Shown here: positions 1 to 64,000 of the stretch, piece by piece
Numbering within the stretch: the stretch's first letter is position 1
Layout of the letters: each line of letters starts with the position of its first letter
Assembly: GCA_030697825.1 (NCBI GenBank)
Contig: JAUYOW010000135.1
Coordinates: 8,556 to 72,555 of the forward strand
Direction: 5' to 3'
Source of the DNA: Gemmatimonadales bacterium
Lineage (GTDB): Bacteria; Gemmatimonadota; Gemmatimonadetes; Gemmatimonadales; JACORV01
Length of the DNA: 64,000 nucleotides
Notes under the pieces: generated by a model
Told to the model about the DNA's origin: nothing
Database searches by the model: none
What the model saw: only the letters and a program-made list of their open reading frames with translations
Translations under genes and position numbers: made by a program

Positions 1-1831
1 CGCACCGTTCGCGTTCGCCGGCTCGGGACGTGGTTACTTCGTCCGGTCGGCCGACGCGTACACGCTGGTCGCCGGGGTGAGGAGTGGCGGCGTCCTGCGC
101 GGGCTGGAGGCGGCGCTCACCGAGACGGAGCGGGTGGCGCGGTACGGCTTCACCGCCACGGAGCTGGAGCGGGAGAAGACCGATGTGTTGCGCGGTTACG
201 AGCAGATCTATGCCGAGCGCGAGCGGCGTCAGTCGGCCTCCCACGCCGCCGAGTGCATCCGCCATATTCTCCAGGGCGAGGACATGACCGGCGCCGAAGT
301 CGAGTATCGCATGCACCAGCAGTTCCTGCCCGGGGTCACGCTCGAGGAAGTGAACCGGCTGGCCCGCGAGTGGCTGGTGGACCGGAATCGCGTCGTCCTC
401 GTCAACGCACCAGAGCAGGAGGGCACGTCGATCCCGACGGAGGCCCAGCTCCTGGCGGTGTTCGGCGCCGTGCGGGCGCAGACGATCGAGCCGTACCACG
501 ACTCGACCTCCTCCGCCCCGCTCGTGGCGCACCTGCCGGCGCCCGCGGCGATCGTCTCCGAGCGCCGCATTCCCGAGATCGGCGTCACCGAGTGGAGACT
601 GGCGAACGGGGTGCGGGTGGTGCTCAAGCCGACCGACTTCCAGGCCGACCAGATCCTGCTCTCCGCCAGCAGTCCCGGCGGGACGTCGCTCGCCGCCGAC
701 TCGAACTATGTGTCTGCGTCCTTTGCGACGACGGCCGTCGGCGCCGGCGGAACTGGCGAGTTCAGCGCGATCGACCTTGGCAGGATCCTCACAGGCAAGA
801 TCGCGTCCGCCAACCCCTTCGTCGGGTCCCGGACCGAGGGCATGAGCGGCTCAGCCTCACCGAGGGACGTCGAGACGATGCTCCAGCTCGTCTATCTCCG
901 CTTCACAGCCCCGCGGCGCGACAGCGCGGCGTTCGTCGCATTTCGCCAGACCTTCCAGGCTCAGCTCGCGAACCGGGGAGCGAGTCCCCAAGCGGCGTTC
1001 CAGGACACTATCGGTGTCACGATGAGTCAGCACCACGTCCGGGCCCGGCCGCTTAACGCGGCCGTGCTGGACGAGATCGACCTGGATCGCGCGATGACGT
1101 TCTACCGAGAGCGGTACGCCGACGCGAGCGACTTCACGTTTTTCATCGTCGGCAACTTCTCGGTTGATTCGCTGCGGCCTCTGGTGCAGCGATATCTAGG
1201 CGGGCTTCCCTCGATCAACCGGCACGAAGCGGGTCGGGACGAGGGCATCCGCCCGCCGACCGGCGTCGTGGACAGGGTGGTGCGCCGCGGCGTCGAGCCG
1301 CAGAGCCAGACGTTCCTCTCCTTCACGGGACCGTTTGAGTGGAGCAGGGTCAACCAGTACGTGCTGGGGTCGTTAGGTGAGGTGCTACAGCTGCGCCTGC
1401 TCGATCGCCTGCGGGAGGCGCTCGGCGGCACCTACAGCGTCAGCGCGAACGCCGGCGGCGGCCGGGACGCGCCGCAGCGATATGGGGTCACGATCCGGTT
1501 CGGCAGTGCGCCCGAACGGGTCGAGGAGCTGACCCGGGTGGTGTTCGCGGAAATCCAGGCGATCAGCGACTCCGGCCCGAGCGCGGCCGAGCTCGAGAGG
1601 GTGAAGGAGACGCAGCGGCGCCAGCGCGAGACCGGCTTGCGTCAGAACGCCTTCTGGTTGAGCGTGCTGGGCAGCGCCTATCAGTATGGCGACGACCCGC
1701 GCATCGTGTTGACCTACGACACGCTGGTGAGCGGCCTCACCGCGGCGGCGATCCGCGATGCGGCCCGGCGCTACATCAGGACCGACAACTACGTCCACCT
1801 GACGCTGCTCCCGGAGGCCCCGCACCAGTGA
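1..1831 (+). CDS. M16 (pitrilysin/insulinase) family zinc peptidase, C-terminal portion; 5' end lies upstream of the window
   Basis: The reading frame is open from nt 2 (APFAFAGSGRGYF...) and runs into track ORF 77..1831. The length and sequence style match the non-catalytic C-terminal M16 domains. Family call is by eye only. Confidence 0.75.
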   Translation, partial: APFAFAGSGRGYFVRSADAYTLVAGVRSGGVLRGLEAALTETERVARYGFTATELEREKTDVLRGYEQIYAERERRQSASHAAECIRHILQGEDMTGAEVEYRMHQQFLPGVTLEEVNRLAREWLVDRNRVVLVNAPEQEGTSIPTEAQLLAVFGAVRAQTIEPYHDSTSSAPLVAHLPAPAAIVSERRIPEIGVTEWRLANGVRVVLKPTDFQADQILLSASSPGGTSLAADSNYVSASFATTAVGAGGTGEFSAIDLGRILTGKIASANPFVGSRTEGMSGSASPRDVETMLQLVYLRFTAPRRDSAAFVAFRQTFQAQLANRGASPQAAFQDTIGVTMSQHHVRARPLNAAVLDEIDLDRAMTFYRERYADASDFTFFIVGNFSVDSLRPLVQRYLGGLPSINRHEAGRDEGIRPPTGVVDRVVRRGVEPQSQTFLSFTGPFEWSRVNQYVLGSLGEVLQLRLLDRLREALGGTYSVSANAGGGRDAPQRYGVTIRFGSAPERVEELTRVVFAEIQAISDSGPSAAELERVKETQRRQRETGLRQNAFWLSVLGSAYQYGDDPRIVLTYDTLVSGLTAAAIRDAARRYIRTDNYVHLTLLPEAPHQ

Positions 1832-1998
1832 GCGGGCGGCTTGACTGCGGGCGCATCACGCCTCGGCGCCTCGGTTGGCGGCCGTAGCAAGAATGTGGTT
1901 GAGCGGGCAGCGCAATGCGCTCTGGGCTCGCGTGGTGGGCCGCATGACCCCGCTACGGTGGAGGGGTGTGCAGCGGCTGACTACGCGCTGGTTGGGCT

Positions 1999-2030
1999 GA
2001 CAAACGAAGAGCCCCGCCACCCAGCGGGGC
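1999..2030 (-). terminator. Possible intrinsic terminator read on the minus strand (orphan, no recognised minus-strand gene feeds it)
   Basis: 7-bp stem GCCCCGC (2011-2017) / GCGGGGC (2024-2030) with a 6-nt loop. On the minus strand it is followed by TCTTCGTTTGT. Confidence 0.3.
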
Positions 2031-2180
2031 CGAGCCGCGGTCCTGCCCTGCGAACCAGTCCAGTACCTTGTGAGTTGGAGTTCGTCGTAGAGATCGTGCT
2101 CGGACATCCGGGCCTTTCGGCTTGACGGACCTCGCTTCCGGCCCCACTATCGTCAGCATACCCGACAGGCCAGGTGGGAC

Positions 2181-2675
2181 ATGAACGCGAAGCCGATCCG
2201 GGAAGGCATCTTCTGCGGTATCGTCGGTGCGGCCGCACTCGCTTTGTGGTTCCTGATCGTGGACTTGACGGCGGGACAACCCTTCCGCACTCCGGCGGCG
2301 CTCGGCGCCGGCCTCTTCCGCGGCCTCCGCGCCGCCGACGCGGCCACCATGCCCGGAGGCACCGTCCCGATGATCCTGGGCTACACGGTCTTCCACGTCA
2401 TGGTCTTCATCGTGGCCGGGATAATCCTGGCCCACGTGGTCGCGATGCTCGAGCGCGAGCCGGCGGTCTTCCTGATCGCCTTCTTCGCCCTCTTCGTGTT
2501 CTACGAGTTCAGCTACCTGGTGTTCGCGCTCGCGTTCGTCCAGCGCGTACTTCAGGACGTGAGTTGGCCCGCGCTGCTCGTGGGCAACGGCGTCGCGGCG
2601 GCGTCAATGGGCATGTTCCTCTACCGGCGCCACCCCAAGCTGCACTTCAAGCTCGAGCTCAAACTCAATGCCTGA
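2181..2675 (+). CDS. Hypothetical integral membrane protein (about 4 TM segments)
   Basis: Track ORF of 164 aa with hydrophobic helices (GIVGAAALALWFLIV, VFHVMVFIVAGIILAHVV, FLIAFFALFVFYEF, LLVGNGVAAASMGMFLY). No family recognised. Confidence 0.6.
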   Translation: MNAKPIREGIFCGIVGAAALALWFLIVDLTAGQPFRTPAALGAGLFRGLRAADAATMPGGTVPMILGYTVFHVMVFIVAGIILAHVVAMLEREPAVFLIAFFALFVFYEFSYLVFALAFVQRVLQDVSWPALLVGNGVAAASMGMFLYRRHPKLHFKLELKLNA

Positions 2676-2693
2676 GACGCGTCGCTCGGGTCC

Positions 2694-3023
2694 CTACCGC
2701 TTGGCCATGCAGTCCGGGCAGGGACAGGTCTCGAGCAACCGCTCCCACGGGTAGATGCCGGACGAGTGCCCGTCGCTCCACTGGACGTGCATCGCGTAAG
2801 CTCCGACCAGCTTGATCGCGAGCGCGCGCACCCCCGGCGCAACGGAGCCCGGATCGAGGATCGGGCGGCGGGTCATCTCCTCCACGCACGCGGCGCACTG
2901 ACAGGCGAGGCGCAGCGCCCGCGCCTCATACGTCGCGACGTGCCCGCGCTCCTCCCACTGGATCTCGATCTTCGCCCCGTCGTCGATGCGCTTGACGACG
3001 TAGGGCACCGGGATCGGCTTCAC
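2694..3023 (-). CDS. DUF971 family protein (gamma-butyrobetaine hydroxylase-like N-terminal domain)
   Basis: 109 aa with the typical pattern ...L.I.W.DGH...Y....LR..C.CA.C...: EIQWEERGHVATYEARALRLACQCAACVEE ... HVQWSDGHSSGIYPWERL. GTG start preceded by AGGAG. Confidence 0.7.
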   Translation of the reverse strand: MKPIPVPYVVKRIDDGAKIEIQWEERGHVATYEARALRLACQCAACVEEMTRRPILDPGSVAPGVRALAIKLVGAYAMHVQWSDGHSSGIYPWERLLETCPCPDCMAKR

Positions 3024-3030
3024 GTTTCTC

Positions 3031-3092
3031 CTGTGCGTCTGCGCGTCTGTGCGCCTGTGCGCCTGTGCGTCTGGGCGCCTGTGCGTCTGTCT
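3031..3092. repeat. Tandem octamer array (CTGTGCGY) x7 plus a partial unit, filling the gdh / DUF971 spacer
   Basis: Units in order: ctgtgcgt ctgcgcgt ctgtgcgc ctgtgcgc ctgtgcgt ctgggcgc ctgtgcgt ctgtct. Read directly from the sequence. Confidence 0.9.
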
Positions 3093-3093
3093 T

Positions 3094-4356
3094 CTATGGC
3101 CAGATCCCCCTCAGCTCCGTGACATGCGCCACCCGGTCCAGCGCCACGACGTATGCGGCGGTGCGCGCGTCCACCTTCTTCTCCTTGGCCACGTCGAAGA
3201 CCCGGTGGAAGGCGCTCACCATCTTCTTCTTCAGCTTGCCGTCCACCGTCTCCGCGTCCCACTGCTCGTCCTGGATGTTCTGCACCCACTCGTAGTACGA
3301 CACCGTCACGCCGCCGCCGTTGGCGAGGATGTCGGGCACGACCGGGATGCCACGGCGCTGCAGGATCTCGTCGGCGGCGGGCGTGGTCGGCCCGTTGGCG
3401 GCCTCGGCGACCAGCCTGGCGCGGACCTTCTCGGCGTTCTGCGACGTGATCTGGTTCTCGAGCGCGGCGGGGATCAAGACGTCACACTCCAGCTCGAGCA
3501 GCTCCGCGTTGCTGACGGGCGACGTGCCGGGGAAGCCGGCCACACTCCCGGTTTTCGCCTTGTGCGCGAGCAGCGCCGCCGGGTCGAATCCCCCGGGCGA
3601 CGCGACGCCGCCGCTCGAGTCGCTCGCGGCGACGATCTTCGCCCCCCCCTGGTGCGCGATGATCGCCGCGAACGAGCCGGCGTTGCCGAACCCTTGCACT
3701 GCGACGCGCGCGCCCGAGAGCGCGCGCACCCCGTCCACCAGCCCGCGCCCGATCGCCTCCTCGACGCAGAAGATGCAGCCCCGCGCCGTGGCGGTGGCCC
3801 GGCCGTGAGAGCCCCCCAGTTCGAGCGGCTTGCCCGTCACGACCGGCAGGTTGTTCTGGCCTTTGTGCATCATGTCGTAAGTGTCGAAGATCCACGCCAT
3901 GGTGGTGGCGTCGGTGTAGACGTCGGGCGCGGGGATGTCCACCGTCGGGCCGATTGCGTTGCCGATCTGGGTGACGAACCGGCGGGTGATGCCGCGCTTC
4001 TCGTCCACGGAAAGGCGCTTGCCGTCGCACACCACCCCGCCCTTCGCACCCCCGAAGGGGATGTCCATCACGGCGGTCTTCCACGTCATCCACGCCGCCA
4101 GCGCCTTCACCTCGTCCTCAGTGACGTCCGGGTGATAGCGGATACCACCCTTGAACGGGCCACGGGCGTTGTTGTGCTGCACCCGGTAGCCGGTGAAGAC
4201 GCGCATCGAGCCATCGTCCATCTTGACGGGGAAGTCGATGCGGATCGTGCGCTCCGGCCGGCGCAGGTTTTCCAGCAGGCCTTCGCTCGCCCGCACGTGC
4301 CGTGCGGCGCGCGTGAATTGCTCCTGGGCGATGTGGAAGGGGTTGAGGTCTTCCAT
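3094..4356 (-). CDS. gdh: Glutamate dehydrogenase (Glu/Leu/Phe/Val dehydrogenase family)
   Basis: 420 aa. Catalytic-lysine motif PFGGAKGGV, Rossmann motif VAVQGFGNAGS, and a typical C-terminus YYEWVQN. Confidence 0.9.
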   Translation of the reverse strand: MEDLNPFHIAQEQFTRAARHVRASEGLLENLRRPERTIRIDFPVKMDDGSMRVFTGYRVQHNNARGPFKGGIRYHPDVTEDEVKALAAWMTWKTAVMDIPFGGAKGGVVCDGKRLSVDEKRGITRRFVTQIGNAIGPTVDIPAPDVYTDATTMAWIFDTYDMMHKGQNNLPVVTGKPLELGGSHGRATATARGCIFCVEEAIGRGLVDGVRALSGARVAVQGFGNAGSFAAIIAHQGGAKIVAASDSSGGVASPGGFDPAALLAHKAKTGSVAGFPGTSPVSNAELLELECDVLIPAALENQITSQNAEKVRARLVAEAANGPTTPAADEILQRRGIPVVPDILANGGGVTVSYYEWVQNIQDEQWDAETVDGKLKKKMVSAFHRVFDVAKEKKVDARTAAYVVALDRVAHVTELRGIWP

Positions 4357-4423
4357 GAAACGCTCCCGCCGCTCCGAGGGGAGCGGAGAGACTATCCCGC
4401 CGGGGAGCGAAGCGCCAGGCTGG

Positions 4424-5257
4424 CTAGCGCGGAACGGCCGCGATGATGCGGAGCGGCGCCCCGCTGCCCCCGCCGATCTTCATCGGCAGCGCGATGACGT
4501 ACGCGCCGATGTGCGGCAGAGCGTCGAGCGTGCCGAGGTTCTCGAAGGCGGGGATGTCGGCCGCGAACAGGATGCGGTGACTCTGGTAGTCTCGCGACTG
4601 GCCGCGGTCGATGCTTGGCGTGTCGAGGCCTATCGCCGAGATGTGGCGCTCGCGGACCAGCCAGCGCGCGGCGTCGGGATCGAGGCCCGGGAAGTGCAGC
4701 TCCGGCACGGCCGCGGGTCCGGTCTTGGGGGTGCCGAGGTAACGGCGCCGTTCGTTCCAGTATTGCGCCCACCCGGTCCTGAGGAGGACGATGGCGCCGT
4801 CCTCGATGCGCCCATACCCGGCCTCCCAGCGCTGAAGATCCTTCACCGACACGAGGTAGTCGGGGTTCCACCCGGCCGAATCCCGCACGTCCACCACGGC
4901 CGCCGGACCGATGAGCTGCCGGACCGGGATGGCATCAGCCGCTCGGCGTCCCTCGGCGAAATGGATCGGGGCGTCGAGGTGGGTCCCGCCATGCTCCGCG
5001 GCGGAAAAGTTGTTCGCCGAGTAGTAGTACCCACCCGGCGTCTGACCCGCCGCCACCACCTCGAGCGTGAACGGCTTGGCAGTCGGCCAGTAGATGGTCT
5101 GGCTGGAGAAGGAGTGGGTGAGGTCGATCCACTGCATGCCGTTCCCGAACACCTGTCGGGCGGCGGCGCCATTCGACGGTGGCTTCTGGCAGGCGCCGAG
5201 CAAGAGAAGCGGCGCGAGGACGGGAATCGCGAGTCGGTTGGTCGCCATAGGCGCCAC
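4424..5257 (-). CDS. Cyclase family protein (kynurenine formamidase-like), lipoprotein-type signal
   Basis: 277 aa. N-terminal signal ...LLLLGAC, then the HGGTHLDAP motif and ...GLDTPSID..., which are characteristic of the putative cyclase family. Confidence 0.7.
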   Translation of the reverse strand: MAPMATNRLAIPVLAPLLLLGACQKPPSNGAAARQVFGNGMQWIDLTHSFSSQTIYWPTAKPFTLEVVAAGQTPGGYYYSANNFSAAEHGGTHLDAPIHFAEGRRAADAIPVRQLIGPAAVVDVRDSAGWNPDYLVSVKDLQRWEAGYGRIEDGAIVLLRTGWAQYWNERRRYLGTPKTGPAAVPELHFPGLDPDAARWLVRERHISAIGLDTPSIDRGQSRDYQSHRILFAADIPAFENLGTLDALPHIGAYVIALPMKIGGGSGAPLRIIAAVPR

Positions 5258-5344
5258 GTTATAGCACCCGACGCGCCAATCCGCTACCTGGACCGCCGGC
5301 CCGCAAACGCACCAACGCGCTGGCGCGCTGGCCCGTGCGCTCCA

Positions 5345-6133
5345 TCAAAGGCCCCACAACCCGCCACCCATTCTCCGAATCCTCCTGAGGTTCAAGCTCG
5401 TTCTATGTTGAACGGCCATCAACGGCCCCACCACCCGCCACACATTCTCCGCCACGATCCGGTGCCCCGCCGGCGTCGGGTGGATCCCATCGGCCTGATT
5501 GAGCGAGTCCACCCCGCCCACCCCTTCGAGCAGGAACGGGATCAGTGGCAAATGCTCGCTCCGCGCGAGGTCCCGGAAGAGCGCACGGAAAGCGGACGCG
5601 TACCGAGGGCCGAGGTTCGGGGGTACTTCCATGCCGGCCAGCACTATCGTCATGGTGGAGTCGTAGACGCGGGCCCGCGCGATGATCGCCTCGAGGTTGG
5701 CTCGCGTCGAGTCCACGCCCTGCCCCCGGAGCCCGTCGTTGGCGCCCGTCTCGATGACGAGCACCCGGATCGGTCCCTGAAGCAGCCAATCGAGCCGGCG
5801 GCGTGCGCCCGCGGACGTCTCCCCCGAAAGGCCGGCGTTGACCACGCGCCAGCCGAGGCCGAGGCTGTCGAGACGGCGCTGGACGACCGCGGGATAGGCG
5901 GAGTCGGGATCGACGCCGAGACCGGCGGTGAGGCTCGTCCCGAGGAACAGCAGGATCGGGGCATCGGCGGGCAAGCGCGAGGAGAGACCTCCCGCGCGAG
6001 GGACGGCGCCGGGCGTACCGTCCGACGACCCGGGCGCGGGAGCTTGCTCCGACCGCGCGCACGCCGCCAGGAGGAACATCATCGCCGAGGCGTGTATCAT
6101 TCGGGCCATGCTCATCGCGAACGACCTCACCAA
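5345..6133 (-). CDS. SGNH/GDSL hydrolase, TesA-like arylesterase / acyl-CoA thioesterase I; start uncertain (6133, 6115, 6109 or 6100)
   Basis: SGNH blocks are present: FLGTSLTAG (block I), NAGLSGETS (II), ETGANDG (III), DGIHPT (V). It lies divergent to an ybbA/ybbP-like ABC pair, as in the E. coli tesA-ybbA-ybbP arrangement. Confidence 0.75.
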   Translation of the reverse strand: MVRSFAMSMARMIHASAMMFLLAACARSEQAPAPGSSDGTPGAVPRAGGLSSRLPADAPILLFLGTSLTAGLGVDPDSAYPAVVQRRLDSLGLGWRVVNAGLSGETSAGARRRLDWLLQGPIRVLVIETGANDGLRGQGVDSTRANLEAIIARARVYDSTMTIVLAGMEVPPNLGPRYASAFRALFRDLARSEHLPLIPFLLEGVGGVDSLNQADGIHPTPAGHRIVAENVWRVVGPLMAVQHRTSLNLRRIRRMGGGLWGL

Positions 6134-6803
6134 GATCTACCAGAGCGGCGGCCGGCCGCTCACCGTCCTCAAGGAAGTTAGCCTGGCCGTCGAGCCCGGT
6201 GGATTCCTCGCGGTCGTGGGGCCTTCGGGGTGCGGCAAGACCACCCTTCTCGGCCTCCTGGCCGGCCTCGACGTGCCGTCCTCGGGAACGGTGCGGCTCG
6301 ATGGCCAGGACCTCCACGCGCTCGGAGAGGACCAGCGGGCACGATTGCGGGGAGAAAAGGTCGGCTTCGTCTTCCAGACGTTCCAGTTGATACCGACGCT
6401 CACGGCCCAGGAGAACGTCCAGGTCCCGATAGAGCTGGGGAGCAGACGCGCCGACGCACCTGCGCGCAGGAACGGCGCTTCCGAGCGGGCGCGCGACTTG
6501 CTCGAGCGGGTCGGGCTCGGCGGCCGTGAGCACCACTACCCCGCCCAGCTCTCCGGCGGCGAGCAGCAGCGCGTCGCCATCGCCCGCGCCTTCGCCAACC
6601 AGCCCCGCATCCTCTTCGCCGACGAGCCGACCGGCAACCTCGACGCCGCCACCGGCTCGCGGGTCATCGAGCTGCTCGTCGAGTTGAACCGCGAGCGGGG
6701 CACCACGCTGGTCCTCGTCACCCACGACGCCGACCTCGCGGCCCGCGCGAAGACCACCCTGCACCTCAGGGACGGCGCGGTCGTGCCAGCCGGGTCGCGG
6801 TGA
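6108..6803 (+). CDS. ABC transporter ATP-binding protein (YbbA/LolD-like)
   Basis: Track ORF 5928..6803 trimmed to ATG 6108 (MLIANDLTKIYQSGG...). Walker A GPSGCGKTT, signature LSGGEQQR, Walker B ILFADEPT. Confidence 0.85.
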   Translation: MLIANDLTKIYQSGGRPLTVLKEVSLAVEPGGFLAVVGPSGCGKTTLLGLLAGLDVPSSGTVRLDGQDLHALGEDQRARLRGEKVGFVFQTFQLIPTLTAQENVQVPIELGSRRADAPARRNGASERARDLLERVGLGGREHHYPAQLSGGEQQRVAIARAFANQPRILFADEPTGNLDAATGSRVIELLVELNRERGTTLVLVTHDADLAARAKTTLHLRDGAVVPAGSR

Positions 6804-9373
6804 GGAAACTCCGCTTCGTGCTCGCGCTCGCCTGGCGCGAGAGCCGTGCCTCGCGCCGCCGACTCCTCCTCTTCGCCTCCGCCATCTCGCTCGGCGTCGG
6901 CGCACTCGTGGCCATCGGCTCGTTCACGGCGAACCTCGAGCGCGGAGTGCGCTCCCAGGCGCGCGAGCTCCTCGGCGCCGACCTCGAGCTGGGCAGCAGC
7001 CGGCCGTTCTCGCGGAACCTCGAGGCCGTCCTCGACTCCGTTACCCGCGCCGGCGCGCGCGTCGCGCGCCGATCCAGTTTCTCGTCCATGGCGTACGTGA
7101 GGCGCACCGAAGGGATCCGCCTCGTCGACGTCCGAGCGGTGGGCCCGGGCTTCCCGTTCTACGGTGACGTCGTGACGAGCCCCGCGGGCCGCTGGCGCGC
7201 GCTCGACACCGCGCGCGTGGCGATCGTGGACACCAGCCTCCTGGTCGCGCTGAACGCGCACGTCGGTGACACGCTCGAGATCGGCAGCGCTCAGTTCCCG
7301 ATCGCCGGCGTCGTTTCCGAGGTGCCAGGCCATGTCACCGGCGGACTGAACGCCTTCGGCACGCAGGTCTACATCCCCATCCGACACGTCCCCGCCACCC
7401 GCCTGATCGTCTTCGGCAGCCGGGTGCGGAACCACGCCCTGATCAAATTCGCCGACCCGCGGGACGTGCGACGCCTGATCATCCGCCATCGCGCGCTCTT
7501 CAACCGCGAGCGCGTCGGTGCGCAGACCGCGGACGAAACCCAGTCCGAGATCACGGGCGTCCTCGACAACCTCTCGACCTTTCTACAGTTCGTGGGGCTG
7601 ATCGCGCTACTCCTGGGCGGCATCGGCGTGGCGAGCGGCGTCGGCGCGTTCGTCGCCGGCAAGATCGATACCGTCGCGACGCTCCGCTGCCTGGGCGCCG
7701 GCCGGCCGCTGGTCTTCGCGGTCTACCTCACCCAGGCCGCCGTGCTCGGCCTCATCGCCGCGACCGCGGGGGCCGGCCTCGGGGTCGGTACGCAACTCAT
7801 GCTCCCGTGGCTGCTCCGGGACCTCCTCCCGGCGAACGTGCGGTTCCGCCTGGAGCCGGACGTCGTACTCGGCGGGATCGGGGTCGGGGTCGCGGTCGCC
7901 GTGCTCTTCGCGCTGCGCCCGCTCCTTGAAGTGCGCCTGGTGTCCCCGCTCCAGGCGATCCGCCGTGCCTATGAGACCGCCCCGGTGCGCGCGCGGGATC
8001 CATGGCGCCTTGCGGCCCAGGGCTTGGTCGCCATCGGCGTGCTCGCGCTATGCATGTACCGCAACGACGAACCTCGGGTCGGGCTGGGGTTCGCGGTCGC
8101 CATCGGGCTCTCCGTGGGGATCCTCGCACTGTCCGCGCGCGGCGCGGTCGCGCTCGCCCGCCGCGTCACCCGCGGGCCGCGGTTCCGCGCCAGCTGGCCA
8201 TACGTCGTCCGCCAGGGGCTCGCCAACCTCCACCGGCCGCGCAACCAGACCCAAAGCGTCGTGATCGCGCTCGGCTTCGGCGTGGGACTGCTGTCGGCGC
8301 TTTACCTGGTGCAGGCCAACCTCATGAGCTTCGTGCGCGCCAGCACCGCCGCGGTGCACGGCCGCCCTAACCTCGTCTTCATCGACATTCAGAACGACCA
8401 GGACTCGGGCGTGAGGAGCCTGGTGCGCGACGCCGGCGCCCCGCTGCTCCAGGTCGTGCCCATCGTGCCGATGAAGATCGCGGCGGTCAACGGCCGGTCG
8501 AAGGAAGACCTGCTCAAGGACACTTCCCGTGCGGCGCCCCGGTCGTGGACGCTGCGGCGCGAGTACCGCTCGACCTACCGCGACAGCGGTGTGGCATCCG
8601 AAAGACTGGTGCGCGGCGCTTGGTGGACCGGCCGCGGCGAGGCCGCGCCGGGAATGCCCTTCCCCGTCTCGCTCTCCACCGACCTCGCCACCGACCTCCA
8701 CGTCGGCGTCGGCGATGCGATCACTTGGGACGTCAGCGGCGTGACGGTCCAGACCCGGGTGGTGGGGCTGCGGGAGGTGGACTGGGCGCGCTTCGAGACC
8801 AACTTCTTCGCGGTCCTGAGCACGGCGGCGCTCGAGCGAGCGCCCCGGTCGTACGTGGTCCTCACGCGGATGGACGACGCTGGGGCGCGGGCCCGGCTCC
8901 AGCGTGCCGTCAGCGAGCGGTTCCCCAACGTCACCAGCTACGACGTGGCGCTCCTCCAGCGCACGGTGGAGCGGATCCTGAGCCGCGTCGCCCTCGCGAT
9001 CCGCTTCATGGCGGTGCTGAGCCTGGGCACCGGCGCGCTGGTGCTGCTGGGCGCCGTCGCCGCGGGACGGCTCGAGCGCATCCGTGAGGGCGCGCTGCTC
9101 AAGGCCCTGGGCGCCACTCGCCTCCAGATCGAGCGCATCTTCCTCGCCGAGTACCTGGCGCTCGGGGCCCTGGCCGCACTGGTCGGGATCGGCCTGGCGA
9201 GTGGGGGGGGGTGGGCCTTCACGCACTACGTGCTCGAGCTGCGCTTCTCCGTCCCCGCCCCCGCGATGTTCGCGGTCTTCGGAGTCACCACCCTGCTCGT
9301 GACGGTCGTGGGGATGACGGCCAGCCGAGAGGTATTCCGGAGGACCGCCATGGAGGTGCTGAGGGATGTCTAG
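6800..9373 (+). CDS. FtsX-like ABC transporter permease (YbbP-like, duplicated FtsX domains)
   Basis: 857 aa. 4-nt overlap with the upstream ATPase gene. Multiple TM clusters are separated by large soluble loops, as in YbbP/MacB-type permeases. Confidence 0.8.
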   Translation: MRKLRFVLALAWRESRASRRRLLLFASAISLGVGALVAIGSFTANLERGVRSQARELLGADLELGSSRPFSRNLEAVLDSVTRAGARVARRSSFSSMAYVRRTEGIRLVDVRAVGPGFPFYGDVVTSPAGRWRALDTARVAIVDTSLLVALNAHVGDTLEIGSAQFPIAGVVSEVPGHVTGGLNAFGTQVYIPIRHVPATRLIVFGSRVRNHALIKFADPRDVRRLIIRHRALFNRERVGAQTADETQSEITGVLDNLSTFLQFVGLIALLLGGIGVASGVGAFVAGKIDTVATLRCLGAGRPLVFAVYLTQAAVLGLIAATAGAGLGVGTQLMLPWLLRDLLPANVRFRLEPDVVLGGIGVGVAVAVLFALRPLLEVRLVSPLQAIRRAYETAPVRARDPWRLAAQGLVAIGVLALCMYRNDEPRVGLGFAVAIGLSVGILALSARGAVALARRVTRGPRFRASWPYVVRQGLANLHRPRNQTQSVVIALGFGVGLLSALYLVQANLMSFVRASTAAVHGRPNLVFIDIQNDQDSGVRSLVRDAGAPLLQVVPIVPMKIAAVNGRSKEDLLKDTSRAAPRSWTLRREYRSTYRDSGVASERLVRGAWWTGRGEAAPGMPFPVSLSTDLATDLHVGVGDAITWDVSGVTVQTRVVGLREVDWARFETNFFAVLSTAALERAPRSYVVLTRMDDAGARARLQRAVSERFPNVTSYDVALLQRTVERILSRVALAIRFMAVLSLGTGALVLLGAVAAGRLERIREGALLKALGATRLQIERIFLAEYLALGALAALVGIGLASGGGWAFTHYVLELRFSVPAPAMFAVFGVTTLLVTVVGMTASREVFRRTAMEVLRDV

Positions 9374-9377
9374 GAAC

Positions 9378-9403
9378 GGGGGTGTAGGGTGTAGGGTGTT
9401 GGG
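9378..9403 (+). repeat. GGGTGTA-type heptad repeat forming a canonical G-quadruplex motif (G5-TGTA-G3-TGTA-G3-TGTT-G3)
   Basis: Read directly: gggggtgtagggtgtagggtgttggg, 5 nt after the permease stop codon. Confidence 0.85.
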
Positions 9404-9424
9404 TGGTGGCGCGCGCGGGGCAGG

Positions 9425-9904
9425 CTAGGAGAGCCCCGGGAAGCGGTAGTACAGGTCCCCGTTGTCGTCCGAGTCCGTCTCCACGAAGCCGTTCACCGCC
9501 ATCTCGTTGAGCTGGCGCTGCACTTCCTTGAAGCCGCGGCCCGTCGCGGCCACCGCCTCGGCGACCGTCAGCTTGCCGCCGTTCTTCTCCGCCGCCGTCA
9601 CCAGCGACACTTCGAACTCCTCCGTCGTCCGAGGCGCGCGCCGGCCTCCGGCAGGCAACGCCCCCGCCACACCACCGGCCGCCAGCGCCTGCTGGCCAAG
9701 ACCCTGGATCAGGAGGCGGTTGTTGGCGTCCTCGATCATCCCTGGGATGAGGAACAGGTCGATGAACTGGCCGACGCCGAAGAGTCCGAGCGTGAAGAGG
9801 TAAAGGAGCCCGGTGCCGAGCTTCCCCGCGTAGATGCGCTGAAGGCCGCAAACCCCGAGGAAGCTCGCGGCCCAGAGGATGTAGGCGGTGTTCTTGTCCT
9901 TCAC
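9425..9904 (-). CDS. TM2 domain-containing membrane protein with a C-terminal soluble domain
   Basis: 159 aa. N-terminus KNTAYILWAASFLGVCGLQRIYAGKLGTGLLYLFTLGLFGVGQFIDLFLIP matches the TM2 domain pattern (two helices, G..G..RFY.G). Confidence 0.7.
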   Translation of the reverse strand: MKDKNTAYILWAASFLGVCGLQRIYAGKLGTGLLYLFTLGLFGVGQFIDLFLIPGMIEDANNRLLIQGLGQQALAAGGVAGALPAGGRRAPRTTEEFEVSLVTAAEKNGGKLTVAEAVAATGRGFKEVQRQLNEMAVNGFVETDSDDNGDLYYRFPGLS

Positions 9905-9936
9905 GTCTGAAAAGATAAGGGTGTGGGGTTTAGAGG

Positions 9937-9978
9937 GGGTAGGGTGTAGAAAGCACCCGTACCGCCTACACCCTACCC
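9937..9978. terminator. 13-bp perfect inverted repeat (GGGTAGGGTGTAG / CTACACCCTACCC), likely terminator hairpin downstream of the 10000..10209 gene
   Basis: Arms at 9937-9949 and 9966-9978 with a 16-nt loop, embedded in G-tract/C-tract heptad repeats. Confidence 0.5.
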
Positions 9979-9999
9979 GCTATACCCTACACCCTTCCG

Positions 10000-10209
10000 T
10001 CACGCCTCCGAGCCCTTCTCACTCCACCGCTTGAACAGATGGAAACCCCACCAGATCAGGCCGGCGATGAGCGCGAACTTCAGCGCCCACAACAGGAAGC
10101 CGATCAGCACGCCCAGGAGCGGGAAGAACACCAGGCCGGCCAGCTTGATCAGCACCAACCCCACCACGCCCGTGGCGGCAAGCATCGCTATCGGTTTCAA
10201 CATGAACAC
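10000..10209 (-). CDS. Small hydrophobic membrane protein (69 aa, 2 TM)
   Basis: Track ORF MFMLKPIAMLAATGVVGLVLIKLAGLVFFPLLGVLIGFLLWALKFALIAGLIWWGFHLF... No family recognised. Confidence 0.5.
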   Translation of the reverse strand: MFMLKPIAMLAATGVVGLVLIKLAGLVFFPLLGVLIGFLLWALKFALIAGLIWWGFHLFKRWSEKGSEA

Positions 10210-10234
10210 GTCTCCGGCTCAGGTTTTCCGCACC

Positions 10235-10258
10235 CTGTGCGTCGGTGCGTCGGTGCGT
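10235..10258. repeat. Tandem octamer (CNGTGCGT) x3, same family as the 3031-3092 array
   Basis: ctgtgcgt cggtgcgt cggtgcgt, between the DPP-IV stop (10293) and the small membrane gene start (10209). Confidence 0.8.
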
Positions 10259-10292
10259 CCCCCTACGCAGGAACACCCGGCCGGGTTGCAGG

Positions 10293-12644
10293 TCACGGGA
10301 TCATCCCGCCGGCGGCCCCGGCCGGCCCCGGTGGGAGGTGCTCCGCGAGGAAGCGGGTGTACAGGTCGAACCGGTGGAGTGCCGCGCCGTCGCTGGCGAT
10401 GCCGTGGTTCCGGTTCGGGTAGACCATCAGCTGGAACGGCCGCTGCGCCCGGACTAGCGCGTTCACCATCGTCTCGGTGTTCTGGTAATGGACATTGTCG
10501 TCGCCTGAGCCGTGGACGATGAGGAGGCTCCCGCGCAGATTGGACGCGTAGGTGAGCGGCGAGCCGCGGTCGTATCCCACGGAGTTGTCTCTCGGGAGCC
10601 CGTTGTAGCGCTCGGTGTAGATCGTGTCGTAGAACTTCCAGTGGGTGACGGGCGCCGCTGAGATCGCGGCACTGTAGACACCGGGGTTTTGGAGGATGCA
10701 GTTCAGGGCCATGAACCCGCCGTAGCTGTGCCCGTAGATGCCGATGCGGGTCGAATCGATGAACGACCAACGTCCGATCGCCCTTGCCGCGGCGCCCTGG
10801 TCCTCGGTCTCGACCACGCCGAGCTGGCGGTAGATGATCTTGCGCCAGGCGCGGCCGTGCCCGTTGGTGCCGCGGTTGTCCACGCTCGCGACTATGTACC
10901 CACGTTGCGCCAGCAACTGGTACCAGAGGTAATTGTTGCCCCCCCAGCTGTCGAGCACGGTCTGCGAGCCCGGTCCGCCGTAGATGCTGATGAACACCGG
11001 ATAACGCCGCGACGGGTCGAAATCGGGCGGCCGGATGAACCACGCGTCGAGCTCCGTCCCTCCGCCGATGTCCACCGTCCGGAACTCCGACCTGCCGCGC
11101 CTCAGGGACGCCACCCGCGCGCGGAGCTGCGCGTTGTCCACCAGCGTCCGCAATACCTGATGGTCCGGAAGCCGCACCAGATCCGTGACGGGTGGCGTGT
11201 CGAAGCTCGAAAAGGTGTGGATGGCGAACCGGAAGCCGGGAGCCGCGTTGTACCCGTGCGAGCCGGCCTGCGCGGCGGGAGAGAGCCGCTCCGGCACGCC
11301 GCTGCCGTCGAGGCGCGCGCGATAGAGAAACCGCTGCGCGATGTCGTCGGGCGAGGCGATGTAGTAGACCCAGCCGCCCGAATCGTCCACGCCCCGGTAT
11401 CCGAACACATCGAAAGCGCCGGGCGTGAGGAGCCGGGCCTGCCCCGTTTCGCGCGAGACGAGCCAGAGGTGGTCCCATCCATCGCGCTCGCTCTGCCAGA
11501 TGAAGTCGCGCCCGTCGTTGACGAAGGTCGGGCTATCGTAGGTCTCCACCCAAGCGCTGTCCTGGTCGGTGAAGATGGTCCGCACCGCGCCGGTCCGCGC
11601 GTCGGCCATCATCACGTGCACCGTGTTCTGGAGCCGGTTCAGATGCTGGATCATCAGCTCGGACACAGCGGCCCCGCCCGGGGCGGGCGCCCATTCCATG
11701 CGCGCGATGTAGTTGTTGAGCGCGTCTCCGGGGACCTGCATCCAGCGCGTCGCGCCGCCCGCTGCGCTCACCACCCCCACGCGCGCCGCGGAGTTCGTCT
11801 CACCGGCCTTGGGGTACTGCACCGGCACGGCGAACGAATAGAGCGAGTCGGTGTCGTTGATGAGGTCGAAGTTTCGCACCCCGGTGATGTCCAGCTGCCA
11901 GTACGCGATCCACCGGCCATCCGGGCTCCAGCGCCAGCCGTCGTGGAGCCCCAGCTCTTCCTCATAGACCCAGTCGAAGCTGCCGTTGACCAGGGTAACC
12001 GACCCGTCGCGGGTGAGCTGCGTGACGCGGCCGGCCGCGAGGTCCTCGACGTAGAGGTTGTGCTCCCGCACGTAACCCACGCGCCCGCCGTCGGGGGAGA
12101 ACTTCGCGAACATCAGGGTGGAGGGGCGCGCCGCGGGGCCGCCCAGCTTGCGCAGGCGCCATGAGTCGAGATCCAGCACCCAGTAGTCGCCGCGGTCGTT
12201 GGTGCGCCAGACCGGCTGCCCCCTGGTGAACACGAGCAGCCTCCGGCCGTCGCCTGACCAGGCGTAGTCCTCGATCTCGAGCGGCACCGTATCACCGGGC
12301 GCGACCAGCCGCGCTGCGGGGACCAGGGTGTCGCGCCCGCCGGTCGCCGCGTCGTACCGGACGATGTCGCGCCCGCGCCGCGTCTCGGCGCCCCGCTCGA
12401 GCGTGGTGTACGCGGTGCCACCGGCGAGCCAGCGCGCCGGGCCGAAGGGCGCGCTCCGGAATTCGGCGCCCGCGAAGATCCGGTCGGTGGTGAGCGGCGC
12501 GGGGTCTGCCGCGGCGGGTTGCTGCGCCGAGAGCGGCGTGGCAAGCTCCAGCGCGACGGCGACCAGCAGTGCGCCCGCGAGGCGCACCAGCGGCGGGCGG
12601 CGGGACCAAACGCCACAGACCGCCACAACGATGCGAGCGTTCAT
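10293..12644 (-). CDS. Dipeptidyl-peptidase IV (S9B prolyl oligopeptidase family), secreted
   Basis: 783 aa. Signal peptide, DPP-IV N-terminal beta-propeller style region, catalytic serine motif GHSYGG, and downstream ...HGSGDDNVH...NRNHG. Confidence 0.85.
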   Translation of the reverse strand: MNARIVVAVCGVWSRRPPLVRLAGALLVAVALELATPLSAQQPAAADPAPLTTDRIFAGAEFRSAPFGPARWLAGGTAYTTLERGAETRRGRDIVRYDAATGGRDTLVPAARLVAPGDTVPLEIEDYAWSGDGRRLLVFTRGQPVWRTNDRGDYWVLDLDSWRLRKLGGPAARPSTLMFAKFSPDGGRVGYVREHNLYVEDLAAGRVTQLTRDGSVTLVNGSFDWVYEEELGLHDGWRWSPDGRWIAYWQLDITGVRNFDLINDTDSLYSFAVPVQYPKAGETNSAARVGVVSAAGGATRWMQVPGDALNNYIARMEWAPAPGGAAVSELMIQHLNRLQNTVHVMMADARTGAVRTIFTDQDSAWVETYDSPTFVNDGRDFIWQSERDGWDHLWLVSRETGQARLLTPGAFDVFGYRGVDDSGGWVYYIASPDDIAQRFLYRARLDGSGVPERLSPAAQAGSHGYNAAPGFRFAIHTFSSFDTPPVTDLVRLPDHQVLRTLVDNAQLRARVASLRRGRSEFRTVDIGGGTELDAWFIRPPDFDPSRRYPVFISIYGGPGSQTVLDSWGGNNYLWYQLLAQRGYIVASVDNRGTNGHGRAWRKIIYRQLGVVETEDQGAAARAIGRWSFIDSTRIGIYGHSYGGFMALNCILQNPGVYSAAISAAPVTHWKFYDTIYTERYNGLPRDNSVGYDRGSPLTYASNLRGSLLIVHGSGDDNVHYQNTETMVNALVRAQRPFQLMVYPNRNHGIASDGAALHRFDLYTRFLAEHLPPGPAGAAGGMIP

Positions 12645-12817
12645 ACCAGTGTCTGGACTCCGCTGATCAGGGGAGTGCGCGACGGTGCTCGTCGCCGACC
12701 GGCGGCGACCGCGTGACGTCGTAAGATAGCTCGCTCGCGATGCCGGCGCCCCCCGGTCGCCCTGCGCCTCAGGCCGGGCGGCCCGTCCCCCCTCGCGCGC
12801 CCGCCGGGCAGCTTGCC

Positions 12818-12846
12818 TTGCCCGGCGGAACCACGCTGGGTATCAT
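12818..12846 (+). promoter_or_regulatory. Candidate sigma-70-type promoter for the pnt operon
   Basis: TTGCCC (12818-23), 17-nt spacer, TATCAT (12841-46), about 105 nt upstream of the pntAA start. Pattern match only. Confidence 0.25.
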
Positions 12847-12951
12847 CGCCGGTCGCCTGAGGTTAAGGATTCCTTCAAGGTCGTTTCATGTGCGCTGGAG
12901 CTTCGCGGAGCGATTCTTCCTCGCCACATCATCCAGGACCCAGGAGTTCCA

Positions 12952-14109
12952 GTGCTGATATCGGTTCCCAGGGAGACTGCACTCGGCGAACGCCGCGTGG
13001 CGTTGGTTCCGGAGTCGTGCAAGAAGCTGATCCAGGCGGGGTACGCGGTGGCGATCGAATCCGGGGCGGGCGACGGAGCCTACCTGCCGGACAACGCCTA
13101 CCGTGAGGTGGGGGTTGCGGTAGAAGGCGACCCCGCCGCACTCCTTTCCAAGGCCGATGTCGTGCTGCGGGTGAACGCCCCGCCGGTGGGCGGGGCGCCG
13201 GGGGGGGGGCGTAACGAGGTGGAGTGGATGCGGCCGGGCGCGGTACTGCTGGGCTCGCTCATGCCGCTACGCAACCTCGACGTCGTACGCGCCCTCGCGG
13301 CGCGCGGGATCACCGCCTTCTCGACCGACGCCATCCCGCGAACCACTCGCGCGCAATCCATGGACACGCTGTCGTCAATGGCCAGCATCGCCGGGTATCG
13401 CGGGGTGCTGCTGGCGGCCGCCGAGCTGCCGAAGTACTTCCCCATGCTGATGACGGCGGCCGGCATGGTGCCGCCGGCCAGGGTCTTCGTGGTAGGGGCG
13501 GCGGTCGCCGGGCTTCAGGCGATCGCGACCGCCCGGCGGCTCGGGGCCAACGTGACCGGGACCGACGTGCGACCGGAAGTGAAAGAGCAGATCGAGAGTG
13601 TCGGCGCGAAGTACGTCGGCATCGATCTCGGCGCAAGCGCGGCCGCCGGCGGCGGCTATGCCAAGGAGCTGACGGACGAGGACAAGGCGCGCCAGCGTGA
13701 GTTGCTCAGGGAGCAGTGCGCGGCGGCGGACGTCGTCATCACGACCGCGCTGATCGGTGGCGTCTTCGCGCCCCGGCTGATCACGCGGGACATGGTGCGG
13801 GGCATGCGGCCGGGCTCGGTCATCGTGGACCTGGCGGCCGACGGCGGCGGCAACTGTGAGCTGTCACGCCCGGGCGAGACGGTGGTCGAGGACGGCGTGA
13901 AGATCCTGGCGCCGCTCAACGTGCCGGCCGCCATGCCGACCCACGCCAGCACGCTATTCTCCCGGAACCTCACCGCCTTCGTACAGGAGTTCACCAGGGA
14001 GCAGGCGTTCCAGCTCGACCCGGCGGACGACATCCAGCAGGGAGCCCTGATCACCCACGCGGGCCAGGTGGTGCACGCCCGCACCAAGGAAGCGCTCGCC
14101 AAGGTGTGA
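12952..14109 (+). CDS. pntAA: NAD(P) transhydrogenase subunit alpha part 1
   Basis: 385 aa. Alanine-dehydrogenase/PNT N-terminal and NAD-binding domains (VFVVGAAVAGLQAIATARRLGA). Followed by the alpha-2 and beta subunits. Confidence 0.9.
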   Translation: MLISVPRETALGERRVALVPESCKKLIQAGYAVAIESGAGDGAYLPDNAYREVGVAVEGDPAALLSKADVVLRVNAPPVGGAPGGGRNEVEWMRPGAVLLGSLMPLRNLDVVRALAARGITAFSTDAIPRTTRAQSMDTLSSMASIAGYRGVLLAAAELPKYFPMLMTAAGMVPPARVFVVGAAVAGLQAIATARRLGANVTGTDVRPEVKEQIESVGAKYVGIDLGASAAAGGGYAKELTDEDKARQRELLREQCAAADVVITTALIGGVFAPRLITRDMVRGMRPGSVIVDLAADGGGNCELSRPGETVVEDGVKILAPLNVPAAMPTHASTLFSRNLTAFVQEFTREQAFQLDPADDIQQGALITHAGQVVHARTKEALAKV

Positions 14110-14543
14110 GCGAAAGGAGAAGCAGCACGATGGCTCGACGCTTCATCCTCCTGCGGCTGCTGCCGCCGTTCGTGACGACGCTGCTGGTCGGCCTGCCGGT
14201 GGCGGCGGCTGCCCAGGACGCGGCGACCACCGCGCACCCGGAGCAGGCGTTCGACTACTGGTCCATGGTGTTCGTGTTCCTGCTGGCCACGTTCATCGGG
14301 ATCGGCGTGATCCGCCGCGTGTCCCGGCTGCTGCATACCCCGCTCATGTCCATCACGAACGCGATCTCGGCGATCGCCGTCGTGGGGTCGATCATCGTCA
14401 CGGGGTCCGACCACCCGCCGATCATCCGCTTCATGGGCGCGGTCGCGCTGTTCGCGTCCATGACGAACATCGTGAGCGGGTTCCTGATCACCGACCGCAT
14501 GCTCAAGATGTTCAAGACGCCGCGTGAGGGAGCAGGCAAGTGA
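14106..14543 (+). CDS. pntAB: NAD(P) transhydrogenase subunit alpha part 2, with a signal-peptide-like N-terminal extension; start uncertain (14106 GTG, 14130 ATG)
   Basis: The core ...FVFLLATFIGIGVIRRVSRLLHTPLMSITNAISAIAVVG... is the conserved alpha-2 membrane segment. GTGA overlap with pntAA. Confidence 0.8.
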   Translation: MSERRSSTMARRFILLRLLPPFVTTLLVGLPVAAAAQDAATTAHPEQAFDYWSMVFVFLLATFIGIGVIRRVSRLLHTPLMSITNAISAIAVVGSIIVTGSDHPPIIRFMGAVALFASMTNIVSGFLITDRMLKMFKTPREGAGK

Positions 14544-15946
14544 ACGCGTCCCTCGTACAGCTGACGTACCTCGTCGCGGCCGCGCTGTTCGTCTTCTCGC
14601 TTCACTGGATGAACGACCCGAAGACCGCGCGGCGCGCGGTCTACGCCGGCGTGGCGGCGATGGCGCTCGCGGTGCTGGCCACCTGGGGCCAGTCCGTCGT
14701 GGTGCATCACGGCTGGATCATCATCGCCATCTTGGCCGGCGTGGCCGTCGGCATTCCGCTGTCCATGGTGCCGCTGACGGCCGTGCCCCAGCGGACGGCC
14801 CTGTCGCACGCGTTCGGCGGCCTCGCCGCCGGCCTCGTGGGCACCGCCGAGTACTACCTGTGGTACAGCGAGGGCCCGGAGAACCTCACGACCTTCAAGA
14901 TGACGGCGATCATCGCCGAGATCATCCTGGGCTTCCTGACCTTCACCGGCAGCCTCATGGCCGCCGGCAAGCTCCAGGAAGTGAAGTGGATCCCGCAGCG
15001 CCCGGTGACGTACCGGGGCCAGAACGTCATGAACATCGGGCTGCTGCTGATCGCCGCGGTCATCGGCGTGATGCTGATCGCCGAGCCGACGGCCACCTGG
15101 GCGCCCCAGCTGTTCCCCGTGGTGATCGGGATGTCGCTGCTGTTCGGCGTGCTCCTGGTCATCCCCATCGGCGGCGCGGACATGCCGACGGTGATCTCGA
15201 TCCTCAACGCGTACGCCGGCCTCTCGGCGGTGGCGATGGGGTTCGTGCTCGACAACAAGCTGCTGATCACGGCCGGCGCGCTCGACGGCTCGAGCGGTCT
15301 CATCCTGTCGATCATCATGTGCAAGGCGATGAACCGCTCGTTCGTCAACGTGCTGTTCGGCGCGTTCGGCCAGGTGCAGCAGGCTAAACAGCTCGGCGAA
15401 GGCAAGGTCTACAAACCGGAAACGATCGAGGGTGCCGCGCAGGTCCTGGAGCAGGCCAACCTGGTCGTCATCATCCCCGGCTACGGGATGGCGGTCGCGC
15501 AGGCGCAGCACAAGATCCGGGAGCTGTACGACCAGCTCAAGAAGCGCGGCATCACGGTGAAGTTCGCCATCCACCCGGTGGCCGGACGCATGCCGGGCCA
15601 CATGAACGTGCTGCTCGCGGAAGCGGACATCCCGTACACGGACCTGTCCGAGATGAGCGACATCAACACCGACATGCCGCAGTGTGACGTGGCGCTGGTG
15701 GTCGGCGCGAACGACGTGGTGAACCCGGTGGCACGGTACGACAAGACGAGCCCGATCTACGGCATGCCGATCATCGACGCGGACAAGGCCCGGACGGTCT
15801 ACGCGATCAAGCGGAGCAAGAACCCGGGCTTCGCCGGCATCGACAACGAGCTGTATTTCTCGGACAAGACCTGGATGCTGTTCGGAGACGCTAAGAAGGT
15901 CATCGGCGACCTGGTGAAACAGTTCGGCGACTCAGGCGGCCACTAG
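14540..15946 (+). CDS. pntB: NAD(P) transhydrogenase subunit beta
   Basis: 468 aa. N-terminal membrane domain plus C-terminal NADP(H)-binding domain (...PGYGMAVAQAQH...AIHPVAGRMPGHMNVLLAEA...GANDVVNP...). Confidence 0.9.
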   Translation: MNASLVQLTYLVAAALFVFSLHWMNDPKTARRAVYAGVAAMALAVLATWGQSVVVHHGWIIIAILAGVAVGIPLSMVPLTAVPQRTALSHAFGGLAAGLVGTAEYYLWYSEGPENLTTFKMTAIIAEIILGFLTFTGSLMAAGKLQEVKWIPQRPVTYRGQNVMNIGLLLIAAVIGVMLIAEPTATWAPQLFPVVIGMSLLFGVLLVIPIGGADMPTVISILNAYAGLSAVAMGFVLDNKLLITAGALDGSSGLILSIIMCKAMNRSFVNVLFGAFGQVQQAKQLGEGKVYKPETIEGAAQVLEQANLVVIIPGYGMAVAQAQHKIRELYDQLKKRGITVKFAIHPVAGRMPGHMNVLLAEADIPYTDLSEMSDINTDMPQCDVALVVGANDVVNPVARYDKTSPIYGMPIIDADKARTVYAIKRSKNPGFAGIDNELYFSDKTWMLFGDAKKVIGDLVKQFGDSGGH

Positions 15947-15948
15947 CA

Positions 15949-16830
15949 TCACCGCCGCGCCACCGTGGCCACCGTCCCCAACGCCCGCTCCACTGCCGCC
16001 GCCACGACATCGGGCCGCTCCTCCTGGAGGTAGTGCCCCGCGCCCGGGACCATTTCGAGCGTGAACCCGACCACCTCGTGCCTGAGGAGAGCAATCTCGC
16101 GTTCGCTCACGCGGCCGCCGTGCGGCGCCTCCCCCACCAGCAGGAACACCGGACACCGCACCTCGGCGAGGCGAGGCGCCAGAGCCATCGGCTCGTGCGA
16201 CCCCGCCATCGCCATGAATGCCAGGAGCGTCGCGCCGAAGTCCGCGGTCGCGCCCTCCGTGTAACGCGCGATGGCCTCGTCGGTCACCCACGCCGGGTCA
16301 CCCGACGCGCGCACCAGCGACGAACGGACGCGCCCGCGCAGCCCGGCGCTGCCCACCATTCGAATGAGCGGCGCGAAGGACATTGCGCGGCGGAACCCCG
16401 GCGTCGCCGCGGTCTCCGACGGCCCTCCGTCGAGCGAGACGACCGCGCGCACCAGCTCGGGGCGGCGCACGGCCATCCGGAACACCATCCCGCCCGCCGT
16501 CGAGTGCGCGACCACCACCGCCTCACGCACCCCCAGGATGTCGAGGACCGTGGCGATGCGGTCGGCCTGAGCCGTGAGCGAGTAGTCCGCACCGCGCGGA
16601 CGCGCGGAGCCTCCTATCGCGAGGGGCTCGATCACGATCGTGCGACGTCCCGACGCCGCGAGCAACGACACCACCTTGCGCCACCCGTATGCCGAGCCGA
16701 ATAGCCCCGGGACCAGGACGACGGGGGCGCCGTCGCCGTGCGCCGTCACCAGGAGTGTTTCCGCCAGCGCCACCTCCACTCGCTGGATCGGTGCGACACC
16801 GAGGGCGACGGCGAGCATGAAGGGCAGCAT
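15949..16830 (-). CDS. Alpha/beta hydrolase fold protein
   Basis: Track ORF 15949..16890 trimmed to ATG 16830, which is preceded by AAGGAGG. Nucleophile elbow AHSTAGG, HG-type oxyanion region VLVPGLFGS, C-terminal GAGHYLQEE. Confidence 0.75.
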   Translation of the reverse strand: MLPFMLAVALGVAPIQRVEVALAETLLVTAHGDGAPVVLVPGLFGSAYGWRKVVSLLAASGRRTIVIEPLAIGGSARPRGADYSLTAQADRIATVLDILGVREAVVVAHSTAGGMVFRMAVRRPELVRAVVSLDGGPSETAATPGFRRAMSFAPLIRMVGSAGLRGRVRSSLVRASGDPAWVTDEAIARYTEGATADFGATLLAFMAMAGSHEPMALAPRLAEVRCPVFLLVGEAPHGGRVSEREIALLRHEVVGFTLEMVPGAGHYLQEERPDVVAAAVERALGTVATVARR

Positions 16831-16844
16831 CGCAGCCTCCTTGC

Positions 16845-17555
16845 TCAGCTGGTGACGACGCGCCGCGCACGCCGCTTCGAATGCCACCACTTCCAGGTGC
16901 CGGCCCCTGCTCCGAACACCACCGACCCCGCCGACAGGCCGAGCAACCAGCCGTCGGGGACGTTCAGGACGGCGCCCAGCGCGGCCGGGATGAAGAGCTT
17001 GGGGAGTCGGCCCAGCGTATCAGCCGCCACGTAGCGCGCCGCCGGGTAGCGCGAGACCGCCGCAAGCGTGCGGGTGATCCAGTCGGGGATGGGCGAGACC
17101 GCGGCCACCGCGACCGCGAGTGCGGGCCAGCGCTGGAAGAGCCGCATCAGCCGCGAGCCGTTCACCCCCAGGCGCACCCTCCCGAGCGCGCGCAGGTCCA
17201 TCACGCCGCGCACCAGGTGGAGCGACAGGATCTCGGCGTAGGCGCTCGCGGCCGCCGCCACGAGCGTCACGAGCCACGCGGGATAGAGCCGGCCATAGAG
17301 CATCAGGACCGGCTCGAGCCCCGCCGGGATGAAGGCGGAGAGGGGACCACGCATCCACAGCGTCGTCAGCGCCAGCGGTATCAGCGGGGCCGCCTGCGGC
17401 ACCCACTGTACGATCGGTATCGCCACCAGCCCCACCACGGCAGTGGCACGCAGGGCCGCGTCCCACTCACGGTTCCCAAGACGCTGGGCCAGGATCGCCG
17501 GGACCCGCATCGCGGCGACCGGCACGGCCCGGACCGACGACCCGACGGCGGTCAC
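16845..17555 (-). CDS. Integral membrane protein, tentatively VTT-domain (DedA/TVP38-like)
   Basis: 236 aa, multi-TM. The segment AVSPIPDWITRTLAAVSRYPAARYVAADTLGRLP resembles the VTT/SNARE-associated motif. GTGA overlap with the upstream gene. Confidence 0.45.
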   Translation of the reverse strand: MTAVGSSVRAVPVAAMRVPAILAQRLGNREWDAALRATAVVGLVAIPIVQWVPQAAPLIPLALTTLWMRGPLSAFIPAGLEPVLMLYGRLYPAWLVTLVAAAASAYAEILSLHLVRGVMDLRALGRVRLGVNGSRLMRLFQRWPALAVAVAAVSPIPDWITRTLAAVSRYPAARYVAADTLGRLPKLFIPAALGAVLNVPDGWLLGLSAGSVVFGAGAGTWKWWHSKRRARRVVTS

Positions 17556-18430
17556 GGGACCTCCGCCCGCGCGATCGAGGCCAGCAGCCCGCCCGGCGCG
17601 TCGAAGAGCGCCGCCAGCAGCGTTGCCAGCAGCGCGATCCAGAGGGCGGCGAAGACCGGCACGAACCGGCGCCGCACCCCCAGCATTTCCGGGAAGCGCA
17701 TCGGCTTGCCGGTGAACTTGCCCGGGGCCTCCAGCGGCGAACCGAACTTCTTGTGCGTCTCGATCGTCGCGATCGTTAGGCCGAGGGCGCCGAAGGCGAC
17801 GGCGAGATAGCTGGTCGTGAACGACGACAGCACCAGACCGTACGCCGTCGCGAGCGCCGGACTACGGAAGAACTTCAGGAGCTGGAATCCCTCCTTGGGA
17901 GCGTCCTTCCACGCGCCGCCGAAGGCCGAGATCCAGCCGCCGATGCTGCCGACCACCAACACCATGCCCAGCGGGAAGACCGCCGTCCCGGCCGGCTCCA
18001 GCCACCCCAGCCCCAGGACCACGAGCGCGACCGCCGCGGCGCAGCCGATCCCGGCTGCCGCGCGGACCCGCCGGCTCGATACGACCCTGCCGACCACCGC
18101 GAACTGCATAGGGATGAAGTACTTCGACTGGTCCTCTTCGCGGATGAACGTCTTGTGCCACTCGACGAGGGCGCGCTCGAGAACGTAGGCAAGCCCGAAG
18201 AGCAGGACGGCGTCCCCAGGCGTGCCGGGATCGAAGCGCATCAGCAACTGGATCAAGACCGCGGACCCTGCGCCGACGATCACGCTCCGGCAGTACTTCC
18301 GCGCGCTGAACCCTTCGTACAAGGCGTCCTTGTACATCCCCCAGGTGGCGACATGGAGTCCGCTCGCCGCGCCGATCAGGGCCGCGGGGACCACCCCAAA
18401 GCTGGTGGAGGCTGCGAGGAACCATGACAT
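17552..18430 (-). CDS. Integral membrane protein with an internal two-fold repeat, unknown family
   Basis: 292 aa. The motif W(G)xYKDAxxEGF(x3)K(Y/F)xRS occurs twice (WGMYKDALYEGFSARKYCRS and GGAWKDAPKEGFQLLKFFRS), each followed by TM helices. Confidence 0.55.
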   Translation of the reverse strand: MSWFLAASTSFGVVPAALIGAASGLHVATWGMYKDALYEGFSARKYCRSVIVGAGSAVLIQLLMRFDPGTPGDAVLLFGLAYVLERALVEWHKTFIREEDQSKYFIPMQFAVVGRVVSSRRVRAAAGIGCAAAVALVVLGLGWLEPAGTAVFPLGMVLVVGSIGGWISAFGGAWKDAPKEGFQLLKFFRSPALATAYGLVLSSFTTSYLAVAFGALGLTIATIETHKKFGSPLEAPGKFTGKPMRFPEMLGVRRRFVPVFAALWIALLATLLAALFDAPGGLLASIARAEVP

Positions 18431-18484
18431 GGACCCACCCCGGTTCGAGTGGGTCCAAGCTTTCAGCGAGGGGTCAAGCCGGAA

Positions 18485-20542
18485 TCAAGAGATGCGCGCG
18501 CTCCCGAGCAGGGCGATGGCGGCGTCTCCGGGGATGGGCTCCGAGAAGAGGAATCCCTGGACGTGGGCGCACCCGATCGCGCGGAGCAGCGCGAGCTGCT
18601 CCTCGGTCTCGACTCCTTCCGCGATCACGTCGATGCCGAGGTTGCGCGCCAGCGTCACGATCGTCCGGATGATCTCCGAGTTCTCGCCGCGCAGGCCCAG
18701 GTTGCTCACGAACGAGCGGTCGATCTTGAGAGTGTCGATCTGGAAGCGGTGGAGGTAGCTGAGGGAGGAGTACCCGGTGCCGAAGTCGTCCATGTGGAGC
18801 TGCACGTTGAGCGCGCGGAGGCGAGCCAGCATCGACACCGCCGACTCGGCGTTCTCGACGATGACGCTCTCCGTGATCTCGAGCTGGAGCGTGTGCGCGT
18901 CGAGACCGGTCTCCTTCAGGATGAGCGCGATCTGGTCTACCAAGTCCGGCTGGAGCAGCTGCTTGGCGGAGAGGTTGACGCTCATGGCGAGGGGATGCTC
19001 AGGGCCGGCCAGCTGCTGCCAGACCTTGATCTGGCGGCATGCCTCGCGGAGCACCCACAGCCCCAGGGGGACTATCATACCGGTCTGCTCCGCCACCGGG
19101 ATGAACGAGGCCGGTTGCACCAGGCCCCGCTGCGGGTGCTGCCAGCGCGCCAGCGCCTCGAAACCGACGATCTTGCCCGACCTCATCGAGACTATCGGCT
19201 GGTAGTGGAGGAGGAACTCGTCGCGCTCGAGCGCTCGCCGGAGGTCCGTCTCCAGCTGCAGCATTGCCACGGCGTGCTTATGCATCTCAACCTGGAAGAC
19301 CTCGTGGCGCGCCCCGCCCTGCTCCTTGGCGCGGTACATCGCCAGGTCGGCGTCGCGCAGGAAGTCCTCGGGCCGGTCGTAGCCCGCCACCGAGAGCGCG
19401 ATCCCGATACTGGCGCTCCCGAACACCTCCTGCGTGCCCAGGACGAACGGCTGCTTCAGCTCGTTCTCGATACGGTCGGCCACGCGGATGGCGTCGCCGA
19501 CGTCGTGGATGTCGTCGAGGAAGAGGGCGAACTCGTCGCCGCCCAGGCGGGCCGCGGTGTCGCCGGGCCGGACGCAACGCTCGAGGCGACGCGCGATCGC
19601 CGTCAACAACTGGTCTCCCGTGGAGTAGCCGAGGCTCTCGTTGACCAGCTTGAATCGGTCGATGTCGAGCACCACTACCGCGTAGGCGTAATCCTCCCGC
19701 CGTTTCCCGCGGCCGATGGACCGCGCCACCAGGTCGCGGAACAGCGCGCGATTGGCCAGCCCGGTCAGCTCGTCACGGATCGCAAGGTGGAGGAGCTGCT
19801 CCTCGGCCGCCTTGCGCTCGGTGATATCGCGGTAGATGCCGTAGACGGCCATCCGCCCCATGGGACCCACGATGGGAGTGCCGAGGATCGAGACGTCCAC
19901 CAGGCGGCCGTCCTTGCGCTGCCGCACCGTCTCGTAGCTGACGGTCTCGCCTTCGGTCACTCTGCGGGTCAGCGACGCGGCCTCCTCGGCGAGATGCGCC
20001 GGCGCGATCAGGTCGTTGATCCGCCGGCCCACGGCCTCCTCCGGCGTGTACCCGAACATCCGCGTGAAGTAGGCGTTCACCCGCTGGACGACGTCGTCGT
20101 TGTCGAGGAGGACGATCGCCTCGGGCGCGTTCTCCACCAGTTGGTCGAGGTGCGCCCGCTCCCGCCCCAGCTCCGCCGCGACGCGCCGGTGGTCGCTGAT
20201 CACCCGCTGCACCACCAGCACCGACGCGAGGACGAGCACGCTGACAGGGAGCGACCACCAGCTCGGCGCCTCGCTCAGGGTGTGCGCAAGCAGGAGGAGG
20301 ACGAGCGCGCCCAGGATCCCGATTCGCCAGTCGCGAAGCCGCAATACCAGCAGCACGCACCGCAAAAGGGCGACCAGCCCGATTGCCACGGCTACCAATT
20401 GGAGGACGTTCAAGGGAGGCGGGCGCGCCCGGGTGGACGCACCCGCCGCGGCAGCGCGGAGGACGACCGTCTCGACCTTCGACCGCGAAGTTCGCTCATT
20501 GTCCGGTCGGCTCGTGGGGGGTGCGCCGGTATGCGGGCGCAT
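18485..20542 (-). CDS. Membrane-anchored PAS-GGDEF-EAL protein (c-di-GMP turnover); start uncertain (20542 chosen, track start 20662)
   Basis: TM helices, PAS-like region, GGDEF motif (RLGGDEFALF) and EAL domain (...FEALARW..., ...LEITES..., DDFGTGYSSLSYL). Confidence 0.85.
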   Translation of the reverse strand: MRPHTGAPPTSRPDNERTSRSKVETVVLRAAAAGASTRARPPPLNVLQLVAVAIGLVALLRCVLLVLRLRDWRIGILGALVLLLLAHTLSEAPSWWSLPVSVLVLASVLVVQRVISDHRRVAAELGRERAHLDQLVENAPEAIVLLDNDDVVQRVNAYFTRMFGYTPEEAVGRRINDLIAPAHLAEEAASLTRRVTEGETVSYETVRQRKDGRLVDVSILGTPIVGPMGRMAVYGIYRDITERKAAEEQLLHLAIRDELTGLANRALFRDLVARSIGRGKRREDYAYAVVVLDIDRFKLVNESLGYSTGDQLLTAIARRLERCVRPGDTAARLGGDEFALFLDDIHDVGDAIRVADRIENELKQPFVLGTQEVFGSASIGIALSVAGYDRPEDFLRDADLAMYRAKEQGGARHEVFQVEMHKHAVAMLQLETDLRRALERDEFLLHYQPIVSMRSGKIVGFEALARWQHPQRGLVQPASFIPVAEQTGMIVPLGLWVLREACRQIKVWQQLAGPEHPLAMSVNLSAKQLLQPDLVDQIALILKETGLDAHTLQLEITESVIVENAESAVSMLARLRALNVQLHMDDFGTGYSSLSYLHRFQIDTLKIDRSFVSNLGLRGENSEIIRTIVTLARNLGIDVIAEGVETEEQLALLRAIGCAHVQGFLFSEPIPGDAAIALLGSARIS

Positions 20543-20641
20543 CGCCAAGCTATGAAAGCCGCCACCGGAGTCAAGAGTCGGCGCCGGACTTTGTAATGCA
20601 AAGTACTTGACGACATCCTCAGCGCTCGCTACGTTGGGGCC

Positions 20642-21256
20642 ATGGCAACCGCTCCGGCCCACCGGCCCGATGCGCTCGAATCACCCGCGCTCTCCGAGCG
20701 CGCGATGGACAACCTCCGCTACATCCGCGGCACCATGGAGCAGGCCAGCGTCTTCACCGCGGTCCCGGGATGGGGCGGTGTGGTCATGGGGGTCACGGCC
20801 CTGGGGGCCGCGGCGATCGCCTCGCGGCAGGCCAGTGACCGCGCCTGGCTCAGCACCTGGCTCGCGGAAGCGGTGCTCGCTTGCGCCATCGCGGGGTGGG
20901 CTCTGGCGCGGAAGTCGCGCGCGGTGGACTCTCCCCTGCTCTCCGGGCCGGGACGGAAGTTCGCGCTGGCGTTCGCGCCGCCGGTCGTCGTCGGCGCACT
21001 GCTCACCGCCTCGCTGGCGCGGCATGGGCTCTTCCCTGCCATGCCGGGAGTCTGGCTCCTCTGCTACGGCGCGGGCGTGGTGACCGGCGGCGCCTTCTCG
21101 GTGCGCGTGGTGCCGGTGATGGGGCTCTGCTTCATGCTGCTGGGCGCCCTCGCGCTGTTCGTGCCCACCGCCTGGCGCGACGCGCCGATGGCCCTGGGCT
21201 TCGGCGTCCTCCAGATCGCGTTTGGCCTCGTCATCGCGCGGAGGCACGGTGGCTAG
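20642..21256 (+). CDS. Hypothetical integral membrane protein
   Basis: 204 aa with about 5 TM helices. Sits immediately upstream of a wHTH regulator. Confidence 0.55.
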   Translation: MATAPAHRPDALESPALSERAMDNLRYIRGTMEQASVFTAVPGWGGVVMGVTALGAAAIASRQASDRAWLSTWLAEAVLACAIAGWALARKSRAVDSPLLSGPGRKFALAFAPPVVVGALLTASLARHGLFPAMPGVWLLCYGAGVVTGGAFSVRVVPVMGLCFMLLGALALFVPTAWRDAPMALGFGVLQIAFGLVIARRHGG

Positions 21257-21266
21257 GGGCAGCGCG

Positions 21267-21644
21267 GTGCCAAGCGACCGGAACTCCCGCTCCCGGCCCC
21301 CCGAGGGCGCGGTCCTCAAGGCGGAGCGGGGCCGGGCCGCCCAGCAGGCGTCGCAGGGGCTCGACCGGCTCATCCACGAGCGCATGCGCCTCGGCATCGT
21401 GAGCGCGCTCGCCGTGAACGAATCGCTGAGCTTCAACGACCTCAAGCGCCTCATGAAGACCACCGACGGCAACCTCAGCGTGCACGCGCGCAAGCTGGAA
21501 GACGCGCTGTACATCAGCTGCACGAAGCGGTTCGACGGGCGGCTCCCCAAGACCGAGTACCGTCTCACGGCGGCTGGACGCCGTGCCCTCGAGCGCTACC
21601 TCGACCACATGGAGGCGCTGATCCGCGCCACCCGCGAAGGCTGA
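21267..21644 (+). CDS. Winged-helix transcriptional regulator (ArsR/MarR-like, HTH_34-type); alternative start 21222
   Basis: LDRLIHERMRLGIVSALAVNESLSFNDLKRLMKTTDGNLSVHARKLEDALYISCTKRF...EYRLTAAGRRALERYLDHMEALI is a typical small wHTH regulator. Confidence 0.65.
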   Translation: MPSDRNSRSRPPEGAVLKAERGRAAQQASQGLDRLIHERMRLGIVSALAVNESLSFNDLKRLMKTTDGNLSVHARKLEDALYISCTKRFDGRLPKTEYRLTAAGRRALERYLDHMEALIRATREG

Positions 21645-21668
21645 GCGTAATCGGCCACCGCTCTTTTT

Positions 21669-22421
21669 TTGAGGAGTAGCTTTGTGACACAAAGCGCTTT
21701 ACACGTCGCCATCATCATGGATGGCAACGGCCGCTGGGCCACCCATCGCGGCCGCCCGCGCGCCCTCGGCCATCACGCCGGGGCGAAGGCGGTGCGGCGG
21801 ATCGTGGAGGCCGCGCCGGACCTCGGGATCACCACGCTCACGCTGTACGCGTTCTCCGGCGACAATTGGAGCCGACCGCCCGGCGAAGTCACCGCCCTGA
21901 TGCTGCTCTTCCTCAAGTACCTGAGGTCGGAGACGGCTACGTTCGTCGCCAACGGCATCCGCCTCTCCGTCATCGGCCGGCGCGACCGCATCCCGCCCGA
22001 AGTGCGCCGGGCGATCAGCGCGACGGAAGCGGCGACCGCGGCGGGGCGCGCGCTGCACCTGCGCATCGCCATCGACTACTCCGCGCGCGACGCGATCATC
22101 GGCGCGACGGCCCGCGCCGTGGAGGAGGCCCGCGCCGGCAACGGCGCTGGAACTCCCCCGCTCACCCGCGAGTCGTTCGCGCGATTACTGGGAGACGCGA
22201 CGCACGCCTTCGAGCCCGCGGCGGACGTGGACCTCCTGATCCGCACCGGCGCCGAGCAGCGGCTCAGCGACTTCCTGCTGTGGGAGTGCGCCTACGCGGA
22301 GCTGACGTTCAGCAGGAAGATGTGGCCCGACTACACGGCCGCGGACCTCGCCGCCGCGCTCGATGAGTTCAGCGGGCGCGAGCGTCGCTTCGGCGGGATA
22401 GGGAGGTTCGCGGCGGGATGA
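21669..22421 (+). CDS. uppS: Isoprenyl transferase / undecaprenyl-diphosphate synthase
   Basis: 250 aa. [23 protein letters not shown], ...[26 protein letters not shown]... are hallmark cis-prenyltransferase motifs. Confidence 0.9.
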
Positions 22422-22482
22422 TGAGCGACCATGTCGCCGCCGGCCCGAACCACAGCGCTCGCACGTGTTAGGCTACCCCATT

Positions 22483-22725
22483 TCACGCGAGGTCAGCCAG
22501 ACGGACACCGCGGCCGCGCCGCAGCGCCTCTCGTGCCCCAGCGACCTGCTCGAGGAACTCGGGATGGTGTTCCAAGCGGTACTCGAACCAGGCCTCCTCG
22601 GTGTCGAATCCGATCAGCACGCCAGCCGGGCGCCCGTGCTTCGTAATCACGATCTCCTCTCCTGCCGCCTGTCGCAGATACCGAGAGAAATCGTCCTTAA
22701 CTCGCGCCAGCGCCACCTTCTTCAT
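22483..22725 (-). CDS. Type II antitoxin, Phd/YefM family
   Basis: 80 aa. MKKVALARVKDDFSRYLRQAAGEEIVITKHGRPAGVLIGFD... is the classic Phd/YefM N-terminus. It lies downstream of, and overlaps by 29 nt, a RelE/ParE-like ORF. Confidence 0.8.
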   Translation of the reverse strand: MKKVALARVKDDFSRYLRQAAGEEIVITKHGRPAGVLIGFDTEEAWFEYRLEHHPEFLEQVAGAREALRRGRGVRLADLA

Positions 22726-23014
22726 CGGGCGTTCCCTCCTCTTTTAGCCAGGTCTCCGCCTGCGCCTTCGTCACGATGGCGAGAACCTCGACCCGCTTCT
22801 CCCCGACGTCGTAAAACACTCGTATATCCCCGACGCGCAATCGAAACTGCGGCTGCGCCAGTCCGCGGAGGCGCTTGATGCGACTCTTGCTAACGCGCGT
22901 GGGCTGGTGGGACAAGTGCCGGTCCATGGCATCCCGCACGACCGCCCGCAGGTTGGCCTTGAGCGCTCGGTACTGAGCCACCGCAGTTGGGGCGAGGATG
23001 ACCTCGTACGCCAT
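22697..23014 (-). CDS. Type II toxin, RelE/ParE superfamily (toxin-first gene order)
   Basis: 105 aa. ...RIKRLRGLAQPQFRLRVGDIRVFYDVGEKRVEVLAIVTK... matches the RelE/ParE core (YRLRVGDYRVIY...V.I..I..R). Confidence 0.75.
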   Translation of the reverse strand: MAYEVILAPTAVAQYRALKANLRAVVRDAMDRHLSHQPTRVSKSRIKRLRGLAQPQFRLRVGDIRVFYDVGEKRVEVLAIVTKAQAETWLKEEGTPDEEGGAGAS

Positions 23015-23073
23015 TCTGGCCAGAAGATAGCTACACTAGGATGGCCGGGCAAGGGGAGCCGGCGAACGGGGCA

Positions 23074-23299
23074 GCCTAACGAACAGGGTTTAGCTGCGGG
23101 CCGGCGCGTTGGCCGCGCTGGCCCCGCGTTACGCCGCCACAGCTCGCGAACCCAACATGCCAGCGCGGCCAGCCGGCCTCGTCAGCTACAACCCGAGCCT
23201 GTGCGAAAACACCGTTCTGAGCACCCCTAAGTTGTTGATTTACAACGCTGCCACTGCTGCCAAAGTGGCGTTTTCACACAGGCTCACCCGTAGTTAGGC
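23074..23299 (-). other. attC-like recombination site (R'' GCCTAAC ... R' GTTAGGC) interrupted by a 91-bp palindromic insertion
   Basis: GCCTAAC starts 1 nt after the ParE stop and GTTAGGC ends the site. Inner stem arms 23159-23194 / 23086-23122 are homologous to the site at 42364-42489. Confidence 0.5.
23195..23285. mobile_element. MITE-like 91-bp element with 19-bp terminal inverted repeats, flanked by a 4-bp direct repeat ACCC
   Basis: TIRs gagcctgtgcgaaaacacc (23195-213) and ggcgttttcacacaggctc (23267-285), 17/19 complementary. ACCC at 23191-94 and 23286-89. The interior is AT-richer than the surroundings. Confidence 0.4.
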
Positions 23300-23300
23300 G

Positions 23301-23594
23301 TTACAGGCGACTCTGCCACTCGCGCGGATCCCGACGCGCATGCAGAACTGCTAGAATCGCAATGCGCCCCGGTGTCGGCACGTAGTAGACGGAGAACGGA
23401 AAGCGGCGCAACCTTGCGCGGCGTGCATCTGGGGCGACCAGTTGATAGCCCTGAGGCATGCGTTGAATGAGGCCGAAGCAGACATCGACAGCACGCAAGA
23501 ACTCGGTGCCTAGCCCCGCAGCGCGGGTTTCGTACCACTCGGCAGCGAGCAGCATGTCCGTTTCGGCCGCTGCCCGGATCAGAAGGGTGGGCAT
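23301..23594 (-). CDS. Type II toxin, ParE/RelE family
   Basis: 97 aa. ...AAEWYETRAAGLGTEFLRAVD...RRARLRRFPFSVYYV...RIAILAVLHARRDPREW is a typical ParE-like toxin. Confidence 0.8.
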   Translation of the reverse strand: MPTLLIRAAAETDMLLAAEWYETRAAGLGTEFLRAVDVCFGLIQRMPQGYQLVAPDARRARLRRFPFSVYYVPTPGRIAILAVLHARRDPREWQSRL

Positions 23595-23810
23595 TTACCT
23601 GATGAGCTTGTACAGCCGCTCGCGTACCTGTTCCCAAGGAATGCCTGCTTCAGGGTGAGCGCGGTAGTCTGCCAGTCGCCGCTCGAGCTCTTGGAGATGC
23701 CACTCGGGGACTGGGATTTGCTCGTCGTCGATGCTATCCCAGAGATCCTCCACGAGCTGGAGGCGCTCCGGGACAGACAGGTGGCTGAAATCCATGAGTT
23801 TGGGTGCCAT
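23595..23810 (-). CDS. Addiction-module antitoxin (putative addiction module component family)
   Basis: 71 aa. LSVPERLQLVEDLWDSI...WHLQELERRLADYRAHPEAGIPWEQVRERL is the signature of this small antitoxin family. Its stop abuts the ParE start. Confidence 0.75.
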   Translation of the reverse strand: MAPKLMDFSHLSVPERLQLVEDLWDSIDDEQIPVPEWHLQELERRLADYRAHPEAGIPWEQVRERLYKLIR

Positions 23811-24085
23811 GGGCTCAATCTGGTGGGCGGACTGCCGGCTGGCAAGTGACGCAGATCCGAGACCGCATGGCCGGGACCATGTCCGTTCGGGTGGCTTCCT
23901 CTGTGACGCCTAACTTGTAGTTTACCCTACTTGTCTTCCAGTCCGGGGCGACGTTCGCGTGATAGCTCGGCCTACGCCGTGCTTATGCGACAAACCGGCG
24001 TATAACTCGGCCCGCAACAATACGACGCCCCGCCCCAACCCGCCAGCCGGCCGGCCAGCGGCGACGCACTAGAACCAGGACCGGG

Positions 24086-24661
24086 CTATGCCCTCGGCCA
24101 GAGCCAGCCGAAGCACCCTGCCGTCAGCAGCCCGTAAGCCACGCCGTCCACGGCGCCGAGCCAGAAGCTCCTCCACGGCCGCCCGAACCAGATCGACTCC
24201 GGCACCGTCCCGAAGACATAGGACATGACCGCCACCGTGCCGATCACCCGAAATACCGCGAGGTAGTCGGCCCCGCTGTCCAGCCCGGAGTGCCGCGCCA
24301 CGTATGCGACGAAGATCGAGACGATGAGGAAGAAGACGAACTGCTGGCCCATCATCTTGCCCATGTTCATCGGTCCCCTGGGCCAGATCGTCACCGTCCC
24401 GGACGGCCCTTCCGCCCACCGCTTCATGGCCTCAGGCGACCGGCGCTCCTTGGGATCCTCGACCCACGGGATCATGTACTGACCGGCCGCCGGGGCGCTC
24501 TTCTTGAGCGCATCCATCACGCCGTCCTGTCCCGGGAGCCCCAACCATTCGCTCTTGTGGTGCGGCATCACGGTCCAGGCCAGCGCCGAGGCAACGAACG
24601 CCAGGAACGCCGACAACAGGATGGGTGCCCACAGGACGCCGATGAACCCGACGTACGTCAT
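24086..24661 (-). CDS. Hypothetical integral membrane protein
   Basis: 191 aa. An N-terminal TM, a soluble loop, then 3 TM helices. No family recognised. Confidence 0.55.
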   Translation of the reverse strand: MTYVGFIGVLWAPILLSAFLAFVASALAWTVMPHHKSEWLGLPGQDGVMDALKKSAPAAGQYMIPWVEDPKERRSPEAMKRWAEGPSGTVTIWPRGPMNMGKMMGQQFVFFLIVSIFVAYVARHSGLDSGADYLAVFRVIGTVAVMSYVFGTVPESIWFGRPWRSFWLGAVDGVAYGLLTAGCFGWLWPRA

Positions 24662-24821
24662 TGGAAGCCTCCGGATTGGGTGCGGGACCGGCCAAGCTTG
24701 ATGCCAGGCCCGGGAAGCGTCAAGGCTGACGTGACACTGGTCACACCCTTAACGCCCCGGCCTGGGTACGGTCTAATCGCTCGGAGTCATCACTCGGGCA
24801 CATTTCGAAAGGGGTTCACGT

Positions 24822-25748
24822 ATGGGCAGGAGACTGGCGTTTCCGTTCCTGGGCATGGCGTTGGCACTCTGGGCCTGCAGCGACAACACGGGTCCGGGGA
24901 GCACCACCTCTCAGGAACAGCTGGAGGTCCAGGCGGCGATGGACGCATCCGGCCTGGCCGACGAGGACTTCGGCGAGTTGGGCGCCGTGGCGGACTTCTC
25001 GGTCTCGGCGTTCAACCTCGGCCTCGACCTCTCGCCCGCGACGGACACGGTTCGCGCACCCCGCTTCTGGGGCCGTCGCCGTGGGCGGCCGGTCCGAGTG
25101 GTCCGCGACGTGGTCGTCACCGGCGACACGGCCCGCGCCACCATCAGCCGCAGCTTCCAGGGCACCTTCTTCCTCCGCCTGGGGGCCGACAGCACGGCGG
25201 CGGCTACTACCAAGCCGCTGAACGAGACGTTGGTCCAGCGCGCGGTCCTGGTGAGAGTGCCGAGGGATTCAGTTGTGGCAGGCGACTCCCTCAAGTGGCA
25301 GCTGGTCGCCCTGTCGCCGCAGGAGTACCGTGCGACGAGCGAAGTGGACCGAACCGTGCGCATCACCCGAGTGACGGTGTCGGTGAACGGCCAGGTGAAG
25401 ATCGACATCACCGACCCGCAGGCGCTCTACCGGGTGAACAACCAGGTCCCCCGGCTCGCGCTGGGCGACACGGTGCGGGTGGCCGCCGAGGTCACGAACA
25501 CGACGGGCGGCGACAACTTCCCGGCGACGTTCGTCTACCTGCACATCGACCGTGCGGACTCGACGCAGCGGTGGCGGCGCGAGCGGATGCTGCCCACACC
25601 GAACGGCGCTTTCGTCAGGACGTGGGTGGTAAGGTTGGGTGGCCGCGCCCGCTTCGCGGTTGACGCGCTCGATGCGGGGACGTTCACCACAGCGACCAGT
25701 GATGACTATCGGGCTAACATCTGGGCTGTACCATTCAGGATCGAGTGA
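24822..25748 (+). CDS. Hypothetical lipoprotein
   Basis: 308 aa. Lipobox ...ALALWAC followed by SDNTGPG. No family recognised. Confidence 0.6.
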   Translation: MGRRLAFPFLGMALALWACSDNTGPGSTTSQEQLEVQAAMDASGLADEDFGELGAVADFSVSAFNLGLDLSPATDTVRAPRFWGRRRGRPVRVVRDVVVTGDTARATISRSFQGTFFLRLGADSTAAATTKPLNETLVQRAVLVRVPRDSVVAGDSLKWQLVALSPQEYRATSEVDRTVRITRVTVSVNGQVKIDITDPQALYRVNNQVPRLALGDTVRVAAEVTNTTGGDNFPATFVYLHIDRADSTQRWRRERMLPTPNGAFVRTWVVRLGGRARFAVDALDAGTFTTATSDDYRANIWAVPFRIE

Positions 25749-25852
25749 TGAGTGATGGGTGAGGAGTGATGCGTGATGAGTGATGGGGCACGATGCGCAT
25801 TCCCCATCACTCATCACCTCTCACATATCACCCATCACCCATCACGCCTCAC
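25745..25852. repeat. Inverted arrays of GTGATGR heptads with a perfect 16-bp hairpin core; probable bidirectional terminator between convergent genes
   Basis: gtgatgagtgatgggg (25773-88) / ccccatcactcatcac (25802-17) with a 13-nt loop. Both arms extend as degenerate heptad repeats into the stop codons of both genes. Confidence 0.7.
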
Positions 25853-27150
25853 CTTCTCAACATCACTCTCACCGAATCCAGACTCCCATCATTCGGCGCC
25901 GGGCGAAGCCCGAGCACCGCACAAATCAGCTCATAGACGTGGACGTTCTGGAACGGCTCGACGACGAGCCCGCGCTGGAACGCCGGGCCTGCCGCGATGA
26001 AGATGGCGCGCATGGCCGGGTCGGCGTTGTCGTAACCGTGAGATCCGCCCTGGAGCCGCCGGCGGTTGCGGGCGTACCAATCCCGGGTCGTGAAGGTCCA
26101 GCCGTCCTCCGCCACACCCACCACGTCGGTGATCCGGGGGTTGTCCCGGTAGTGCCACCGTGCGGGCGTTTCGGCGCGACGGTAGAACCGGACGTGCGGC
26201 CCGGCGTTGGCCAGCGCGCGGGCCAGCGGTTCCGCGGGGGCGGTCCGGGACCTGAGTGACACGAAGGGACCGAGACTGACCTGGTCCACGGCGGCCGGAT
26301 CGAAAGAGTCGTCGAGGAACACCACGCGCTCCGGGCTGGTCTGGGCCATTCCGTGGTCGGACACCACGATCAGGTTGACCATGTCGCTCAGCCCGCGGGC
26401 CTCCAATCCGCTCACCAGGAGCCCGACGAGACTGTCCACCGTGCGCACGGCCCTCAGCGTTTCCGGTGACTCCGGGCCGTTCTCGTGACCGAAGTGGTCC
26501 ACCTCGCTGAAGTAGAGCGTGAGGAATGCGGGCCTCTGAAAGTCGGGGAGATCGAGCCAGCGCAGCACTTCGGCGACGCGCTCCCCTCCCGGTACCCGCC
26601 CGTCGAACTTCTTCCAGTAAGTGGGACGCAGGCCCGCGATCTCCACGTCGCTGCCCGGCCAGAAGTAGGCCGCACTCCGCCTCCCTTGCCGGGTGGCGGT
26701 GTTCCACAGCGGCTCGCCGCCCCACCAGCGGGTCTGCCACGCGCTCGAGGAGTCCGAGTACAGGAACCGGGCGCCGTCGGCCGGATCCACCATGCGGTTC
26801 CCGACGATGCCGTGATGCTCGGGGTAGAGCCCGGTGACCATGGAGTAGTGGTTGGGGAACGTGACCGTCGGGACGACCGGCACCATCCAGCGTGCGCGCA
26901 CTCCGCGCGCCATCAGCCGATCGAGGTTTGGCGTCGGCGTGCGGCCGAAGTAGTCCCAGCGGAAACCGTCGAGCGAGATCAGGATGACGGTGGGCGCGAG
27001 CCGCTCACCCTGCGCCGCGCGCGTCTGGCGCGGGCCGGCGCAGGCGACCACAGTGCCCACCAGTATCGCGATCGCGATCCACGTCCGTTTGACACGGTCC
27101 CGCCCCAGACCCACGTTGGCCCCCTTCGGCGACCCCAACGATGATATCAT
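25849..27150 (-). CDS. Ectonucleotide pyrophosphatase/phosphodiesterase (NPP, alkaline-phosphatase superfamily)
   Basis: 433 aa. ...ILISLDGFRWDY..., PTVTFPNHYSMVTGLYPEHHGIV, ...DHFGHENGP..., VVSDHGM..., GSHGYDN are hallmark NPP motifs. Confidence 0.85.
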   Translation of the reverse strand: MISSLGSPKGANVGLGRDRVKRTWIAIAILVGTVVACAGPRQTRAAQGERLAPTVILISLDGFRWDYFGRTPTPNLDRLMARGVRARWMVPVVPTVTFPNHYSMVTGLYPEHHGIVGNRMVDPADGARFLYSDSSSAWQTRWWGGEPLWNTATRQGRRSAAYFWPGSDVEIAGLRPTYWKKFDGRVPGGERVAEVLRWLDLPDFQRPAFLTLYFSEVDHFGHENGPESPETLRAVRTVDSLVGLLVSGLEARGLSDMVNLIVVSDHGMAQTSPERVVFLDDSFDPAAVDQVSLGPFVSLRSRTAPAEPLARALANAGPHVRFYRRAETPARWHYRDNPRITDVVGVAEDGWTFTTRDWYARNRRRLQGGSHGYDNADPAMRAIFIAAGPAFQRGLVVEPFQNVHVYELICAVLGLRPAPNDGSLDSVRVMLRR

Positions 27151-27187
27151 CCGCGATGCGCTGCGGCCGATGTGACGTGAGCCTCTC

Positions 27188-29989
<2,802 letters not shown>

Positions 29990-30253
29990 GGTGGGATCTC
30001 TTTCGTTGTCGGAGCGTTGGGCTGAAAGATACAGGGTCGGTGCGCCCTACGCGTCCCCGCCGGCGGCCGGCGGCGCCGGGCTCGCGGCTGGCGCCGCCAG
30101 ACCGCCGCGGCTAGTCTCTCTGGCGTCCAGCGCGGAGGCGTCCGTCTTGCAGCAGGTCAAGGGAACCGTCCTCAAGTCGCGGCTCGCGTTCGGCGAGGAG
30201 GAATGCCGCCGCGGGCGCACCGGTGTGCCGGTATCGGGGCTCGGGGGCGTGAT

Positions 30254-30829
30254 GTGGTGACGGGCCCCGACCCGATCCGCATCGACTACCCCGCGTGGGT
30301 GGACGACGTCGTGGAGTGGGACCGGCGCTACGCGACCGACCAGGAAAAGATGCGCCTCGCCGTCGCCCTCGCGCGCGAGAACGTCGTGCGCGACACGGGC
30401 GGCCCCTTCGGCGCGGCGATATTCGAGCGCGACACCGGACGTCTCGTCGCCGTCGGCATGAACAGTGTGGTGCGCCTCAACAACTGCACCCTGCACGGCG
30501 AGATGGTCGCCTTCATGATGGCGCAGCGGCGCCTGGGCTCGTTCACGCTCGGGGCGCCCGGAATGCCGGCCCATGAGCTGGTCACCTCGTGCGAGCCGTG
30601 CGCCATGTGCCTCGGCGCGACGCTGTGGAGCGGAGTCAAGCGGATGGTGTGCGGCGCGGCGCGGGAAGACGCCACTCGGCTCAACTTCGAGGAAGGACCC
30701 GTCTTTCCCGAATCGTACCGTTACCTGGAAGATCGCGGCATCACGATCGTGCACGGCGTGTGTCGCGACGAGGCGCGCGAGGTGATAGAGCTTTACCGCC
30801 GGCGAAGCGGGAAGATCTACAACGCTTGA
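30254..30829 (+). CDS. CMP/dCMP (CDA-fold) zinc deaminase family protein, possibly guanine deaminase; start uncertain (GTG 30254/30257)
   Basis: Zinc motifs HGEMVAF (H-x-E) and CEPCAMC (PC-x-x-C). Convergent with a xanthine-dehydrogenase-family operon. Confidence 0.7.
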   Translation: MVTGPDPIRIDYPAWVDDVVEWDRRYATDQEKMRLAVALARENVVRDTGGPFGAAIFERDTGRLVAVGMNSVVRLNNCTLHGEMVAFMMAQRRLGSFTLGAPGMPAHELVTSCEPCAMCLGATLWSGVKRMVCGAAREDATRLNFEEGPVFPESYRYLEDRGITIVHGVCRDEAREVIELYRRRSGKIYNA

Positions 30830-30832
30830 GCC

Positions 30833-31672
30833 TTAGGCCTGCGCTGCGGAGCCCGCCGTTTCGCGCCAGAACTGCTCCAGGAGGTTCTCGCTGACCTTGA
30901 GGCGATAGGCCGCCGTGGACCGCATGTCGTCGATGGGGCGGACCTCGCTGCGCAGCGCGCGCTTCGCGTCGTCGAGTGAGCCACCGGCCGCGAGCGCCGC
31001 TTCGGTCTTCGATAGCCTCACCACGGTCGGCGCCACGCTTCCCAGCGCGATGCGCGGCCGGTCCGCGCGCACCGCCGCCATCACGACCTTCGAGATCGCC
31101 TGCGCCACACGCGTACCTACTTTCCTAAACCACTGCGCCCCCTCTACGGGCGGGACCTCCACCGCCACGATCAACTCGTCCGGTCGCATCACGCTCGTGC
31201 GGTAGCCGGTGTAGAACGCGGTGAACGGCACCCGCCTCTCCCCGTCCACGCTCGCCAGGACCACGCTCGCCTCGGCGGCCGCCAGCACCGGCAGCGGGTC
31301 CCCCGCTGGCGACGCGTTGGCGATGTTCCCTCCCAGAGTGCCGCGGTTCTGGACCTGCACGCCGCCCACTTCGCGCGCTGCCGCCACCAGCATCGGGAGC
31401 CGGCGTCGCACCAGGCGCGAGCGGATGATGTCGGTGTACGTCGCGAGCGCTCCGATCGAGAGCAGGTCCCCCGTCTCGCGGATGCGCCGAAGCGGGCCCA
31501 GCCGCGAGAGGTCGAGGAAGCGCGTCGCCGGCAACGTGCCGAAGTTGAGGTTGACGTAGACGTCGGTGCAGCCGGCGACGGGCACGAGCGGGCCCTTGGT
31601 GCGAAGCAGCTTGAGCGCGGTGCCGAGCGTCTTCGGCTCGAGGAGCTCGAGGGCGGAGATCGCGGTCCTCAC
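30833..31672 (-). CDS. Xanthine dehydrogenase family, FAD-binding (medium, CoxM-like) subunit
   Basis: Track ORF 30833..31966 trimmed to GTG 31672 (VRTAISALELLEP...), which has a GTGA overlap with the 2Fe-2S subunit. FAD-binding PCMH pattern ...VAGCTDV..., ...GGNIANASPAGD... Confidence 0.85.
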   Translation of the reverse strand: MRTAISALELLEPKTLGTALKLLRTKGPLVPVAGCTDVYVNLNFGTLPATRFLDLSRLGPLRRIRETGDLLSIGALATYTDIIRSRLVRRRLPMLVAAAREVGGVQVQNRGTLGGNIANASPAGDPLPVLAAAEASVVLASVDGERRVPFTAFYTGYRTSVMRPDELIVAVEVPPVEGAQWFRKVGTRVAQAISKVVMAAVRADRPRIALGSVAPTVVRLSKTEAALAAGGSLDDAKRALRSEVRPIDDMRSTAAYRLKVSENLLEQFWRETAGSAAQA

Positions 31673-32123
31673 GCGCTCGTACCCTCGGGCGCGGGGCGTC
31701 CGTTCCCGGCCGTCAGGACCGCGCGGTAGATCGCCTCGTAGCCGGTGCAGCGGCACAGGTTCCCGGCCAGCCCGACGCGGATCTTCTCGAGCGAAGGCTT
31801 GGGGCCCAGGGCGAGCGCCGCCATGATCATCCCCGGCGTGCACATGCCGCACTGCGCCCCGCCCTCGCGGATGAAGGCTTCCTGGAGCGGATGGGCGCCC
31901 TGGAGGTCCTCGATCGTCCGAACCTCGCACTCTCGCACCTGCGCGAACGGCACGAGGCACGAGCACACCGGCTCGCCGTCAACCAGCACCGTGCAGGCCC
32001 CGCACTCCCCTTCGCCGCACCCTTCCTTCGTTCCGGTGAGCCCGCACTCCTCGCGCAGCACGTCGAGCAGCCGCTTCATCGGCGGTGCGGCGACGTCCAC
32101 CGGCGCGCCGTTGAGGACCAGCT

Positions 32124-32127
<4 letters not shown>
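31669..32127 (-). CDS. Xanthine dehydrogenase family, (2Fe-2S)-binding small subunit
   Basis: 152 aa from ATG 32127 (MKLVLNGAPV...). Cluster motifs CGEGECGACTV and QCGMCTPG ... CRCTGY. Confidence 0.9.
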
Positions 32128-34241
<2,114 letters not shown>

Positions 34242-34327
34242 GGACCGCCCTCGGGTTGGGATGCGCAAAGATGTGGCGCCTCTGGACGGGCGGCAAGAAA
34301 CCGAAGCGGCTAGCGGGCCCTCGGCCT

Positions 34328-35188
34328 TCAGGGGAGTGTGGCCAGGAACTCGCGCGCCACCGCCACTATGTCCCGGTGCCGCACGTCCGCGAGGTAGTTG
34401 AGCCGCCGCATCGTGGCGTCGTCGATCCGGCCCGCCAGCTCCCGCAGCGCGGCGCCGACCTCGGGATGGCGCCGCAGCGTCTCGACTCGTACGACCGGCG
34501 CGGCCTGGTAGGGTGGGAAGTAGTGCCGGTCGTCCTCCAGTGCCACGAGGTGCAGCGCCTCGATCTGCCCGTCGGTGGAGTTCCCGGCGATCATGTCGAC
34601 CTGGCTGTCGGCGAGGGCGCGATACGTCAGTCCGAGGTCCATCACCCGCGGTGGGCCTGCGAACGGGAGGCCGTATGCTCTCTGGAGGCCGGCGAACCCG
34701 TCGGCGCGCTCCATGAATTCGTAGCCGAAGCCGCCGCGCCACGGCCTTGGCCGCAGCGCCGCCTGGGAAACCGTGCTGATCCCAGCCGCATCGTTCGCCC
34801 GGACTATCATCGCGAAGGTGTTGTTGAAGCCGAGCGGCGGGAGCCAGTCGGCACCGAATCGCCGCGAGTAGAGGCCGCGGACCTTCGCGAACGCCGTGTC
34901 GGGGTCCGTGATGACGGGCTGCTCGAGGATCGCAACGAGCGCAGTGCCGCTGTACTCGACGTACAGGTCGATCTGGCCGGCCGTGAGTGCCTGATGGCAC
35001 ACGAACGTCCCGCCCAGGTGGAACCGCCGCTCGACAGTGAGCGCCGTACGCCGCTCGATCTGCTGCGCGACGATCTCGCCCAGGATGTCCGACTCGGTGA
35101 AATTCTTCGATCCCACCACGATGCGGTCGCCGCCCCACCCACATGCCGAGACCACGACGAGCGCCACCAGTACCGACCTTCGCATCAT
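34328..35188 (-). CDS. Glycine betaine/choline-type (OpuBC/OpuCC-like) ABC transporter substrate-binding lipoprotein
   Basis: ATG 35188 (MMRRSVLVALVVVSAC...). VGSKNFTESDILGEIVAQQIE ... GQIDLYVEYSGTA is the OpuAC-domain signature. Confidence 0.85.
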   Translation of the reverse strand: MMRRSVLVALVVVSACGWGGDRIVVGSKNFTESDILGEIVAQQIERRTALTVERRFHLGGTFVCHQALTAGQIDLYVEYSGTALVAILEQPVITDPDTAFAKVRGLYSRRFGADWLPPLGFNNTFAMIVRANDAAGISTVSQAALRPRPWRGGFGYEFMERADGFAGLQRAYGLPFAGPPRVMDLGLTYRALADSQVDMIAGNSTDGQIEALHLVALEDDRHYFPPYQAAPVVRVETLRRHPEVGAALRELAGRIDDATMRRLNYLADVRHRDIVAVAREFLATLP

Positions 35189-35195
35189 GACCCCC

Positions 35196-35303
35196 ATCAC
35201 CTCATCAACTATTATCAACTATCACCTATCACCTATGATCACCTATCACCTATTATCACCTATCACCTCATCACCTATCACCTATACCTATCACCTCATC
35301 ACC
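35196..35303. repeat. Heptad tandem array: ATCACC x11 on the + strand, i.e. (GGUGAUA)n on the operon mRNA, occupying the permease/SBP intercistronic spacer
   Basis: Counted directly. Exact ATCACC starts at 35196, 35221, 35228, 35238, 35245, 35255, 35262, 35270, 35277, 35290 and 35298, plus ATCAAC variants. Confidence 0.9.
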
Positions 35304-35310
35304 TTGTAGG

Positions 35311-35952
35311 TCACCTCATCCCTCTCGGCGTCAACACCTTCTCCAAGCGCCCCAATACGAAATCCGCGACCAGCGCCATCAGCGCCGCCGGCAGCGCCCC
35401 GGCAAGTATGAGCGTGTCGTTCACCATGGCCACCCCGCGGAAGATGTACACGCCCAGACCGCCGGCGCCCACCGCCGCCGCGATCGTGGCGATTCCGATC
35501 CCCACGACCGTGGCCACCCGGATCCCGGCCATGATGACGCCCATCGCGAGCGGCATCTCCACCTGGCGGAGGATCTCCATATCGGTCATCCCCATGCCGA
35601 GCGCGGCCTCGCGCACCGCCGGATCGATGCCGCGGATCCCCGTGTAGGTATTGCGGATGATCGGCAGGAGCGCGTAGACGATCAGCGCAACGATCGCCGT
35701 CCGCGCGCCGATCCCTCCCAGGAAAGGCAGGGGGATGAGGAAGCCGAACAGCGCGAGGCTCGGGATCGTCTGGAGGACGTTGGCGGCGCCCAGCACCGGG
35801 CCGCTCAGCGAGGGCCGCCTGGCCAGCAGCACTCCGAGCGGCACGCCCACCAGGACGGCGGCGCCGGTCGCGGCGACCACGATGAGCAGGTGCTGGCCGG
35901 CGAGGTGCAGCACCTCCGCGCGGTTCCGGGAGAGGAAGTCGAGCAGGCTCAC
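35311..35952 (-). CDS. ABC transporter permease (OpuBB/OpuCB-like betaine/choline family)
   Basis: Track ORF trimmed to GTG 35952 (VSLLDFLSRNRAEV...), with a GTGA overlap with the ATPase gene. BPD-transporter EAA-like loop ...REAALGMGMTDMEILRQVEMPLA... Confidence 0.85.
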   Translation of the reverse strand: MSLLDFLSRNRAEVLHLAGQHLLIVVAATGAAVLVGVPLGVLLARRPSLSGPVLGAANVLQTIPSLALFGFLIPLPFLGGIGARTAIVALIVYALLPIIRNTYTGIRGIDPAVREAALGMGMTDMEILRQVEMPLAMGVIMAGIRVATVVGIGIATIAAAVGAGGLGVYIFRGVAMVNDTLILAGALPAALMALVADFVLGRLEKVLTPRGMR

Positions 35953-36707
35953 GACGCGAGCACCGCGGCGAAGGCCCGCGCCTCCGGATGCTCGGCGCCG
36001 CGGAATTCGGGTGGCGTCCCGAGGAACACGACGCGGCCCTCGGCGAACAGCGCGAGCCGCGAGCCGAGGCGGACCGCCTCGCGCACGTCGTGCGTCACGA
36101 ACACCATCGTCTTGCCGAGTCGCCCCGCGAGGTCCGCGAATTCCCGCTGAAGCTCGGCACGGGTGAGCGGATCGAGGGCGCCGAACGGTTCGTCGAGCAG
36201 CAGGAGCGGCGGGTCGGCGGCGAGAGCCCGGGCGATTCCCACCCGCTGCCGCTGGCCGCCGGACAACTCGTGCGGGAACCGCGCCGAGTAGCGATCGGCG
36301 TCGAGTCCCACGAGCGTTAGCATCTCCCGCACTCGCCCGCGGGTCCGCGCGGGCTCCCACCGTTCAAGCGCCGGCACCAGGCCGACGTTGCGCTCCACCG
36401 TGAAGTGCGGGAAGAGCCCGGTTTCCTGGATCACGTAGCCGATGCGCCGCCGCAGCCGGTGAGGCTCCCAGTCGCGGGTGGACCGGCCTTCGACGAGCAC
36501 GTCGCCGGCCGTCGGCCTCCGGAGGGCGTTGATGAGCTTGAGCGTGGTGGTCTTGCCGGAGCCGCTGCGGCCCAACAGGACGAGGGTCTCCCCCCGGCGG
36601 ACGTCGAGCGTGAGGTCGCGCACGGCGTCGTGCCCGCCCAGCCGGACGGCGACGCCCCGCAGCGAGACGACGGGTTCTGCTACGGCCCCCTCAGGCGCGG
36701 CGCACAC
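35949..36707 (-). CDS. ABC transporter ATP-binding protein (OpuBA/OpuCA-like); start tentative (GTG 36707)
   Basis: Walker A GRSGSGKTT, signature LSGGQRQR, Walker B LLLDEPFGALD. The chosen start overlaps the egtB stop by 17 nt. Confidence 0.85.
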   Translation of the reverse strand: MCAAPEGAVAEPVVSLRGVAVRLGGHDAVRDLTLDVRRGETLVLLGRSGSGKTTTLKLINALRRPTAGDVLVEGRSTRDWEPHRLRRRIGYVIQETGLFPHFTVERNVGLVPALERWEPARTRGRVREMLTLVGLDADRYSARFPHELSGGQRQRVGIARALAADPPLLLLDEPFGALDPLTRAELQREFADLAGRLGKTMVFVTHDVREAVRLGSRLALFAEGRVVFLGTPPEFRGAEHPEARAFAAVLAS

Positions 36708-38028
36708 ACCGGAACTTGGCGAACACGTATGGATAGTGCGGCTGGAACCAGTTGCGGAAGCTGCGGCGCACCAGTGCCGGGTCGGTCGCGTACGACGCAC
36801 CGAGCATCACGTAGTGCTGGTCGTCGAAGAAATCGGCCGAGTACCCGGCGTAGGTGCGCGCATAGGCCTTGAATCCGGGGAACGGCCCGAACCGGCTCTC
36901 CGTCCACTCCCACCCGTTACCGACGAGGTCGAGCACGCCCCAGGCGCTCGCGCCCGCCGGGTGCGCGCCCACCGGCGTCGGCGCCCAGTTTCGAAAACCG
37001 AAGTTCCCGTGCTCCGGGGCAGGCGCGGTGTCTCCCCACGGATAGGCGCGCGAGCCTCCGTCCTGCGTTCCATACGCCGCGCGGTGCAGCTCGGCCTCCG
37101 TCGGCAGCGCGGCCCCCTTCCACTGCGCGTACGCTTTCGCCTCCGCCCAGCTCACGTACACCGGCCAATCGGCGACCTGATCCAGCGGCAGCTCGTCGAA
37201 GAGGGTGCGGTAGCGCCATCCTGCGCCGCCCCGGACCCAGAACGTCGGATGATCGTGCCCCACGCGCAACCGCCACGCCCAGTCGTCTTCGGCCCAGAGC
37301 TCCGCGCGCTCGTACCCGCCCGCTTCCATGAATTCGAGGTACTCGGTGTTTCGTACCGGCGTTCGGTCCATGGTCAGCGACGCGACGCGCGTGTGGTGCT
37401 CGGGGAACTCGTTGTCCCAGCCGAACTGAGTCCGCTCGAAGTCGGCGCCGAGCGTCACCGCACCGCCTGGGACCGGGACGTCGCCGTTGGCTGCCGCCCC
37501 TTGGGTCCGGTACGCCGGGAGATCGCGCGGCTTCAGCTTCAGCGCCGGTGGCAGCTGCTGGATCATGTAGAGGAGAGTCTCATGGTGCATCAGTTCATGC
37601 TCGATCACGATCTGCCAGATCCGCCCGCGGTCGGCGAGCACGTCCCGCCCCTCGAGCGCCGCCACGTCGCCGAACGCGGCACGTATCGCGTCACGCACCC
37701 GGTCGCGGTACGCCAGCACCTGCGCCGGCGGGGGCCAGTCGGCGGGGTTAGCGGGCTCGTAGGCATCCACTCCCACGGGATCGATTCCGCGCTGGAACAG
37801 CGCGTCGAAGGCCGGGTCGAAGGGCTCGCGGCCGAGCACCCCGCGCCACACCTGGTTCCATCCGAACGCGGGGAGATGGCCCACGTAGAAAATGAATGGC
37901 TGTCGGAGGGCGATCGGCCGCGCGAGCAGTGCCTGGTCGGTGAGCAATGCGAAGATACTGTCGGAGCGCTCCCATGCGGCCTCGAGCCGCTCGCGGAGGG
38001 AGGTGTCGGACGCGAGCACGGCCGTCAT
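36691..38028 (-). CDS. egtB: Ergothioneine biosynthesis sulfoxide synthase EgtB (DinB-like N-domain plus FGE-sulfatase domain)
   Basis: ATG 38028 (MTAVLASDTSLRERL...). ...PFIFYVGHLPAF..., ...VIEHELMHHETLLYM..., ...GNGWEWT..., and a C-terminal ...FRNWF.P....FAKFRC style ending typical of EgtB. Adjacent to egtD with an ATGA overlap. Confidence 0.85.
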   Translation of the reverse strand: MTAVLASDTSLRERLEAAWERSDSIFALLTDQALLARPIALRQPFIFYVGHLPAFGWNQVWRGVLGREPFDPAFDALFQRGIDPVGVDAYEPANPADWPPPAQVLAYRDRVRDAIRAAFGDVAALEGRDVLADRGRIWQIVIEHELMHHETLLYMIQQLPPALKLKPRDLPAYRTQGAAANGDVPVPGGAVTLGADFERTQFGWDNEFPEHHTRVASLTMDRTPVRNTEYLEFMEAGGYERAELWAEDDWAWRLRVGHDHPTFWVRGGAGWRYRTLFDELPLDQVADWPVYVSWAEAKAYAQWKGAALPTEAELHRAAYGTQDGGSRAYPWGDTAPAPEHGNFGFRNWAPTPVGAHPAGASAWGVLDLVGNGWEWTESRFGPFPGFKAYARTYAGYSADFFDDQHYVMLGASYATDPALVRRSFRNWFQPHYPYVFAKFRCVRRA

Positions 38029-39020
38029 GCCGCCGCCCCGTTCGCCATGCGGCGGAGCAGCCCCAGCGCGAAGAGGTGTTCCGGGTCCGTGTACCACCGC
38101 TCGATCGCCAGCCCCGTGCCGGCCAGCAGCGCCGCGAACGACTCAGCCGTGTACTTGCAGCTGATCTCGGTTCGGATCTCGTCGCCGGGCGCGAAGTCGA
38201 GGACGAGGCCCGCAGCGGGAATGCGGACGTGCGAGACGCGCGTGGCCGCGAGCCTCATCTCGATCCACGCGCGCCGGCGGTCGTAGAAGGCGACGTGCGC
38301 GAACGCGTCAGGATCGAAGTCAGAGCCCAGCTCGGTGTTGAGGTGCCGCAGGATGTTGCGGTTGAACTCGGCGGTGACGCCCGCCGTGTCGTTGTACGCG
38401 GCCTCGAGGCGCACCGGGTCCTTCACCAGGTCCACGCCGACCAGGAACCCGTCGCCCGGCGCCAGCTGCGCGCTGACCCGCGAGAGGAAAGCCGGGACCT
38501 CATCGGGATGCAGGTTCCCGATAGTGCCCGCGAAGAGGACCGCGAGGCGCCCGCCGCCGGGCCCTAAGGCCGACAGATCTTCGGTGAAGTCTCCCACCAA
38601 GCCGCGGACGTCCACCGCCGGATAGCGCGCCGCCAGGCGGCGCACCGACTCGGCCACGAACGACGCGTTGATGTCGAACAGCCGGCAGCGTGCCTGCCGC
38701 TTCGCGCGCGTCATCGAATCCAGCAGCAGGCCGATCTTGCGGCCGGCGCCTGAACCGAGCTCCACGATCTCCGAGGGTCGCACTCGTTCGACGACCTCGG
38801 CGGCGATGGTCTCCAGCAGGCGCTCTTCGGTGCGCGTCTGGTAGTACTCGGGGAGCGCCGTGATGGCCTCGAAGAGCCGGCTCCCGCGGTCGTCGTAGAA
38901 GTACTTGCTGGGGAGCCAGGGCCGCGGCGCCATGAGGCCGGCGCGGACCTCCGCCGCCATGCGCTCCGTCCGCGCTCCGTTCCGCCGAGCCGCCTCGACC
39001 GGTGCGGGAACCTCTGCCAT
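38025..39020 (-). CDS. egtD: L-histidine N-alpha-methyltransferase EgtD
   Basis: ATG 39020 (MAEVPAPVEAARR...). ...LPSKYFYDDRGSRLFEAITALPEYYQTRTE..., ELGSGAGRK, ...FAGTIGNL... match EgtD. Confidence 0.85.
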   Translation of the reverse strand: MAEVPAPVEAARRNGARTERMAAEVRAGLMAPRPWLPSKYFYDDRGSRLFEAITALPEYYQTRTEERLLETIAAEVVERVRPSEIVELGSGAGRKIGLLLDSMTRAKRQARCRLFDINASFVAESVRRLAARYPAVDVRGLVGDFTEDLSALGPGGGRLAVLFAGTIGNLHPDEVPAFLSRVSAQLAPGDGFLVGVDLVKDPVRLEAAYNDTAGVTAEFNRNILRHLNTELGSDFDPDAFAHVAFYDRRRAWIEMRLAATRVSHVRIPAAGLVLDFAPGDEIRTEISCKYTAESFAALLAGTGLAIERWYTDPEHLFALGLLRRMANGAAA

Positions 39021-39118
39021 GTGATCTCCGTTATGGCGAATCGGAGCGGTAGATGCGGGGACCAGTAATAAAACGTATTCTCCCCCCAAGAAGTTCCTTG
39101 TCAAGGAAGGAGCCCCAT

Positions 39119-40228
39119 ATGCCCGCATGGCATCTCCTCGGCGGCAAGTCCGAGTTGCTGGCGCGCGTCCCGTTCACGGTCAAGCTGGAGCGCCACCAGA
39201 TCGCGGTCTTCTTCCACGAGGAACGGTTCCGGGCGATCGGCAACAGCTGCAACCACCAGGGCGGACCGCTGTGCGAGGGGCAGGTTCGCGGCGAGTTCGT
39301 GATGTGCCCGTGGCACGGCTGGGAGTACAGCGTCATCACCGGCAAGGGACCCGAGGGCTACGACGAGGAGCAGGTGCCGGTCTTCGAGGTAGAGGACCGA
39401 GAGGACGGCGTCTACGTCGCCACGCCGCCCGTGATGCCCCGCAAGCTCGTCAAGCACAAGCCGTCACACCTCCTCGAGGGGCACCAAAAGCCGGCCGGCG
39501 CGCCGGCCCGGGTACTGGGCATCTCCACCACCGCGATGGACGACGCCAATCCGCGTTACTCCACATCGGACTCGCTGCTCGGCCACGCCCTGGACCTGGC
39601 CCGCGAGCGGGGCGCCGAGACGAAGCTGGTGCGCTTGAACGAGCTGAAGTTCCGTCCCTGCGAGGGGAACTACTCGAAAGCGGCGCGCGCCTGTACCTGG
39701 CCGTGCGCGATCACCGAGCGCGACCCCGATGACCAGCTCACCGTAGTGTACGAGGGCCTGGTGCACTGGGCCGACGTGGTGCTCATCGCGACGCCGATCC
39801 GGTGGGGCAGCGCCTCGTCGCTGTACTTCAAGATGATCGAGCGCATGAACTGCATCCAGAACCAGATCACCATCCACAACAACGTCCTGATCGGGAACAA
39901 GGTCGCGTCGTTCATCATCACCGGCGGGCAGGACAACATCCAGGCGGTGGCGGGCGGGATGATGACCTTCTGGTCGGAGCTGGGCTTCGTCTTCCCGCCC
40001 TTCCCATTCATCGCCCATTCGCGCGGATGGGACGCCGAGGACATGCAGACCAACGTGCGGCAGGTGAAGGCGAGCGAAGCGCTCCGCACCGCCGCGCGTG
40101 AGCTGGCGGGGCGCGCGATCGACTTCTGGGGGATCGTGGACCGCCACCGCGCAGAGATGGGCAAGCCGATGGAGCGCGCGGGCCGGAAAGCACAATCGTT
40201 GGTGGCGAGAGAGGCGGCGACGACATGA
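39119..40228 (+). CDS. Fusion protein: N-terminal Rieske [2Fe-2S] domain plus C-terminal flavodoxin-like NADPH-dependent FMN reductase / iron-sulfur flavoprotein domain
   Basis: ATG 39119 is preceded by AAGGAAGGAG. Rieske motifs CNHQGGPL and CPWHGWEY. The C-terminal half (VLGISTT...LIATPIRWGSASSLYFKMIERM...FIITGGQDN) looks like an NADPH-FMN reductase fold. Confidence 0.7.
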   Translation: MPAWHLLGGKSELLARVPFTVKLERHQIAVFFHEERFRAIGNSCNHQGGPLCEGQVRGEFVMCPWHGWEYSVITGKGPEGYDEEQVPVFEVEDREDGVYVATPPVMPRKLVKHKPSHLLEGHQKPAGAPARVLGISTTAMDDANPRYSTSDSLLGHALDLARERGAETKLVRLNELKFRPCEGNYSKAARACTWPCAITERDPDDQLTVVYEGLVHWADVVLIATPIRWGSASSLYFKMIERMNCIQNQITIHNNVLIGNKVASFIITGGQDNIQAVAGGMMTFWSELGFVFPPFPFIAHSRGWDAEDMQTNVRQVKASEALRTAARELAGRAIDFWGIVDRHRAEMGKPMERAGRKAQSLVAREAATT

Positions 40229-40662
40229 CCGAGCGCATGCGGGTAGCGAAGGCGTACGAGAAGGCGCTTTTCGCGGGGCGAATGGACGAGGTAGCGGGCT
40301 ACCTCACCGACGACGTCGTGTACTGGGTCGCGGGCGCACCGCCGATCGGCGGCGAGTGGCGTGGCAAGGAGGCGGTGCTGCGCGCCTTCGACCAGCGCGA
40401 ACCCGGACTGGGTGCGGCCGACTGGGGGTATGAGGACCTCGAGCGCTCGTGGTACGATGCCGAGGACCGGGTGATCGTCGAGATCCGCGAGCGCAGCTGG
40501 CTCAAGAGCGCGCCGTCCGACGTGATGGACCAGCGGACCTGCGCCGCGATCCGGTTCCGCGGAGAAAAGATCTGCGAAATGCGCGACTACACCGACTCGC
40601 ACTTGTACGAGGAGTTTCTGAAGCGGCACCGCGGTCAGCTGCCGAAGTTCGCGGGGCGCTGA
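40225..40662 (+). CDS. SnoaL-like / NTF2-fold protein (ketosteroid-isomerase-like)
   Basis: 145 aa. ...AKAYEKALFAGRMDEVAGYLTDDVVYWVAG...RGKEAV...F... is the pattern of SnoaL-like domains. ATGA overlap with the upstream gene. Confidence 0.65.
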   Translation: MTERMRVAKAYEKALFAGRMDEVAGYLTDDVVYWVAGAPPIGGEWRGKEAVLRAFDQREPGLGAADWGYEDLERSWYDAEDRVIVEIRERSWLKSAPSDVMDQRTCAAIRFRGEKICEMRDYTDSHLYEEFLKRHRGQLPKFAGR

Positions 40663-40783
40663 GAGCGGCCGTTGGCCGATGGCCATTGGCCGTTCGGCGA
40701 GCATGAGGGCGTGCCGCATCGCGACGTAGTAGTCCGCCAGGGCGCGCCTCACGCTCGACCACCGATGGCGCCGCACGCGCGAC

Positions 40784-40809
40784 GCGCCTATGCCTAAGCG
40801 GATAGGCGC
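40784..40809 (+). terminator. 8-bp hairpin (GCGCCTAT / ATAGGCGC, 10-nt loop GCCTAAGCGG) downstream of the SnoaL-like gene
   Basis: Read directly. There is no U-tract, so terminator function is speculative. Confidence 0.25.
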
Positions 40810-40931
40810 CGGGTGGGCGGGCCGGCTTGCCCGGTTGGTGGCGTGAGCGCACCTTGAACGGCGTCGCTGCGACCGGCCCGGGGGAACGGTGGCGCCGGCG
40901 CCGGCCGCTGCATATCATCGCGAGTCTTGCA

Positions 40932-41027
40932 GGCTAACTCGGCTACGGGGCCGAGCTATCACGCGAGCTTCGCAGCGGTTGTGGTTTTGGACGTGAAGCC
41001 CAATTGCTAGTAAAGACCTGGTTAGCC
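40932..41027 (+). other. attC- or attI-like site preceding cassette 1 (GGCTAAC ... GTTAGCC)
   Basis: The terminal 7-mers are exact reverse complements, and the complementarity extends outward (TGCAGGCTAAC / GTTAGCCAGGCA). There is an internal hairpin CTCGGC-TACGGG-GCCGAG. The inner arms are otherwise poorly paired. Confidence 0.35.
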
Positions 41028-41031
41028 AGGC

Positions 41032-41466
41032 ATGGCGACAGACCACGCACTGAAACTGGGGAAGCTTGTTGGCAACCTCCAATCCCTGGAGGCGGTTCTT
41101 CGCGTCTATCTGCTCAAGATTGGGGAGAAACCGAGACCGGCGAAGCAACAGTCGCATTCGTATTGGGATCTCGTCGTCGGCGACGTAATCAACGCTGACG
41201 AATTCTCGAACTACGACACCCTCGGCACTCTCGTCAGGAAATTCAACGACGACGTCCGCCCGCGCGACACCTCACTATGCGTCGACCCCGCAGTGGTAGA
41301 CGTTCGCGATCTGCTGGCTCACGGACGTGTCGCTGGCTCAGCCGACGACACGGCGACCTTGATGATCGTGAAGTTCGACAAACCGTCCGCCGGGACAGTG
41401 ACAGTGGTGGCGAGCGCCCTGAATGGACGACGCCTGGTTTGCCGCGAACGTCGCATTATCTTATGA
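41032..41466 (+). CDS. Cassette 1 ORF, hypothetical protein (144 aa as listed; 3' end probably frameshifted)
   Basis: Track ORF. The last ~15 residues (NGRRLVCRERRIIL) look out-of-frame, whereas the +1 frame from 41423 reads MDDAWFAANVALSYEQLIRVGKALERYAA and stops at the TAA inside the GCCTAAC box. Confidence 0.5.
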   Translation: MATDHALKLGKLVGNLQSLEAVLRVYLLKIGEKPRPAKQQSHSYWDLVVGDVINADEFSNYDTLGTLVRKFNDDVRPRDTSLCVDPAVVDVRDLLAHGRVAGSADDTATLMIVKFDKPSAGTVTVVASALNGRRLVCRERRIIL

Positions 41467-41506
41467 GCAACTCATCAGGGTCGGAAAGGCACTCGAGCGG
41501 TATGCG

Positions 41507-41604
41507 GCCTAACTTCCGGACGAACCCGATGGCGGAGTCGATTCCCGTTTCGCCGTGGCAACGCGCGTGCCGGCTCCACCCACGGGTTATCCGGCGCGTT
41601 AGGC
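41507..41604 (+). other. attC-like recombination site, 98 nt, canonical architecture
   Basis: GCCTAAC-TT-CCGGA-CG-AACCCG ...(variable)... CGGGTT-A-TCCGG-CGC-GTTAGGC. It has R and L box pairing, an unpaired spacer and extrahelical bases. It starts 41 nt after the ORF stop. Confidence 0.7.
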
Positions 41605-41631
41605 GGCCCGCTAGAGATCGAGGACTGTCCG

Positions 41632-42330
41632 TTGGACGCGATTGACTGGAGAAGGATTGTGCGCTACTTGCCTTCATCGTCCCAATGGCGTAACTGGAGC
41701 CTTCCCAGCCGATTGACGGCGATAGGCGCGGCGATTTCAGTCGTTTCTCTCATAGTAGCTGTTGTGCTTGCATTGCTCGACCAAGCTGCGGATCGGAGCC
41801 GCGCTCGCTTGATGGAGGAGGAAGCCGAGCTACGAAGTCGGCTCGAGTCCGCTGCCCTATCATCAGTTCAGGGCAAGCAGGACGAGCAGTTCCTTGCGCT
41901 CCTCTCGGCGCTCGCGGTGCTTATTGGTGAGCAATCTTCTCTCTCTAGCCGAGTGGCCGATACGGTCACTTTTTCCGGCACAGGCGTTGGCGAGTTCCCG
42001 ACCGGTCTCGCAGTTCTGTCGCGAGTCTTTCAGCAGGATTACCCAGGTGTAGCGAACGACGAGTTGCTTGTCGAGATCGTTGTCGGGTTACCTTCTCCTT
42101 CCGGGCAGAACGACGCACGCCCTGGGGTGCTCGTACAGATTCACCAGCAGGGCTTAAGCTACGAGACGAACGTCTTTCGCGTTGGTGAGCTCGAGCCCCA
42201 TGTTCTCATGCGGGCCCTCGCTGCGGCTGGATTACGCGTGTCCTCAGAGGTCGCGGCCGAAGGCGGCGTCTGGGTCACGATATTCGACCCCGCAAACGGG
42301 AAATCTGCAAGACTTCGAGCGCCGTCTTGA
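41632..42330 (+). CDS. Cassette 2 ORF, single-pass membrane protein of unknown function (start TTG 41632 or GTG 41659)
   Basis: 232 aa. One TM (LTAIGAAISVVSLIVAVVLALL), a charged coiled-coil-like stretch, then a ~130-aa C-terminal domain. No family recognised. Confidence 0.55.
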   Translation: MDAIDWRRIVRYLPSSSQWRNWSLPSRLTAIGAAISVVSLIVAVVLALLDQAADRSRARLMEEEAELRSRLESAALSSVQGKQDEQFLALLSALAVLIGEQSSLSSRVADTVTFSGTGVGEFPTGLAVLSRVFQQDYPGVANDELLVEIVVGLPSPSGQNDARPGVLVQIHQQGLSYETNVFRVGELEPHVLMRALAAAGLRVSSEVAAEGGVWVTIFDPANGKSARLRAPS

Positions 42331-42363
42331 ATCGATGCCCTGAGGCCAGTCTCCGGGTGGGCC

Positions 42364-42489
42364 GCCTAGTTAGGATTTGAACCTGCGGAGCCGGCTGGCC
42401 GCGCCGGCGACCAGGCGGTAAGTGGTTCAGGAACCGCGCACCGGCGCGGCCACGACGCCGGCTCACAGGTTAAAACCACTCTGTTAGGC
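42364..42489 (+). other. attC-like recombination site, 126 nt (degenerate R'' GCCTAGT, R' GTTAGGC)
   Basis: Long imperfect palindrome with arms at 42373-42408 and 42441-42477. It is homologous, with compensatory changes, to the site at 23074-23299 on the other strand. Confidence 0.6.
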
Positions 42490-42523
42490 AGCAGCGGTTA
42501 CTCACACGCACCTAGGCGGCACC

Positions 42524-42940
42524 ATGACCGCGTGGCTCATTCTCCTAATCATCTTCGTTGCCGGGTGTATCGGTGGCATTACCAATGCGGCGATTGCTGG
42601 CGAGTTGCGCTTGCCGTACACCGATCCCGAAGCGCGGGTCTACAGGCCTGGCTGGGTCGGGAACGTGCTCATAGGGGGCATAGCGGCTCTCGTCTTCTGG
42701 GGCCTATACGGCCCGATGGCCGCGGCAGTTCTCATGGGCCCTATCGATCCGGCGGCTCCGCAGCCTCTACTTCGAGTCTCTGAGCTGTTCGCGGCATTGC
42801 TCACGGGAATCGGCGGCGGTAGACTACTTACTGCGGAGGTCGAACGGCGCGTGTTCGATAGAGAGAAGAAGGCCCTCACCGATACGAAGGACGCTCTTGC
42901 AACTGCTGTTAAGAGCCTTGCTGAGGAGGTAAGACAATGA
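42524..42940 (+). CDS. Cassette 3 ORF A: small 3-TM glycine-zipper-rich membrane protein with a C-terminal amphipathic helix
   Basis: 138 aa. TM segments WLILLIIFVAGCIGGITNAAIAG, WVGNVLIGGIAALVFWGLYGPMAAAVLMG, LFAALLTGIGGGRLL. ATGA overlap with ORF B. Confidence 0.6.
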   Translation: MTAWLILLIIFVAGCIGGITNAAIAGELRLPYTDPEARVYRPGWVGNVLIGGIAALVFWGLYGPMAAAVLMGPIDPAAPQPLLRVSELFAALLTGIGGGRLLTAEVERRVFDREKKALTDTKDALATAVKSLAEEVRQ

Positions 42941-43389
42941 CGGACGGCACTCCAAAGGCACCCGATATCGATGCAATTGAGCTTATCGAAACGCTCGCAA
43001 CCCAGATCCCGAGCTCCAGTTCCTTTACCTCGGCAAGCCTAGCCCAACAGATCCTGGAGCAAACCCGTCGGCTCCACGCCTTCCGCAGTGCCCTCGTGGT
43101 TGGCCGCGAGGCGGGCGCCAAGGCCCACGAGATGGTCGAGGCGCAGGTACAGGAGGCGGAGGTCGGGAAGACCTACCAAGGCAAGGTGAAGACGACGACG
43201 GCCTTCGGGGCGTTCGTCGAGATCTTGCCCGGGGTGGAGGGACTGGTCCACATCTCGGAGCTCCAGCACGGCCGCACCGAGAAGACCGAAGACGTCGTGA
43301 AGAAGGGCGACTCGGTCACGGTCAAGGTGCTGGAGGTCGACGAGCACGGGAAGATGAGGCTCTCGCGCAAGGCGGTGCTCGAGAAGTAG
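42937..43389 (+). CDS. Cassette 3 ORF B: chimeric protein, novel ~55-aa N-terminus fused to a PNPase-like linker plus S1 RNA-binding domain
   Basis: The C-terminal AEVGKTYQGKVKTTTAFGAFVEILPGVEGLVHISEL...GDSVTVKVLEVDEHGKMRLSRKA is an S1 domain closest in style to the PNPase C-terminus. Codon usage switches at about nt 43100. Confidence 0.6.
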   Translation: MTDGTPKAPDIDAIELIETLATQIPSSSSFTSASLAQQILEQTRRLHAFRSALVVGREAGAKAHEMVEAQVQEAEVGKTYQGKVKTTTAFGAFVEILPGVEGLVHISELQHGRTEKTEDVVKKGDSVTVKVLEVDEHGKMRLSRKAVLEK

Positions 43390-43403
43390 GACCTCCTACT
43401 GAA

Positions 43404-43439
43404 GGCACCCACGCCCGGTAGGTGCCCGCACCTAGGTGC
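43404..43439 (+). terminator. Hairpin GGCACC-N11-GGTGCC followed by the 12-bp palindrome GCACCTAGGTGC, then a T-rich stretch; possible terminator
   Basis: Hairpin arms at 43404-09 / 43421-26, palindrome at 43428-39, followed by ...GCTGCTGTTTAGTATC. Confidence 0.35.
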
Positions 43440-43506
43440 CGCCTCGCTGCTGTTTAGTATCAAGTTTGAAGTGCAACAGCGGTTCATGAAGCAAAGCATT
43501 GGGGAG

Positions 43507-44715
43507 TCAGCCACTGCCTCGCGCGGGATTGCTTCGCGGCACGCCGAACGCGACCAAGCCGCCAATAGCCATTACCGCCGCCGCCGCGACGAACGCCGTC
43601 ATCGGGCCGGCCCGGTCGTATGATGCTCCGGTCGCAACAGGGCCGAGCAGGCGCCCCAGAGCGCTGAGTGACTGCGCGACTCCGAGGACCGTTCCCTGCT
43701 CCGCCGGGCCCGCCAGGACGGACACCATGCCGGTGGCCGCCGGAGAGAACACGCTCTGCGAGAAGGCCAGCACGACCGTCCAGCCGTAGAGCACGGGCAC
43801 CCGAGACAGGAACGGCACCGCGGCGACGCCGGCCGCCATACCGAACAGACCGAGGATCAAGAGCGCGCGGTCACCGGTGAGGCGCACCAGTCGCCCGAAC
43901 AGCCAACCCTGCACCAGCGCCGCGGTGACCCCGATGACGGTGAACAGGAACCCCAGGTCCCGCTCGTGCCACCCGAAGGTCGTGTTGGCGAATAACGGCA
44001 GCGCCACCGTGTAGCCCGCGAACGCGAAGGGCGCGAGCGCCCACACGATCAGGAGCGGGCGCAATCGAGCGTTCCTGAACGCCTCCGCCAGGTGCCTGAA
44101 CGGCCAGAAGTCGGTGGCGGTCCGGTGCTCTTCCCTGAGCGACTCCGGGAGTATCCGGTAGGCCAGCACGAAGTTCCCGAGGGAGAGCCCCGCGGCCACC
44201 AATCCGGGGCCGGTGTGCCCCCAATAGTGTCCCGCGATGCCGCCGATCGCCGGCCCGAGCGTGAAGCCGATGCCGAAGGCCGCGCCGATCATCCCCATCC
44301 CCTTCGACCGCTCCGCGCTGGTGGTGACGTCGGCGATGTAGGCCTGCGCCGCGGAGATGTTGCCGCCCGCGAAGCCGGAGACCAGCCGCGCGATGAGCAG
44401 CACGCCGAAGGAGGGAGCGAACGCGAACATGATGTAACCGGCAGCGTTGATGACGGTCGTCGCGAGGATGATCGGCCGCCGCCCCACCCGGTCCGACCAA
44501 CGGCCTAGCAGCGCGGTCGCGATGAACTGCATGCCCGAGAACGCGCCCATCAGCACGCCGAACCCCAGCGCGTTCGCCCCGAACCGCTGCGAGTAGTACG
44601 GCAGTATGGGGATGATTATCCCGAATCCGATGAGGTCTATCAGGACCGTGAGGAAGATGACGCCGAGGCGGCCTCTCATCGTCGGCGGGGGGGCGGGAAG
44701 CGGGGGCTCACCCAT
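43507..44715 (-). CDS. MFS transporter (drug:H+ antiporter / TCR-like); start uncertain (44715 or 44679)
   Basis: 12-TM style sequence. MFS motif A-like GRWSDRVGRRP. N-terminus ...LGVIFLTVLIDLIGFGIIIPILPYY. Confidence 0.8.
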   Translation of the reverse strand: MGEPPLPAPPPTMRGRLGVIFLTVLIDLIGFGIIIPILPYYSQRFGANALGFGVLMGAFSGMQFIATALLGRWSDRVGRRPIILATTVINAAGYIMFAFAPSFGVLLIARLVSGFAGGNISAAQAYIADVTTSAERSKGMGMIGAAFGIGFTLGPAIGGIAGHYWGHTGPGLVAAGLSLGNFVLAYRILPESLREEHRTATDFWPFRHLAEAFRNARLRPLLIVWALAPFAFAGYTVALPLFANTTFGWHERDLGFLFTVIGVTAALVQGWLFGRLVRLTGDRALLILGLFGMAAGVAAVPFLSRVPVLYGWTVVLAFSQSVFSPAATGMVSVLAGPAEQGTVLGVAQSLSALGRLLGPVATGASYDRAGPMTAFVAAAAVMAIGGLVAFGVPRSNPARGSG

Positions 44716-45790
44716 CGCGTTTCTTCTTGACATGCTTGTGGAGCGCGCGACCCGCCGACCGCTCCTTTCGATCGGCCGTGGCAGGGCCCTGGTGCTCGCC
44801 GCGCGCGCGCGCCGCGAGCTCACGCACCAGCTTGTGGTAGCTCTCGAGCCGGTCGGCGGCGATCCGCCCCTCGGCCAGCGCCGCCTTCACGGCGCAACCG
44901 GGCTCCGGGCCGTGCGCGCAGTCGCGGAACGCGCAGTGCTCGCCCAGCGACTCGACATCGTCGAAGGCGCTCAACAGCCCGGGGCCGGCGCCGCTGAGCT
45001 GAAGCTCGCGCATGCCGGGCGTATCGATGAGTATCCCACCCCCCGGCAGCAGCACCAGCTCGCGGCGCGCGGTCGTGTGGCGGCCCTTGTCGTCCCCCTC
45101 GCGGATCTCGCCGGTCGCCTGGCGCTCGAAGCCGACGAGCGCATTGATCAGGGTGCTTTTCCCCACGCCGGACGAGCCGAGGAGCGCGCCGGTGCGGTGT
45201 GGGAGCAGGTGCGCGCGCAGCGCGTCCACCCCCAGCCCGGTCTTGGCGCTGGTCACGTGCACCTGCGCGCCGACCGCGACAGCCTCGACCTCTCGCACTA
45301 TCGGCGCGGTATCGACCATGCGGTCTGCCTTCGACAGGACCACGACCGGGGCCGCACCGCTTTCCCAGGCCAGCGCGAGGTAGCGCTCCAGGCGGCGCAG
45401 GTTCAGCTCTGCGTTGAGCGAAGTGACGATGAAGACGACATCGACATTGGCCGCGATGGTCTGGTCGCCATGCTCGCGTCCCGCGGCCTTGCGGGTGAAA
45501 AGGCTCGAGCGCGGCAGCACGGCGTCAATGATCCCGGGCCCGTCGCCGGACGACGGGGAGAACGCGACCCAGTCGCCGACCGCGGGCAGGTCCGAGCGGG
45601 AGCCGGCGGCGTGGCGCATGCGCCCGCCTACCGAGGCTTCGGCTTCGCCCTGCTCGGTGAGGAGCTCGTAGACGCTGCGATGCTCCACGGCGACGCGCGC
45701 GGGGGTCCGTCCAGCCGTGGCGTGCGGCGCGAAGTGCGCCGCGAATCGTTCGCTCCAGCCGAGTCGCTCGAGCTCGGCTCGTCCCGTCAC
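44708..45790 (-). CDS. rsgA: Ribosome small-subunit-dependent GTPase A
   Basis: 360 aa. Circularly permuted GTPase order (...VLSKADR..., GSSGVGKSTLINAL, ...DTPGMRE) and C-terminal zinc motif CAFRDCAHGPEPGCAV. Confidence 0.85.
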   Translation of the reverse strand: MTGRAELERLGWSERFAAHFAPHATAGRTPARVAVEHRSVYELLTEQGEAEASVGGRMRHAAGSRSDLPAVGDWVAFSPSSGDGPGIIDAVLPRSSLFTRKAAGREHGDQTIAANVDVVFIVTSLNAELNLRRLERYLALAWESGAAPVVVLSKADRMVDTAPIVREVEAVAVGAQVHVTSAKTGLGVDALRAHLLPHRTGALLGSSGVGKSTLINALVGFERQATGEIREGDDKGRHTTARRELVLLPGGGILIDTPGMRELQLSGAGPGLLSAFDDVESLGEHCAFRDCAHGPEPGCAVKAALAEGRIAADRLESYHKLVRELAARARGEHQGPATADRKERSAGRALHKHVKKKRDG

Positions 45791-45830
45791 CAGTTCGTCC
45801 GCCCGATCATCCGCCGGTAGTCTTCCTGTA

Positions 45831-47243
45831 CTACCGCGCCGGTGCCGGAGCCGGCGCCGTCCCCCGCGGCAACCGCTCCGGCAGGTCCGCCACGACGTAC
45901 GCCATCACCGCGAGTGCGGCCACGCACTGCGCCATTTCGCGCGGGTCGAGCTTGTCCACCGTGTCGCCGTCGCTGTGGTGGAACCAGAAGTAGCGAGTGC
46001 CGTCCACGTTGAGGCCGAGTCCGGGGACGCCGCGCCGCATGATGGGGCCGATGTCGGCGCCGCCTCCGCCGCGGGAGATCGAATCCGCACCGATGGGCCG
46101 GAGCAGGCTCGCCACCTGCCGCACTAGCGCCATCGCCGAGTCGGAGCCGGTGAAGCCGTAGCCCAGCGGGCGGAAAACGCCGCCGTCGGCCTCGATCGCG
46201 AGAACGTGGTTGTCGAGCTCCGCGGCGTGCGCGTCTCGATAGGCGTTGCCGCCGCGCAGCCCGTTCTCCTCGTTGGTCCAGCCCACCATCCGCACCGTCC
46301 GGCGCGGCCTGAGGCCCAGGCGCTGAAGCAACCGCACCGCCTCCCACGCGGCGACCACGCCTCCGCCGTCGTCCATCGCCCCCTGCCCCACGTCCCACGA
46401 ATCGATGTGTCCGCCCAGTACCACTACTTCCTCGGGACGCTCGCTCCCCACCAGCTCCGCCACGATGTTCCGCGACGGCGCGTCCGGGAGCATTCGCGCT
46501 TCCATGGTGAGACGGACGACGACTCGCTCGCCGCGATCGCTCATCCGGTGCAGCATCATCGCGTCCTCGACGCTCAGCGCCGCCGCGGGGATGCGCTGTA
46601 CCGTGGAGTCGTACTGGAGCGCGCCGGTGTGCGGCGAGCCGATGGAGTAGGAGGCGACCGTTCGGATGAGACACGCCACCGCGCCTGCCCGCGCTGCCGC
46701 GCTGGGGCCGTCGCTCCGGTACCGCACCGTGGCGCCATAGTTCGTGAACGGCACGTCGAAGAGGACGATCTTGCCGCGCGCCTCCGCCGCGCGCGCCGTG
46801 AGGTCGGCGAAGCTGGTCACGACGAGCACTTCGCCCGTGATGCCGCGGCGTGACGTGCCGACGCTTCCGCCGAGGCCCAGCATCGCCAGGCGCTGCGGCC
46901 GTGGCGACACCAGCTCGGCGGACTCGTTCCCGCGCACCCAGTGCGGCACCATCACCGGCTCGCCGCGCACGTTCTGCAACCCGTCACGCTGCATCTCGGC
47001 CAGGACCCAGTCGATGGCGCGCTCCAGGCTCGCCGAGCCGCTGAGGCGATGGCCGAAGGTGTCCACCATCCGCGCGAGGCGCTGCCACGCCGCGCTGTCG
47101 CGCGTCGCTTCGGCGATGATGCGGCCCGCCACGGCCTGGTAGCGGTCGGCGATCGGTCCGCCCGCGGCGGCCTGCCCGGCGAGCCGGTGCGGCGCGGCCA
47201 GCGCACCGGCGAGGAGAGCGGCAAAAGCGAATGGCGGTCTCAT
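45831..47243 (-). CDS. M28 family metallopeptidase with PA domain, secreted
   Basis: 470 aa. Signal peptide, PA-domain-like insert, and M28 zinc-ligand regions (...LGGHIDSWDVGQGAMDDGGG..., ...WTNEENGLRG..., ...FHHSDGDT...). Confidence 0.8.
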   Translation of the reverse strand: MRPPFAFAALLAGALAAPHRLAGQAAAGGPIADRYQAVAGRIIAEATRDSAAWQRLARMVDTFGHRLSGSASLERAIDWVLAEMQRDGLQNVRGEPVMVPHWVRGNESAELVSPRPQRLAMLGLGGSVGTSRRGITGEVLVVTSFADLTARAAEARGKIVLFDVPFTNYGATVRYRSDGPSAAARAGAVACLIRTVASYSIGSPHTGALQYDSTVQRIPAAALSVEDAMMLHRMSDRGERVVVRLTMEARMLPDAPSRNIVAELVGSERPEEVVVLGGHIDSWDVGQGAMDDGGGVVAAWEAVRLLQRLGLRPRRTVRMVGWTNEENGLRGGNAYRDAHAAELDNHVLAIEADGGVFRPLGYGFTGSDSAMALVRQVASLLRPIGADSISRGGGGADIGPIMRRGVPGLGLNVDGTRYFWFHHSDGDTVDKLDPREMAQCVAALAVMAYVVADLPERLPRGTAPAPAPAR

Positions 47244-47249
47244 GGTCCC

Positions 47250-48494
47250 CTAGGCGACGACGAATTCCAGTGTCCCGTGCGCCGATCGAAGCGCCCGCGT
47301 GACGGCTTCGGGCGTGTCACCGCGCGCGAAGATGAATCCCGGGTAGCGCGAGCCCTCCGGCAGGGGCACGAGCCGCTGGCCCCGATGGGCGGTGATCACG
47401 ACATCGTCCACGCCTGGCACGGCGCGCGCCTCGTCCACTCCGCGCACTTCCGTTAGGACGCCCGCCCTCGGGGTCGGGATCATCATGACCCCCGACGCCG
47501 CGCGCTCCCGCTCGAACGACGCGATGGGCAGGCCGAGCGCGTGGCGGAGCAGCAGCTCCTCCAGCGACGACGACCCCTTCCCCTCACCGAAACGCAGCAC
47601 CGCTCCGCACCGCCCGCCGATCGGGCGCGCGGCGACCTCGATCACCCACGGCCCACGTTCGTTGACGCGCAGCTCGGCGTGGATCGGCCCGCTGGTGAGT
47701 CCGAGTGCCAAGGCCGCGCGCTCGGCGCATTCAGCGATGGCGCGCTGCGAGGCATCCGGCAATCGGCTCGGAGTCACGTAGATCGTCTCCTCGAAGAACG
47801 GCCCGTCCAGCGGATCGGGCTTGTCGAACAAGGCGAGGAGACGCAGCCGGCCCTCGGCTAACAGCCCTTCGAGCGCGACCTCCCCACCGGGAACGAACTC
47901 TTCGACGAGGATCTGCCGCGCCGGCTCGCCGCACGCCGCCGCTTCGGGCTCTTCCAGGATACGCACGATGCGTTGGAACGCGGTGACCAACTCCGCGGGG
48001 TCGTTCGCCCTGATCACGCCACGGCTGGCCGCGAGGCGCAGCGGCTTCAAGACGCACGGGTATCTCGCCTCGCGCGCGACCTGCGCCGCATCGGCCGTGA
48101 CCGCGTGCAGCGCGAAAGCGGGCACCGGGAGTCCCGCGTGCGTCAGGAGGACCCGCTGCCGGTGCTTGTCGCGCGCCGCGAACGTCGCGGGAACGGGGTT
48201 GTGCCGAAGACCCAACGCTTCGGCGATCACGGCGGCGACCACCGCCGTGTCGTCATCGACGCCGAAGACCGCGTCCACCGGGTGCGTCGCCGCGAACCCG
48301 CGCACCTCGCCGGCGGCGCGTTCGGGGTGGGCGAAATCGAGCGCCATCAGCCCAGTCGGCTGCGCGGCCGCGAACACGCTAACATGGTCCGACGCCACGG
48401 TAAGGTCGATGTCGAGCCGCCGCGCGGCCTCGACGAACGCCGCGGCACGGTAGGTGGTGGTGGGTAGCAGGAGCAGCAGGCGTGGGCGCGCCAC
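47250..48494 (-). CDS. ATP-grasp domain protein (L-amino-acid-ligase-like); alternative start 48554
   Basis: ...AARDKHRQRVLLTHAGLPVPAF...YPCVLKPLRLAASRGVIRA...ILVEEFVPGGEVALEGLL...HAELRVNERGPWVIEVAARPIGG is a typical ATP-grasp core. GTG 48494 avoids overlap with nifU. Confidence 0.75.
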   Translation of the reverse strand: MARPRLLLLLPTTTYRAAAFVEAARRLDIDLTVASDHVSVFAAAQPTGLMALDFAHPERAAGEVRGFAATHPVDAVFGVDDDTAVVAAVIAEALGLRHNPVPATFAARDKHRQRVLLTHAGLPVPAFALHAVTADAAQVAREARYPCVLKPLRLAASRGVIRANDPAELVTAFQRIVRILEEPEAAACGEPARQILVEEFVPGGEVALEGLLAEGRLRLLALFDKPDPLDGPFFEETIYVTPSRLPDASQRAIAECAERAALALGLTSGPIHAELRVNERGPWVIEVAARPIGGRCGAVLRFGEGKGSSSLEELLLRHALGLPIASFERERAASGVMMIPTPRAGVLTEVRGVDEARAVPGVDDVVITAHRGQRLVPLPEGSRYPGFIFARGDTPEAVTRALRSAHGTLEFVVA

Positions 48495-48519
48495 GTCGGG
48501 CCTCGGCGCGGCGGCCGGG

Positions 48520-49116
48520 CTACTTCTTGGCCGACGCGATGTACGGGTTGGCACCCGAGGAATGGTCCGTGACGTCCACGATGCCCTGGACCTCGGGAAC
48601 GGACTGACGGAGGATCTGCTCGATCCCCTGACGCAGGGTTACGTCGGCCATGCCACATCCCTGGCAGCCGCCGGCCATCCTGAGCAGGACCGTCGCATCC
48701 TGCACGTCGATCAGGTCCACCCGTCCGCCGTGACCGGCCACCATCGGGTTGACCCGTGACTGGAAGACCTCGGCGACCCGTTCGTACAGCGCCTCGTCGT
48801 CCGTGGGACCTGCCGCCGCGGCCTTCTCCGCGACCGGGGTCGCATCGGAGGCGAGCGCGGAACGGATCGCGCCGCCCACCGCCTTGCCGACCACCTGCCA
48901 AGGCGCCGGACCAGCCTTCACGACCGTGACCAGGTTGGCCGAGACGATGACCTCCGCGACGCCCGCTATGGCGAAGAGGTTCTCCGCCAGCGGCGACCCC
49001 TGCGCTTCCGAGGCTGAGCCGAACCGGCGCACACCCCCCGGGTAGAGAGGTTGGCTTACCACGAACTTGCAACGCTGGTCGTCGATCGGCTCGGCGGTGA
49101 TGCGAATCTCGTCCAT
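48520..49116 (-). CDS. NifU/Nfu-type Fe-S cluster assembly protein (scaffold-N domain plus NifU C-terminal domain)
   Basis: Track ORF trimmed to ATG 49116 (MDEIRITAEP...). C-terminal domain has the motif GGCQGCGMADVTL. Confidence 0.85.
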   Translation of the reverse strand: MDEIRITAEPIDDQRCKFVVSQPLYPGGVRRFGSASEAQGSPLAENLFAIAGVAEVIVSANLVTVVKAGPAPWQVVGKAVGGAIRSALASDATPVAEKAAAAGPTDDEALYERVAEVFQSRVNPMVAGHGGRVDLIDVQDATVLLRMAGGCQGCGMADVTLRQGIEQILRQSVPEVQGIVDVTDHSSGANPYIASAKK

Positions 49117-49163
49117 GGGGGAAGTATCGGGGTTTCCGCGGCGGGGGTCAATCTTGGCGCGGC

Positions 49164-49957
49164 CTACAGCTTCATCCTGCGCACCAGCTCCTGGAACCGC
49201 GGATGGGAGCGCAGGGGATCGACGACCGGGTGCACCTTCAAGTACGCCATCCAGCCGCGACGCTCCTCGAAGGCCCGCTCCGACCACAGCAGCGCCCGAT
49301 CGAAGTCGCCGAGCCCGATGTAGAGCAGGGCGAACGCCACCGGGGAGACGTATTCCCGCCCGCTCCGTTCCACGAGCTGCGCGAGGATCGCCGCCGCCTC
49401 GTCGCGCTTGCCCGCCCGCGCGAGAACATGGCCCAGGTTCGCCGCCGCGTACGCGCCCGCCCCCGGCAATCCGGCCGCCTCGCGCAGCACGCGCTCGGCC
49501 TCCTCGAAGCGACCCAGCTCGGCGAAGGTCAGCCCGAGGATGCGGTAGGTCTCCTCGGCCGTCGGGTTCATCGCGATGGCGCGCGTGAAGTGATAGCGCG
49601 CCTGGTCGTAGCGCCGCCCGTAGTAGTACAACCACCCCAGCCCGCGCCTCACGGAGACCGATGCCGGGTCCTGCTCGAGCGCGGTGTGCCCTTCAGGCCG
49701 TCCGCGTCGCCGGAATCGATGAGCGGCACGAGGTGCGGATGCGAGAGCTGGGCGGCGATGCCGATCTCTCGGAGGAACCGCTCGGCACCGACCGAGGCCC
49801 CCAGCTCGGGACGAAGCACCTTGATGGCGACCTCCCGCCCATGCTTCAGGTCGTCCGCCAGATACACGGTCGCCATGCCTCCGGCGCCGAGCTCGCGGCC
49901 CAGCCGATAGCGCGCCGCGAGCGCGGCCTTCAGCCGTGCGTGGGTGGAGTCGGGCAT
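49164..49957 (-). pseudogene. Relic of a Ser/Thr protein kinase-TPR gene (kinase N-lobe only, internal deletion plus frameshift, then TPR repeats)
   Basis: Frame A from ATG 49957: ...[30 protein letters not shown]...[15 protein letters not shown], after which homology stops (~49695). Frame B from ~49679: TPR-like ...GWLYYYGRRYDQARYHFTRAIAMNP...FEEAERVLREA... through to stop 49164. Confidence 0.6.
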
Positions 49958-50060
49958 GGCGCGCCAAAGATGCCGCCAACCGGGATGAGCGCGCCACCAG
50001 CGCGGAGCTCGGGTCTGTGCCTCGAGGCACCGCCGAGCGCGGGACGGGGATCGGGAAATC

Positions 50061-51188
50061 TCACAACCTCTGGGCGCGGAACGGCGCCAGATCGAACCGC
50101 GGCGACGCCCCCGTCGCGAGGTCGGCAAGGATCTCGCCGACCGCCGGCGCGAACTTGAACCCGATGCCCGAACACGCGCTGGCGAGCAGCACGTTCCGGT
50201 GCTCGGGATGCTGATCGATGATGAAGCCGCCGTCAGTCGGGTTGGTGTACATGCACACCTCCGACCGCAGGTGCTCGCCCGCCGCCGCAGGGATGTAGCG
50301 CGCCAGCCGGTCGCGGGTCTGCGCGACTTCCTCGCTTCCCACCTCGCGCCGCACCGTGTCGGCCGTGGTGGACTCGCCGCGGTGGTGCACCGCGGCCTTC
50401 ATGGCGCCGTCGAGCAGCGGGAAACCGTAGCAGATGACCCCGGCCGAGTCCTCGCAAAGGTAGACCGGGAATCGCGCTGGGCCCAGCAGGTGCTCGTCGC
50501 GCGCGGGCGCGAACCAGTGCTGAACTACCCGCTCGACCGTGACGGTCACGCCGATGTCGCTCAGCACCTCGGCCATCCAGGGCCCGGTCGCCAGCACGAG
50601 CCGCTCCGCGCGGTAGGTCTGCCGAGTAGTGAGTACCCACACCGCCCCGTCGGCCTCCTCACCCCAGGCGATCATCGGCTCGTCGAAACACAGCTCGACG
50701 CCGGGCCGGGATGCGGCCGCGGTGAGCATCGTTTCCACGCACGCCTCCGGCCAGAGCACCCCGGCACGATTCTCGAACAGGCCGACCATCCCGTCCGGCC
50801 TGAACGCGGGCCACCGCCGGCAGACCTCCGCCGCCGACAGCTCCTCGCAGGGGACGTCATGCGCCGCGGCGCTGGCGCGCGAGCCGGCCACGATCGACGA
50901 CTCCGGCGCGCCGAGGTACAGGGCGCCCGTCGGGATCAGCAGGTCGCCACGGCCGGACTCGGCCGCGAGCTCGTCCCACAGCTCGTAGCCGCGCCGCGCC
51001 ATCGGCACATACCGCGGGTGCTCGAACGCCAGCTCGCGGATGACTCGCGATCCCCCGTGCGAGGAGCCGAGCGCGTGCGGCGGCCGGTAACGGTCGAGGC
51101 CGAGCACCTTGAGGCCCCGGCCTGCCATCTGCCACGCGGCGGCGCTGCCGATCGCGCCGAGGCCCGCGACGATGACGTCGTACGTCAC
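50061..51188 (-). CDS. FAD-dependent N-methyl-L-tryptophan / monomeric sarcosine oxidase-like oxidoreductase
   Basis: Track ORF trimmed to GTG 51188 ([25 protein letters not shown]...). DAO family, with a C-terminal ...[16 protein letters not shown]... as in SolA/MSOX. Confidence 0.8.
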
Positions 51189-51229
51189 ACGCCCCCACGA
51201 GGAAGACCGTACCCTTGAATCGCCGGCGG

Positions 51230-51388
51230 CTAGAAGATCGGATAGATGAACGGCGCGAGCGCCGAACCCTGGGCGAAGACGAGCAGCGCGCCGACCAGGA
51301 GCATCACCACCAGGATCGGCAGCAACCACCACTTCTTGCGCACCTTCATGAACGCCCACAGCTCGCCCAGCATTCCCTTCCTGGCCAT
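51230..51388 (-). CDS. Small membrane protein, DUF5989 / SxtK-like (52 aa; below the ORF-track cutoff)
   Basis: Translated by hand: MARKGMLGELWAFMKVRKKWWLLPILVVMLLVGALLVFAQGSALAPFIYPIF. The ATG lies 9 nt after the SxtJ-like stop. This small ORF typically accompanies carbamoyltransferase-SxtJ pairs. Confidence 0.7.
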   Translation of the reverse strand: MARKGMLGELWAFMKVRKKWWLLPILVVMLLVGALLVFAQGSALAPFIYPIF

Positions 51389-51397
51389 GATACCGTC

Positions 51398-51844
51398 CTA
51401 GAATTGACGTTGCATGTCGCCCTTGCGCTGCCCGCGCGCGGCCCAGACGGAGCCGCCGCTCTGGTTGGCGACGAGCGGGTTCTTTCCGAAGAGCCGCATC
51501 ACGATCCCGATCGGCAGGAGCACGAGGAAATACACGATGCCCATGAAGATCGGCGTCGTGACCTTCGAGATCGCGTGGGCAAGCCCCATCCACGCGCGCT
51601 GGACCGGCCCCAGCTGCGTCGGGAGCGCGAGGCCCGCGAAGACCAGCAACGCCCCGAGGACGGCGAAGACGGCCGAGAGAGTGTGTCGCCCGCCCCATGC
51701 GGGCGGGGCCGAGAAGATCGCCGAAAGCGCGTGCTGCGCGCGCCACCACACCAGGCCGGCGAGCACCATGAAGGCGATGCCCACCGTGAGCCCGAACTTC
51801 CGCCCCTCCGCGGGGGTCAGTCGAGCTGGAATTCGCTCCGCCAA
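51398..51844 (-). CDS. SxtJ-like membrane protein; start tentative (TTG 51844 preceded by AAGGAG)
   Basis: This is the tail of track ORF 51398..52744: ...RKFGLTVGIAFMVLAGLVWW...VFAVLGALLVFAGLALP...TTPIFMGIVYFLVLLPIGIVMRLFGKNPL. It overlaps the carbamoyltransferase stop by 28 nt. Confidence 0.65.
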   Translation of the reverse strand: MAERIPARLTPAEGRKFGLTVGIAFMVLAGLVWWRAQHALSAIFSAPPAWGGRHTLSAVFAVLGALLVFAGLALPTQLGPVQRAWMGLAHAISKVTTPIFMGIVYFLVLLPIGIVMRLFGKNPLVANQSGGSVWAARGQRKGDMQRQF

Positions 51845-53712
51845 TCCGACGTCTCCTTCCACTCCGGTTGGGTGGCCTTGTCGAGCAGGAACGGCCCCAG
51901 CACGAGATGGTCGATGTGAGTGCGCATGAAGCACTGGTACGCGTCCGCGGGCGTGCAAACGATGGGCTCGCCGCGGACGTTGAAGGAGGTGTTCACCACC
52001 ACCGGGCACCCGGTGAGCGTTTCGAACTGCTTTATCAGATCGTAGTAGTCCGGGTTCACGTCGTGATCGACCGTCTGCACCCGCGCCGAGTAGTCGATGT
52101 GCGTGATCGCGGGAACGTCCGACCTCGGCACGTTGAGCTGGTCGATGCCCCAGAGCTTGCGCTGTTCCGCGCTCATGGGGATCTGCCGCTCCTTCTTCAC
52201 CGGCGCCACCAGCAGCATGTAGGGCGAGTCGCAGTCCATCTCGAACCAGTCCTGCACCCGCTCGCGCAGCACGCTCGGCGCGAAGGGACGGAACCCTTCG
52301 CGGAACTTGATCTTGATGTTCATGTCGGCCTGCATCTTCGGGCTGCGCGGGTCGCCCAGGATGCTCCGACAACCCAGCGCCCGCGGCCCGAACTCCATCC
52401 GACCGTTGAACCAGCCGACGATCTTCTCGTGCGCGAGCAGCTTGGCGACGCGTCCGAGCAGCTCCTGACGCTCCAGCCGGACGTAGCCGGCTCCCTGCTT
52501 CTTGAGGAACCGCTCTATCTCCTCCGGCGTAAAGCCCGGGCCGAGGTAGGCGCCCTTCATGCTGTCCCTGCCCGGCGTCACGGTGCGCGGCTTCTGGCAG
52601 TAGCGGTGCCAGATCAGCTGCGCCACTCCGAGCGCGCCGCCGGCGTCGCCCGCGGCCGGCTGGATCCAGAGCCGCTTGAACGGGCCCTCGCGCAAGAGCT
52701 TCCCGTTGCCGACGCAGTTCAACGCGACGCCGCCCGCCAAGCACAGGTTTTCGAGTCCGGTCTCCCGATGCACCGTGCGCGCCATCCGCATCATGATCTC
52801 TTCCGTCACCTCCTGCACGGAGCGCGCGAGGTCCATCTCCTTCTGCGTAAGGTTCGTCTCAGGCACCCTCGGCGGCCCGCCGAACAGCTTGTCGAACTCG
52901 CCGTTCGTCATCGTGAGGCCGGAGAGGTAGTTGAAGTACTTCTGGTTCAACGTGAAGGAGCCGTCCTCCTTGAGGTCCACCAGCTCCTTGAAGATCAGGT
53001 CCACGTACTTGGGCTCTCCGTATGGCGCGAGGCCCATGACCTTGTACTCACCCGAGTTGACCTTGAAGCCCGTGTAGTAGGTGAACGCCGAGTAGAGGAG
53101 GCCGAGCGAGTCGGGCCAGCGCAGCTCCTTGAAGAGCTCGAGGTTGTTGCCGCGGCCGACACCGAAGGCCGCCGTCGCCCACTCCCCCACCCCGTCCATG
53201 GTGAGGATGGCCGCTTCCTCGAAGGGCGATGGGAAGAAGGCGCTCGCCGCGTGCGACTCGTGGTGCTCGGAGTAGAGGAGTTCCCCTTCGTAACCCAGCT
53301 CGTCTCGGAGCTGGTTCTCCAGGTAGAGTTTCTCCTTGATCCAGAGCGGCCCCGCCATCAGGAACGACTTGAAACCCCGGGGCGCCACGCCCAGGTAGGT
53401 CTCGAGGATCCGCTCGAACTTGAGCAGCGGCTTGTCGTAGAACCCGACGTACGCGAGATCCTGGGCCGTGATGCCCGCCGTGCGCAGGCAGTACTCGACC
53501 GCGCGCCTGGGATACGAGGCGTCACCTTTCTTGCGCGTGAACCGCTCTTCCGAGCCGGCGGCGAGGATCTCGCCGTCCCGGAGGATGCAGGCCGCGCTGT
53601 CATGGTAGAAGGCGGAAATGCCCAGAATATGCTGCTGGCCTGTCGCCAACGACGACGCCCCTATCGCTTGGTGGCCCGGACCCGCCCGGGTAGCAGCATG
53701 ACGCGGACTCAC
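51817..53712 (-). CDS. Carbamoyltransferase (NodU/CmcH/SxtI family); start uncertain (53712 or TTG 53649)
   Basis: ...ILGISAFYHDSAACILRDGEILAAGSEERFTRKK..., ...HHESHAASAF..., ...NTSFNVRGEPIV... are hallmark motifs. Confidence 0.9.
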   Translation of the reverse strand: MSPRHAATRAGPGHQAIGASSLATGQQHILGISAFYHDSAACILRDGEILAAGSEERFTRKKGDASYPRRAVEYCLRTAGITAQDLAYVGFYDKPLLKFERILETYLGVAPRGFKSFLMAGPLWIKEKLYLENQLRDELGYEGELLYSEHHESHAASAFFPSPFEEAAILTMDGVGEWATAAFGVGRGNNLELFKELRWPDSLGLLYSAFTYYTGFKVNSGEYKVMGLAPYGEPKYVDLIFKELVDLKEDGSFTLNQKYFNYLSGLTMTNGEFDKLFGGPPRVPETNLTQKEMDLARSVQEVTEEIMMRMARTVHRETGLENLCLAGGVALNCVGNGKLLREGPFKRLWIQPAAGDAGGALGVAQLIWHRYCQKPRTVTPGRDSMKGAYLGPGFTPEEIERFLKKQGAGYVRLERQELLGRVAKLLAHEKIVGWFNGRMEFGPRALGCRSILGDPRSPKMQADMNIKIKFREGFRPFAPSVLRERVQDWFEMDCDSPYMLLVAPVKKERQIPMSAEQRKLWGIDQLNVPRSDVPAITHIDYSARVQTVDHDVNPDYYDLIKQFETLTGCPVVVNTSFNVRGEPIVCTPADAYQCFMRTHIDHLVLGPFLLDKATQPEWKETSDWRSEFQLD

Positions 53713-54016
53713 CGGACGAGACCGCGGCCGCGACTAGACGACGGTGGGCCGTGTCGTGGTGGTAAAGATAGTCGAGAAGCTGGCGAAATGTCGCGGTCAA
53801 CCCGCCGGCGCGCCCGTGCAAAGCCCCAGGCCAGCGCGGCGGCTGCGTAGATCGTCCAGAGGATGGAGAGGCCGACCTGGCGCGCCCACTCCAGGCGGCT
53901 GGCAAGGGCGGTATCCCCGGCCCGTCAAGCGCCTGTCAAGGCCGCCGTTCTTGCGCAATCACCGGCCCGGTCATACGTTGGCACCAGTCAAACTTCCACA
54001 GCGGAGGCTGCCTCCC

Positions 54017-57000
54017 ATGTCACATCGCAAGGCCGTGCACTGGTATGCGTGTGCGCTGTCCATCGCCCTCTCCCTTCTCACCTTTCCCACTTCGCTGTCC
54101 GCGCAGTCCCAAGCCACGTCCGGCGTCATCCGCGGCGTGGTGCACGGGCCGGATGGGAACGTGGTGAACGGGGCGACGGTCGTGCTGCGCAACACCGAGA
54201 CCAACATCGAGCGCAGCGTGCCGACCAACGAGCGGGGCATCTTCGTCGCCTCGCTGCTGCCGGTGGGCACCTACAACGTCATCGCCCGCTCTCCGGGCTT
54301 CAGCGAGGCCCGGCGGCAGGGCGTGGCGCTGCGGCTGGGAGAGACGGTCTCGCTGGACCTGGCGCTCGGCGCGGTCACGCTGGCGCCGATCGAGGTCACC
54401 TCGACGCCGCCGGTGGTGGACCCGAGCCGGGTGGAAGCCTCGACGCGCCTCAGCGCCGACGAGGTCGCGGGCCTGCCCAACAACGGGCGCAACTACGTCA
54501 ACCTGATGACCCTCACGCCCAACGTGGCAATCGTGCAGGGCCCGGACGGCGACGAGATCTCCGTCAGCGGCCAGCGCGGCATCTACAACAACATTTCGGT
54601 GGACGGGGCGGATTTCAACAATCCGTTCTTCGGCGAGCAGCGCGGAGGCCAGCGGCCCCCGTTCACCTTCAACCTGGACGCGGTCCAGGAGATGGTGGTG
54701 ATCGCCGACGGGGCGAGCGCCGAGTTCGGGCGGTCGGGCGGCGGGTTCGTGAACGTCCTCACCAAGTCGGGCACCAATACGCTTCGCGGCACCGCGCACT
54801 ACTTCGGACAGTCGAACACCTTCTCGTCCGACCTCTTCCGCGGCCAAGGCAACCCCGACTTCTCCCAGCATCAGTTCGGCTTCACGCTGGGCGGACCGAT
54901 CATCCGGGACCGGGCGTTCTTCTTCGTCGCGTACGACCAGCAGATCGCCAGCGGGACCAAGCAGACCAGCCCGAGCCGGATCGACGCGTCGCTGCGGGCC
55001 TGGATGGACACCGCGTTCAGCGGAGCGCTGGCCGGCGACTACGACCCCATTGAGCGGACGAACAACGCGAACGCGCTGATGGTCAAGATCGACTGGCGCC
55101 TGAACCCAAGGCACAGCCTGGCGCTCAAGTACAACTACACCAACAGCCGGCAGGAGAACGGCACGTTCGACGTGGACACGTGGGCGCGCAGCGCCAACGC
55201 CGTCGAGCGCGACTACTCCAACGCGATCAACGGCAGCCTGGTGTCCCTCCTTTCGCCAACGATTTCGAACGAGTTCCGGTTCCAGTACTCCCGTGAGGAC
55301 CGGCCCCGCCCATACGAGGGCCCCGGCTTCCCAGGCACCAGCGGTGCGCTGTTCAACACCGGCACACGGCCGTTCCCCGACACCGGCGCCGACTTCGCCA
55401 ACGGCTATCGGTGGGGAATGCCGTTCTTCATCCCGATCACTGCGTACGACACTCGCATCCAGCTAATTGACAACCTGAGCGTGGCACGCGGCAGCCACCT
55501 GTGGAAGGCGGGCTTCGAGTACAACCGCACCGAGGCCAACCAGACGTTCATCGGTTTCGCCAACGGCCGGTACATCTTCGGCAGCGTACCCGGCTTCTTG
55601 AACTACGTCGCCCAGGGCCCGACCTACGTCGAGTGCGATGACGGCACGTCGAACAACACCGGGTCGTGCGGCGCCGCCAACATCACCGGCCCGCTCCTGC
55701 TCTTCCTCCAGTTCGCGCCGGTTCAGGCGGGCACCTCGGTCCGGGACGCGGGCACGCAGTCCATCGTGCAGACCGAGTTGGCGGTCTTCCTACAGGACAC
55801 GTGGCGGCCGCGACCCAACCTGACCGTGAACTACGGCCTAAGGTGGGAAGCGCAGATCCAACCAGACCCGATCACCCCGCCCGGGACGGTGTTCTATCAG
55901 CCGTTCATCGCGGCGCGGGCCTCGGGCAACACGTTTCCCTCGGACGGCACCATCCCGGCCGACTGGAAGATGTTCCAGCCGCGGCTGGGCATCGCGTGGG
56001 ACGTGAACAACAACGGACGGCAGGTGGTCCGAGCCAGCGCGGGCATCTATGCCGCGCGCTCGCCCGGCCTGATCTTCGCCAGCACGCGTACCAGCAACGG
56101 CTCGATCGGGCAGACGGTCTTCCAGGCGAGCTTCTTCAACGGCTTCGGTGCCATCCCGCCGGTCTACGGGCCGACGCTGCCGAGCTTCGGCACCGGCACG
56201 CCCACGCGGCCGGGCATCTTCGTAACGGACGCCGATTTCCAGAACCCGCGCACCTACGCCATCAACCTGGCCTACGAACGCGAGCTCCGGCCCGGCCTGG
56301 CTGGTTCCGTCAGCTACGCCATGGCAGCCACCAACAACCTGAACCGGTTCATCGACCGGAATGACGCGGTCTTCGGAAGCCCCTACACGAATTTCCCCGG
56401 CACCACGGCCAACGGACTCGGGGGCGTGACGGTGCTCGAGAGCTCGGCGAAGTCGCGCTATCACGGCTTCACCGCGTCGCTGCACGGCTCGATGACGAGC
56501 CGGGTGGACTTCCAGGCCAACTATACGCTGTCGTTCGACAAGTCCGACGACGACAACGAGCGCGACCCGTTCAGCTTCCGCTATGCTAAGGCCAACCGCC
56601 TCGAGCGCGAGTACAACTGGTCCGACCGCGACCAGCGGCACCGGGTCAACATTTGGGTGCTCGAACGGTTGCCATGGGATCTGTTCCTCAACCATCGCAT
56701 CAGCTTCTACTCGAAGCAGCCGACGTCCGACGCGTGCGGCACGAACAACCAGGGCACCGGCCAGCCGGCGGTGACACCGGGGGACCGAGTTTGCCGAGAT
56801 GCTGGCGGGACCGAGACCGGCGTGGTCCTCCAGCGCAACACGCTCCGGAAGGACAACGCGTTCTTCCAGTGGGACCTGCGGATCTCGCGTCCGTTCCGCG
56901 TGGGCACCTCCCAGCGCGCCGAGGTGATCCTCGAAGTCTTCAACGTGACCAACACCTTCAACCTCCGGAACCCCAGCGCGCCGGGGCTACTGTTCAACTT

Positions 57001-57070
57001 CGACGGCACGATCCGTAGTGGCCTGGGCGATCCGCGACGGTTGCAGGGCGGATTGCGGTGGGAGTTCTAG
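54017..57070 (+). CDS. TonB-dependent outer-membrane receptor with N-terminal carboxypeptidase-regulatory-like domain (Oar-like)
   Basis: Track ORF 53744..57070 trimmed to ATG 54017 (MSHRKAVHWYACALSIALSLL...). Signal peptide, SGVIRGVVHGPDGNVVNGATVVLRN... (CarbopepD_reg), a plug-like region, and a beta-barrel ending in the aromatic ...GLRWEF. Confidence 0.85.
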   Translation: MSHRKAVHWYACALSIALSLLTFPTSLSAQSQATSGVIRGVVHGPDGNVVNGATVVLRNTETNIERSVPTNERGIFVASLLPVGTYNVIARSPGFSEARRQGVALRLGETVSLDLALGAVTLAPIEVTSTPPVVDPSRVEASTRLSADEVAGLPNNGRNYVNLMTLTPNVAIVQGPDGDEISVSGQRGIYNNISVDGADFNNPFFGEQRGGQRPPFTFNLDAVQEMVVIADGASAEFGRSGGGFVNVLTKSGTNTLRGTAHYFGQSNTFSSDLFRGQGNPDFSQHQFGFTLGGPIIRDRAFFFVAYDQQIASGTKQTSPSRIDASLRAWMDTAFSGALAGDYDPIERTNNANALMVKIDWRLNPRHSLALKYNYTNSRQENGTFDVDTWARSANAVERDYSNAINGSLVSLLSPTISNEFRFQYSREDRPRPYEGPGFPGTSGALFNTGTRPFPDTGADFANGYRWGMPFFIPITAYDTRIQLIDNLSVARGSHLWKAGFEYNRTEANQTFIGFANGRYIFGSVPGFLNYVAQGPTYVECDDGTSNNTGSCGAANITGPLLLFLQFAPVQAGTSVRDAGTQSIVQTELAVFLQDTWRPRPNLTVNYGLRWEAQIQPDPITPPGTVFYQPFIAARASGNTFPSDGTIPADWKMFQPRLGIAWDVNNNGRQVVRASAGIYAARSPGLIFASTRTSNGSIGQTVFQASFFNGFGAIPPVYGPTLPSFGTGTPTRPGIFVTDADFQNPRTYAINLAYERELRPGLAGSVSYAMAATNNLNRFIDRNDAVFGSPYTNFPGTTANGLGGVTVLESSAKSRYHGFTASLHGSMTSRVDFQANYTLSFDKSDDDNERDPFSFRYAKANRLEREYNWSDRDQRHRVNIWVLERLPWDLFLNHRISFYSKQPTSDACGTNNQGTGQPAVTPGDRVCRDAGGTETGVVLQRNTLRKDNAFFQWDLRISRPFRVGTSQRAEVILEVFNVTNTFNLRNPSAPGLLFNFDGTIRSGLGDPRRLQGGLRWEF

Positions 57071-57132
57071 ATTAGACTCAGAAGGAAGAGTTGCAGGATC
57101 GAGAGTTGCAGGAAAAAAGCGAAGACGTCGGA

Positions 57133-57160
57133 GGGCCCGGTGAGCAACCCGGGCCCTTTG
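57133..57160 (+). terminator. Rho-independent terminator after the TonB-dependent receptor gene
   Basis: GGGCCCGG (57133-40) / CCGGGCCC (57149-56) with an 8-nt loop, followed by TTTGG. Confidence 0.6.
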
Positions 57161-57183
57161 GCTTCAGCGGCCGCGCGGCGCGG

Positions 57184-57468
57184 TCAGCCCGCTAGCAGCG
57201 CCCGGTACTCGGGGTGCCGCTCCACCACCGAGCCAACGAACCAGCAGCTCGGCATCACCTTGAGCCCGTTGGCCCGGGCGTAGTCGAGGGCGTGACGGAC
57301 GATCATCGAGCCGAAGAAGCGGCCGCGCGCCTCGAAGGGCACGAAGGTGCTCTGGAAGTCCAGCGTGTTCTCACCCGCCGGCGCATAGAGCAGATACGCC
57401 TCGCCGGCGTTGGTTTCCAGGACGAACTTGCGCCGAGCCTCGTCATGGCGGATGTCTAGCATCGTCAC
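57184..57468 (-). CDS. Small GNAT-family N-acetyltransferase (YjdJ-like)
   Basis: 94 aa. ...FVLETNAGEAYLLY....TLDFQSTFVPFEARGRFFGSMIVRHALDYARANGLKVMPSCWFV... matches the short GNAT-like family. Confidence 0.7.
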   Translation of the reverse strand: MTMLDIRHDEARRKFVLETNAGEAYLLYAPAGENTLDFQSTFVPFEARGRFFGSMIVRHALDYARANGLKVMPSCWFVGSVVERHPEYRALLAG

Positions 57469-57504
57469 CCGTTGAACTTAACGCCCCATCCACAGGAATC
57501 GCGT

Positions 57505-58578
57505 ATGCGACTCGCGCTCGTACCGCTCGGCCTCCTGACCGCCCTCACCGCCCTCGCCGCGACGGCGCGGGCTCAGCAACCCGGCTCCTTGACAGTCGGA
57601 GCCGTCACCGCGCGGCCGGGCGAGATGGCCTCCGGCTTCATCGAAGTGCCGGCGGGCGTGGACTCCGCGACGCGCATTCCGATCACCGTCGTGCGCGGCC
57701 GCACCCGCGGACCGACGCTCGCATTGATCGCGGGGACGCACGGCTCCGAGGTCGCGCCCATCGTCGCGCTACAGCGGGTGCGGCGGGAGCTGGATCCGGC
57801 GCGCCTCGCGGGTACGGTCATCCTGGTCCACATCGCGAACCTGCCGTCCTATCTCCGGCGCACCATCTACTACAGCCCGGTGGACGGGAAGAACCTCAAC
57901 CGCGTCTACCCCGGCCGCGCCGACGGCACCAGCTCCGAGCGCATCGCGTACGCGATGACGCGCGAGGTGATCGAGCGCGCGGATTACGTCGTTGACATGC
58001 ACGCCGGCGACGGCAACGAGTCGCTGCGGCCGTACAGCTACTGGATGCCGCTGCGGGTGGACGCTCGGGTGGACTCGCTCGCGCGCGAGATGGCGCTGGC
58101 CTGGGGCCTCGACCACATCGTCGTGGACACCACGCGCCCGCGCGACCCGAACGCCTCGGCGTACACGTCCAACACGGCGATGACGCGCGGCCGGCCGGCG
58201 ATCACGACCGAGACTGGCGCCCTCGGCATCGCGTCGGAGGAATCGGTGCAGCGCAACGTCACCGGCGCGTTCCGGCTGATGCGCTGGCTCCGCATGTGGC
58301 CGGGCGACATCGAGATGACCGAGCACCCGGTTTTCCTATCGCGGACCGAAGTGCTGCGCAGTCCGCGCACCGGCATCTGGTATCCGCTGGTCGAGCGCGG
58401 GCAGACCGTGCAGCAGGGGACGGTACTGGGCTACGTCACGGACTTCTTCGGGACGTCGCGGACGGAGATCCGCGCGCCCTTTGCCGGCGCGGTGCTCTAT
58501 GTGGTGGGAACGCCGGCCATGACCGAGGGCGAGCCGGTTGGGATGATCGGGGAGCCGTCGCGCGGGGACCGGCGCTAG
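57505..58578 (+). CDS. Succinylglutamate desuccinylase/aspartoacylase (AstE/AspA, M14-like) family protein, secreted
   Basis: ATG 57505 (MRLALVPLGLLTALTALAATARAQ...). ...ALIAGTHGSEVAP..., NLNRVYPG, DMHAGDGNE are characteristic. Confidence 0.8.
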   Translation: MRLALVPLGLLTALTALAATARAQQPGSLTVGAVTARPGEMASGFIEVPAGVDSATRIPITVVRGRTRGPTLALIAGTHGSEVAPIVALQRVRRELDPARLAGTVILVHIANLPSYLRRTIYYSPVDGKNLNRVYPGRADGTSSERIAYAMTREVIERADYVVDMHAGDGNESLRPYSYWMPLRVDARVDSLAREMALAWGLDHIVVDTTRPRDPNASAYTSNTAMTRGRPAITTETGALGIASEESVQRNVTGAFRLMRWLRMWPGDIEMTEHPVFLSRTEVLRSPRTGIWYPLVERGQTVQQGTVLGYVTDFFGTSRTEIRAPFAGAVLYVVGTPAMTEGEPVGMIGEPSRGDRR

Positions 58579-59531
58579 GGCGGGCCGGACCCCTCCGGAC
58601 GCTCGGGCATCACCGTATCGAGCCACCTGGTCGTCGAGTCGTTCAGCGCGCTGAGGAGCGCCGCGTCGTCCGGCCGCAGGTGGCGGCCACCCACCCAGAT
58701 CACTCGCTTCGGCTCACCGGCCGCTTGGTAGAGCGCCTCCACCGATCGGCGTGGGATCCATTCATCGTTGGCCCCGTTCACGAGGAGCAGCGGACGCGGC
58801 GCGATGAGACCGACCCACCGGGTAGGCTCGAGCGGACGCAGGACGAAAGCTATCGCCGCCGCCGTAACCCTGCGCAGCGGGCGCCACGTGATCTCCTTTT
58901 CCAGCCGGCTGTCCCAGACCAGCCGCATGTTGCCGCCACCGAACAACAGCGCGACCGCCCTGGGGCGCGGATCGCCGCTCGCCCACGCCACCACGCCTGG
59001 AACGCCGAGGCTCGCGCCGATGGCGCCAAGCCGGGCGGGGTCGACGTCCGGCCGATTCGCGAGGTAGTCGGCGGCAACGGCGAGCGCCTGAGGTGTCGCG
59101 ATGATCCTCGCCCGTACCGCGGGCAGCCTTAGGAGCAGCGCAGGCAGGGAGAGACGCGAGGGATCGCGCCACGGGTAGTCGCACGACAACACGATGCCGC
59201 CGTAGGCCGGATTCACGAGCAGCGCGGCCCGGCGTCCAGTTTCGATGCCTCCCGACACGAGCGCGGCCGGGAACCGCCGCCCGGCCGCTCCAGGCGCCGG
59301 CCTGCGCAGGATGCAGTCGAGCCGCAGCCCTCCACTTGTGGTCAGCGTCACCTGCTCGACGACGACACCGGCGCCGCTCGAGTCGGCCACCTCCGCACGC
59401 GCATTGGAGAGCCAACCGTGGTCTACCGGCCGGCCGGTCGCGAGCCACCCTGCCACGGCCAGCACCAGACCCACCGCGCCGGCCCGCGCGAGCCGGTGCC
59501 GGAGCGTACGACGCGTTGAGGAATCCTTCAC
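58575..59531 (-). CDS. Alpha/beta-hydrolase-like protein (dienelactone-hydrolase-like), membrane-anchored
   Basis: 318 aa. N-terminal TM, nucleophile-elbow-like GASLGV, and a C-terminal ...LLVNGANDEWIP... pattern. Last gene of the HK-RR operon (4-nt overlap with the RR gene). Confidence 0.55.
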   Translation of the reverse strand: MKDSSTRRTLRHRLARAGAVGLVLAVAGWLATGRPVDHGWLSNARAEVADSSGAGVVVEQVTLTTSGGLRLDCILRRPAPGAAGRRFPAALVSGGIETGRRAALLVNPAYGGIVLSCDYPWRDPSRLSLPALLLRLPAVRARIIATPQALAVAADYLANRPDVDPARLGAIGASLGVPGVVAWASGDPRPRAVALLFGGGNMRLVWDSRLEKEITWRPLRRVTAAAIAFVLRPLEPTRWVGLIAPRPLLLVNGANDEWIPRRSVEALYQAAGEPKRVIWVGGRHLRPDDAALLSALNDSTTRWLDTVMPERPEGSGPP

Positions 59532-60184
59532 TCGTCGTTCAACATCCCTTGCTCGATCGCGAATCGCGTGAGGCCCGCGACGGTGCGGATCCCCAGCTTC
59601 TTCATCAGGCTGTCTCGGTGCGCCTCCGCCGTGCGCGTGCTGATCCCCAGCTCCGCCGCCGTCTCCTTGTTGGTGAGGCCCCGCGCGATCCGGGTCAGCA
59701 CCTCGCGCTCCCGTGCCGTCAGCGCTTCCAGCAGGGCGCCCGCGGCCGGCGCCGGCTGCTCGCGGATAGCGGCCGTCAGGTGCCGCGCCACCTGGGGGCT
59801 GAAGAAAGCACCCCCCTCGTGGACCGCGCGGATCGCCTCGCGGAGTTCCGCGGGAGTCGTGTCCTTGCGCAGGTAGCCGTGCGCGCCGGCGCGCACGCTC
59901 TCCACCACATACTCCGTGTCGTCGTGCACGCTGAGGATGAGGACGCGCGCCTCGGGCACCCGTTCCCGCAGCCTGCCAACCACCCGCAACCCCGATCCTC
60001 CCGGCATCGATATGTCGAGCACGACCACGTCGGGCCGGTGCACCTCGGCCAACGCGAGCGCCTCGTCACCCGTCGCGGCCTCGGCCACCATGACGAATCC
60101 CGGTGCGCCGGCCAGCACGGTCCGGATGCCTTCGCGCACCACGCTGTGGTCGTCCGCGACCAGGACCCTGATATCGCCGCTCAC
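59528..60184 (-). CDS. NarL/FixJ (LuxR-type HTH) response regulator
   Basis: 218 aa. Receiver domain (VLVADDH...VVVLDISMPGGSG...) and LuxR HTH (LTAREREVLTRIARGLTNKETAAELGISTRTAEAHR). Confidence 0.9.
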   Translation of the reverse strand: MSGDIRVLVADDHSVVREGIRTVLAGAPGFVMVAEAATGDEALALAEVHRPDVVVLDISMPGGSGLRVVGRLRERVPEARVLILSVHDDTEYVVESVRAGAHGYLRKDTTPAELREAIRAVHEGGAFFSPQVARHLTAAIREQPAPAAGALLEALTAREREVLTRIARGLTNKETAAELGISTRTAEAHRDSLMKKLGIRTVAGLTRFAIEQGMLNDE

Positions 60185-61971
60185 GCGTCCACTCCCATCC
60201 GCGGTGCCGCACCGCCGTTCGCCGGGATCCGGATCTCGAGCTCAGCGCCGCCCTCGGCGTGCCCACTTACCCGAACCGTCCCGCCCAACGCGGTGATCCG
60301 TTCGCGCATCCCCGCCAAGCCCAGGTGTCCCTCCCGCTCGAGCCGGTCAAGGTCGAACCGCCCGTCAAAGCCCCGGCCGTCGTCGCGCACGTCCAGCGCC
60401 ACGACCCCACGGTCCGCCGCGAGACGCACCGCGACCCGTCGCGCGCCCGCGTGCTTCACGACGTTCGACAACGCCTCCTGGAGCGCGCGGAACAGCGCCA
60501 GCTCCGCCTCTTCGCTGAAGGACGGTAACTCCTCCGGGAAGTCCACCTCGACTTCGATCTCTCCGCGCTCGGCGAACGACGCCGCGAGCGAGCGCAGCGC
60601 CGGCAGCAGGCCCAGGTCGTCGAGCAGCGACGGCCTGAGGTCGCGGGTCACGTTGCGGATCGACCGCATCCCCGTGTCGATCAGCTCCAGGGCACGCTCC
60701 AGCCGCCCCGCCGTCGCCGGGTCCGTCTGTTCCCGCAGCACACCCAGCTGGAGCTTCACCGCGGCGAATACCTGCGCCGTCTCGTCGTGGAGGTGCAGCG
60801 ACAACCGGCGCCGCTCCTCCTCGTGCTGTTCGATCATCCGCGCCTGGAGCCGCGTCAGTTCAGCGGTGCGGGCTTCGAGGCCGCGATAGAGGTCCGCGTT
60901 CTCGAGCGCCGCGCCGATCTGCTGGCCGAGCGCGAGGAGAAAGCCCTCGTCGAGCGCCGCGAACGGATCGCGCGCGTCCCCGACGATGACCAGCGCCGCC
61001 GTCGCCACCGGACCGCGCAGGATCGGCAGCACGACGGCGTAGGCGTAAGGCGGCCCGAACGGGAAACGCGGGTCCACCCACTCGCGCGTGAACTGCGGAT
61101 GTCCGCCCTCGATCGCCCGCGTGATCGCGCGCGCCGGGTCACCCTCCGGGGTGAGCCCGTCCCATCGCGCGCAGGCGCCCACTCCGCGCAGGAACCGGGC
61201 GCGCCCACCCTCGAGCACGTACATCGCGCTTCCCCGGGCGGCCGGAAGCGAGAGCGGGCGCTGGAGCAGCATGCCGAGGTCGTCGCTGTCGGGGCCGCCG
61301 CGCTGCAGGTCCCCCGAGAGCGTCGAGAGCGCGGTGAGGCCGCGCCGAAGGTCGTCGAGCACGAGCACCAGGATCCCCGTGCCCGTCGCCAGCACGAAGA
61401 GGATGTCGAGGTAGTAGCCCCAGGGGCTCCACGCCCCGCGCGCCCGGAGGAACGGATAGTCGAGGTGATGGAGCCCCCACAACAGCAGCGCCACGGCCAG
61501 CAGCGCCGCGCCGGGCGAGCGAACCTGCCGGGCGAACCTGGCGAAGATGCCGCCGGTCGAGAACGTGACGACGGAAAGGAACAGGACCGCCGGTCCGGCG
61601 GCCAGCAGGAAGTTGTCGAGCCGGTAGATCGCGACGTACGACCACACCAGCGGGAAGAGCATGACGCCCAGGTAGCGCCACCGCCACGCCAGCTGGCGCG
61701 AGAAGACGAGCGCGGCCCACAGGAGCGCGAGCGCGGTCCAACCCGTCACGACCTGGTGCCAGTAGAGCCACGTCCGGTCGCCCGTCACGAGGAAGCTCAT
61801 GATGGCGACGACGCGCAGCAGGTAGAGCGCCCACGCGAGCGCGAACCACCGGAAATACGGCTTGCGGTAGCGATGGTACAGGAAGGCGCAGATCGCCGCC
61901 AGGCCGAAGGTGATGGCGGCCTGAAGGACGGCGGCGGATAGTTCGCTCGCGGGAACGGCGGCGGTATTCAT
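60181..61971 (-). CDS. Sensor histidine kinase: multi-TM N-terminal domain, GAF-like domain, HisKA_3 and HATPase_c
   Basis: 596 aa. About 6 TM helices, H-box ...RRRLSLHLHDETAQV..., and ATPase motifs ...ALSNVVKHAGA..., DDGRGF, GLAGMRER. Confidence 0.85.
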   Translation of the reverse strand: MNTAAVPASELSAAVLQAAITFGLAAICAFLYHRYRKPYFRWFALAWALYLLRVVAIMSFLVTGDRTWLYWHQVVTGWTALALLWAALVFSRQLAWRWRYLGVMLFPLVWSYVAIYRLDNFLLAAGPAVLFLSVVTFSTGGIFARFARQVRSPGAALLAVALLLWGLHHLDYPFLRARGAWSPWGYYLDILFVLATGTGILVLVLDDLRRGLTALSTLSGDLQRGGPDSDDLGMLLQRPLSLPAARGSAMYVLEGGRARFLRGVGACARWDGLTPEGDPARAITRAIEGGHPQFTREWVDPRFPFGPPYAYAVVLPILRGPVATAALVIVGDARDPFAALDEGFLLALGQQIGAALENADLYRGLEARTAELTRLQARMIEQHEEERRRLSLHLHDETAQVFAAVKLQLGVLREQTDPATAGRLERALELIDTGMRSIRNVTRDLRPSLLDDLGLLPALRSLAASFAERGEIEVEVDFPEELPSFSEEAELALFRALQEALSNVVKHAGARRVAVRLAADRGVVALDVRDDGRGFDGRFDLDRLEREGHLGLAGMRERITALGGTVRVSGHAEGGAELEIRIPANGGAAPRMGVDA

Positions 61972-62114
61972 GGCTGCGCCGGCCAGACGACCACGCGGCC
62001 GCGGTAGCGGGAGAAGCTCCGCCCCGGCGCCGGCCGCGTCGGCGTGCCGGAGGCCACGAGTGCGAAGCCGCCGCAGCCCTCCAACGCATCCCCGAACGCA
62101 TCGATCAGCGACAC
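61968..62114 (-). CDS. Unlisted 48-codon ORF translationally coupled (ATGA overlap) to the histidine kinase start; coding status uncertain
   Basis: Hand translation from GTG 62114: VSLIDAFGDALEGCGGFALVASGTPTRPAPGRSFSRYRGRVVVWPAQP. 44 of 48 codons end in G/C, as in genuine genes here. An in-frame TAG lies 9 nt (three codons) upstream of the GTG. Confidence 0.3.
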   Translation of the reverse strand: MSLIDAFGDALEGCGGFALVASGTPTRPAPGRSFSRYRGRVVVWPAQP

Positions 62115-62318
62115 CCCACCATTCTAGTCCGATTCACCGGCCGCTGCACGGATACCGCCGCTCAAGAAGCCTCTAGGACATCCTTGAGCCGCTCGAGGGC
62201 GTCCGACCAAGGGCTATCGCGGGCGGGTTCGGCCCCCTCTCACGCAACCGAGCGGGCCGGCGTAACGTAGTAGTGTCGCACCCCCTTCGACCCGACCCAC
62301 GCACGCCGAGGTTCCGCC

Positions 62319-64000
62319 ATGCCGGTATCACGCCATGCCTTCGTCGCCCCGTTCGCCCTCGCCCTCGCGCTTCCGACCGGCGTGATGGCGCAGCGCCGCG
62401 CCGCCCCCGCCCCCGCCCCTGCCCCTGCGGCCATGGCGGGCGCGGCGTACGACACCTCGCTCTTCCGGGCGCTCACCTGGCGCTCGATCGGGCCGTTCCG
62501 CGGCGGTCGCGTGACCGCGGCCACCGGCGTCGTCGGCCAGCCATATGTCTACTACATGGGCGCTACCGGCGGCGGCGTCTGGAAGACGACCGACGGCGGG
62601 ATGACGTGGCTCCCCGTTTCCGACGCCTTCTTCGGCGCCGGATCGATCGGCGCGATCGAGGTCGCGGCGTCGGACCCGAACGTGGTATTCGTCGGCACGG
62701 GCGAGTCGCCGATCCGCGGCAACGTCTCGCCCGGCGACGGCATGTACAAGTCCACCGACGCCGGCCGCACCTGGTCGCACGCCGGCCTCCGCAACGCGGG
62801 CCAGATCGGCGCGATCCGCGTCCACCCGGCGAATCCGGACCTCGTCTACGTCGCGGTCCTCGGCCACGCCTTCGGCCCCAACAGCGAGCGCGGAGTCTTC
62901 CGTTCGCGCGACGGGGGAACGACGTGGGAGAAGATCCTGTTCCGGAGCGACAGCGCCGGCGCGATCGATCTCGCGATGGACCCGGCGAACCCGCGGATCC
63001 TGTACACCGCGTTCTGGCAGGCGGTGCGCCGGCCCTGGACTATGGAGAGCGGCGGGCCCGGCAGCGGCCTCTTCAAGTCCACCGATGGCGGCGACACCTG
63101 GACGGAGATCACGCGCAACCCCGGCCTGCCGCGCGGGGTCATCGGAAAGATCGGCGTCACCGTCTCGCACGTGAACCACGACCGGGTGTGGGCGATCGTC
63201 GAGGCGGACAGCGGCGGCGTCTTCCGCTCCGAAGACGGCGGCGCGACGTGGACCCGGCTCAACGAGGACCGCCGGCTCCGGCAGCGCGCCTGGTACTACT
63301 CCCACATCCACGCCGATCCCCAGGACAACGAGACCGTGTACGTGCTCAACACGGGGTTCTACCGCTCGGTGGACGGCGGCCGCACCTACACGACGATCGC
63401 GACGCCCCACGGCGACAACCACGCGCTCTGGATCGATCCGCACGACAACCGGCGGATGATCAACGGCAACGACGGCGGCGCCAACGTGACGTACAACGGC
63501 GGCGTGACCTGGACCGGCCAGGACAACCAGCCTACGGCGCAGTTCTACCACGTCACCGCGACCAATGACTTCCCCTACCAGGTGTGCGGCGCGCAGCAGG
63601 ACAACAGCACCCTGTGCACCGCGACGCGGACCACCGGGAACGGCATCGGGCGGGCCAACTGGTATACGGTGGGGGGGTGCGAGAGCGGCTACATCGCGGT
63701 GCGCCCGGACGACACCAACATCTCCTACGCGGGCTGCTACGGCGGCTACCTCGAACGCCACGACCGGCGCACCGGGCAGGAGCGGAACATCATGGTCTGG
63801 CCGGACAATCCGATGGGCTGGGGCGCGGCCGACCTCCGGTACCGCTTCCAGTGGACCTTCCCGATCGTCCTCGCGCCCAACGACCCGAACACGATGTACG
63901 TGGGCGGCAACCTAGTCTTCCGCACCACCAACGAGGGCCAGAGCTGGACGGCCATCAGCCCCGACCTCACGCGCAACGACCCGACCAAGGGGCAGCCCTC
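62319..64000 (+). CDS. Sortilin/VPS10-like BNR (Asp-box) repeat protein, secreted; 3' end beyond the window
   Basis: Not in the ORF track because there is no stop in the window. Hand translation from ATG 62319: MPVSRHAFVAPFALALALPTGVMAQ..., with repeated Asp-boxes (KTTDGGMTW, KSTDAGRTW, RSRDGGTTW, KSTDGGDTW, RSEDGGATW, RSVDGGRTY, TTNEGQSW). Confidence 0.85.
   Translation, partial: MPVSRHAFVAPFALALALPTGVMAQRRAAPAPAPAPAAMAGAAYDTSLFRALTWRSIGPFRGGRVTAATGVVGQPYVYYMGATGGGVWKTTDGGMTWLPVSDAFFGAGSIGAIEVAASDPNVVFVGTGESPIRGNVSPGDGMYKSTDAGRTWSHAGLRNAGQIGAIRVHPANPDLVYVAVLGHAFGPNSERGVFRSRDGGTTWEKILFRSDSAGAIDLAMDPANPRILYTAFWQAVRRPWTMESGGPGSGLFKSTDGGDTWTEITRNPGLPRGVIGKIGVTVSHVNHDRVWAIVEADSGGVFRSEDGGATWTRLNEDRRLRQRAWYYSHIHADPQDNETVYVLNTGFYRSVDGGRTYTTIATPHGDNHALWIDPHDNRRMINGNDGGANVTYNGGVTWTGQDNQPTAQFYHVTATNDFPYQVCGAQQDNSTLCTATRTTGNGIGRANWYTVGGCESGYIAVRPDDTNISYAGCYGGYLERHDRRTGQERNIMVWPDNPMGWGAADLRYRFQWTFPIVLAPNDPNTMYVGGNLVFRTTNEGQSWTAISPDLTRNDPTKGQP

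What the first reader, a model, noticed from the sequence alone, without database searches (positions are those of the whole stretch)
22467..23914. Two toxin-antitoxin pairs packaged as core-site-bounded cassettes between uppS and a membrane protein gene
Read on the minus strand the order is:
- GTTAGGC (23914-08);
- antitoxin 23810..23595 plus ParE 23594..23301;
- GCCTAAC starting 1 nt after the ParE stop (23299-93);
- GTTAGGC (23080-74);
- RelE-like 23014..22697 plus Phd 22725..22483;
- GCCTAAC 9 nt after the Phd stop (22473-67).

The last site has no matching GTTRRRY before the uppS stop, so it appears truncated. TA pairs are the classic stabilising cargo of chromosomal integron arrays.

The second pair has toxin-first order with a 29-nt overlap, which is unusual for Phd/YefM partners.
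Basis: partly seen in the sequence, partly recalled or inferred. Interest (0 to 1): 0.6.

Follow-up and report, generated by a model that had tools for sequence, protein, structure and literature searches.

The report
Two toxin-antitoxin integron cassettes beside uppS
The two toxin-antitoxin gene pairs wedged between uppS and a membrane-protein gene are genuine integron gene cassettes in a small array with no integrase beside it. This is a well-known kind of mobile element, documented here in unusual detail, but not a new one.

Summary

**The sites are real.** All four 7-mers sit where stated. Four in 1.45 kb is about 1e-5 by chance.

**The spacer is an attC.** The 226-nt spacer between the pairs is a canonical 131-nt attC. 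A 91-nt MITE with a GGGT target duplication interrupts it. A covariance model built only from attC sites elsewhere in this genome finds it.

**An integrase exists, but elsewhere.** The genome encodes a full integron integrase on another contig.

**Relatives and strains agree.**
- A same-genus relative has the two flanking genes 12 nt apart, an empty site.
- Metagenome contigs from other strains carry the same cassettes with different neighbours.
- Homology breaks at G|TTAGGC in these contigs.

**Both pairs are common cassette cargo.** Homologues of both recur across the order as attC-bounded cassettes. The toxin-first order of pair 2 is conserved in 12 of 12 loci.

**The array ends.**
- The array starts with a species-specific, multi-copy, attI-like leader.
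- It ends in a truncated attC. This fits pair 2 lying next to uppS wherever the contig reaches that far.

**Earlier work.** The scan had already reported this attC family, the MITE and neighbouring arrays on other DNA of this genome.

**Verdict.** This is a new member of a known kind, of modest interest.

The parts
24086..24661 (-). Flanking core gene: DUF1761-like membrane protein, co-directional with the cassettes.
   Evidence: PF08570, weak; syntenic and convergent with uppS in relatives.
23915..24085 (-). Leader, or attI-like junction element: one ~95-nt repeat unit plus GGACTGGAAGACAAGTAGGGTAAACTACAA, ending at the first core site.
   Evidence: repeated at C162, C18 and C271; conserved up to G|TTAGGC, then five different continuations; always 3' of a core gene.
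23908..23914 (-). First core site GTTAGGC (R'-type crossover point G|TT).
   Evidence: homology of L040 to the window starts exactly at 23914, and homology of L037 ends at 23905.
23080..23913 (-). Cassette 1 (TA1), 834 nt including the MITE, from the TT of the first core site to the G of the next.
   Evidence: found as a unit in other contexts (L038-L041); homologous pairs are attC-bounded in at least 10 of 15 loci.
23595..23810 (-). TA1 antitoxin, TIGR02574 / PF09720 family, 71 aa.
   Evidence: 81 and 76 bits.
23301..23594 (-). TA1 toxin, ParE family, 97 aa.
   Evidence: 22.2 bits; 11 of 13 homologues hit PF05016; the homologue profile hits PDB 8c26 ParE2 at 2.7e-10.
23074..23299 (-). attC of cassette 1: a 131-nt canonical attC plus the 95-nt MITE insertion.
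   Evidence: 28.4 bits, E 1e-4, despite the interruption; the bottom strand folds into R box, L box with two single-base bulges, and a long stem (z about -7).
23195..23285 (.). 91-nt MITE inside the L'' arm, flanked by GGGT duplications at 23286-23289 and 23191-23194.
   Evidence: 7 copies in the genome at 98-100% identity, with 4-bp duplications at the same attC position; empty site in L040.
22422..23079 (-). Cassette 2 (TA2) with truncated terminal attC. Its 5' boundary at 23079/23080 is fixed by strain comparison. Its 3' limit is uncertain by about 45 nt.
23016..23029 (-). -10-like TATCTT plus palindrome CTGGCCAG abutting the toxin ATG: candidate cassette-borne promoter and operator, possibly for a leaderless transcript.
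   Evidence: conserved in 4 homologous cassettes; no sigma-70 consensus hit, so this is inference only.
22697..23014 (-). TA2 toxin, RelE/ParE superfamily, 105 aa, encoded first.
   Evidence: 23.4 bits; 10 of 10 homologues hit PF05016; weak PDB matches to aRelE and RelE.
22483..22725 (-). TA2 antitoxin, Phd/YefM family, 80 aa, overlapping the toxin gene by 29 nt.
   Evidence: the order is conserved in 12 of 12 loci.
22435..22473 (-). Truncated attC of cassette 2: R'' GCCTAAC plus an L''-like arm (AGCGCT-G-TGGTTC-G-GGCCGGCGG). There is no L' or R'.
   Evidence: sequence; no model hit; contrast with full attCs after Phd in L045, L049, L050 and L054.
21669..22421 (+). Flanking core gene uppS, convergent with the array.
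   Evidence: 235 bits; the tail ...[14 protein letters not shown] is native, as in relative G003.

Best explanation
The 1.66 kb between the convergent core genes DUF1761 and uppS is a small integron cassette array with no integrase beside it. The genome is most likely Gemmatimonadales.

**Layout, read on the minus strand:**
1. An attI-like leader ending in G|TTAGGC.
2. Cassette 1: TIGR02574-type antitoxin plus ParE toxin.
3. The attC of cassette 1, 131 nt, now split by a 91-nt attC-targeting MITE.
4. Cassette 2: RelE/ParE-like toxin first, then Phd antitoxin.
5. A terminal attC that has lost its L'-R' half.

**How it got here (inferred).** The cassettes were delivered and shuffled by an integron integrase acting in trans. 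A full intI lies on contig C6. Recombination crosses over at G|TT of the core sites.

**What the cargo does (inferred).**
- Both pairs are addiction modules, probably with their own promoters.
- They resist loss of the DNA that carries them.

**Mobility now (inferred).**
- Cassette 2 can no longer be excised, because its attC lacks R'.
- Cassette 1 may be impaired by the MITE.
- The leader core site would then be the array's one intact recombination site. Cassettes upstream of cassette 2 differ between strains.

**Shown:** the anatomy, the attC family membership, the empty site and the strain-level breakpoints.
**Inferred:** integrase activity in trans, toxicity and neutralisation, promoter activity, and loss of mobility.
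For: **attC family.**
- Thirteen sites elsewhere in the genome share one structure. 91.5% of cells are paired and 15 pairs show compensatory changes.
- The model built from them hits window 23204-23074(-) at E 1e-4. It also hits two sites in a second array of the window and about 35 sites genome-wide.

**Fold polarity.** The bulged bases sit on the R''/L'' arm of the bottom strand. The top strand is therefore the coding strand of the toxin-antitoxin genes.

**Integrase.** TIGR02249 scores 412 bits (cut-off 265) at C6:6789-7730, with attCs downstream.

**Empty site.** In same-genus G003 the DUF1761 stop and the uppS stop are 12 nt apart.

**Strain contigs.**
- TA2 plus uppS is 97-100% identical in 8 contigs. 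Three different attC 3' arms abut G|TTAGGC.
- The same attC arm is followed by G|TTAGGC plus TA2 in L036. In this genome's C31 it is followed by G|TTATAC plus another cassette.
- In L040, TA1 follows a different attC, and homology starts exactly at 23914. In L040 the attC of TA1 lacks the MITE.
- In L037, DUF1761 plus leader is followed by a DinB cassette instead of TA1.

**Cargo type.**
- TA1-like pairs occur in 54 of 300 genomes of the order. They are attC-bounded in at least 10 of 15 loci inspected.
- TA2-like pairs occur in 13 of 300, several between two attCs.

**Cassette-intrinsic pairing.** The complementarity beyond the 7-mers matches the cassette's own other end. It does not match the neighbouring site in the array (and the sequence).
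Against: - No integrase lies on this 93-kb contig, so any recombination must be in trans and is unproven.
- The model score of the attC is modest (28 bits), because the MITE separates R'' from the rest.
- The leader-to-TA1 junction is supported only by this metagenome-assembled contig. A co-occurring strain has DinB at that position.
- The two toxins are only borderline Pfam matches on their own sequence.
- No consensus promoter was found.
Confidence: 0.9

Rival explanations
1. The 7-mers are chance occurrences, and the two pairs are ordinary chromosomal toxin-antitoxin loci that arrived by unspecified horizontal transfer.
For: The 7-mer is not enriched genome-wide. Two unrelated copies exist in the window, at 17775 and 33630.
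Against: - The local Poisson probability is about 1e-5.
- The site between the pairs matches an independent attC model.
- Strain breakpoints fall on the 7-mers.
- Homologous pairs are attC-bounded in many genomes.
Confidence: 0.01
2. Each pair is a small transposon-like unit bounded by 15-16-nt terminal inverted repeats and moved by a transposase rather than by an integron integrase.
For: There are inverted repeats of 15 and 16 nt at the ends of each unit (I5 and I6). The genome does contain active small transposable elements.
Against: - No target-site duplications flank either unit (sequence).
- The two units share only the outer 7 nt, which equal the R boxes of the genome's attC family.
- The junctions in other strains are with attC 3' arms, and the switch is at G|TT.
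- The inner complementarity is what a circular cassette intermediate predicts.
Confidence: 0.03
3. The cassettes are real, but the two-cassette arrangement is partly an assembly artefact. In this reading the assembler joined strain variants across repeated attC or leader sequence. The true locus would then hold a longer or different array, for example DinB first and C31-like cassettes before TA2.
For: - L037, from the same run as the 100%-identical L032, shows DUF1761-leader-DinB.
- L029 and L036 link TA2 to sequence that lies on contig C31 in this genome.
- The assembly has 333 contigs, many of them breaking at attC or leader repeats.
Against: - L037 is only 98.8% identical to the window, whereas L032 is 100% identical, so L037 is a different strain.
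- L032 independently carries the TA1-specific attC 3' arm joined to TA2.
- The 5' and 3' arms of that attC are mutually complementary, which ties TA1 to TA2.
Confidence: 0.12

Closest known systems
Toxin-antitoxin cassettes of sedentary chromosomal integrons, for example the ParDE, RelBE, HigBA and Phd-Doc cassettes of the Vibrio cholerae superintegron (Richard et al. 2024, PMC13108822).
   Same: Type II toxin-antitoxin pairs packaged as single cassettes with their own attC. They are thought to carry their own promoter and to penalise cassette loss. A ParE-family toxin is involved.
   Different: - The array here has only two cassettes, no adjacent integrase, a MITE-split attC and a truncated terminal attC.
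- The host is Gemmatimonadales, not Vibrio.
- Function is untested.
CALIN: clusters of attC sites lacking an integron-integrase (Cury et al. 2016, PMC4889954).
   Same: A cassette array with no intI nearby, in a genome that encodes IntI elsewhere. It may be a product of erosion or of integration away from the platform.
   Different: - Only one complete attC is present (the formal rule needs two).
- The array begins with a conserved attI-like leader found at three or more loci. I did not see this discussed for CALINs in the passages of PMC4889954 that I searched.
IS1111-attC group and other attC-targeting insertion elements.
   Same: A mobile element that inserts at one fixed position within attC sites.
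   Different: - This element is a 91-nt non-autonomous MITE with a 4-bp target duplication, inserted in either orientation.
- From memory, IS1111-type elements make no duplication and insert in one orientation.
I did not test that.
HigBA and other toxin-first type II systems.
   Same: A RelE-superfamily toxin encoded upstream of its antitoxin.
   Different: - The antitoxin here is Phd/YefM-type, not an HTH-XRE HigA.
- The genes overlap by 29 nt.
- A -10-like box abuts the toxin ATG. In Synechocystis, leaderless toxin-antitoxin loci all have reverse gene order (PMC4963859).

Membership tests
Integron gene cassette | attC with inverse core RYYYAAC (R'') and core GTTRRRY (R') as the ends of an imperfect palindrome. 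| tested here: met
   GCCTAAC at 23299-23293 and GTTAGGC at 23080-23074. The bottom strand folds with a 7-bp R box.
Integron gene cassette | L box with extrahelical bases on the R''/L'' arm of the bottom strand, which sets polarity. The ORF lies upstream of the attC on the top strand. | tested here: met
   GGGTT-G-TAGCTG-A-CG pairs with CGCAGCTAAACCC. Two single-base bulges are spaced 6 nt apart. The top strand is the coding strand of the toxin-antitoxin genes.
Integron gene cassette | Recognised by an attC covariance model. | tested here: met
   My own model R1, built from 13 non-window sites, gives 28.4 bits and E 1e-4. IntegronFinder's curated model was not available.
Integron gene cassette | Presence or absence, or change of neighbour, as a unit with the crossover at G|TT. 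| tested here: met
   three different upstream attC arms before TA2, L040 homology starting at 23914, and TTAGGC versus TTATAC after the same attC arm.
Integron gene cassette | Recombined by an integron integrase. | not testable with these tools
   A full intI is present on contig C6. Its activity was not assayed.
Complete integron | intI adjacent to the attI site and the cassettes. | tested here: not met
   No TIGR02249 match on contig C132, which is 93 kb long.
CALIN (IntegronFinder definition) | At least two attC sites with no intI nearby. | tested here: inconclusive
   The locus has one complete but MITE-split attC, one truncated attC (R''-L'' only) and one attI-like core site.
attI site (for the leader 24085-23908) | Conserved sequence on one side and variable first cassette on the other, joined at G|TTRRRY. 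| tested here: met
   Five different continuations follow G|TTAGGC. L043 shows canonical cassettes with attCs following directly.
attI site (for the leader 24085-23908) | Adjacent to intI and bound or recombined by it. | tested here: not met
   All three genomic copies lie next to core genes, not intI. Binding is not testable here.
ParE toxin (PF05016), TA1 toxin | Profile match at or above the gathering score. | tested here: inconclusive
   The window protein scores 22.2 bits against a cut-off of 23. Eleven of 13 homologues match, best 1.3e-9. The homologue profile hits PDB ParE2 8c26 at 2.7e-10.
RelE/ParE superfamily (PF05016), TA2 toxin | Profile match at or above the gathering score. | tested here: met
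   23.4 bits against a cut-off of 23. Ten of 10 homologues match. PDB matches to aRelE and RelE are only E 0.1-0.5, so RelE versus ParE activity is undecided.
Phd/YefM antitoxin (PF02604, TIGR01552) and TIGR02574 antitoxin | Profile match above the cut-off. | tested here: met
Type II toxin-antitoxin system | The toxin inhibits growth and the cognate antitoxin neutralises it. | not tested
   This needs expression assays.

The most novel reading that the evidence does not exclude
The ~170-nt leader that opens this array may be an 'orphan attI'. It would be a species-specific docking site, copied to at least three chromosomal loci directly 3' of co-directional core genes. A single integrase encoded elsewhere would insert cassettes there, and read-through from the core gene would express them. 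One integrase would then feed several dispersed mini-arrays, rather than one array beside its own gene.
Probability: 0.3. Interest if true: 0.6.

Novelty: new member of a known kind. Interest (0 to 1): 0.33.

Why it matters
Toxin-antitoxin cassettes are thought to police cassette loss in large chromosomal integrons. Almost all evidence for this comes from Vibrio.

**What this locus adds.**
- A clean natural example in Gemmatimonadales.
- The cassette boundaries, an empty site, a MITE-free allele and strain-level reshuffling at G|TT can all be read directly from public data.

**What it suggests.**
- Cassettes can become fixed chromosomal genes: here by loss of the 3' half of the terminal attC, and perhaps by MITE insertion.
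- Integrase-less arrays may keep a working entry site.

None of this changes the current picture of integrons. It adds a documented case and one testable idea, the orphan attI-like leader.

Tried and rejected
**Closed or empty.**
- An exact 19-mer of the leader in genome contigs gave nothing. In metagenome contigs it gave one true hit (L043) and one chance hit in unrelated AT-rich DNA (L042).
- The leader was not found in 26 other genomes of the family.
- Rfam found nothing in 22300-24200.
- The sigma-70 promoter and terminator scans found nothing.
- The exact ParE1 protein is not on record in the assemblies index.

**Considered and dropped.**
- Part of the terminal attC might encode the uppS tail. 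This is rejected, because the same-genus relative has a homologous tail of equal length.
- A 13-nt inverted repeat near both ends of the insert (I13) might mark a transposon. It is not supported: it is one of 47 GC-rich pairs and is absent from the other leader copies.

**Weak.** A profile-profile comparison of the two toxin families gave only 13.6% probability.

**Not run.** I did not predict structures, because the diverse homologues came from genome-search loci, which that tool does not accept.
Full report
**Observation.**
- The four 7-mers, the four ORFs, the 1-nt and 9-nt spacings and the 29-nt overlap are all exactly as described.
- Pfam and NCBIfam name the products as follows:
  - a TIGR02574/PF09720 antitoxin plus a ParE-like toxin (pair 1);
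  - a RelE/ParE-like toxin followed by a Phd/YefM antitoxin (pair 2).
- GTTAGGC is not enriched genome-wide: 282 copies in 3.37 Mb.
- Four copies in 1.45 kb, in alternating orientation around each pair, has a probability of about 1e-5. The window as a whole has 9 against 2.8 expected.
- Each pair is flanked by 15-16-nt inverted repeats that contain the 7-mer.
- The extra complementarity lies inside the cassette. It matches the cassette's own far end, not the neighbouring site in the array. This is what a unit that passes through a circular form predicts.

**The spacer is an attC.**
- A genome-wide scan for RYYYAAC...GTTRRRY hairpins found a clear family of sites on many contigs. They have the form GCCTAAC-n-AGCGCTT-G-CAGCTG-n-CG...CGCAGCTGAAGCGCnnnnGTTAGGC.
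- Thirteen of them, none from the window, align to one structure. 91.5% of cells are paired and 15 pairs show compensatory changes.
- The covariance model built from them gave three hits in the window:

| Window position | Strand | Bits | E-value |
|---|---|---|---|
| 42364-42489 | + | 51.9 | 2.5e-10 |
| 41507-41604 | + | 39.3 | 2.7e-7 |
| 23204-23074 | - | 28.4 | 1e-4 |

- It found about 35 sites in the genome.
- The site between the pairs is 226 nt long because a 91-nt palindromic MITE sits in the L'' arm at 23195-23285, with a GGGT duplication.
- Six further MITE copies at 98-100% identity occur in the genome. Five of them lie at the same attC position, in either orientation, each with a 4-bp duplication. 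The context of the sixth (C80) was not examined.
- A metagenome contig (L040) carries the same cassette at 96.8% identity with the uninterrupted sequence GCCTAACTATGGGTTGTAGCTGACG. This is the empty site for the MITE.
- With the MITE removed, the bottom strand folds into a textbook attC. It has a 7-bp R box, an unpaired spacer, an L box with two single-base bulges on the R''/L'' arm, and a long terminal stem.
- With the MITE in place, the same fold persists and the MITE forms a side hairpin.
- The polarity of the bulges puts the top strand on the coding strand of the toxin-antitoxin genes, as in normal cassettes.

**Integrase.**
- TIGR02249 scores 412 bits (cut-off 265) at C6:6789-7730, with attCs just downstream. 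A second copy seems to be split over the ends of C243 and C278.
- None lies on the window's 93-kb contig.

**Relatives.**
- DUF1761 and uppS are convergent neighbours across the family.
- In the same-genus genome G003 their stop codons are 12 nt apart. Its uppS tail is homologous to ours and of equal length. The whole 1.66 kb here is therefore an insertion.
- Other genera have either a short gap or one unrelated ~220-aa membrane-protein gene there.
- The best named relatives of UppS are Gemmatimonadales and Gemmatimonadota MAGs.

**Strain variation.**
- The exact TA2 toxin is on 9 public contigs, mostly from groundwater.
- Seven of the eight contigs shown reach uppS, and all seven have the same TA2-uppS junction at 97-100% identity. 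The eighth (L034) ends inside Phd.
- Upstream of GTTAGGC (23080), three different attC 3' arms occur.
- One of these arms is identical to C31:8776-8838 of this genome. There it is followed by G|TTATAC and a different cassette. In L036 it is followed by G|TTAGGC and TA2. This is the expected signature of crossover between G and TT.
- TA1 occurs in L040 after a different attC, with homology starting exactly at 23914. In L038 and L039 it occurs in front of another Phd/ParE pair.
- L037 has DUF1761 and the leader at 98.8% identity up to 23905, then a DinB cassette instead of TA1.

**Cargo type.**
- TA1-like pairs (antitoxin first) occur in 54 of 300 genomes of the order. Only one of 26 genomes of the window's own family has one. 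At least 10 of 15 inspected loci have an attC right after the toxin.
- The TA1 toxin profile hits PDB ParE2 at 2.7e-10.
- TA2-like pairs occur in 13 of 300 genomes and in none of the three other genomes of the genus.
- TA2-like pairs are toxin-first in all 12 loci inspected, and several of these lie between two attCs.
- Full attCs follow Phd in L045, L049, L050 and L054. Here only R'' and an L''-like arm remain before uppS. It also fits TA2 lying next to uppS in every strain contig that reaches that far.
- A conserved palindrome with a -10-like box abuts the toxin ATG in this family. This hints at a cassette-borne promoter for a leaderless transcript.
- Promoter-containing toxin-antitoxin cassettes are the rule in chromosomal integrons (PMC13108822). 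Leaderless toxin-antitoxin loci in Synechocystis have reverse gene order (PMC4963859).

**The array start.**
- The 170 nt between the DUF1761 stop and the first GTTAGGC is not an attC. It is a repeated element: a ~95-nt unit, tandem at C162 and C18, followed by GGACTGGAAGACAAGTAGGGTAAACTACnA.
- It is conserved right up to G|TTAGGC and then continues in five different ways. One of these (L043) is a run of canonical cassettes with attCs.
- All three full genomic copies lie directly 3' of co-directional core genes.
- The element is absent from the 26 other genomes of the family.
- A second leader type opens the window's other array (40792-41025). Its last ~25 nt resemble the site next to intI on C6.
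- That C6 site is shared with C139 up to G|TT.
- I therefore call the element attI-like. It is not beside an integrase, so I do not file it as an attI.

**Caveats.**
- The TA1-attC-TA2 link has independent support:
  - L032 carries the TA1-specific 3' arm joined to TA2.
  - The two arms of that attC are complementary.
- The leader-TA1 junction rests on this contig alone.
- Integrase activity, toxicity, promoters and loss of mobility are all inferences.

**Comparison and verdict.**
- This is the known phenomenon of toxin-antitoxin cassettes in chromosomal integron arrays, in an integrase-less, eroding mini-array of the CALIN kind (PMC4889954).
- Earlier notes of this scan had already reported the attC family, the MITE and the neighbouring arrays in this genome. 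My results agree with them independently.
- It is a new member of a known kind, well documented and of modest interest.
- The orphan attI-like leader is the one point worth an experiment.

Noticed in passing
window 23195-23285; also C80:11538-11628, C31:4879-4969, 9135-9225 and 9879-9969, C277:124-214, C218:65356-65446: A 91-nt palindromic MITE is present in 7 copies at 98-100% identity. In the five copies whose flanks I read (the window, C277, C31:4879-4969, C31:9879-9969, C218) it sits at the same spot in the attC L'' arm, in either orientation, with 4-bp duplications (CGCT, CGTT or GGGT). C31:9135-9225 abuts a further attC hit and C80 was not examined. L040 gives the empty site.
   Followed up: partly
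window 23908-24085; C162:103-321(-); C18:8273-8478(+); C271:8908-8964; L043:1-124: A species-specific leader built from a ~95-nt unit (tandem at C162 and C18), conserved up to G|TTAGGC and then followed by different cassettes. It always lies 3' of a co-directional core gene: DUF1761, a Ser/Thr kinase, or an MBL-fold protein.
   Followed up: partly
window 40792-41025 (+); C159:1683-1909; C271:8744-8895; C48:7342-7449; C6:7730-7926; C139:5616-5808: A second leader type opens the window's other array. Its last ~25 nt resemble the site next to intI on C6. C6 and C139 (which carries an intI C-terminal remnant) are 95% identical up to G|TT and then diverge, which marks a likely true attI.
   Followed up: partly
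window 41032-43400 (+): A second integrase-less cassette cluster, on the opposite strand and 17 kb away, with attCs at 41507-41604 and 42364-42489. The two arrays point away from each other.
   Followed up: partly
L031:5-1900: In another strain, the attC upstream of TA2 is interrupted by an element that encodes a 514-aa Mu-type transposase. The element has four copies of an end motif (CGAAACGGnTGTCCGAC).
   Followed up: no
L029:1-1187 matching own-genome C31:7410-8596; L029:792-836: In other strains, TA2 is directly linked to sequence that lies in the large array on contig C31 of this genome. That sequence includes a 45-nt tRNA-gene fragment matching C82:5440-5484.
   Followed up: no
L054 / L069 (genome G033, a different family): A TA1-like cassette and a TA2-like cassette lie adjacent in the same order as here, each with its own attC, at 50-69% protein identity.
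   Followed up: no
window 23016-23029; L049, L050, L052 and L054 upstream of the toxin ATG: A conserved palindrome with a -10-like box (TCTGGCTATAnTnTGGCCAGA) directly abuts the start codon of the TA2-type toxin. This suggests an operator and a leaderless transcript.
   Followed up: no
L011, L012, L014, L016, L018 (other genera of the family): The uppS-DUF1761 gap holds a conserved ~220-aa membrane-anchored protein gene in these genera. It is absent from this genome and from G003.
   Followed up: no

Follow-up and report, generated by a model that had tools for sequence, protein, structure and literature searches.

A betaine-type ABC importer coupled to egtD and egtB in a Gemmatimonadales bacterium: a candidate uptake system for ergothioneine or hercynine in a producer

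To our knowledge, EgtUV is the only system through which bacteria are known to import ergothioneine, and it comes from non-producers such as Firmicutes and Helicobacter pylori; we know of neither a recapture system nor an exporter in ergothioneine producers. Some bacteria recapture a compatible solute of their own making through a high-affinity binding-protein importer, as Halomonas elongata does for ectoine (TeaABC) and Synechocystis for glucosylglycerol (GgtABCD); these importers are encoded outside the biosynthetic operons and belong to other transporter families, and ergothioneine is a redox metabolite, not an established osmolyte. In Streptococcus pneumoniae EgtU (SpEgtUC), G244 and a Tyr-to-Phe switch (F293 with Y337) are the key determinants of specificity (Zhang et al., PMC9732360). 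The same study described SSN subclusters that are not SpEgtU-like and lack the conserved S. pneumoniae-type marks, and mentioned among them the H. pylori work, with lower-affinity ergothioneine uptake; H. pylori EgtU binds ergothioneine (PMC12922746). For the neighborhoods of synthases (within 5 kb), a recent genome-mining survey gives OpuBA-type ATPases at 13.6% and OpuBB/AfProX-like permeases at 5.4% (PMC13674229, JACS 2026, Table 1). Transporter genes beside synthases are thus already tabulated, so that the claim of an interpretation of our locus made from the sequence alone (the sequence-only reading), which knew of no such description for a producer, holds in part: the survey filed them as housekeeping and did not study them.

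The window analyzed here is a stretch of 64,000 nucleotides from a Gemmatimonadales bacterium (GCA_030697825.1 JAUYOW010000135.1:8556-72555). The host is a soil bacterium of the Gemmatimonadota. Five genes, with the limits that the sequence-only reading gave them, lie on the minus strand (Table 1), and the overlaps that it described were borne out when they were read directly from the sequence: egtD and egtB share 4 nt (ATGA), egtB and the ATPase gene share 17 nt, and the ATPase and permease genes share 4 nt (GTGA). The ATPase start, GTG 36707, is the last possible start codon before the conserved N-terminus of the protein. A promoter-like site, a consensus match that may drive the operon, precedes the egtD start by about 57 nt, and a promoter/terminator scan found no credible terminator within the operon. 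These observations support the view that egtD, egtB, and the transporter genes form one tightly coupled unit, and from the overlaps and the scan we infer that they are co-transcribed.

Table 1. Features of the egtD-egtB-transporter locus and its surroundings, in window positions
Feature	Position	Strand	Basis
egtD	38025..39020	-	TIGR03438, 331.6 bits (cut-off 290.9)
EgtB-type non-heme-iron sulfoxide synthase	36691..38028	-	DinB_2 and FGE-sulfatase domains
ABC ATPase, ProV/OpuBA class, 252 aa	35949..36707	-	PF00005
ABC permease, 213 aa	35311..35952	-	PF00528
Intercistronic tandem heptad array	35196..35304	-	About 12 copies of GGTGATA on the mRNA/coding strand
OpuAC-fold substrate-binding lipoprotein (SBP-A)	34328..35188/35218	-	PF04069, 187.6 bits
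Sigma-70-like promoter, TTGACA-16 nt-GAGAAT	39077..39104	-	10/12 consensus matches
Rieske [2Fe-2S]-FMN reductase fusion	39119-40228	+	Pfam; divergent from egtD
SnoaL_2 protein	40225-40662	+	Pfam; divergent from egtD

The permease and the substrate-binding protein (SBP) are encoded by separate genes, 122 nt apart, and the spacer between them is filled with repeats, as the sequence-only reading had it. The motif GAGGTGAT lies 7 nt ahead of the ATG at 35188, and the protein begins with the signal peptide MMRRSVLVALVVVSAC, with the lipobox VSAC. At this operon position relatives also have heptad arrays, built from other units, and the genome holds 127 period-7 arrays; the GGTGATA array is therefore one of a class of repeats spread through the genome, not a feature specific to the operon. 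A role for the spacer as an operon-specific Shine-Dalgarno enhancer is unsupported, because the units in relatives are unrelated and such arrays abound in the genome. Molybdenum hydroxylase genes immediately follow the operon (32124-34313) but were rejected as part of it, since in relatives they are 1.4–3.2 kb distant or absent. The Rieske-FMN reductase and SnoaL_2 pair adjoins egtD in all nine genomes of the family that have the pair (9/9), and it is also found near Methyltransf_33-variant loci in other Gemmatimonadales. The pair may have an accessory role related to ergothioneine, in parallel with spd_1644, the SnoaL2-type gene of the pneumococcal egtU operon.

The product of the first gene scores above the equivalog cut-off for EgtD and matches Mycobacterium smegmatis EgtD (4PIM) with 264 bits. 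The blocks TIGNL, AY.D.AGVTA.FNRN, IEM, and TE.SCK, which from EgtD structures we take to be the surroundings of the histidine site, are unchanged in the alignment with 4PIM. We identify the gene by its sequence as egtD, encoding a predicted L-histidine N-alpha-methyltransferase whose product would be hercynine. For the second protein, the best PDB match is EgtB-IV (8VIH, 231 bits), ahead of type I (176 bits) and type II (107 bits; 6QKI/6O6L, the Chloracidobacterium type, CthEgtB), and the histidines of its GH and EH..H blocks align with those of 8VIH. This predicted synthase therefore appears closest to type IV, the OvoA branch; the sequence-only reading had combined a short cysteine-dependent route with a type II EgtB, and the short route holds but the enzyme type does not. 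That egtD and egtB stand without egtA, egtC, or egtE near the operon was confirmed, and genome-wide searches (genome 98% complete) gave no match to EgtC and none to EgtE above the cut-off (best 93 bits versus 400). The gene set resembles the two-gene pathway of EgtD and a cysteine-dependent EgtB-IV, reportedly the subject of work by Ireland et al. in 2024 (cited in PMC13674229), in its EgtD, in the best match of its EgtB, and in the absence of egtA, egtC, and egtE from the host genome, as in the common egtD-only neighborhood. It differs in that the host EgtB matches 8VIH with only 231 bits and falls below the NCBIfam cut-offs for ovoA_Nterm (285/400) and egtB (263/360), and also for SenA. In the surveyed synthase neighborhoods, egtD is found in 69.9% and egtE in 6.2% (PMC13674229).

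An OpuAC binding protein, a BPD_transp_1 permease, and a ProV-class ATPase make up the component set of OpuB/OpuC/ProX systems, and the operon encodes all three. The SBP has the OpuAC fold of cluster F-III and matches OpuBC, OpuCC, and EgtUC with 140–187 bits, in agreement with the class to which the sequence-only reading assigned the transporter (OpuB/OpuC/EgtU). Among solved structures, choline/betaine binders come closest to it (187 bits for the OpuBC scaffold and 169 bits for OpuCC), the top PDB ranks being filled by engineered OpuBC sensor sequences, and EgtUC follows with 140–144 bits (140–163 bits over the EgtUC structures overall). The ATPase matches TIGR01186 across positions 4–216 of 363, and PF00005 (ABC_tran) is its sole transporter-type domain; it consists of the nucleotide-binding core and has no CBS tail. 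An osmosensing CBS tandem is a C-terminal feature of osmoregulated OpuA/OpuC/ProV-type ATPases, and the ATPase of the EgtU-type system of Ligilactobacillus salivarius likewise lacks it. As there is a single permease gene, two copies of its product probably form the membrane part.

We compared this system with EgtU/EgtUV (S. pneumoniae SPD_1642-1643, Listeria monocytogenes BilE, and H. pylori EgtUV; PDB 7TXK, 7TXL, 4Z7E, and 8DP6/8DP7) and with OpuBC/OpuCC (Bacillus subtilis, and the Thermoanaerobacter OpuBC scaffold of iAChSnFR) and Archaeoglobus fulgidus ProX (AfProX). With EgtU it shares the SBP fold and subcluster, a permease encoded by one gene, and a short ATPase in which Pfam recognizes no CBS domain. 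EgtU of the S. pneumoniae type imports ergothioneine and discriminates against hercynine and glycine betaine. Whereas EgtUBC fuses permease and binding domain and was described in non-producers, the host SBP is a separate lipoprotein and the putative importer lies inside a producer's biosynthetic operon. OpuBC/OpuCC and AfProX have the motifs GS.NFTE, EY.GT, and GFNNT in common with the SBP; the host system differs from them in its single permease gene, in its ATPase without CBS domains, and in being tied genetically to egtD/egtB and not to osmotic regulons.

Pocket positions follow SpEgtUC numbering, taken over from 7TXL through a MAFFT alignment, with residue roles from Zhang et al. (PMC9732360) and H. 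pylori EgtU residues as quoted in PMC12922746. Comparison of the SBP with EgtU and with OpuBC/OpuCC showed that the carboxylate clamp is kept, that the EgtU specificity marks are absent, and that Asn stands in for one tyrosine of the cage. Equivalents of the clamp residues K242, T296, and R379 are present in the window SBP and in all 80 of the best related loci, and the equivalent of E375, the imidazole-contacting Glu of SpEgtUC, is also kept; Thermoanaerobacter OpuBC-derived sensors, in contrast, have Ile in place of the clamp Lys. The retained clamp and Glu argue for a carboxylate-bearing betaine and against choline as the likely ligand. The SBP departs from SpEgtUC at G244 (F), I243 (N), F293 (Y), Y337 (F), Y341 (F), and Y419 (N); the pattern at G244, F293, and Y337 is that of the glycine-betaine binder AfProX, which has Tyr/Phe at the latter two positions. 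The four-sided aromatic cage (F293/Y341/Y419/Y443) reads Y, F, N, Y and so is incomplete, with one wall an Asn, a difference from OpuBC/OpuCC/ProX as well; three aromatic cage residues and the Asn floor (N339, shared with EgtU) are retained, as in quaternary-amine binders. Among the 80 best SBP-A loci, the Y419 position is always Asn or, in a few, Ser or Asp. The residues at the side-chain end of the ligand are remodeled in SBP-A, and the change is invariant. The whole pocket signature, KNFGTYTFNFERLNY, is identical in 41 of these 80 loci, and the rest differ at no more than 2 of 15 positions. As the G244 and F293/Y337 marks are absent, we do not assign the SBP to EgtU; their absence does not exclude ergothioneine binding, because H. 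pylori EgtU binds ergothioneine although its subcluster lacks them.

SBP-A has more than 530 loci, spread over Gemmatimonadota, Acidobacteriota, Cyanobacteria, and further soil phyla; the best 80, from named genomes of several phyla, were examined. Within the host's own Gemmatimonadales family, genomes from three genera share the five-gene order, so the arrangement is not due to chance; in this family the SBP never occurs without EgtD (11 genomes have both), EgtD stands alone in four genomes, and both are missing from ten. Ten of the 80 best loci have egtD and egtB adjacent to the SBP-A genes, in co-directional, divergent, or downstream arrangement, and these come from Gemmatimonadota, Acidobacteriota, Dormibacterota, and Binatota. 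Terriglobia were sampled evenly, and among the 121 genomes the SBP was found in 64 of 89 EgtD-positive (72%) and 3 of 32 EgtD-negative genomes (9%; odds ratio 24.7), an association that these statistics overstate because 74% of the genomes have EgtD and relatives are not independent. [quoted passage not shown] The link between egtBD and the transporter, which the sequence-only reading drew from a single genome, therefore extends to three genera and several phyla. A second, unrelated operon, egtB-egtD-GCS2 (egtA-like), is found in another Gemmatimonadales family, joined to a different betaine-type importer in which binding domain and permease are fused.

Taken together, these data lead us to propose, with a probability of roughly 55%, that the transporter imports or recaptures a histidine-derived betaine, ergothioneine or hercynine. 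This reading is favored by the overlapping genes behind one promoter-like site without an internal terminator, by the recurring five-gene order and the co-occurrence of SBP and EgtD in the family and in Terriglobia, by the three arrangements in which egtD and egtB adjoin SBP-A together with the independent second operon, and by the retained clamp and E375 and the missing CBS tail. It is disfavored by the absent EgtU marks and the greater similarity to OpuBC/OpuCC than to EgtUC, and because the identical pocket signature also occurs beside a methyltransferase other than EgtD and in a few genomes without any EgtD or EgtB. In the proposed scheme, EgtD would trimethylate histidine to hercynine, the type-IV-like EgtB would add sulfur from cysteine, and a general PLP lyase encoded away from the operon would complete ergothioneine. 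The importer, presumably co-transcribed and composed of the lipoprotein SBP, a probably homodimeric permease, and the CBS-less ATPase, would then recapture leaked ergothioneine or hercynine, or scavenge what soil fungi and actinobacteria supply; each molecule of hercynine imported would save three S-adenosylmethionine.

The transporter could instead be a general importer of osmoprotectants (glycine betaine, proline betaine, or similar) that is co-regulated with ergothioneine synthesis for desiccation and oxidative stress in soil, since the genome holds a single OpuAC gene and no BCCT carrier and this is its only recognizable betaine transporter. The AfProX-like residues and the OpuBC/OpuCC matches fit such a role, as does the housekeeping label of the survey (PMC13674229), and in the importer of the second operon (group B) all four aromatic walls of an AfProX-type cage are present, with K-P-F. 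Close tracking of EgtD (72% versus 9% in Terriglobia; 11/15 versus 0/10 in the family) and adjacency to egtBD in three arrangements and four phyla would, however, be unexpected of an osmoprotectant importer, a polar wall (Asn, Ser, or Asp) at Y419 is atypical of high-affinity glycine-betaine binders, and the ATPase lacks the tail of its osmoregulated counterparts. We regard this explanation as unlikely, if deserving of real weight.

Less probable still is import of another substrate linked to Methyltransf_33 proteins, such as histidine or partly methylated histidine, another amino-acid betaine made by the EgtD-like paralogues, or glycine betaine as a methyl donor to restore the three SAM that each hercynine costs. 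A Methyltransf_33 paralogue without the histidine-binding residues of EgtD lies divergently and directly upstream of the ATPase gene in 16 more of the 80 best loci, and about 5 kb off in one further, beside SBPs with the identical signature; the Tyr-to-Asn change in the cage could also suit a less methylated or bulkier amine. Against this stand the three aromatic cage residues and Asn floor of a quaternary-amine binder and the host genome, whose one Methyltransf_33 gene is egtD and which lacks the paralogue; histidine importers normally use another SBP class. Unrelated genes can be trapped in operons, and active ergothioneine secretion has been proposed with no exporter known (PMC12689799), but a chance or purely historical adjacency, or an ergothioneine exporter, is very improbable given the translational coupling and the recurrence in several phyla and arrangements. 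A lipoprotein SBP with a type I importer permease points to import.

Returning to import of a histidine-derived betaine, the recurrence of the pairing across several phyla makes it probable that ergothioneine or hercynine is taken up or recaptured by producers as well. We take one further step tentatively and with the odds somewhat against it: SBP-A, with the pocket pattern K-N-F ... Y ... F-N-F ... E ... R ... N ... Y, may represent another family of proteins that bind ergothioneine or hercynine, second to EgtU and structurally distinct from it. In that case, making and recapturing the compound would be built into ergothioneine physiology in environmental producers. If the inference about the substrate is correct, SBP-A would represent a new binding-pocket solution for thio-histidine betaines, of use in sensors and in strain engineering, where re-uptake lowers titers, and it would give meaning to transporter genes that the recent survey set aside as housekeeping. 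Soil producers would then not only make ergothioneine or hercynine but also compete for it and recycle it.

The five genes lie in a Gemmatimonadales metagenome-assembled genome, and the overlaps by which the sequence-only reading had chained the first four are exact (ATGA, 17 nt from the GTG at 36707, and GTGA). A consensus match identified a promoter-like TTGACA-16-GAGAAT 57 nt upstream of egtD, and a scan of the operon revealed no convincing terminator inside the five-gene unit. Molybdenum hydroxylase genes begin about 88 nt past the stop codon of the substrate-binding protein (SBP) gene on the same strand; because in relatives they are 1.4-3.2 kb off or missing, they are probably not operon members.

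Coordinates of the operon, its neighbors, and compared loci
Feature	Sequence	Position	Strand	Remarks
egtD	window	38025-39020	minus	TIGR03438 331.6 bits, cut-off 290.9
EgtB-type sulfoxide synthase	window	36691-38028	minus	DinB_2 + FGE-sulfatase domains
ABC ATPase	window	35949-36707	minus	252 aa
Permease, single	window	35311-35952	minus	
OpuAC-fold lipoprotein (SBP)	window	34328-35188	minus	beyond 122-nt spacer; mature protein 271 aa
Tandem heptad array	window	35196-35304		permease-SBP spacer
Molybdenum hydroxylase genes	window	30833-34313	minus	xanthine-dehydrogenase family; large + FAD subunits
Rieske [2Fe-2S]-FMN reductase fusion + SnoaL_2 gene	window	39119-40662	plus	divergent from egtD
Second operon type	L033 (G039, another Gemmatimonadales family)	4849-10723		egtB (DinB_2 + FGE-sulfatase), egtD, GCS2 gene, ATPase, fused OpuAC-permease
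Plasmid SBP-like gene	L038 (Synechocystis sp. PCC 6714 plasmid pSYLB)	7287-8828		513 aa; annotated as glycine betaine ABC transporter substrate-binding protein
Methyltransf_33 paralogue directly upstream of ATPase	L043, L045, L048-L050, L057, L059, L060, L062-L065, L067, L073, L107			

The window EgtD scored 264 bits against Mycobacterium smegmatis EgtD, and the conserved blocks around its histidine site, which we take to be histidine-binding, are intact. EgtB had been called type II; in a PDB search, that class gave the lowest score of the four compared (107 bits, versus 231 for EgtB-IV [8VIH], 179 for OvoA, and 176 for type I EgtB), which rules out the assignment. The protein fell under the NCBIfam cut-offs of ovoA_Nterm, egtB, and SenA. 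EgtB-IV is cysteine dependent, and the short, gamma-glutamylcysteine-independent ergothioneine route that had been proposed is still likely in this genome, with an enzyme closest to EgtB-IV in place of type II. The 3.37 Mb, 98% complete assembly yielded no match to EgtC, nothing above the cut-off for EgtE, and no BCCT carrier; it contains one OpuAC gene and one Methyltransf_33 gene.

In a PDB search, the SBP matched a Thermoanaerobacter OpuBC scaffold (187 bits), Bacillus subtilis OpuCC (169), Helicobacter pylori EgtUC (8DP6, identity confirmed; 163), OpuBC (157), Listeria BilEB (150), and Streptococcus pneumoniae EgtUC (SpEgtUC; 140-144). We read its pocket from a MAFFT alignment, with SpEgtUC and BilEB sequences taken from alignments to an EgtU-like plasmid gene and with the numbering of published pocket residues (PMC9732360). 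At Sp positions 242, 243, 244, 274, 275, 293, 296, 337, 339, 341, 375, 379, 401, 419, and 443, the signature is KIGTTFTYNYERPYY in SpEgtUC and KNFGTYTFNFERLNY in the window SBP, where K, T, and R of the carboxylate clamp are retained, as are the Asn floor and the imidazole-contacting Glu, and Asn stands in for Y419, one wall of the aromatic cage. Of 80 related loci, 41 carry exactly the window signature; each of the remainder departs from it at one or two positions.

Ergothioneine specificity has been attributed to G244 and an F293/Y337 switch (Zhang et al., PMC9732360). The window SBP lacks both, and we therefore rejected its membership of the Sp-type EgtU group. These marks are not conserved in the other subclusters of the sequence similarity network, and H. 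pylori work indicates that some such transporters import ergothioneine at lower affinity (PMC9732360); HpEgtUC binds ergothioneine with a Ka of ~5x10^5 per M (PMC12922746). The missing marks are thus compatible with ergothioneine binding. The window ATPase has no CBS tail; the ATPase of an EgtU-type plasmid system likewise lacks a CBS domain (Pfam).

The linkage extends beyond one genome. The order egtD-egtB-ATPase-permease-SBP occurs in seven loci from three genera of the family, and two further loci are cut by contig ends. EgtD and the SBP were both present in 11 of 25 family genomes and both absent from 10; four had EgtD without the SBP, and none had the SBP without EgtD. A pattern scan of named genomes placed more than 530 loci in the SBP-A subfamily, spread over Gemmatimonadota, Acidobacteriota, Cyanobacteria, Dormibacterota, Binatota, and other phyla. 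Among the best 80 of these, 10 have egtD and egtB beside the transporter, the pair being co-directional, divergent, or downstream (three arrangements), and 40 of 48 genomes without adjacency have a full-length EgtD elsewhere. Because EgtD is common in Terriglobia, we sampled 121 genomes evenly from that group. Of these, 89 had EgtD and 67 had the SBP; 64 genomes had both, 3 had only the SBP, and 29 had neither (odds ratio 24.7; the p-value overstates the association, since related genomes are not independent). The SBP gene lies within 5 kb of egtD in 17 of the 67. No EgtB was found in the few SBP-only genomes, which look like pure scavengers.

In a quick tree, the SBP clade of the window (99% SH-aLRT) is separate from the Methyltransf_33-linked Gemmatimonadales SBPs, and several separate clades contain egtBD-adjacent loci. 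The window clade joins an Acidobacteriota/Cyanobacteria branch (82% SH-aLRT) and not other Gemmatimonadales SBPs. There are hints that the whole egtDB-ABC operon may have been horizontally transferred.

In the second operon type (L033), ergothioneine genes have been joined independently to a different importer, again of betaine type. Its third gene is glutamate-cysteine-ligase-like (egtA-like), its ATPase is short (247 aa), and its 577 aa OpuAC-permease fusion carries the binding domain N-terminally, the reverse of the domain order in EgtU. The pocket is of AfProX type (K-P-F, four aromatics). The best plasmid match of the window SBP (L038, 45% identity) shares the signature KNFGTYTFNFERLNY and may be a permease fusion, its SBP-like part being C-terminal; it stands alone, with no annotated ATPase gene nearby in the plasmid stretch shown.

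In many Gemmatimonadales and two Acidobacteriota, a divergent Methyltransf_33 paralogue (~77 bits to PF10017) takes the place of egtD-egtB before the same transporter. In 16 of the best 80 loci it sits immediately upstream of the ATPase gene, and in one more it is ~5 kb off; an MFS gene often comes next after it. The EgtD blocks TIGNL, TE.SCK, and AGVTA.FNRN read TLGAF, MNHSYKY, and AGYDNPLNRRF in this paralogue.

The heptad array in the permease-SBP spacer is real. Genome-wide we counted 127 period-7 arrays, often as nearby inverted pairs, with GGGGAGC/CCGCTCC, GGTGAT[AG], GCCAACG, and GGGTGTA as common units; the same spacer in several relatives (L022-L032) holds arrays of unrelated units (GGTGAGA, GGTCTTA, GAAGGCT, GTCGACT). 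The period-7 arrays resemble the cyanobacterial STRR heptamer repeats. The Rieske-FMN reductase fusion and SnoaL_2 gene are translationally coupled, 72-82% identical in relatives, and adjoin egtD in all nine family genomes that have the pair. In other Gemmatimonadales the pair is convergent to Methyltransf_33-ABC loci, and two genomes that have neither EgtD nor the SBP also carry it. The S. pneumoniae egtU operon also contains a SnoaL2-type gene (spd_1644).

The sequence-only reading knew of no such linkage in a producer, which holds in part. Within 5 kb of synthases of this kind, OpuBA-type ATPases (13.6%) and OpuBB/AfProX-like permeases (5.4%) have been tabulated, so the association is not entirely new, but these transporters were filed under housekeeping genes and left unstudied (PMC13674229, JACS 2026). 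Betaine carriers have been proposed to re-import ergothioneine in engineered Corynebacterium (PMC12689799). Our literature search found no binding or transport experiments on the SBP-A subfamily.

That this wiring recurs is a strong argument for a role of the transporter in ergothioneine metabolism. The main rival is a general importer of glycine betaine and proline betaine under common regulation with ergothioneine synthesis. It draws on the AfProX-like residues of the window SBP, the lack of any other betaine-type transporter in the genome, and the classical pocket seen in the second importer linked to egt genes; we consider it possible but unlikely. A different ligand tied to Methyltransf_33 chemistry, suggested by the same pocket beside a paralogue in which the EgtD histidine-site blocks are not conserved, is more doubtful still. 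SBP-dependent type I systems import, and an intact carboxylate clamp together with the three aromatic residues left in the cage fits a carboxylate-bearing betaine. Given the recurrent wiring, the import-type system, and these pocket residues, we favor, with a probability of about 0.55, a role for the transporter in taking up or recapturing ergothioneine, hercynine, or both.

Follow-up and report, generated by a model that had tools for sequence, protein, structure and literature searches.

The intercistronic spacer that separates an ABC permease gene from the gene of a substrate-binding protein (SBP) is nearly filled by a degenerate tandem array, which is best explained as one member of a genome-wide class of 7-8-nt repeats, a known class whose mechanism is still unexplained. 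In the reading that we consider probable, the array is a solo (one-armed) representative of these intergenic repeats, its terminal unit acts as the Shine-Dalgarno (SD) sequence of the SBP gene and the remaining units would at most be passive standby sites. That the array is a dedicated stack of ribosome sites is less likely. The window, by which we mean the whole stretch of 64,000 nt that was analysed, belongs to a MAG of 3.37 Mb (69% G+C, 333 contigs) whose nearest loci among public genomes are those of Gemmatimonadota, and the habitat of the source bacterium is given as soil or groundwater. The coordinates of the features are collected in Table 1.

Table 1. Features of the array and its surroundings, in window positions.
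Feature	Position	Strand	Evidence
Degenerate tandem array, about 14 (A/G)GGUGAU units (mRNA strand)	35196..35304	-	TRF, motif counts
Intercistronic spacer, 122 nt, nearly all array, predicted unstructured RNA	35189..35310	-	
Terminal unit GAGGUGAU, likely SD of the SBP gene, 7 nt 5' of the AUG	35196..35203	-	
Unit-like GAUGAGGUGAC, overlapping the last two permease codons and giving the UGA stop (35313-35311)	35305..35320	-	
Predicted local RNA hairpin (66 nt), -22.7 kcal/mol, z = -1.72	35145..35210	-	
ABC permease (BPD_transp_1), 213 aa, upstream cistron, TGA stop 35313-35311	35311..35952	-	
OpuAC-type substrate-binding lipoprotein, 286 aa, downstream cistron, ATG 35188, MMRRSVLVALVVVSAC lipoprotein signal	34328..35188	-	
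GTGAT-family inverted pair (GAGUGAU)n/(AUCACYC)n, 13-nt loop, between convergent genes	25743..25853	.	

Results

Architecture of the array and its operon

The operon consists, in this order, of an egtB-like gene (DinB_2 plus FGE-sulfatase), the ABC ATPase gene, the permease gene, the array and the SBP gene. The position of the EgtB-like gene directly upstream of the genes for the ABC ATPase, the permease and the OpuAC-type binding protein (34328-39020, minus strand) suggests that the system serves ergothioneine- or hercynine-related uptake. A gene pair of the xanthine dehydrogenase family follows. No Rfam family matched across the operon, and no intrinsic terminator was predicted in the spacer.

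On the mRNA strand the first part of the spacer can be parsed as CCUACA AGGUGAU GAGGUGAU AGGUAU AGGUGAU AGGUGAU GAGGUGAU AGGUGAU AAU AGGUGAU AGGUGAU and the remainder as CAU AGGUGAU AGGUGAU AGUUGAU AAU AGUUGAU GAGGUGAU GGGGGUC AUG. GGUGAU is present in 11 units and GUUGAU in two, one further unit is truncated, and never more than two perfect units are adjacent. TRF describes the array with a period of 7 nt (12.1 copies of the unit TATCACC, score 98, 80% matches and 18% indels), and fits longer periods marginally better, with a score of 106 at 17 nt and of 108 at 24 nt. The preliminary description of this DNA had presented the spacer as almost entirely a short-period repeat, with ATCACC occurring 11 times on the plus strand between 35196 and 35303 and with ATCACCTC (that is, GAGGUGAU on the mRNA) at 35196-203, 35262-69 and 35290-97, and all of this was reproduced exactly; the expectation for ATCACC in the whole 64-kb window, both strands included, is 24.5. 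Its statement that the copies follow mostly a period of 7 is slightly generous, several gaps between consecutive copies being 7 nt long within a series of 25, 7, 10, 7, 10, 7, 8, 7, 13 and 8 nt. Both TRF and the count of ATCACC (11 times in 108 nt) indicate a unit in the 5-11-nt range repeated head to tail beyond chance length, as in LSSRs. The sense strand of the spacer contains 5 C in 122 nt, corresponding to 5 G on the plus strand. The 3' end of the permease gene (G-M-R-stop, GGGAUGAGGUGA) already resembles a repeat unit, and the permease orthologue of the relative G007 is three codons longer at its C-terminus (..PRGMRIGS*).

The array is not an assembly artefact, because the independent Logan assembly of run SRR13727529, whose contig encodes the identical SBP and shows 6 differences from the window in 6,861 positions, has an identical 122-nt spacer. 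Among contigs from metagenomes, the search for the same species returned none closer than 70% protein identity. Two other readings of the letters were discarded. A stop-free frame on the plus strand (35037-35309) was dismissed as coding since repeated TATCACC simply lacks stop codons, and a G-quadruplex was rejected since the array has GG runs only; such a structure would fit instead the GGGGAGC, GGGAGCC and GGGTGTA families described below.

Complementarity to the 16S rRNA tail and predicted RNA structure

No 16S gene is assembled in this MAG, and the tail was therefore taken from same-family relatives. The 16S genes of six relatives, two of them of the same family, end in GGATCACCTCC-TTTCT or -TTAAC; those of the same family end in ...GGATCACCTCCTTTCT, to which the array units are complementary, as the preliminary description had proposed. 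Duplex energies computed with the tail GAUCACCUCCUUUCU gave 12 non-overlapping predicted sites in the spacer at -9 kcal/mol or better (-9 to -13 kcal/mol) and none on its antisense strand. Among 54,914 other 122-nt windows of the genome the highest number of such sites was 9, which places the spacer at the top of the genome. The SD-likeness of the array is thus real and extreme.

Our own gene calls (3,284 genes, 92% of the genome coding) show sharp peaks of GGAGG, GGAG and GAGG at -15 to -9 before the starts, together with small peaks of GAGGUG and AGGUGA at -11 to -9. Since the genes of the organism display these canonical SD peaks, the terminal unit, with a predicted duplex of -13 kcal/mol, is a credible predicted SD. 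It is also the only unit at the usual SD spacing (about 5-10 nt before the start), the other 13 or so lying 15-115 nt upstream, and in this the earlier claim that the last unit alone is placed as a ribosome-binding site (RBS) was upheld. Folding of the spacer RNA is close to that of shuffled sequence (z = +0.41). Around the start, early signal-peptide codons are predicted to pair with the AUG and with the 3' half of the SD in the hairpin of Table 1, a structure equalled by 13 of 200 shuffles. The combination of an unstructured array and a predicted hairpin at the RBS and AUG is a modelled geometry in which a standby site could matter.

These properties bear on the strongest alternative, a landing pad maintained by selection, in which the dozen or so units would capture 30S subunits, or keep the ribosomes that end at the permease stop, and feed them to the sequestered SBP start, giving an excess of binding protein over the membrane components after the loss of coupling. 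The genome maximum of anti-SD sites and the predicted sequestration of the RBS count for such a pad and against our preferred reading. Unstructured upstream tails are moreover described to have standby function (PMC5934652, PMC5924895), and multiple SD-like sequences are enriched in the efficient 5'-UTRs of an E. coli library (PMC5389652). The orientation of the arrays and the state of the same junction in relatives, considered below, weigh on the other side, as does the modest z value of the hairpin.

A genome-wide class of 7- and 8-nt arrays

When TRF was run on the whole genome, arrays of periods 7 and 8, and of these periods alone, were concentrated between genes: about 303 are intergenic, non-coding DNA amounting to some 8% of the genome, vs 167 in the coding 92%. 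Single unit families recur at many intergenic loci. GGGGAGC is found at 64 loci, GCAGAGTT at 34, GGGAGCC at 32, CTGCGCGT at 24, GGCCGTT together with AGCCGTT at 18 and AGGGTGT at 10, and the GTGAT family, to which the array belongs, at about 40. The median distance from the upstream stop codon to the start of an array is 6 nt. About a third of the intergenic arrays (99 of some 303) have an inverted partner within 150 nt and form hairpin pairs; one of them, the pair at 25743-25853, shows that the GTGAT unit family is also used as hairpin arms. A second inverted pair of the window, at 9918-9995 (GGGTGTAG... / CTACACCC...), is the downstream one of two (GGGTGTA)n arrays that flank a small minus-strand gene (about 9430-9905), the other being at 9380-9405; GGGTGTA units are G-quadruplex-capable and occur at about 10 loci of the genome.

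Two relatives, sampled over 200 kb each, contain similar arrays made of other units (GTGAGAG, CCAATCC, AGGACGA and CACAGAGA). Three or more GGTGAT units were found in 17 of 401 Gemmatimonadota genomes searched, all of one order. In several Gemmatimonadota MAGs, perfect GGTGAT(A/T/G) arrays occur at the extreme ends of contigs (G245:C310:5-45, G367:C167:5-45, G393:C26:5-80 and G202:C99:7-26). Short-read assemblies evidently end at long arrays of this family, and the number of arrays counted in a MAG is therefore a minimum.

Orientation relative to transcription

Solo arrays of the GTGAT family in co-directional spacers of this genome are sense in 16 cases vs antisense in 5, the rest of the family being hairpin pairs or lying between convergent or divergent genes, and in the loci fetched from other Gemmatimonadota the ratio is 7 sense vs 6 antisense. 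A strictly sense family was accordingly rejected. When all families are taken together, 81 arrays have their purine-rich strand on the mRNA vs 47 with the reverse orientation (about 2:1), whatever the unit, and the ratio is 25:9 in tight, operon-like spacers vs 31:19 in loose ones. The non-SD family GCAGAGTT has a bias of 14:2. Because the preference is common to all purine-rich arrays, the sense bias is a property of the whole class. These counts use crude gene calls of our own, in which C-rich-sense arrays are partly hidden: they have no stop codons, ORF calls run through them, and they are consequently under-counted as intergenic.

The octamer GAGGUGAU behaves more strictly: it is sense in four of four co-directional spacers (TRF), and about 11 sense arrays contain it, compared with no clearly antisense array between genes. 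Its restriction to the sense strand is compatible with seeding from SD sequences or with selection. No functional theme was found among the genes downstream of sense GTGAT arrays, which encode a nitroreductase, PNP, YceI, FtsY, an ABC ATPase, UPF0047, ThiS, FolD and permeases. With regard to the landing pad, the sense bias in this genome and the confinement of GAGGUGAU to sense arrays speak for it and count against the preferred reading, whereas the ratio in other genomes, a bias no stronger than that of GCAGAGTT and the lack of a common theme downstream speak against it.

The same junction in relatives

In the same-genus genome, whose SBP is 78% identical, the permease-SBP spacer is G+C-rich and has no array. 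The G012 junction has a (GTCGACA)n hairpin and the G007 junction (GGUCUUA)n, in DNA form (GGTCTTA)n. Other Gemmatimonadota present at this place a (GAAGGCU)n hairpin, (GGGCGGAC)n, (GUUGGACG)n, (GGCGGAUG)n or (UUAGACGG)n, and (GTTGGACG)n and (GGCGGATG)n are listed in DNA form among the relatives. Some junctions carry REP-like palindromes, and many show an AUGA-type stop/start overlap with no spacer. Of 56 orthologous junctions, about 11 have a 7-8-nt array; their units represent five or more unrelated sequences, and unit or length differs between related genomes. As a separate observation, the (GTCGACA)n hairpin 5' of the SBP orthologue in locus L015 (JBGOSS010000027.1) has GGAGG in its loop, and its arms may present, not hide, the SD of that gene.

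Since the junctions of relatives have unrelated arrays or none, the array appears from these comparisons to be young and dispensable for SBP expression, with a unit sequence that is not conserved. The same facts, namely a gene pair without the array in the same-genus orthologue and many others, and unrelated non-SD units elsewhere, reduce the landing pad to an explanation that we hold to be possible and yet unlikely.

The preliminary description had seen in the units a match to the 16S tail and, in those upstream of the last one, possible standby or decoy sites, ribosome pause sites, regulator-binding sites or a tract of variable copy number. Complementarity, placement and a standby-compatible geometry are in its favour, and orientation, copy number and the junctions of relatives count against a dedicated device. 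The outcomes that it had itself named as refuting are largely those observed: GTGAT-family arrays occur in both orientations, here and elsewhere, in hairpin pairs and between convergent genes as well as in antisense solo arrays, and the copy number is the same in two assemblies 6 SNPs apart. Thus, the array is to be regarded as a member of the repeat class and not as a purpose-built element.

Inverted arrays and PF05635 cassettes

The genome has four PF05635 genes (23S_rRNA_IVP; 23S-IVS/Avd-like), and inverted arrays bracket all four, each with a different family of arm units: GGCACGGR; GCAGAGTT; GGGGAGTTA plus GGGGAGAAA; and (GGGGAGC)3GGTWCC. Two of the four, GGGGAGC and GCAGAGTT, also form array families that are abundant in the genome, and immediately upstream of the GTGAT array at C107 the GGGGAGTTA unit is repeated as well. 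Brackets of this type also enclose 19 of the 23 PF05635 genes of four relatives. Read in gene orientation, each bracketed gene is preceded by a G-rich arm and followed by a C-rich one. One cassette of G367 has (GTGATTA)n and (TAATCAC)n arms. PF05635 proteins resemble Avd of diversity-generating retroelements (PMC10053308), and classical intervening sequences (IVSs) are excised by RNase III at the stem formed by their terminal inverted repeats (PMC4990558).

Palindromic elements of 90-110 bp were observed in G000 immediately after stop codons (C74:5412-5500, C79:4913-5017, C148:7322-7433, C179:2289-2378 and C304:14375-14465). They are composed of (GGGGAGC)3-GGTACCTT, a variable core of 30-50 nt and AAGGTACC-(GCTCCCC)3, the form taken by GGGGAGC- and GGGAGCC-family arrays when they are paired, and their G-rich arm is a canonical G-quadruplex motif. 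Their arms match the (GGGGAGC)3GGTACC arms of the PF05635 cassette C148:1582-2087, and by this resemblance they look like gene-less derivatives of the cassette.

Outside the window, at G000:C92:108227-108538 (locus L226), a PF05635 gene with (GGCACGGR)n brackets abuts a 23S 3' fragment that covers positions 2595-2925 of the Rfam LSU model and reaches the contig end; on its other side there is a repeat hairpin with a T-run and then an era-like GTPase gene. The locus must be a genuine intervening sequence of the 23S gene, close to helix 98, or else a join that the assembly made across the repeat arms.

The organisation of an IVS-like cassette or of its hairpin derivatives, which other arrays of the genome display, is absent from the permease-SBP array. 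No inverted partner was found within 2 kb on either side of it, the 30 loci with GGTGAT arrays that were fetched have no PF05635 gene next to the array, and none of the PF05635 cassettes found in this genome has GTGAT arms. Judged by these arrangements, its relation to the cassettes would be one of family resemblance only. A bolder proposal would trace solo SD-like arrays to the 5' arms of Avd-like (PF05635) IVS-type cassettes, as detached or derived copies of them, would have these cassettes, and not slippage alone, seed the bacterial excess of 7-8-nt repeats, and would have this particular arm co-opted as a multi-SD standby platform for uncoupled, high-level translation of the SBP from a hairpin-sequestered start. 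Taken jointly, these statements are in our judgement distinctly improbable. The bracketing of PF05635 genes gives the cassette link some weight, and the lack of a partner within 2 kb and of a GTGAT-armed cassette here stands against it.

Discussion

In this lineage the paired form of the 7-8-nt repeats constitutes the arms of IVS-like hairpins and PF05635-gene cassettes, and in the preferred reading the solo array would have been inserted or seeded at the permease-SBP junction after the split from the sequenced congener. Local duplication may have enlarged it, leaving the 17- and 24-nt higher-order periods, with later decay through point changes and small indels. Its 5' end would now provide the permease stop codon and its 3' end the SBP SD GAGGUGAU, the array taking the place of the stop/start overlap present in more distant relatives. 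The resemblance to an anti-16S-tail sequence would be a property of the unit family and would not in itself indicate design, and the upstream units would represent at most passive extra landing or standby sites for 30S subunits. The G-rich, C-poor strand is on the mRNA probably because the reverse orientation would be a long untranslated C-rich/G-poor tract, a likely loading site for Rho, which is encoded in the genome; Rho may thus counter-select about 100 nt of C-rich untranslated orientation inside operons.

Two further alternatives were considered. The array could be an AT-rich island that acts at the DNA level, carrying an internal SBP promoter or an array of binding sites for a regulator or a nucleoid protein. 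Its G+C content of about 40% within a 69% G+C genome is in line with this, as are three weak sigma-70-like matches inside it vs 0.2 expected, one of them on the sense strand (GTGATA-18-GATAAT, 35281-35252). However, the matches reach 9/12 only against a sigma-70 consensus that may not be that of Gemmatimonadota, there is no palindromic operator, other families of the repeat class are G+C-rich and relatives have arrays of unrelated units instead, and we regard this island as very unlikely. Hardly credible is a contingency locus in which slipped-strand mispairing alters the number of units and SBP expression is thereby switched or tuned (phase variation): a tandem repeat does sit between the stop and start codons, and heptamer SSR length varies among related Xanthomonas genomes (PMC4692102), but the tract is far from the near-perfect one of phase-variable SSRs, too degenerate to slip easily as the preliminary description had envisaged, its copy number was identical in the one assembly comparison made and lies outside any reading frame, and a functional last unit would stay put.

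A striking stack of SD sequences need not be a translation device, and in heptamer-rich lineages it can be one flavour of spacer-filling repeat. This matters for the annotation of RBSs, for the reading of intergenic "regulatory" repeats in MAGs and for the interpretation of assembly breaks. The array is also a natural test case, in which a predicted unstructured leader of 122 nt with 12 strong predicted sites precedes a partly sequestered start, and a design based on it could measure the interplay of upstream SD-like sites, Rho and lost translational coupling. The inverted-array bracketing of PF05635 genes, here and in the relatives, adds weight to a testable origin of heptamer repeats.

Comparison with known systems

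Heptameric intergenic SSRs are known from Xanthomonas (GGGAATC) and Nostoc (GGGGAYT) (Rehm et al. 2015, PMC4692102), and LSSRs were surveyed by Mrazek et al. (2007), as summarised in PMC4679880 and PMC4692102. Going by the accounts available in these sources, the arrays described here resemble those of Xanthomonas and Nostoc in their 7-nt tandem units and strong enrichment between genes, with one or few unit families and roughly 100-200 loci per genome, in the presence of some inverted, hairpin-capable pairs and in neighbouring genes without a common theme. They differ in that several unrelated 7- and 8-nt families coexist in this genome, and in that the GTGAT family mirrors the 16S tail and, with GG runs only, is not G-quadruplex-prone.

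A translational role has been suggested for the TAACTGA direct repeats of marine Beggiatoaceae solely on account of their position (MacGregor 2015, PMC4679880). As there, heptamer arrays are found directly 5' of start codons in many unrelated operons; TAACTGA, however, is not SD-like and canonical RBSs are rare at the sites of these repeats, whereas here the unit is SD-like, the organism uses canonical SD sequences and both orientations occur.

The 23S rRNA intervening sequences with an S23p/PF05635 ORF of Coxiella and Leptospira (PMC4990558) offer a third parallel. PF05635 genes in this genome and in its relatives are likewise bracketed by complementary terminal repeats able to form a long stem, and one copy abuts a 23S rRNA fragment. 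Unlike in the classical elements, the arms consist of 7-8-nt units in tandem and the majority of copies are found between protein genes, and the array itself is further removed from them, being solo, with no PF05635 ORF nearby and no possibility of a stem.

[quoted passage not shown] Known standby sites, in contrast, function without SD complementarity and do not consist of tandem repeats.

As far as the literature was searched, Gemmatimonadota are not covered by the papers on heptamer repeats (PMC4692102, PMC4679880). The class as such is already known from Xanthomonas, Nostoc and Beggiatoaceae; new here are the phylum, a unit family that mimics the SD sequence, the recurrent turnover at one junction and the bracketing of PF05635 genes in four cases of four.

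Follow-up and report, generated by a model that had tools for sequence, protein, structure and literature searches.

A chromosomal cluster of three integron gene cassettes, extending from position 41021 to about 43100 and accompanied by no integron integrase in the window (the whole 64-kb stretch of DNA analysed here, from a Gemmatimonadales MAG), is the reading we favor for this region, with a probability of roughly 0.85. An integron cassette is a gene unit without its own promoter, with an attC site at its end; the integron integrase acts on the bottom strand of attC in its folded form and cuts between the G and the TT of the GTTRRRY box. Integrase-less clusters with uncharacterised cargo, termed CALINs, are an established and common type of element, known in the thousands, and their cargo is mostly unknown. 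The first-pass annotation had recognised the array in raw sequence alone, and two of the three sites it proposed qualify as attC on sequence, spacing, structure and covariance score, so that a real integrase-less array was detected in an uncultured, high-GC lineage. Its description of composition, ORFs, boxes and site lengths stands; its leftmost site, the extent of its first ORF, the unrecognised family of its fourth ORF and its right edge are revised below.

The segment is distinguished from its surroundings by a sharp compositional drop, as had been reported. GC content declines from about 0.70 to roughly 0.60 over 40932-43100; 300-nt windows spanning 40950-43050 have values of 0.55-0.63, with both flanks at about 0.70, and the island genes have a GC3 of 0.62-0.73 versus 0.88-0.93 in host genes. 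Four ORFs (41032..41466, 41632..42330, 42524..42940 and 42937..43389) occur on the same strand at the coordinates originally assigned to them. Between a SnoaL-like gene and the island is a GC-rich non-coding spacer (40663..40931, + strand; GC 0.73), which contains no ORF and gives no tblastn match with IntI1. The island had been extended to 43446, but the foreign DNA ends near 43058-43105, because residues 57-150 of ORF4 constitute a PNPase-type S1 domain with host codon usage.

All six core boxes reside where they had been placed, namely GGCTAAC (40932-38), GTTAGCC (41021-27), GCCTAAC (41507-13), GTTAGGC (41598-604), GCCTAGT (42364-70) and GTTAGGC (42483-89), and the sites they bound are indeed 96, 98 and 126 nt long. 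The window contains nine exact GCCTAAC/GTTAGGC heptamers where 2.9 would be expected; nine was reached in 0 of 100 shuffles, and seven of the nine copies fall in two low-GC islands. The last two pairs of boxes enclose attC sites whose architecture is that of class 1 mobile integrons (aadA2, aadB and dfrA12 on plasmids): an R'' box (RYYYAAC), a 5-nt spacer, an 8-nt L'' box with an extra base, a variable hairpin, a 7-nt L' box, a spacer and an R' box (GTTRRRY). The first site (98 nt; 41507..41604, + strand) is laid out as R'' GCCTAAC - TTCCG - L'' GAC[G]AACC ... L' GGTTATC - CGGCGC - R' GTTAGGC, with outer boxes complementary at 7/7 positions. The second (126 nt; 42364..42489, + strand) is laid out as a degenerate R'' GCCTAGT - TAGGA - L'' TTT[G]AACC ... 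L' GGTTAAA - ACCACTCT - R' GTTAGGC, its outer boxes being complementary at 5/7 positions. The R''-L'' and L'-R' spacers are 5 and 6 nt in the first site and 5 and 8 nt in the second, and in both the extra base is at L'' position 4, as it is in 16/16 aligned reference attC sites. Each folds into a long, imperfect hairpin (z = -2.4/-2.6 for 41507-41604 and -5.4/-5.9 for 42364-42489). Same-strand ORFs precede both sites, in the ORF-then-site order first proposed, and the stop codon expected near the first box lies, once ORF1 is restored, within R'' itself.

Covariance searches, which the first-pass annotation had called for, rank these same two sites highest in the window. Two models served as surrogates for IntegronFinder's own attC model, so that their E-values are rough: R1 was built from 16 class 1 integron attC sites from plasmids, and R2 from these plus attC sites of soil arrays, with no site of the window in the training set. 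When the complete window was searched with R1 on both strands and with filters off, the first site was the best match, at full length (21.2 bits, E 0.004; all others E > 2), a score within the 19-23 bits that R1 gives to real soil-array attC sites outside its training set. With R2 it again ranks first (29.9 bits, E 4.5e-5). Across the model searches its opposite strand scores only 6.8-9.7 bits. The second site is missed by the class-1-only model and is detected once soil attC sites are added, as a full-length + strand match that ranks second with R2 (18.3 bits, E 0.04), the remaining matches in the window having E >= 0.46.

The third proposed site, at the left edge (40932..41027, + strand; 96 nt), has complementary outer boxes (GGCTAAC/GTTAGCC) but is not an attC: it has no internal palindrome (z = -0.4), L boxes are lacking by inspection, and a local model search yields only 5.4 bits, on the wrong strand. 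Its right-hand box, GTTAGCC (41021..41027, + strand), is the left junction, or R' core, of cassette 1 and ends 4 nt before the ORF1 start codon; an ORF1 homologue elsewhere (L076) similarly starts 5 nt past a GTTAGAC, in an array with attC matches. Also within this stretch is an 18-nt motif, GGCCGAGCTATCACGCGA (40949..40966, + strand), an exact copy of which is found at the leading edge of a second array (23955-23972, minus strand), the two leading edges being similar over about 25 nt. These are its only two copies in the window, even with up to 3 mismatches allowed; it is absent from the other loci fetched, and its metagenome matches look like chance.

To be called a CALIN, a locus must carry two or more attC sites on a single strand, spaced by under 4 kb, and must lack an integron integrase (PMC4889954). 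The array fits this definition, since the window contains no sequence resembling IntI. The two attC sites are both on the + strand, 760 nt apart, and the best match in tblastn of the entire window with IntI1, a query verified as 100% identical to the authentic protein, has an E of 0.58. This accords with the proposed resemblance to a CALIN and with the asserted lack of a flanking integrase, and it answers, for the window, the call for an intI search. The array is not a complete integron, since it is without intI and without a sigma-70-like promoter in the island (40600-43600 scanned). No integron integrase was seen beside homologous cassettes elsewhere; an integrase in one such locus (L065) and recombinases in two others (L077 and L079) were considered as IntI and rejected.

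The second array, here called island B (22467..23914, minus strand; GC 0.62, GC3 0.68-0.76), is a small one located 17 kb from the first and carrying the same boxes, at 22467, 23074, 23293 and 23908. It consists of an Unstab_antitox + ParE cassette, one attC, a ParE + Phd/YefM cassette and a terminal R'' box. The attC (23299-23074) has a hairpin insertion of about 100 nt, and covariance searches return partial matches to the L box (23088-23192, minus strand). Both cassettes are predicted to encode ParE-type toxin-antitoxin pairs, with toxin and antitoxin matches adjacent to one another, as in type II systems: Unstab_antitox (E 6e-23) with ParE_toxin (22.2 bits, slightly below the 23-bit cut-off) in the first, and ParE_toxin (23.4 bits) with PhdYeFM_antitox (E 1e-9) in the second.

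As an element the first array is biologically ordinary, and its cargo families are the useful leads, each a candidate for a toxin or defence function. The gene of cassette 1 (41032..41512, + strand) had been given as an ORF ending at 41466, but it is a frameshifted member of a widespread 159-aa family, with one extra base at 41422. In tblastn with a family member (P0085), residues 1-130 align to 41032-41421 in frame 1 and residues 131-159 to 41423-41509 in frame 2, which places the true stop (TAA, 41510-12) inside the R'' box. The family comprises 87 homologues, nearly all of 159 aa, and in an alignment of 54 of them R92, D93, H97, G98 and R99 are invariant or nearly so. These residues form the R-x4-6-H motif of HEPN proteins (R92 D93 x x A H97 G98 R99), which in the AlphaFold2 model sits in helix 87-97. 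Weak HEPN Pfam matches are found in 15/54 members (HEPN_RiboL-PSP in 11/54, with a best E of 0.0068; HEPN_MAE_28990 in 3; pEK499_p136 in 1); in the PDB, neither Foldseek nor a profile search of the sequences gives a match. It is possible that cassette 1 encodes a HEPN-type RNase.

Cassette 2 carries a single gene, ORF2 (41632..42330, + strand; GC3 0.62), which probably begins at the GTG at 41659 (223 aa). Its product appears to be a membrane-anchored, single-pass orphan: searches of 5.8e9 and 1.84e9 proteins returned no full-length homologue but itself, and the earlier view that it belongs to no recognised family holds in that no Pfam family matches it. There are 34 weak matches, all limited to the N-terminal ~45-90 residues. 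Conceivably, this N-terminus is an undescribed membrane-anchor module, 'LPS..QW.NWSLPSKLTAIG', common to otherwise unrelated proteins with hypervariable C-terminal domains, and as such it may be a lead separate from that of cassette 3.

Cassette 3 begins with ORF3 (42524..42940, + strand), a conserved, glycine-rich, three-helix membrane protein with 82 aligned homologues and an AlphaFold2 model of pLDDT 85, for which no fold match was found in PDB or BFVD. Its family shows weak similarity to YLATT (40/50 members) and DUF4257 (19/50; best match to PF14074, E 5e-4), whose proteins are likewise small, glycine-rich and three-helix. Assignment to YLATT (PF20303) was rejected because every match falls far short of the 26.7-bit cut-off, ORF3 itself scoring 10.4 bits and the best E among the 50 members being 0.014. 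In contrast to YLATT/DUF4257 systems, the protein paired with ORF3 is small and helical and bears a QIPSSSSF.SASLA motif; no YEATS-like domain was detected in it. The gene for this partner (42937..43104, + strand; GC3 0.66) makes up the first ~55 codons of ORF4 and is homologous to the small one that invariably comes after an ORF3 homologue. Such ORFs, 65-101 aa long, adjoin the homologues in the fetched loci L063-L075, and a further small ORF after the homologue in L062 was left out of the partner alignment. In soil metagenome contigs (L069-L072), ORF3 and the partner form a single cassette between attC sites that score 38-46 bits with R2 and 21-23 bits with R1; neighbouring cassettes there include BrnT/BrnA and others.

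The remainder of ORF4 is of another origin. DNA homology to a related locus (L067) stops at 43058, and from 43105 to 43389 (+ strand) the partner gene is fused in frame to a pnp-type 3' fragment comprising the KH-S1 linker, the S1 domain and the stop codon. ORF4 had been counted among four proteins of unrecognised family, but its residues 57-150 match TIGR03591 positions 599-689 of 689 (E 1e-28), and its S1 domain scores 70.1 bits with PF00575 (cut-off 22). This part has GC3 0.96 (host genes, 0.88-0.93) and is a gene fragment rather than a full PNPase; no second copy of it is present in the window. ORF4 is therefore a cassette/host chimera in which the pnp fragment replaces the cassette tail and attC, and no attC follows the last cassette. 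The two-gene module, which is encountered again in other cassette arrays and in mobile islands, may function as a toxin-antitoxin pair or a defence pair, and the cargo could possibly harbor an undescribed system, as the first-pass annotation had suggested. More speculatively, ORF3 and its partner might together represent an undescribed membrane-acting toxin-antitoxin or anti-phage module spread by cassettes and by other mobile islands.

Could the palindromes be generic intergenic repeats, such as REP-like elements or terminators that follow ORFs by chance, within an island whose low GC reflects some other horizontal acquisition? Hairpins are plentiful in GC-rich genomes, partial model matches with E 0.5-10 occur elsewhere in the window, and 40932-41027 does have boxes without attC structure. 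Full-length, strand-specific matches, however, are found at two sites only, which take the top two ranks over the 128 kb searched; exact copies of the core heptamer are enriched and lie largely in the two low-GC islands; the spacing and extra-base asymmetry are those of 16/16 reference attC sites; and the same cassette is found in true attC arrays elsewhere. Generic repeats are accordingly very improbable, and more improbable still is that the compositional shift and the ORF4 chimera are artefacts of MAG assembly joining two organisms. The source is indeed a MAG, and the ORF4 junction joins GC3 0.66 to GC3 0.96, but an independent Logan assembly (L001, run SRR13727529) spans 41442-43613 with one mismatch, a range that takes in the two attC sites, the junction inside ORF4 and the beginning of the host MFS gene. 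Furthermore, the left edge runs continuously into host genes in the window, and the reading frame is maintained through the junction.

Since attC is by established biology the substrate of the integron integrase, it is likely that the array was assembled by IntI-mediated insertion, whether within an ancestral integron or through the action in trans of an integrase on a secondary site in the genome. In one version of events, there was never a local integron, and cassettes were inserted singly at attG sites (5'-GWT-3') by an IntI from elsewhere in the genome or from a visiting element; we rate this at somewhat below an even chance. Cassette insertion at genomic attG sites has been described, and small CALINs have been proposed to arise in this manner (10.1101/2022.09.11.507474). 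Such an origin would suit two separate arrays of 2-3 cassettes, 17 kb apart, near which no IS, transposase or intI remnant was found, as well as left junctions that consist of a bare GTTAGCC or GTTAGGC with no upstream attC hairpin, as a host-G|TTRRRY junction predicts. On the other hand, the same ~25-nt motif precedes both arrays, which is more readily explained by a shared ancestral platform or a preferred site than by random GWT targets; the right end of the first array is an illegitimate fusion rather than an attC-G|TT-host junction; and IntI is not known for this Gemmatimonadales MAG.

Whichever way the cassettes arrived, the cluster is now largely a fossil. Its decay includes the frameshift in cassette 1, degeneration of the R'' box of the second attC, and loss of the third cassette's tail and attC through fusion with the host-type pnp 3' fragment, together documenting a route by which arrays erode. 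Only cassette 2, lying between both attC sites, would in principle still be excisable if an IntI were supplied.

Comparisons can be drawn with known arrays. Like the CALINs described previously, this one has two attC sites on one strand, each after an ORF, that are dissimilar to one another, no integron integrase nearby, and cargo mostly without database homologues or known function (PMC4889954); it differs from them in its visible decay, in the motif common to both arrays and in its Gemmatimonadales MAG host. Class 1 arrays also consist of promoterless cassettes in uniform orientation, but intI, a recognisable attI, the Pc promoter and resistance genes have no counterpart here, the attC sites, at 98 and 126 nt, exceed those of class 1 in length, and one 3' spacer measures 8 nt, the soil-array value, compared with 5-6 nt in class 1. 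The soil arrays (L069-L074; JGI/ENA contigs with P0002) share an ORF3 homologue of 76% identity with its small partner, the GCCTAAC/GTTAGGC core boxes, the 8-nt 3' spacer and toxin-antitoxin cassettes as neighbours. Unlike in the window, the cassette there is complete, having a partner of 65 aa and an attC of its own, and the attC sites of an array are near-identical; the order of the homologous cassettes varies by sample, as seen among L069, L070 and L071.

Read in 300-nt windows, the GC content of the island falls to 0.55-0.63 between ~40950 and 43050, from about 0.70 before it, and recovers after it. The first-pass annotation had described this drop together with four plus-strand ORFs (ORF1, 41032..41466; ORF2, 41632..42330; ORF3, 42524..42940; ORF4, 42937..43389) and six heptamer boxes, all of which are found at the positions originally assigned. 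Exact copies of GCCTAAC or its complement number nine in the window against 2.9 expected, a count that none of 100 shuffles reached, and seven of the nine fall in two low-GC islands, the one at ~41-43 kb and another at 22467-23914. Folded as single-stranded DNA, the segments at 41507-41604 (z = -2.4/-2.6) and 42364-42489 (z = -5.4/-5.9) each form a long imperfect hairpin. A REP-type repeat family as the source of these palindromes is rejected within the window. GC is also moderately lowered, to 0.64-0.66, at 9500-11000, 34500-35500, 52000-53500 and 54500-57500; these stretches hold no exact GCCTAAC/GTTAGGC box, and a weak partial attC-model match at 52611-52666 (E 0.46) is their only one.

A strict regular-expression scan for box pairs recovered, among the three proposed sites, only the second (41507-41604), and an Rfam scan of 40000-44500 at E <= 10 returned no match, attC-like or otherwise. 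Because Rfam gave nothing for this region, a surrogate attC covariance model (R1) was built from 16 distinct attC sites delimited from 14 class 1 integrons (aadA1/2/5, aadB, dfrA5/12/27, arr-3, aac(6')-Ib, aac(6')-29a, blaVIM-2, cmlA1, estX, psp, qacL and gcuD), with 16 base pairs encoded in its structure. In the alignment of these sites, the 5' half consists of a 7-nt R'' box, a 5-nt spacer and an 8-nt L'' box with an extra base at position 4, and the 3' half of a variable hairpin, a 7-nt L' box, a 5-6-nt spacer and a 7-nt R' box, which is the textbook attC layout. When both strands of the window are searched with filters off, the top R1 match is 41507-41604 (+), at full length with 21.2 bits and E 0.004, and all remaining matches have E > 2. 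Non-training attC sites from soil metagenome cassette arrays score 19-23 bits with the same model, and the equal level of 41507-41604 is therefore read as that of an attC site.

A further model (R2), trained on the class 1 sites plus the soil sites and on none from the window, ranks 41507-41604 (+) first (full length, 29.9 bits, E 4.5e-5) and 42364-42489 (+) second (full length, 18.3 bits, E 0.04), all further window matches having E >= 0.46; both coincide exactly with the coordinates first proposed. By inspection, the former reads GCCTAAC-TTCCG-GAC[G]AACC ... GGTTATC-CGGCGC-GTTAGGC and the latter GCCTAGT-TAGGA-TTT[G]AACC ... GGTTAAA-ACCACTCT-GTTAGGC, so that both retain the canonical attC register. 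The 3' spacer of 42364-42489 is 8 nt long, the same as in soil attC sites. The opposite strand of 41507-41604 reaches only 6.8-9.7 bits, and the orientation of this site is thus defined and agrees with that of the ORFs. The remaining attC-like site that had been proposed, 40932-41027, is ruled out, as it has no L boxes, matches no model and folds at the level of shuffled sequence (z = -0.4). Its GTTAGCC, 4 nt upstream of the ORF1 start codon, is the sole part that acts as a cassette junction; in the homologous locus L076, the ORF1 homologue begins 5 nt past GTTAGAC.

An IntI1 query whose sequence is the one annotated as IntI1 in thousands of plasmids (100% identity) finds nothing better than E 0.58 by tblastn over the whole window, which upholds the earlier description of the array as lacking an integrase. 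A pair of attC sites on the same strand, at a distance of 760 nt and without an integron integrase, corresponds to the definition of a CALIN (PMC4889954), and the likeness to a CALIN that had been suggested is confirmed. The island is thus a member of the CALINs, elements of a known and frequent type, and lies in the genome of an uncultured member of the Gemmatimonadales (source MAG annotated as Gemmatimonadales bacterium; GenBank locus tags Q8Q85_07070 and Q8Q85_07080, contig of 93,396 nt). A complete integron is excluded by negative tests for intI, attI and Pc. The island contains no sigma-70-like promoter, which fits promoterless cassettes. Among the integrases that adjoin homologous cassettes in fetched loci, none qualifies as an integron integrase: that of L065 scores 32.8 bits against integrase_gron (cut-off 265), and the recombinase candidates of L077 and L079 are FimB/E-like invertases.

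The island cargo consists, as it usually does in CALIN arrays, of uncharacterised genes, and PADLOC gives zero matches for the four island proteins. Cassette 1 (41022-41598, +) carries ORF1, whose family comprises 87 detected homologues, nearly all of 159 aa. The copy in the window carries a single additional base at 41422: residues 1-130 of the homologue P0085 align to 41032-41421, and the alignment of residues 131-159 continues in the next frame, at 41423-41509. The restored product ends in ...ERYAA, and its stop TAA (41510-12) lies within the R'' box (GCC-TAA-C), a familiar cassette feature. An RD..AHGR motif is invariant across the family, and the AlphaFold2 model of the family is confident (pLDDT 92). 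Pfam models of HEPN proteins (RiboL-PSP, MAE_28990 and pEK499_p136) match 15 of 54 family members weakly, and neither Foldseek of the model against the PDB (no match with E < 0.6) nor a family profile search against PDB sequences finds anything; a HEPN-like RNase is for these reasons a lead, below a finding. Homologues occur on small plasmids (L077-L081) and, in L076, within a cassette array.

Cassette 2 (41599-42483, +), which carries ORF2, is the sole cassette still bracketed by two attC sites. At full length, ORF2 recovers an identical Logan protein alone, both among 5.8 billion proteins and in an exhaustive search of 1.84 billion representatives, and by these searches it is an orphan. Only its N-terminal ~45-90 residues are common to 34 weak matches, with a conserved core of ~45 residues (MR.LPS..QW.NWSLPSKLTAIG plus a transmembrane helix). 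In the window this module occupies 41659-41800 (MRYLPSSSQWRNWSLPSRLTAIG plus the transmembrane helix), and it is N-terminal in at least 34 proteins. Among those inspected, the C-terminal parts span 85-311 aa and are mutually unrelated; the module is absent from Pfam.

Cassette 3 (42484 to ~43100, +) comprises ORF3, which has 82 homologues, and a small partner gene. A small ORF follows the ORF3 homologue in every fetched context, usually overlapping it or within ~10 nt, and the motif QIPSSSSF.SASLA is common to the aligned 65-101-aa partners and the first ~55 residues of ORF4 (the small ORF following the L062 copy was left out of this alignment). In the soil arrays L069-L074, the ORF3-partner pair forms exactly one cassette, bounded on either side by near-identical attC sites that read GCCTAAC-AAGCG-CTT[G]AAGC...GCTTAAG-CGCGATCC-GTTAGGC and score 38-46 bits with R2, a model partly trained on them, and 21-23 bits with the independent R1. 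Adjoining cassettes in soil arrays include BrnT/BrnA and a cassette of AraC plus two SDRs. L069, L070 and L071 carry the same cassette set in an order that varies between samples, which directly shows that cassettes are shuffled in relatives of cassette 3. In L070, one 132-aa cassette lies on both sides of the array. Other ORF3 copies adjoin a phage-type integrase followed by a weak attC-like match (L065, E 0.11) or a Multi_ubiq/E2/ThiF cluster (L075), or sit among transposases (L063 and L064). The predicted ORF3 structure (pLDDT 85) has two transmembrane helices, a short hairpin and a long helix, and finds no Foldseek match with E < 0.6 in PDB or BFVD. Weak Pfam matches within the family are to YLATT (40/50 members) and DUF4257 (19/50); a literature search on YLATT yielded nothing relevant. 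Of the leads, only the ORF3-partner module and the ORF2 N-terminal module have a degree of novelty.

At the right-hand end, ORF4 had been taken for an unrecognised family, which does not hold for its residues 57-150: these correspond to the C-terminal 91 positions of the PNPase model (linker plus S1 domain, E 1e-28), and ORF4 scores 70 bits against Pfam S1. GC3 is 0.66 over codons 1-56 and 0.96 over codons 57-150, as compared with 0.62-0.73 in cassette genes and 0.88-0.93 in host genes. DNA homology to the L067 cassette ends at 43058, and the covariance models find no attC after ORF4. From the GC3 shift, the end of the L067 homology and this lack of an attC, it follows that the partner gene in ORF4 has lost its tail together with its attC and runs on in frame into a 3' fragment of pnp whose codon usage is that of the host. 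The foreign DNA accordingly ends near 43058-43105, short of the island end earlier placed at 43446. An independent Logan contig (L001, run SRR13727529) covers 41442-43613 with one mismatch; it spans the ORF4 junction, which is thus not an artefact of MAG assembly. The 285-nt pnp 3' fragment (43105-43389, GC3 0.96) lies far from any rpsO-pnp context, and the window contains no further pnp copy or full pnp gene. An inverted repeat stands 3' of the fragment, its arms (43404-43418 and 43426-43440) being 73% complementary.

Island B (22467-23914, -), absent from the first-pass annotation, is a second integrase-less cassette array; it lies 17 kb from the first and is flanked by uppS and a DUF1761-like gene. 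It shows a GC of 0.62, GC3 of 0.68-0.76 and the same GCCTAAC/GTTAGGC boxes, and each of its two cassettes encodes a type II toxin-antitoxin pair, Unstab_antitox + ParE in one and ParE + Phd/YefM in the other. The 226-nt site between these cassettes (23074-23299, -) reads GCCTAAC-TACGG ... L'' GTT[G]TAGC ... L' GCTAAAC-CCTGTTC-GTTAGGC, a canonical attC in which a hairpin of ~100 nt separates the 5' spacer from L''; the hairpin arms (23195-23213 and 23267-23285) occur nowhere else in the window.

Integron integrases act on folded attC bottom strands, and from established integron biology it was presumably such an enzyme that assembled the island cassettes. The array may be the relic of a former integron. 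Alternatively, an integrase acting in trans may have inserted the cassettes at secondary genomic sites, a route that has been shown experimentally and proposed for small CALINs (10.1101/2022.09.11.507474). In its favor, there are two arrays, both are small and start at a bare G|TTRRRY junction on the left, and neither an IS nor an intI remnant accompanies them. Random targeting of secondary sites is harder to reconcile with an identical 18-mer, GGCCGAGCTATCACGCGA, that occurs with ~25 similar nt around it at 40949-40966 (+) and 23955-23972 (-), preceding the first G|TTAG junction of each array by 40-55 nt. Two small hairpins are preserved in both copies of this region. The 18-mer has no third copy in the window and none in the other fetched loci, and its 28 matches in metagenome contigs, all 28 without flank similarity, are chance-like. 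An attI relic, a favored site of insertion and a regulatory element are all conceivable readings of it.

The array is no longer maintained, given its frameshift, degenerate R'' box and truncated last cassette. A search for close relatives by way of the RsgA-like GTPase gene (44708-45790, -), which adjoins the MFS gene, found none among 185,579 species genomes, the best match being ~50% identical. Most matches come from Bacillaceae and one from a Holophagales MAG; poor sampling of the lineage or an unusual history of this gene would account for this.
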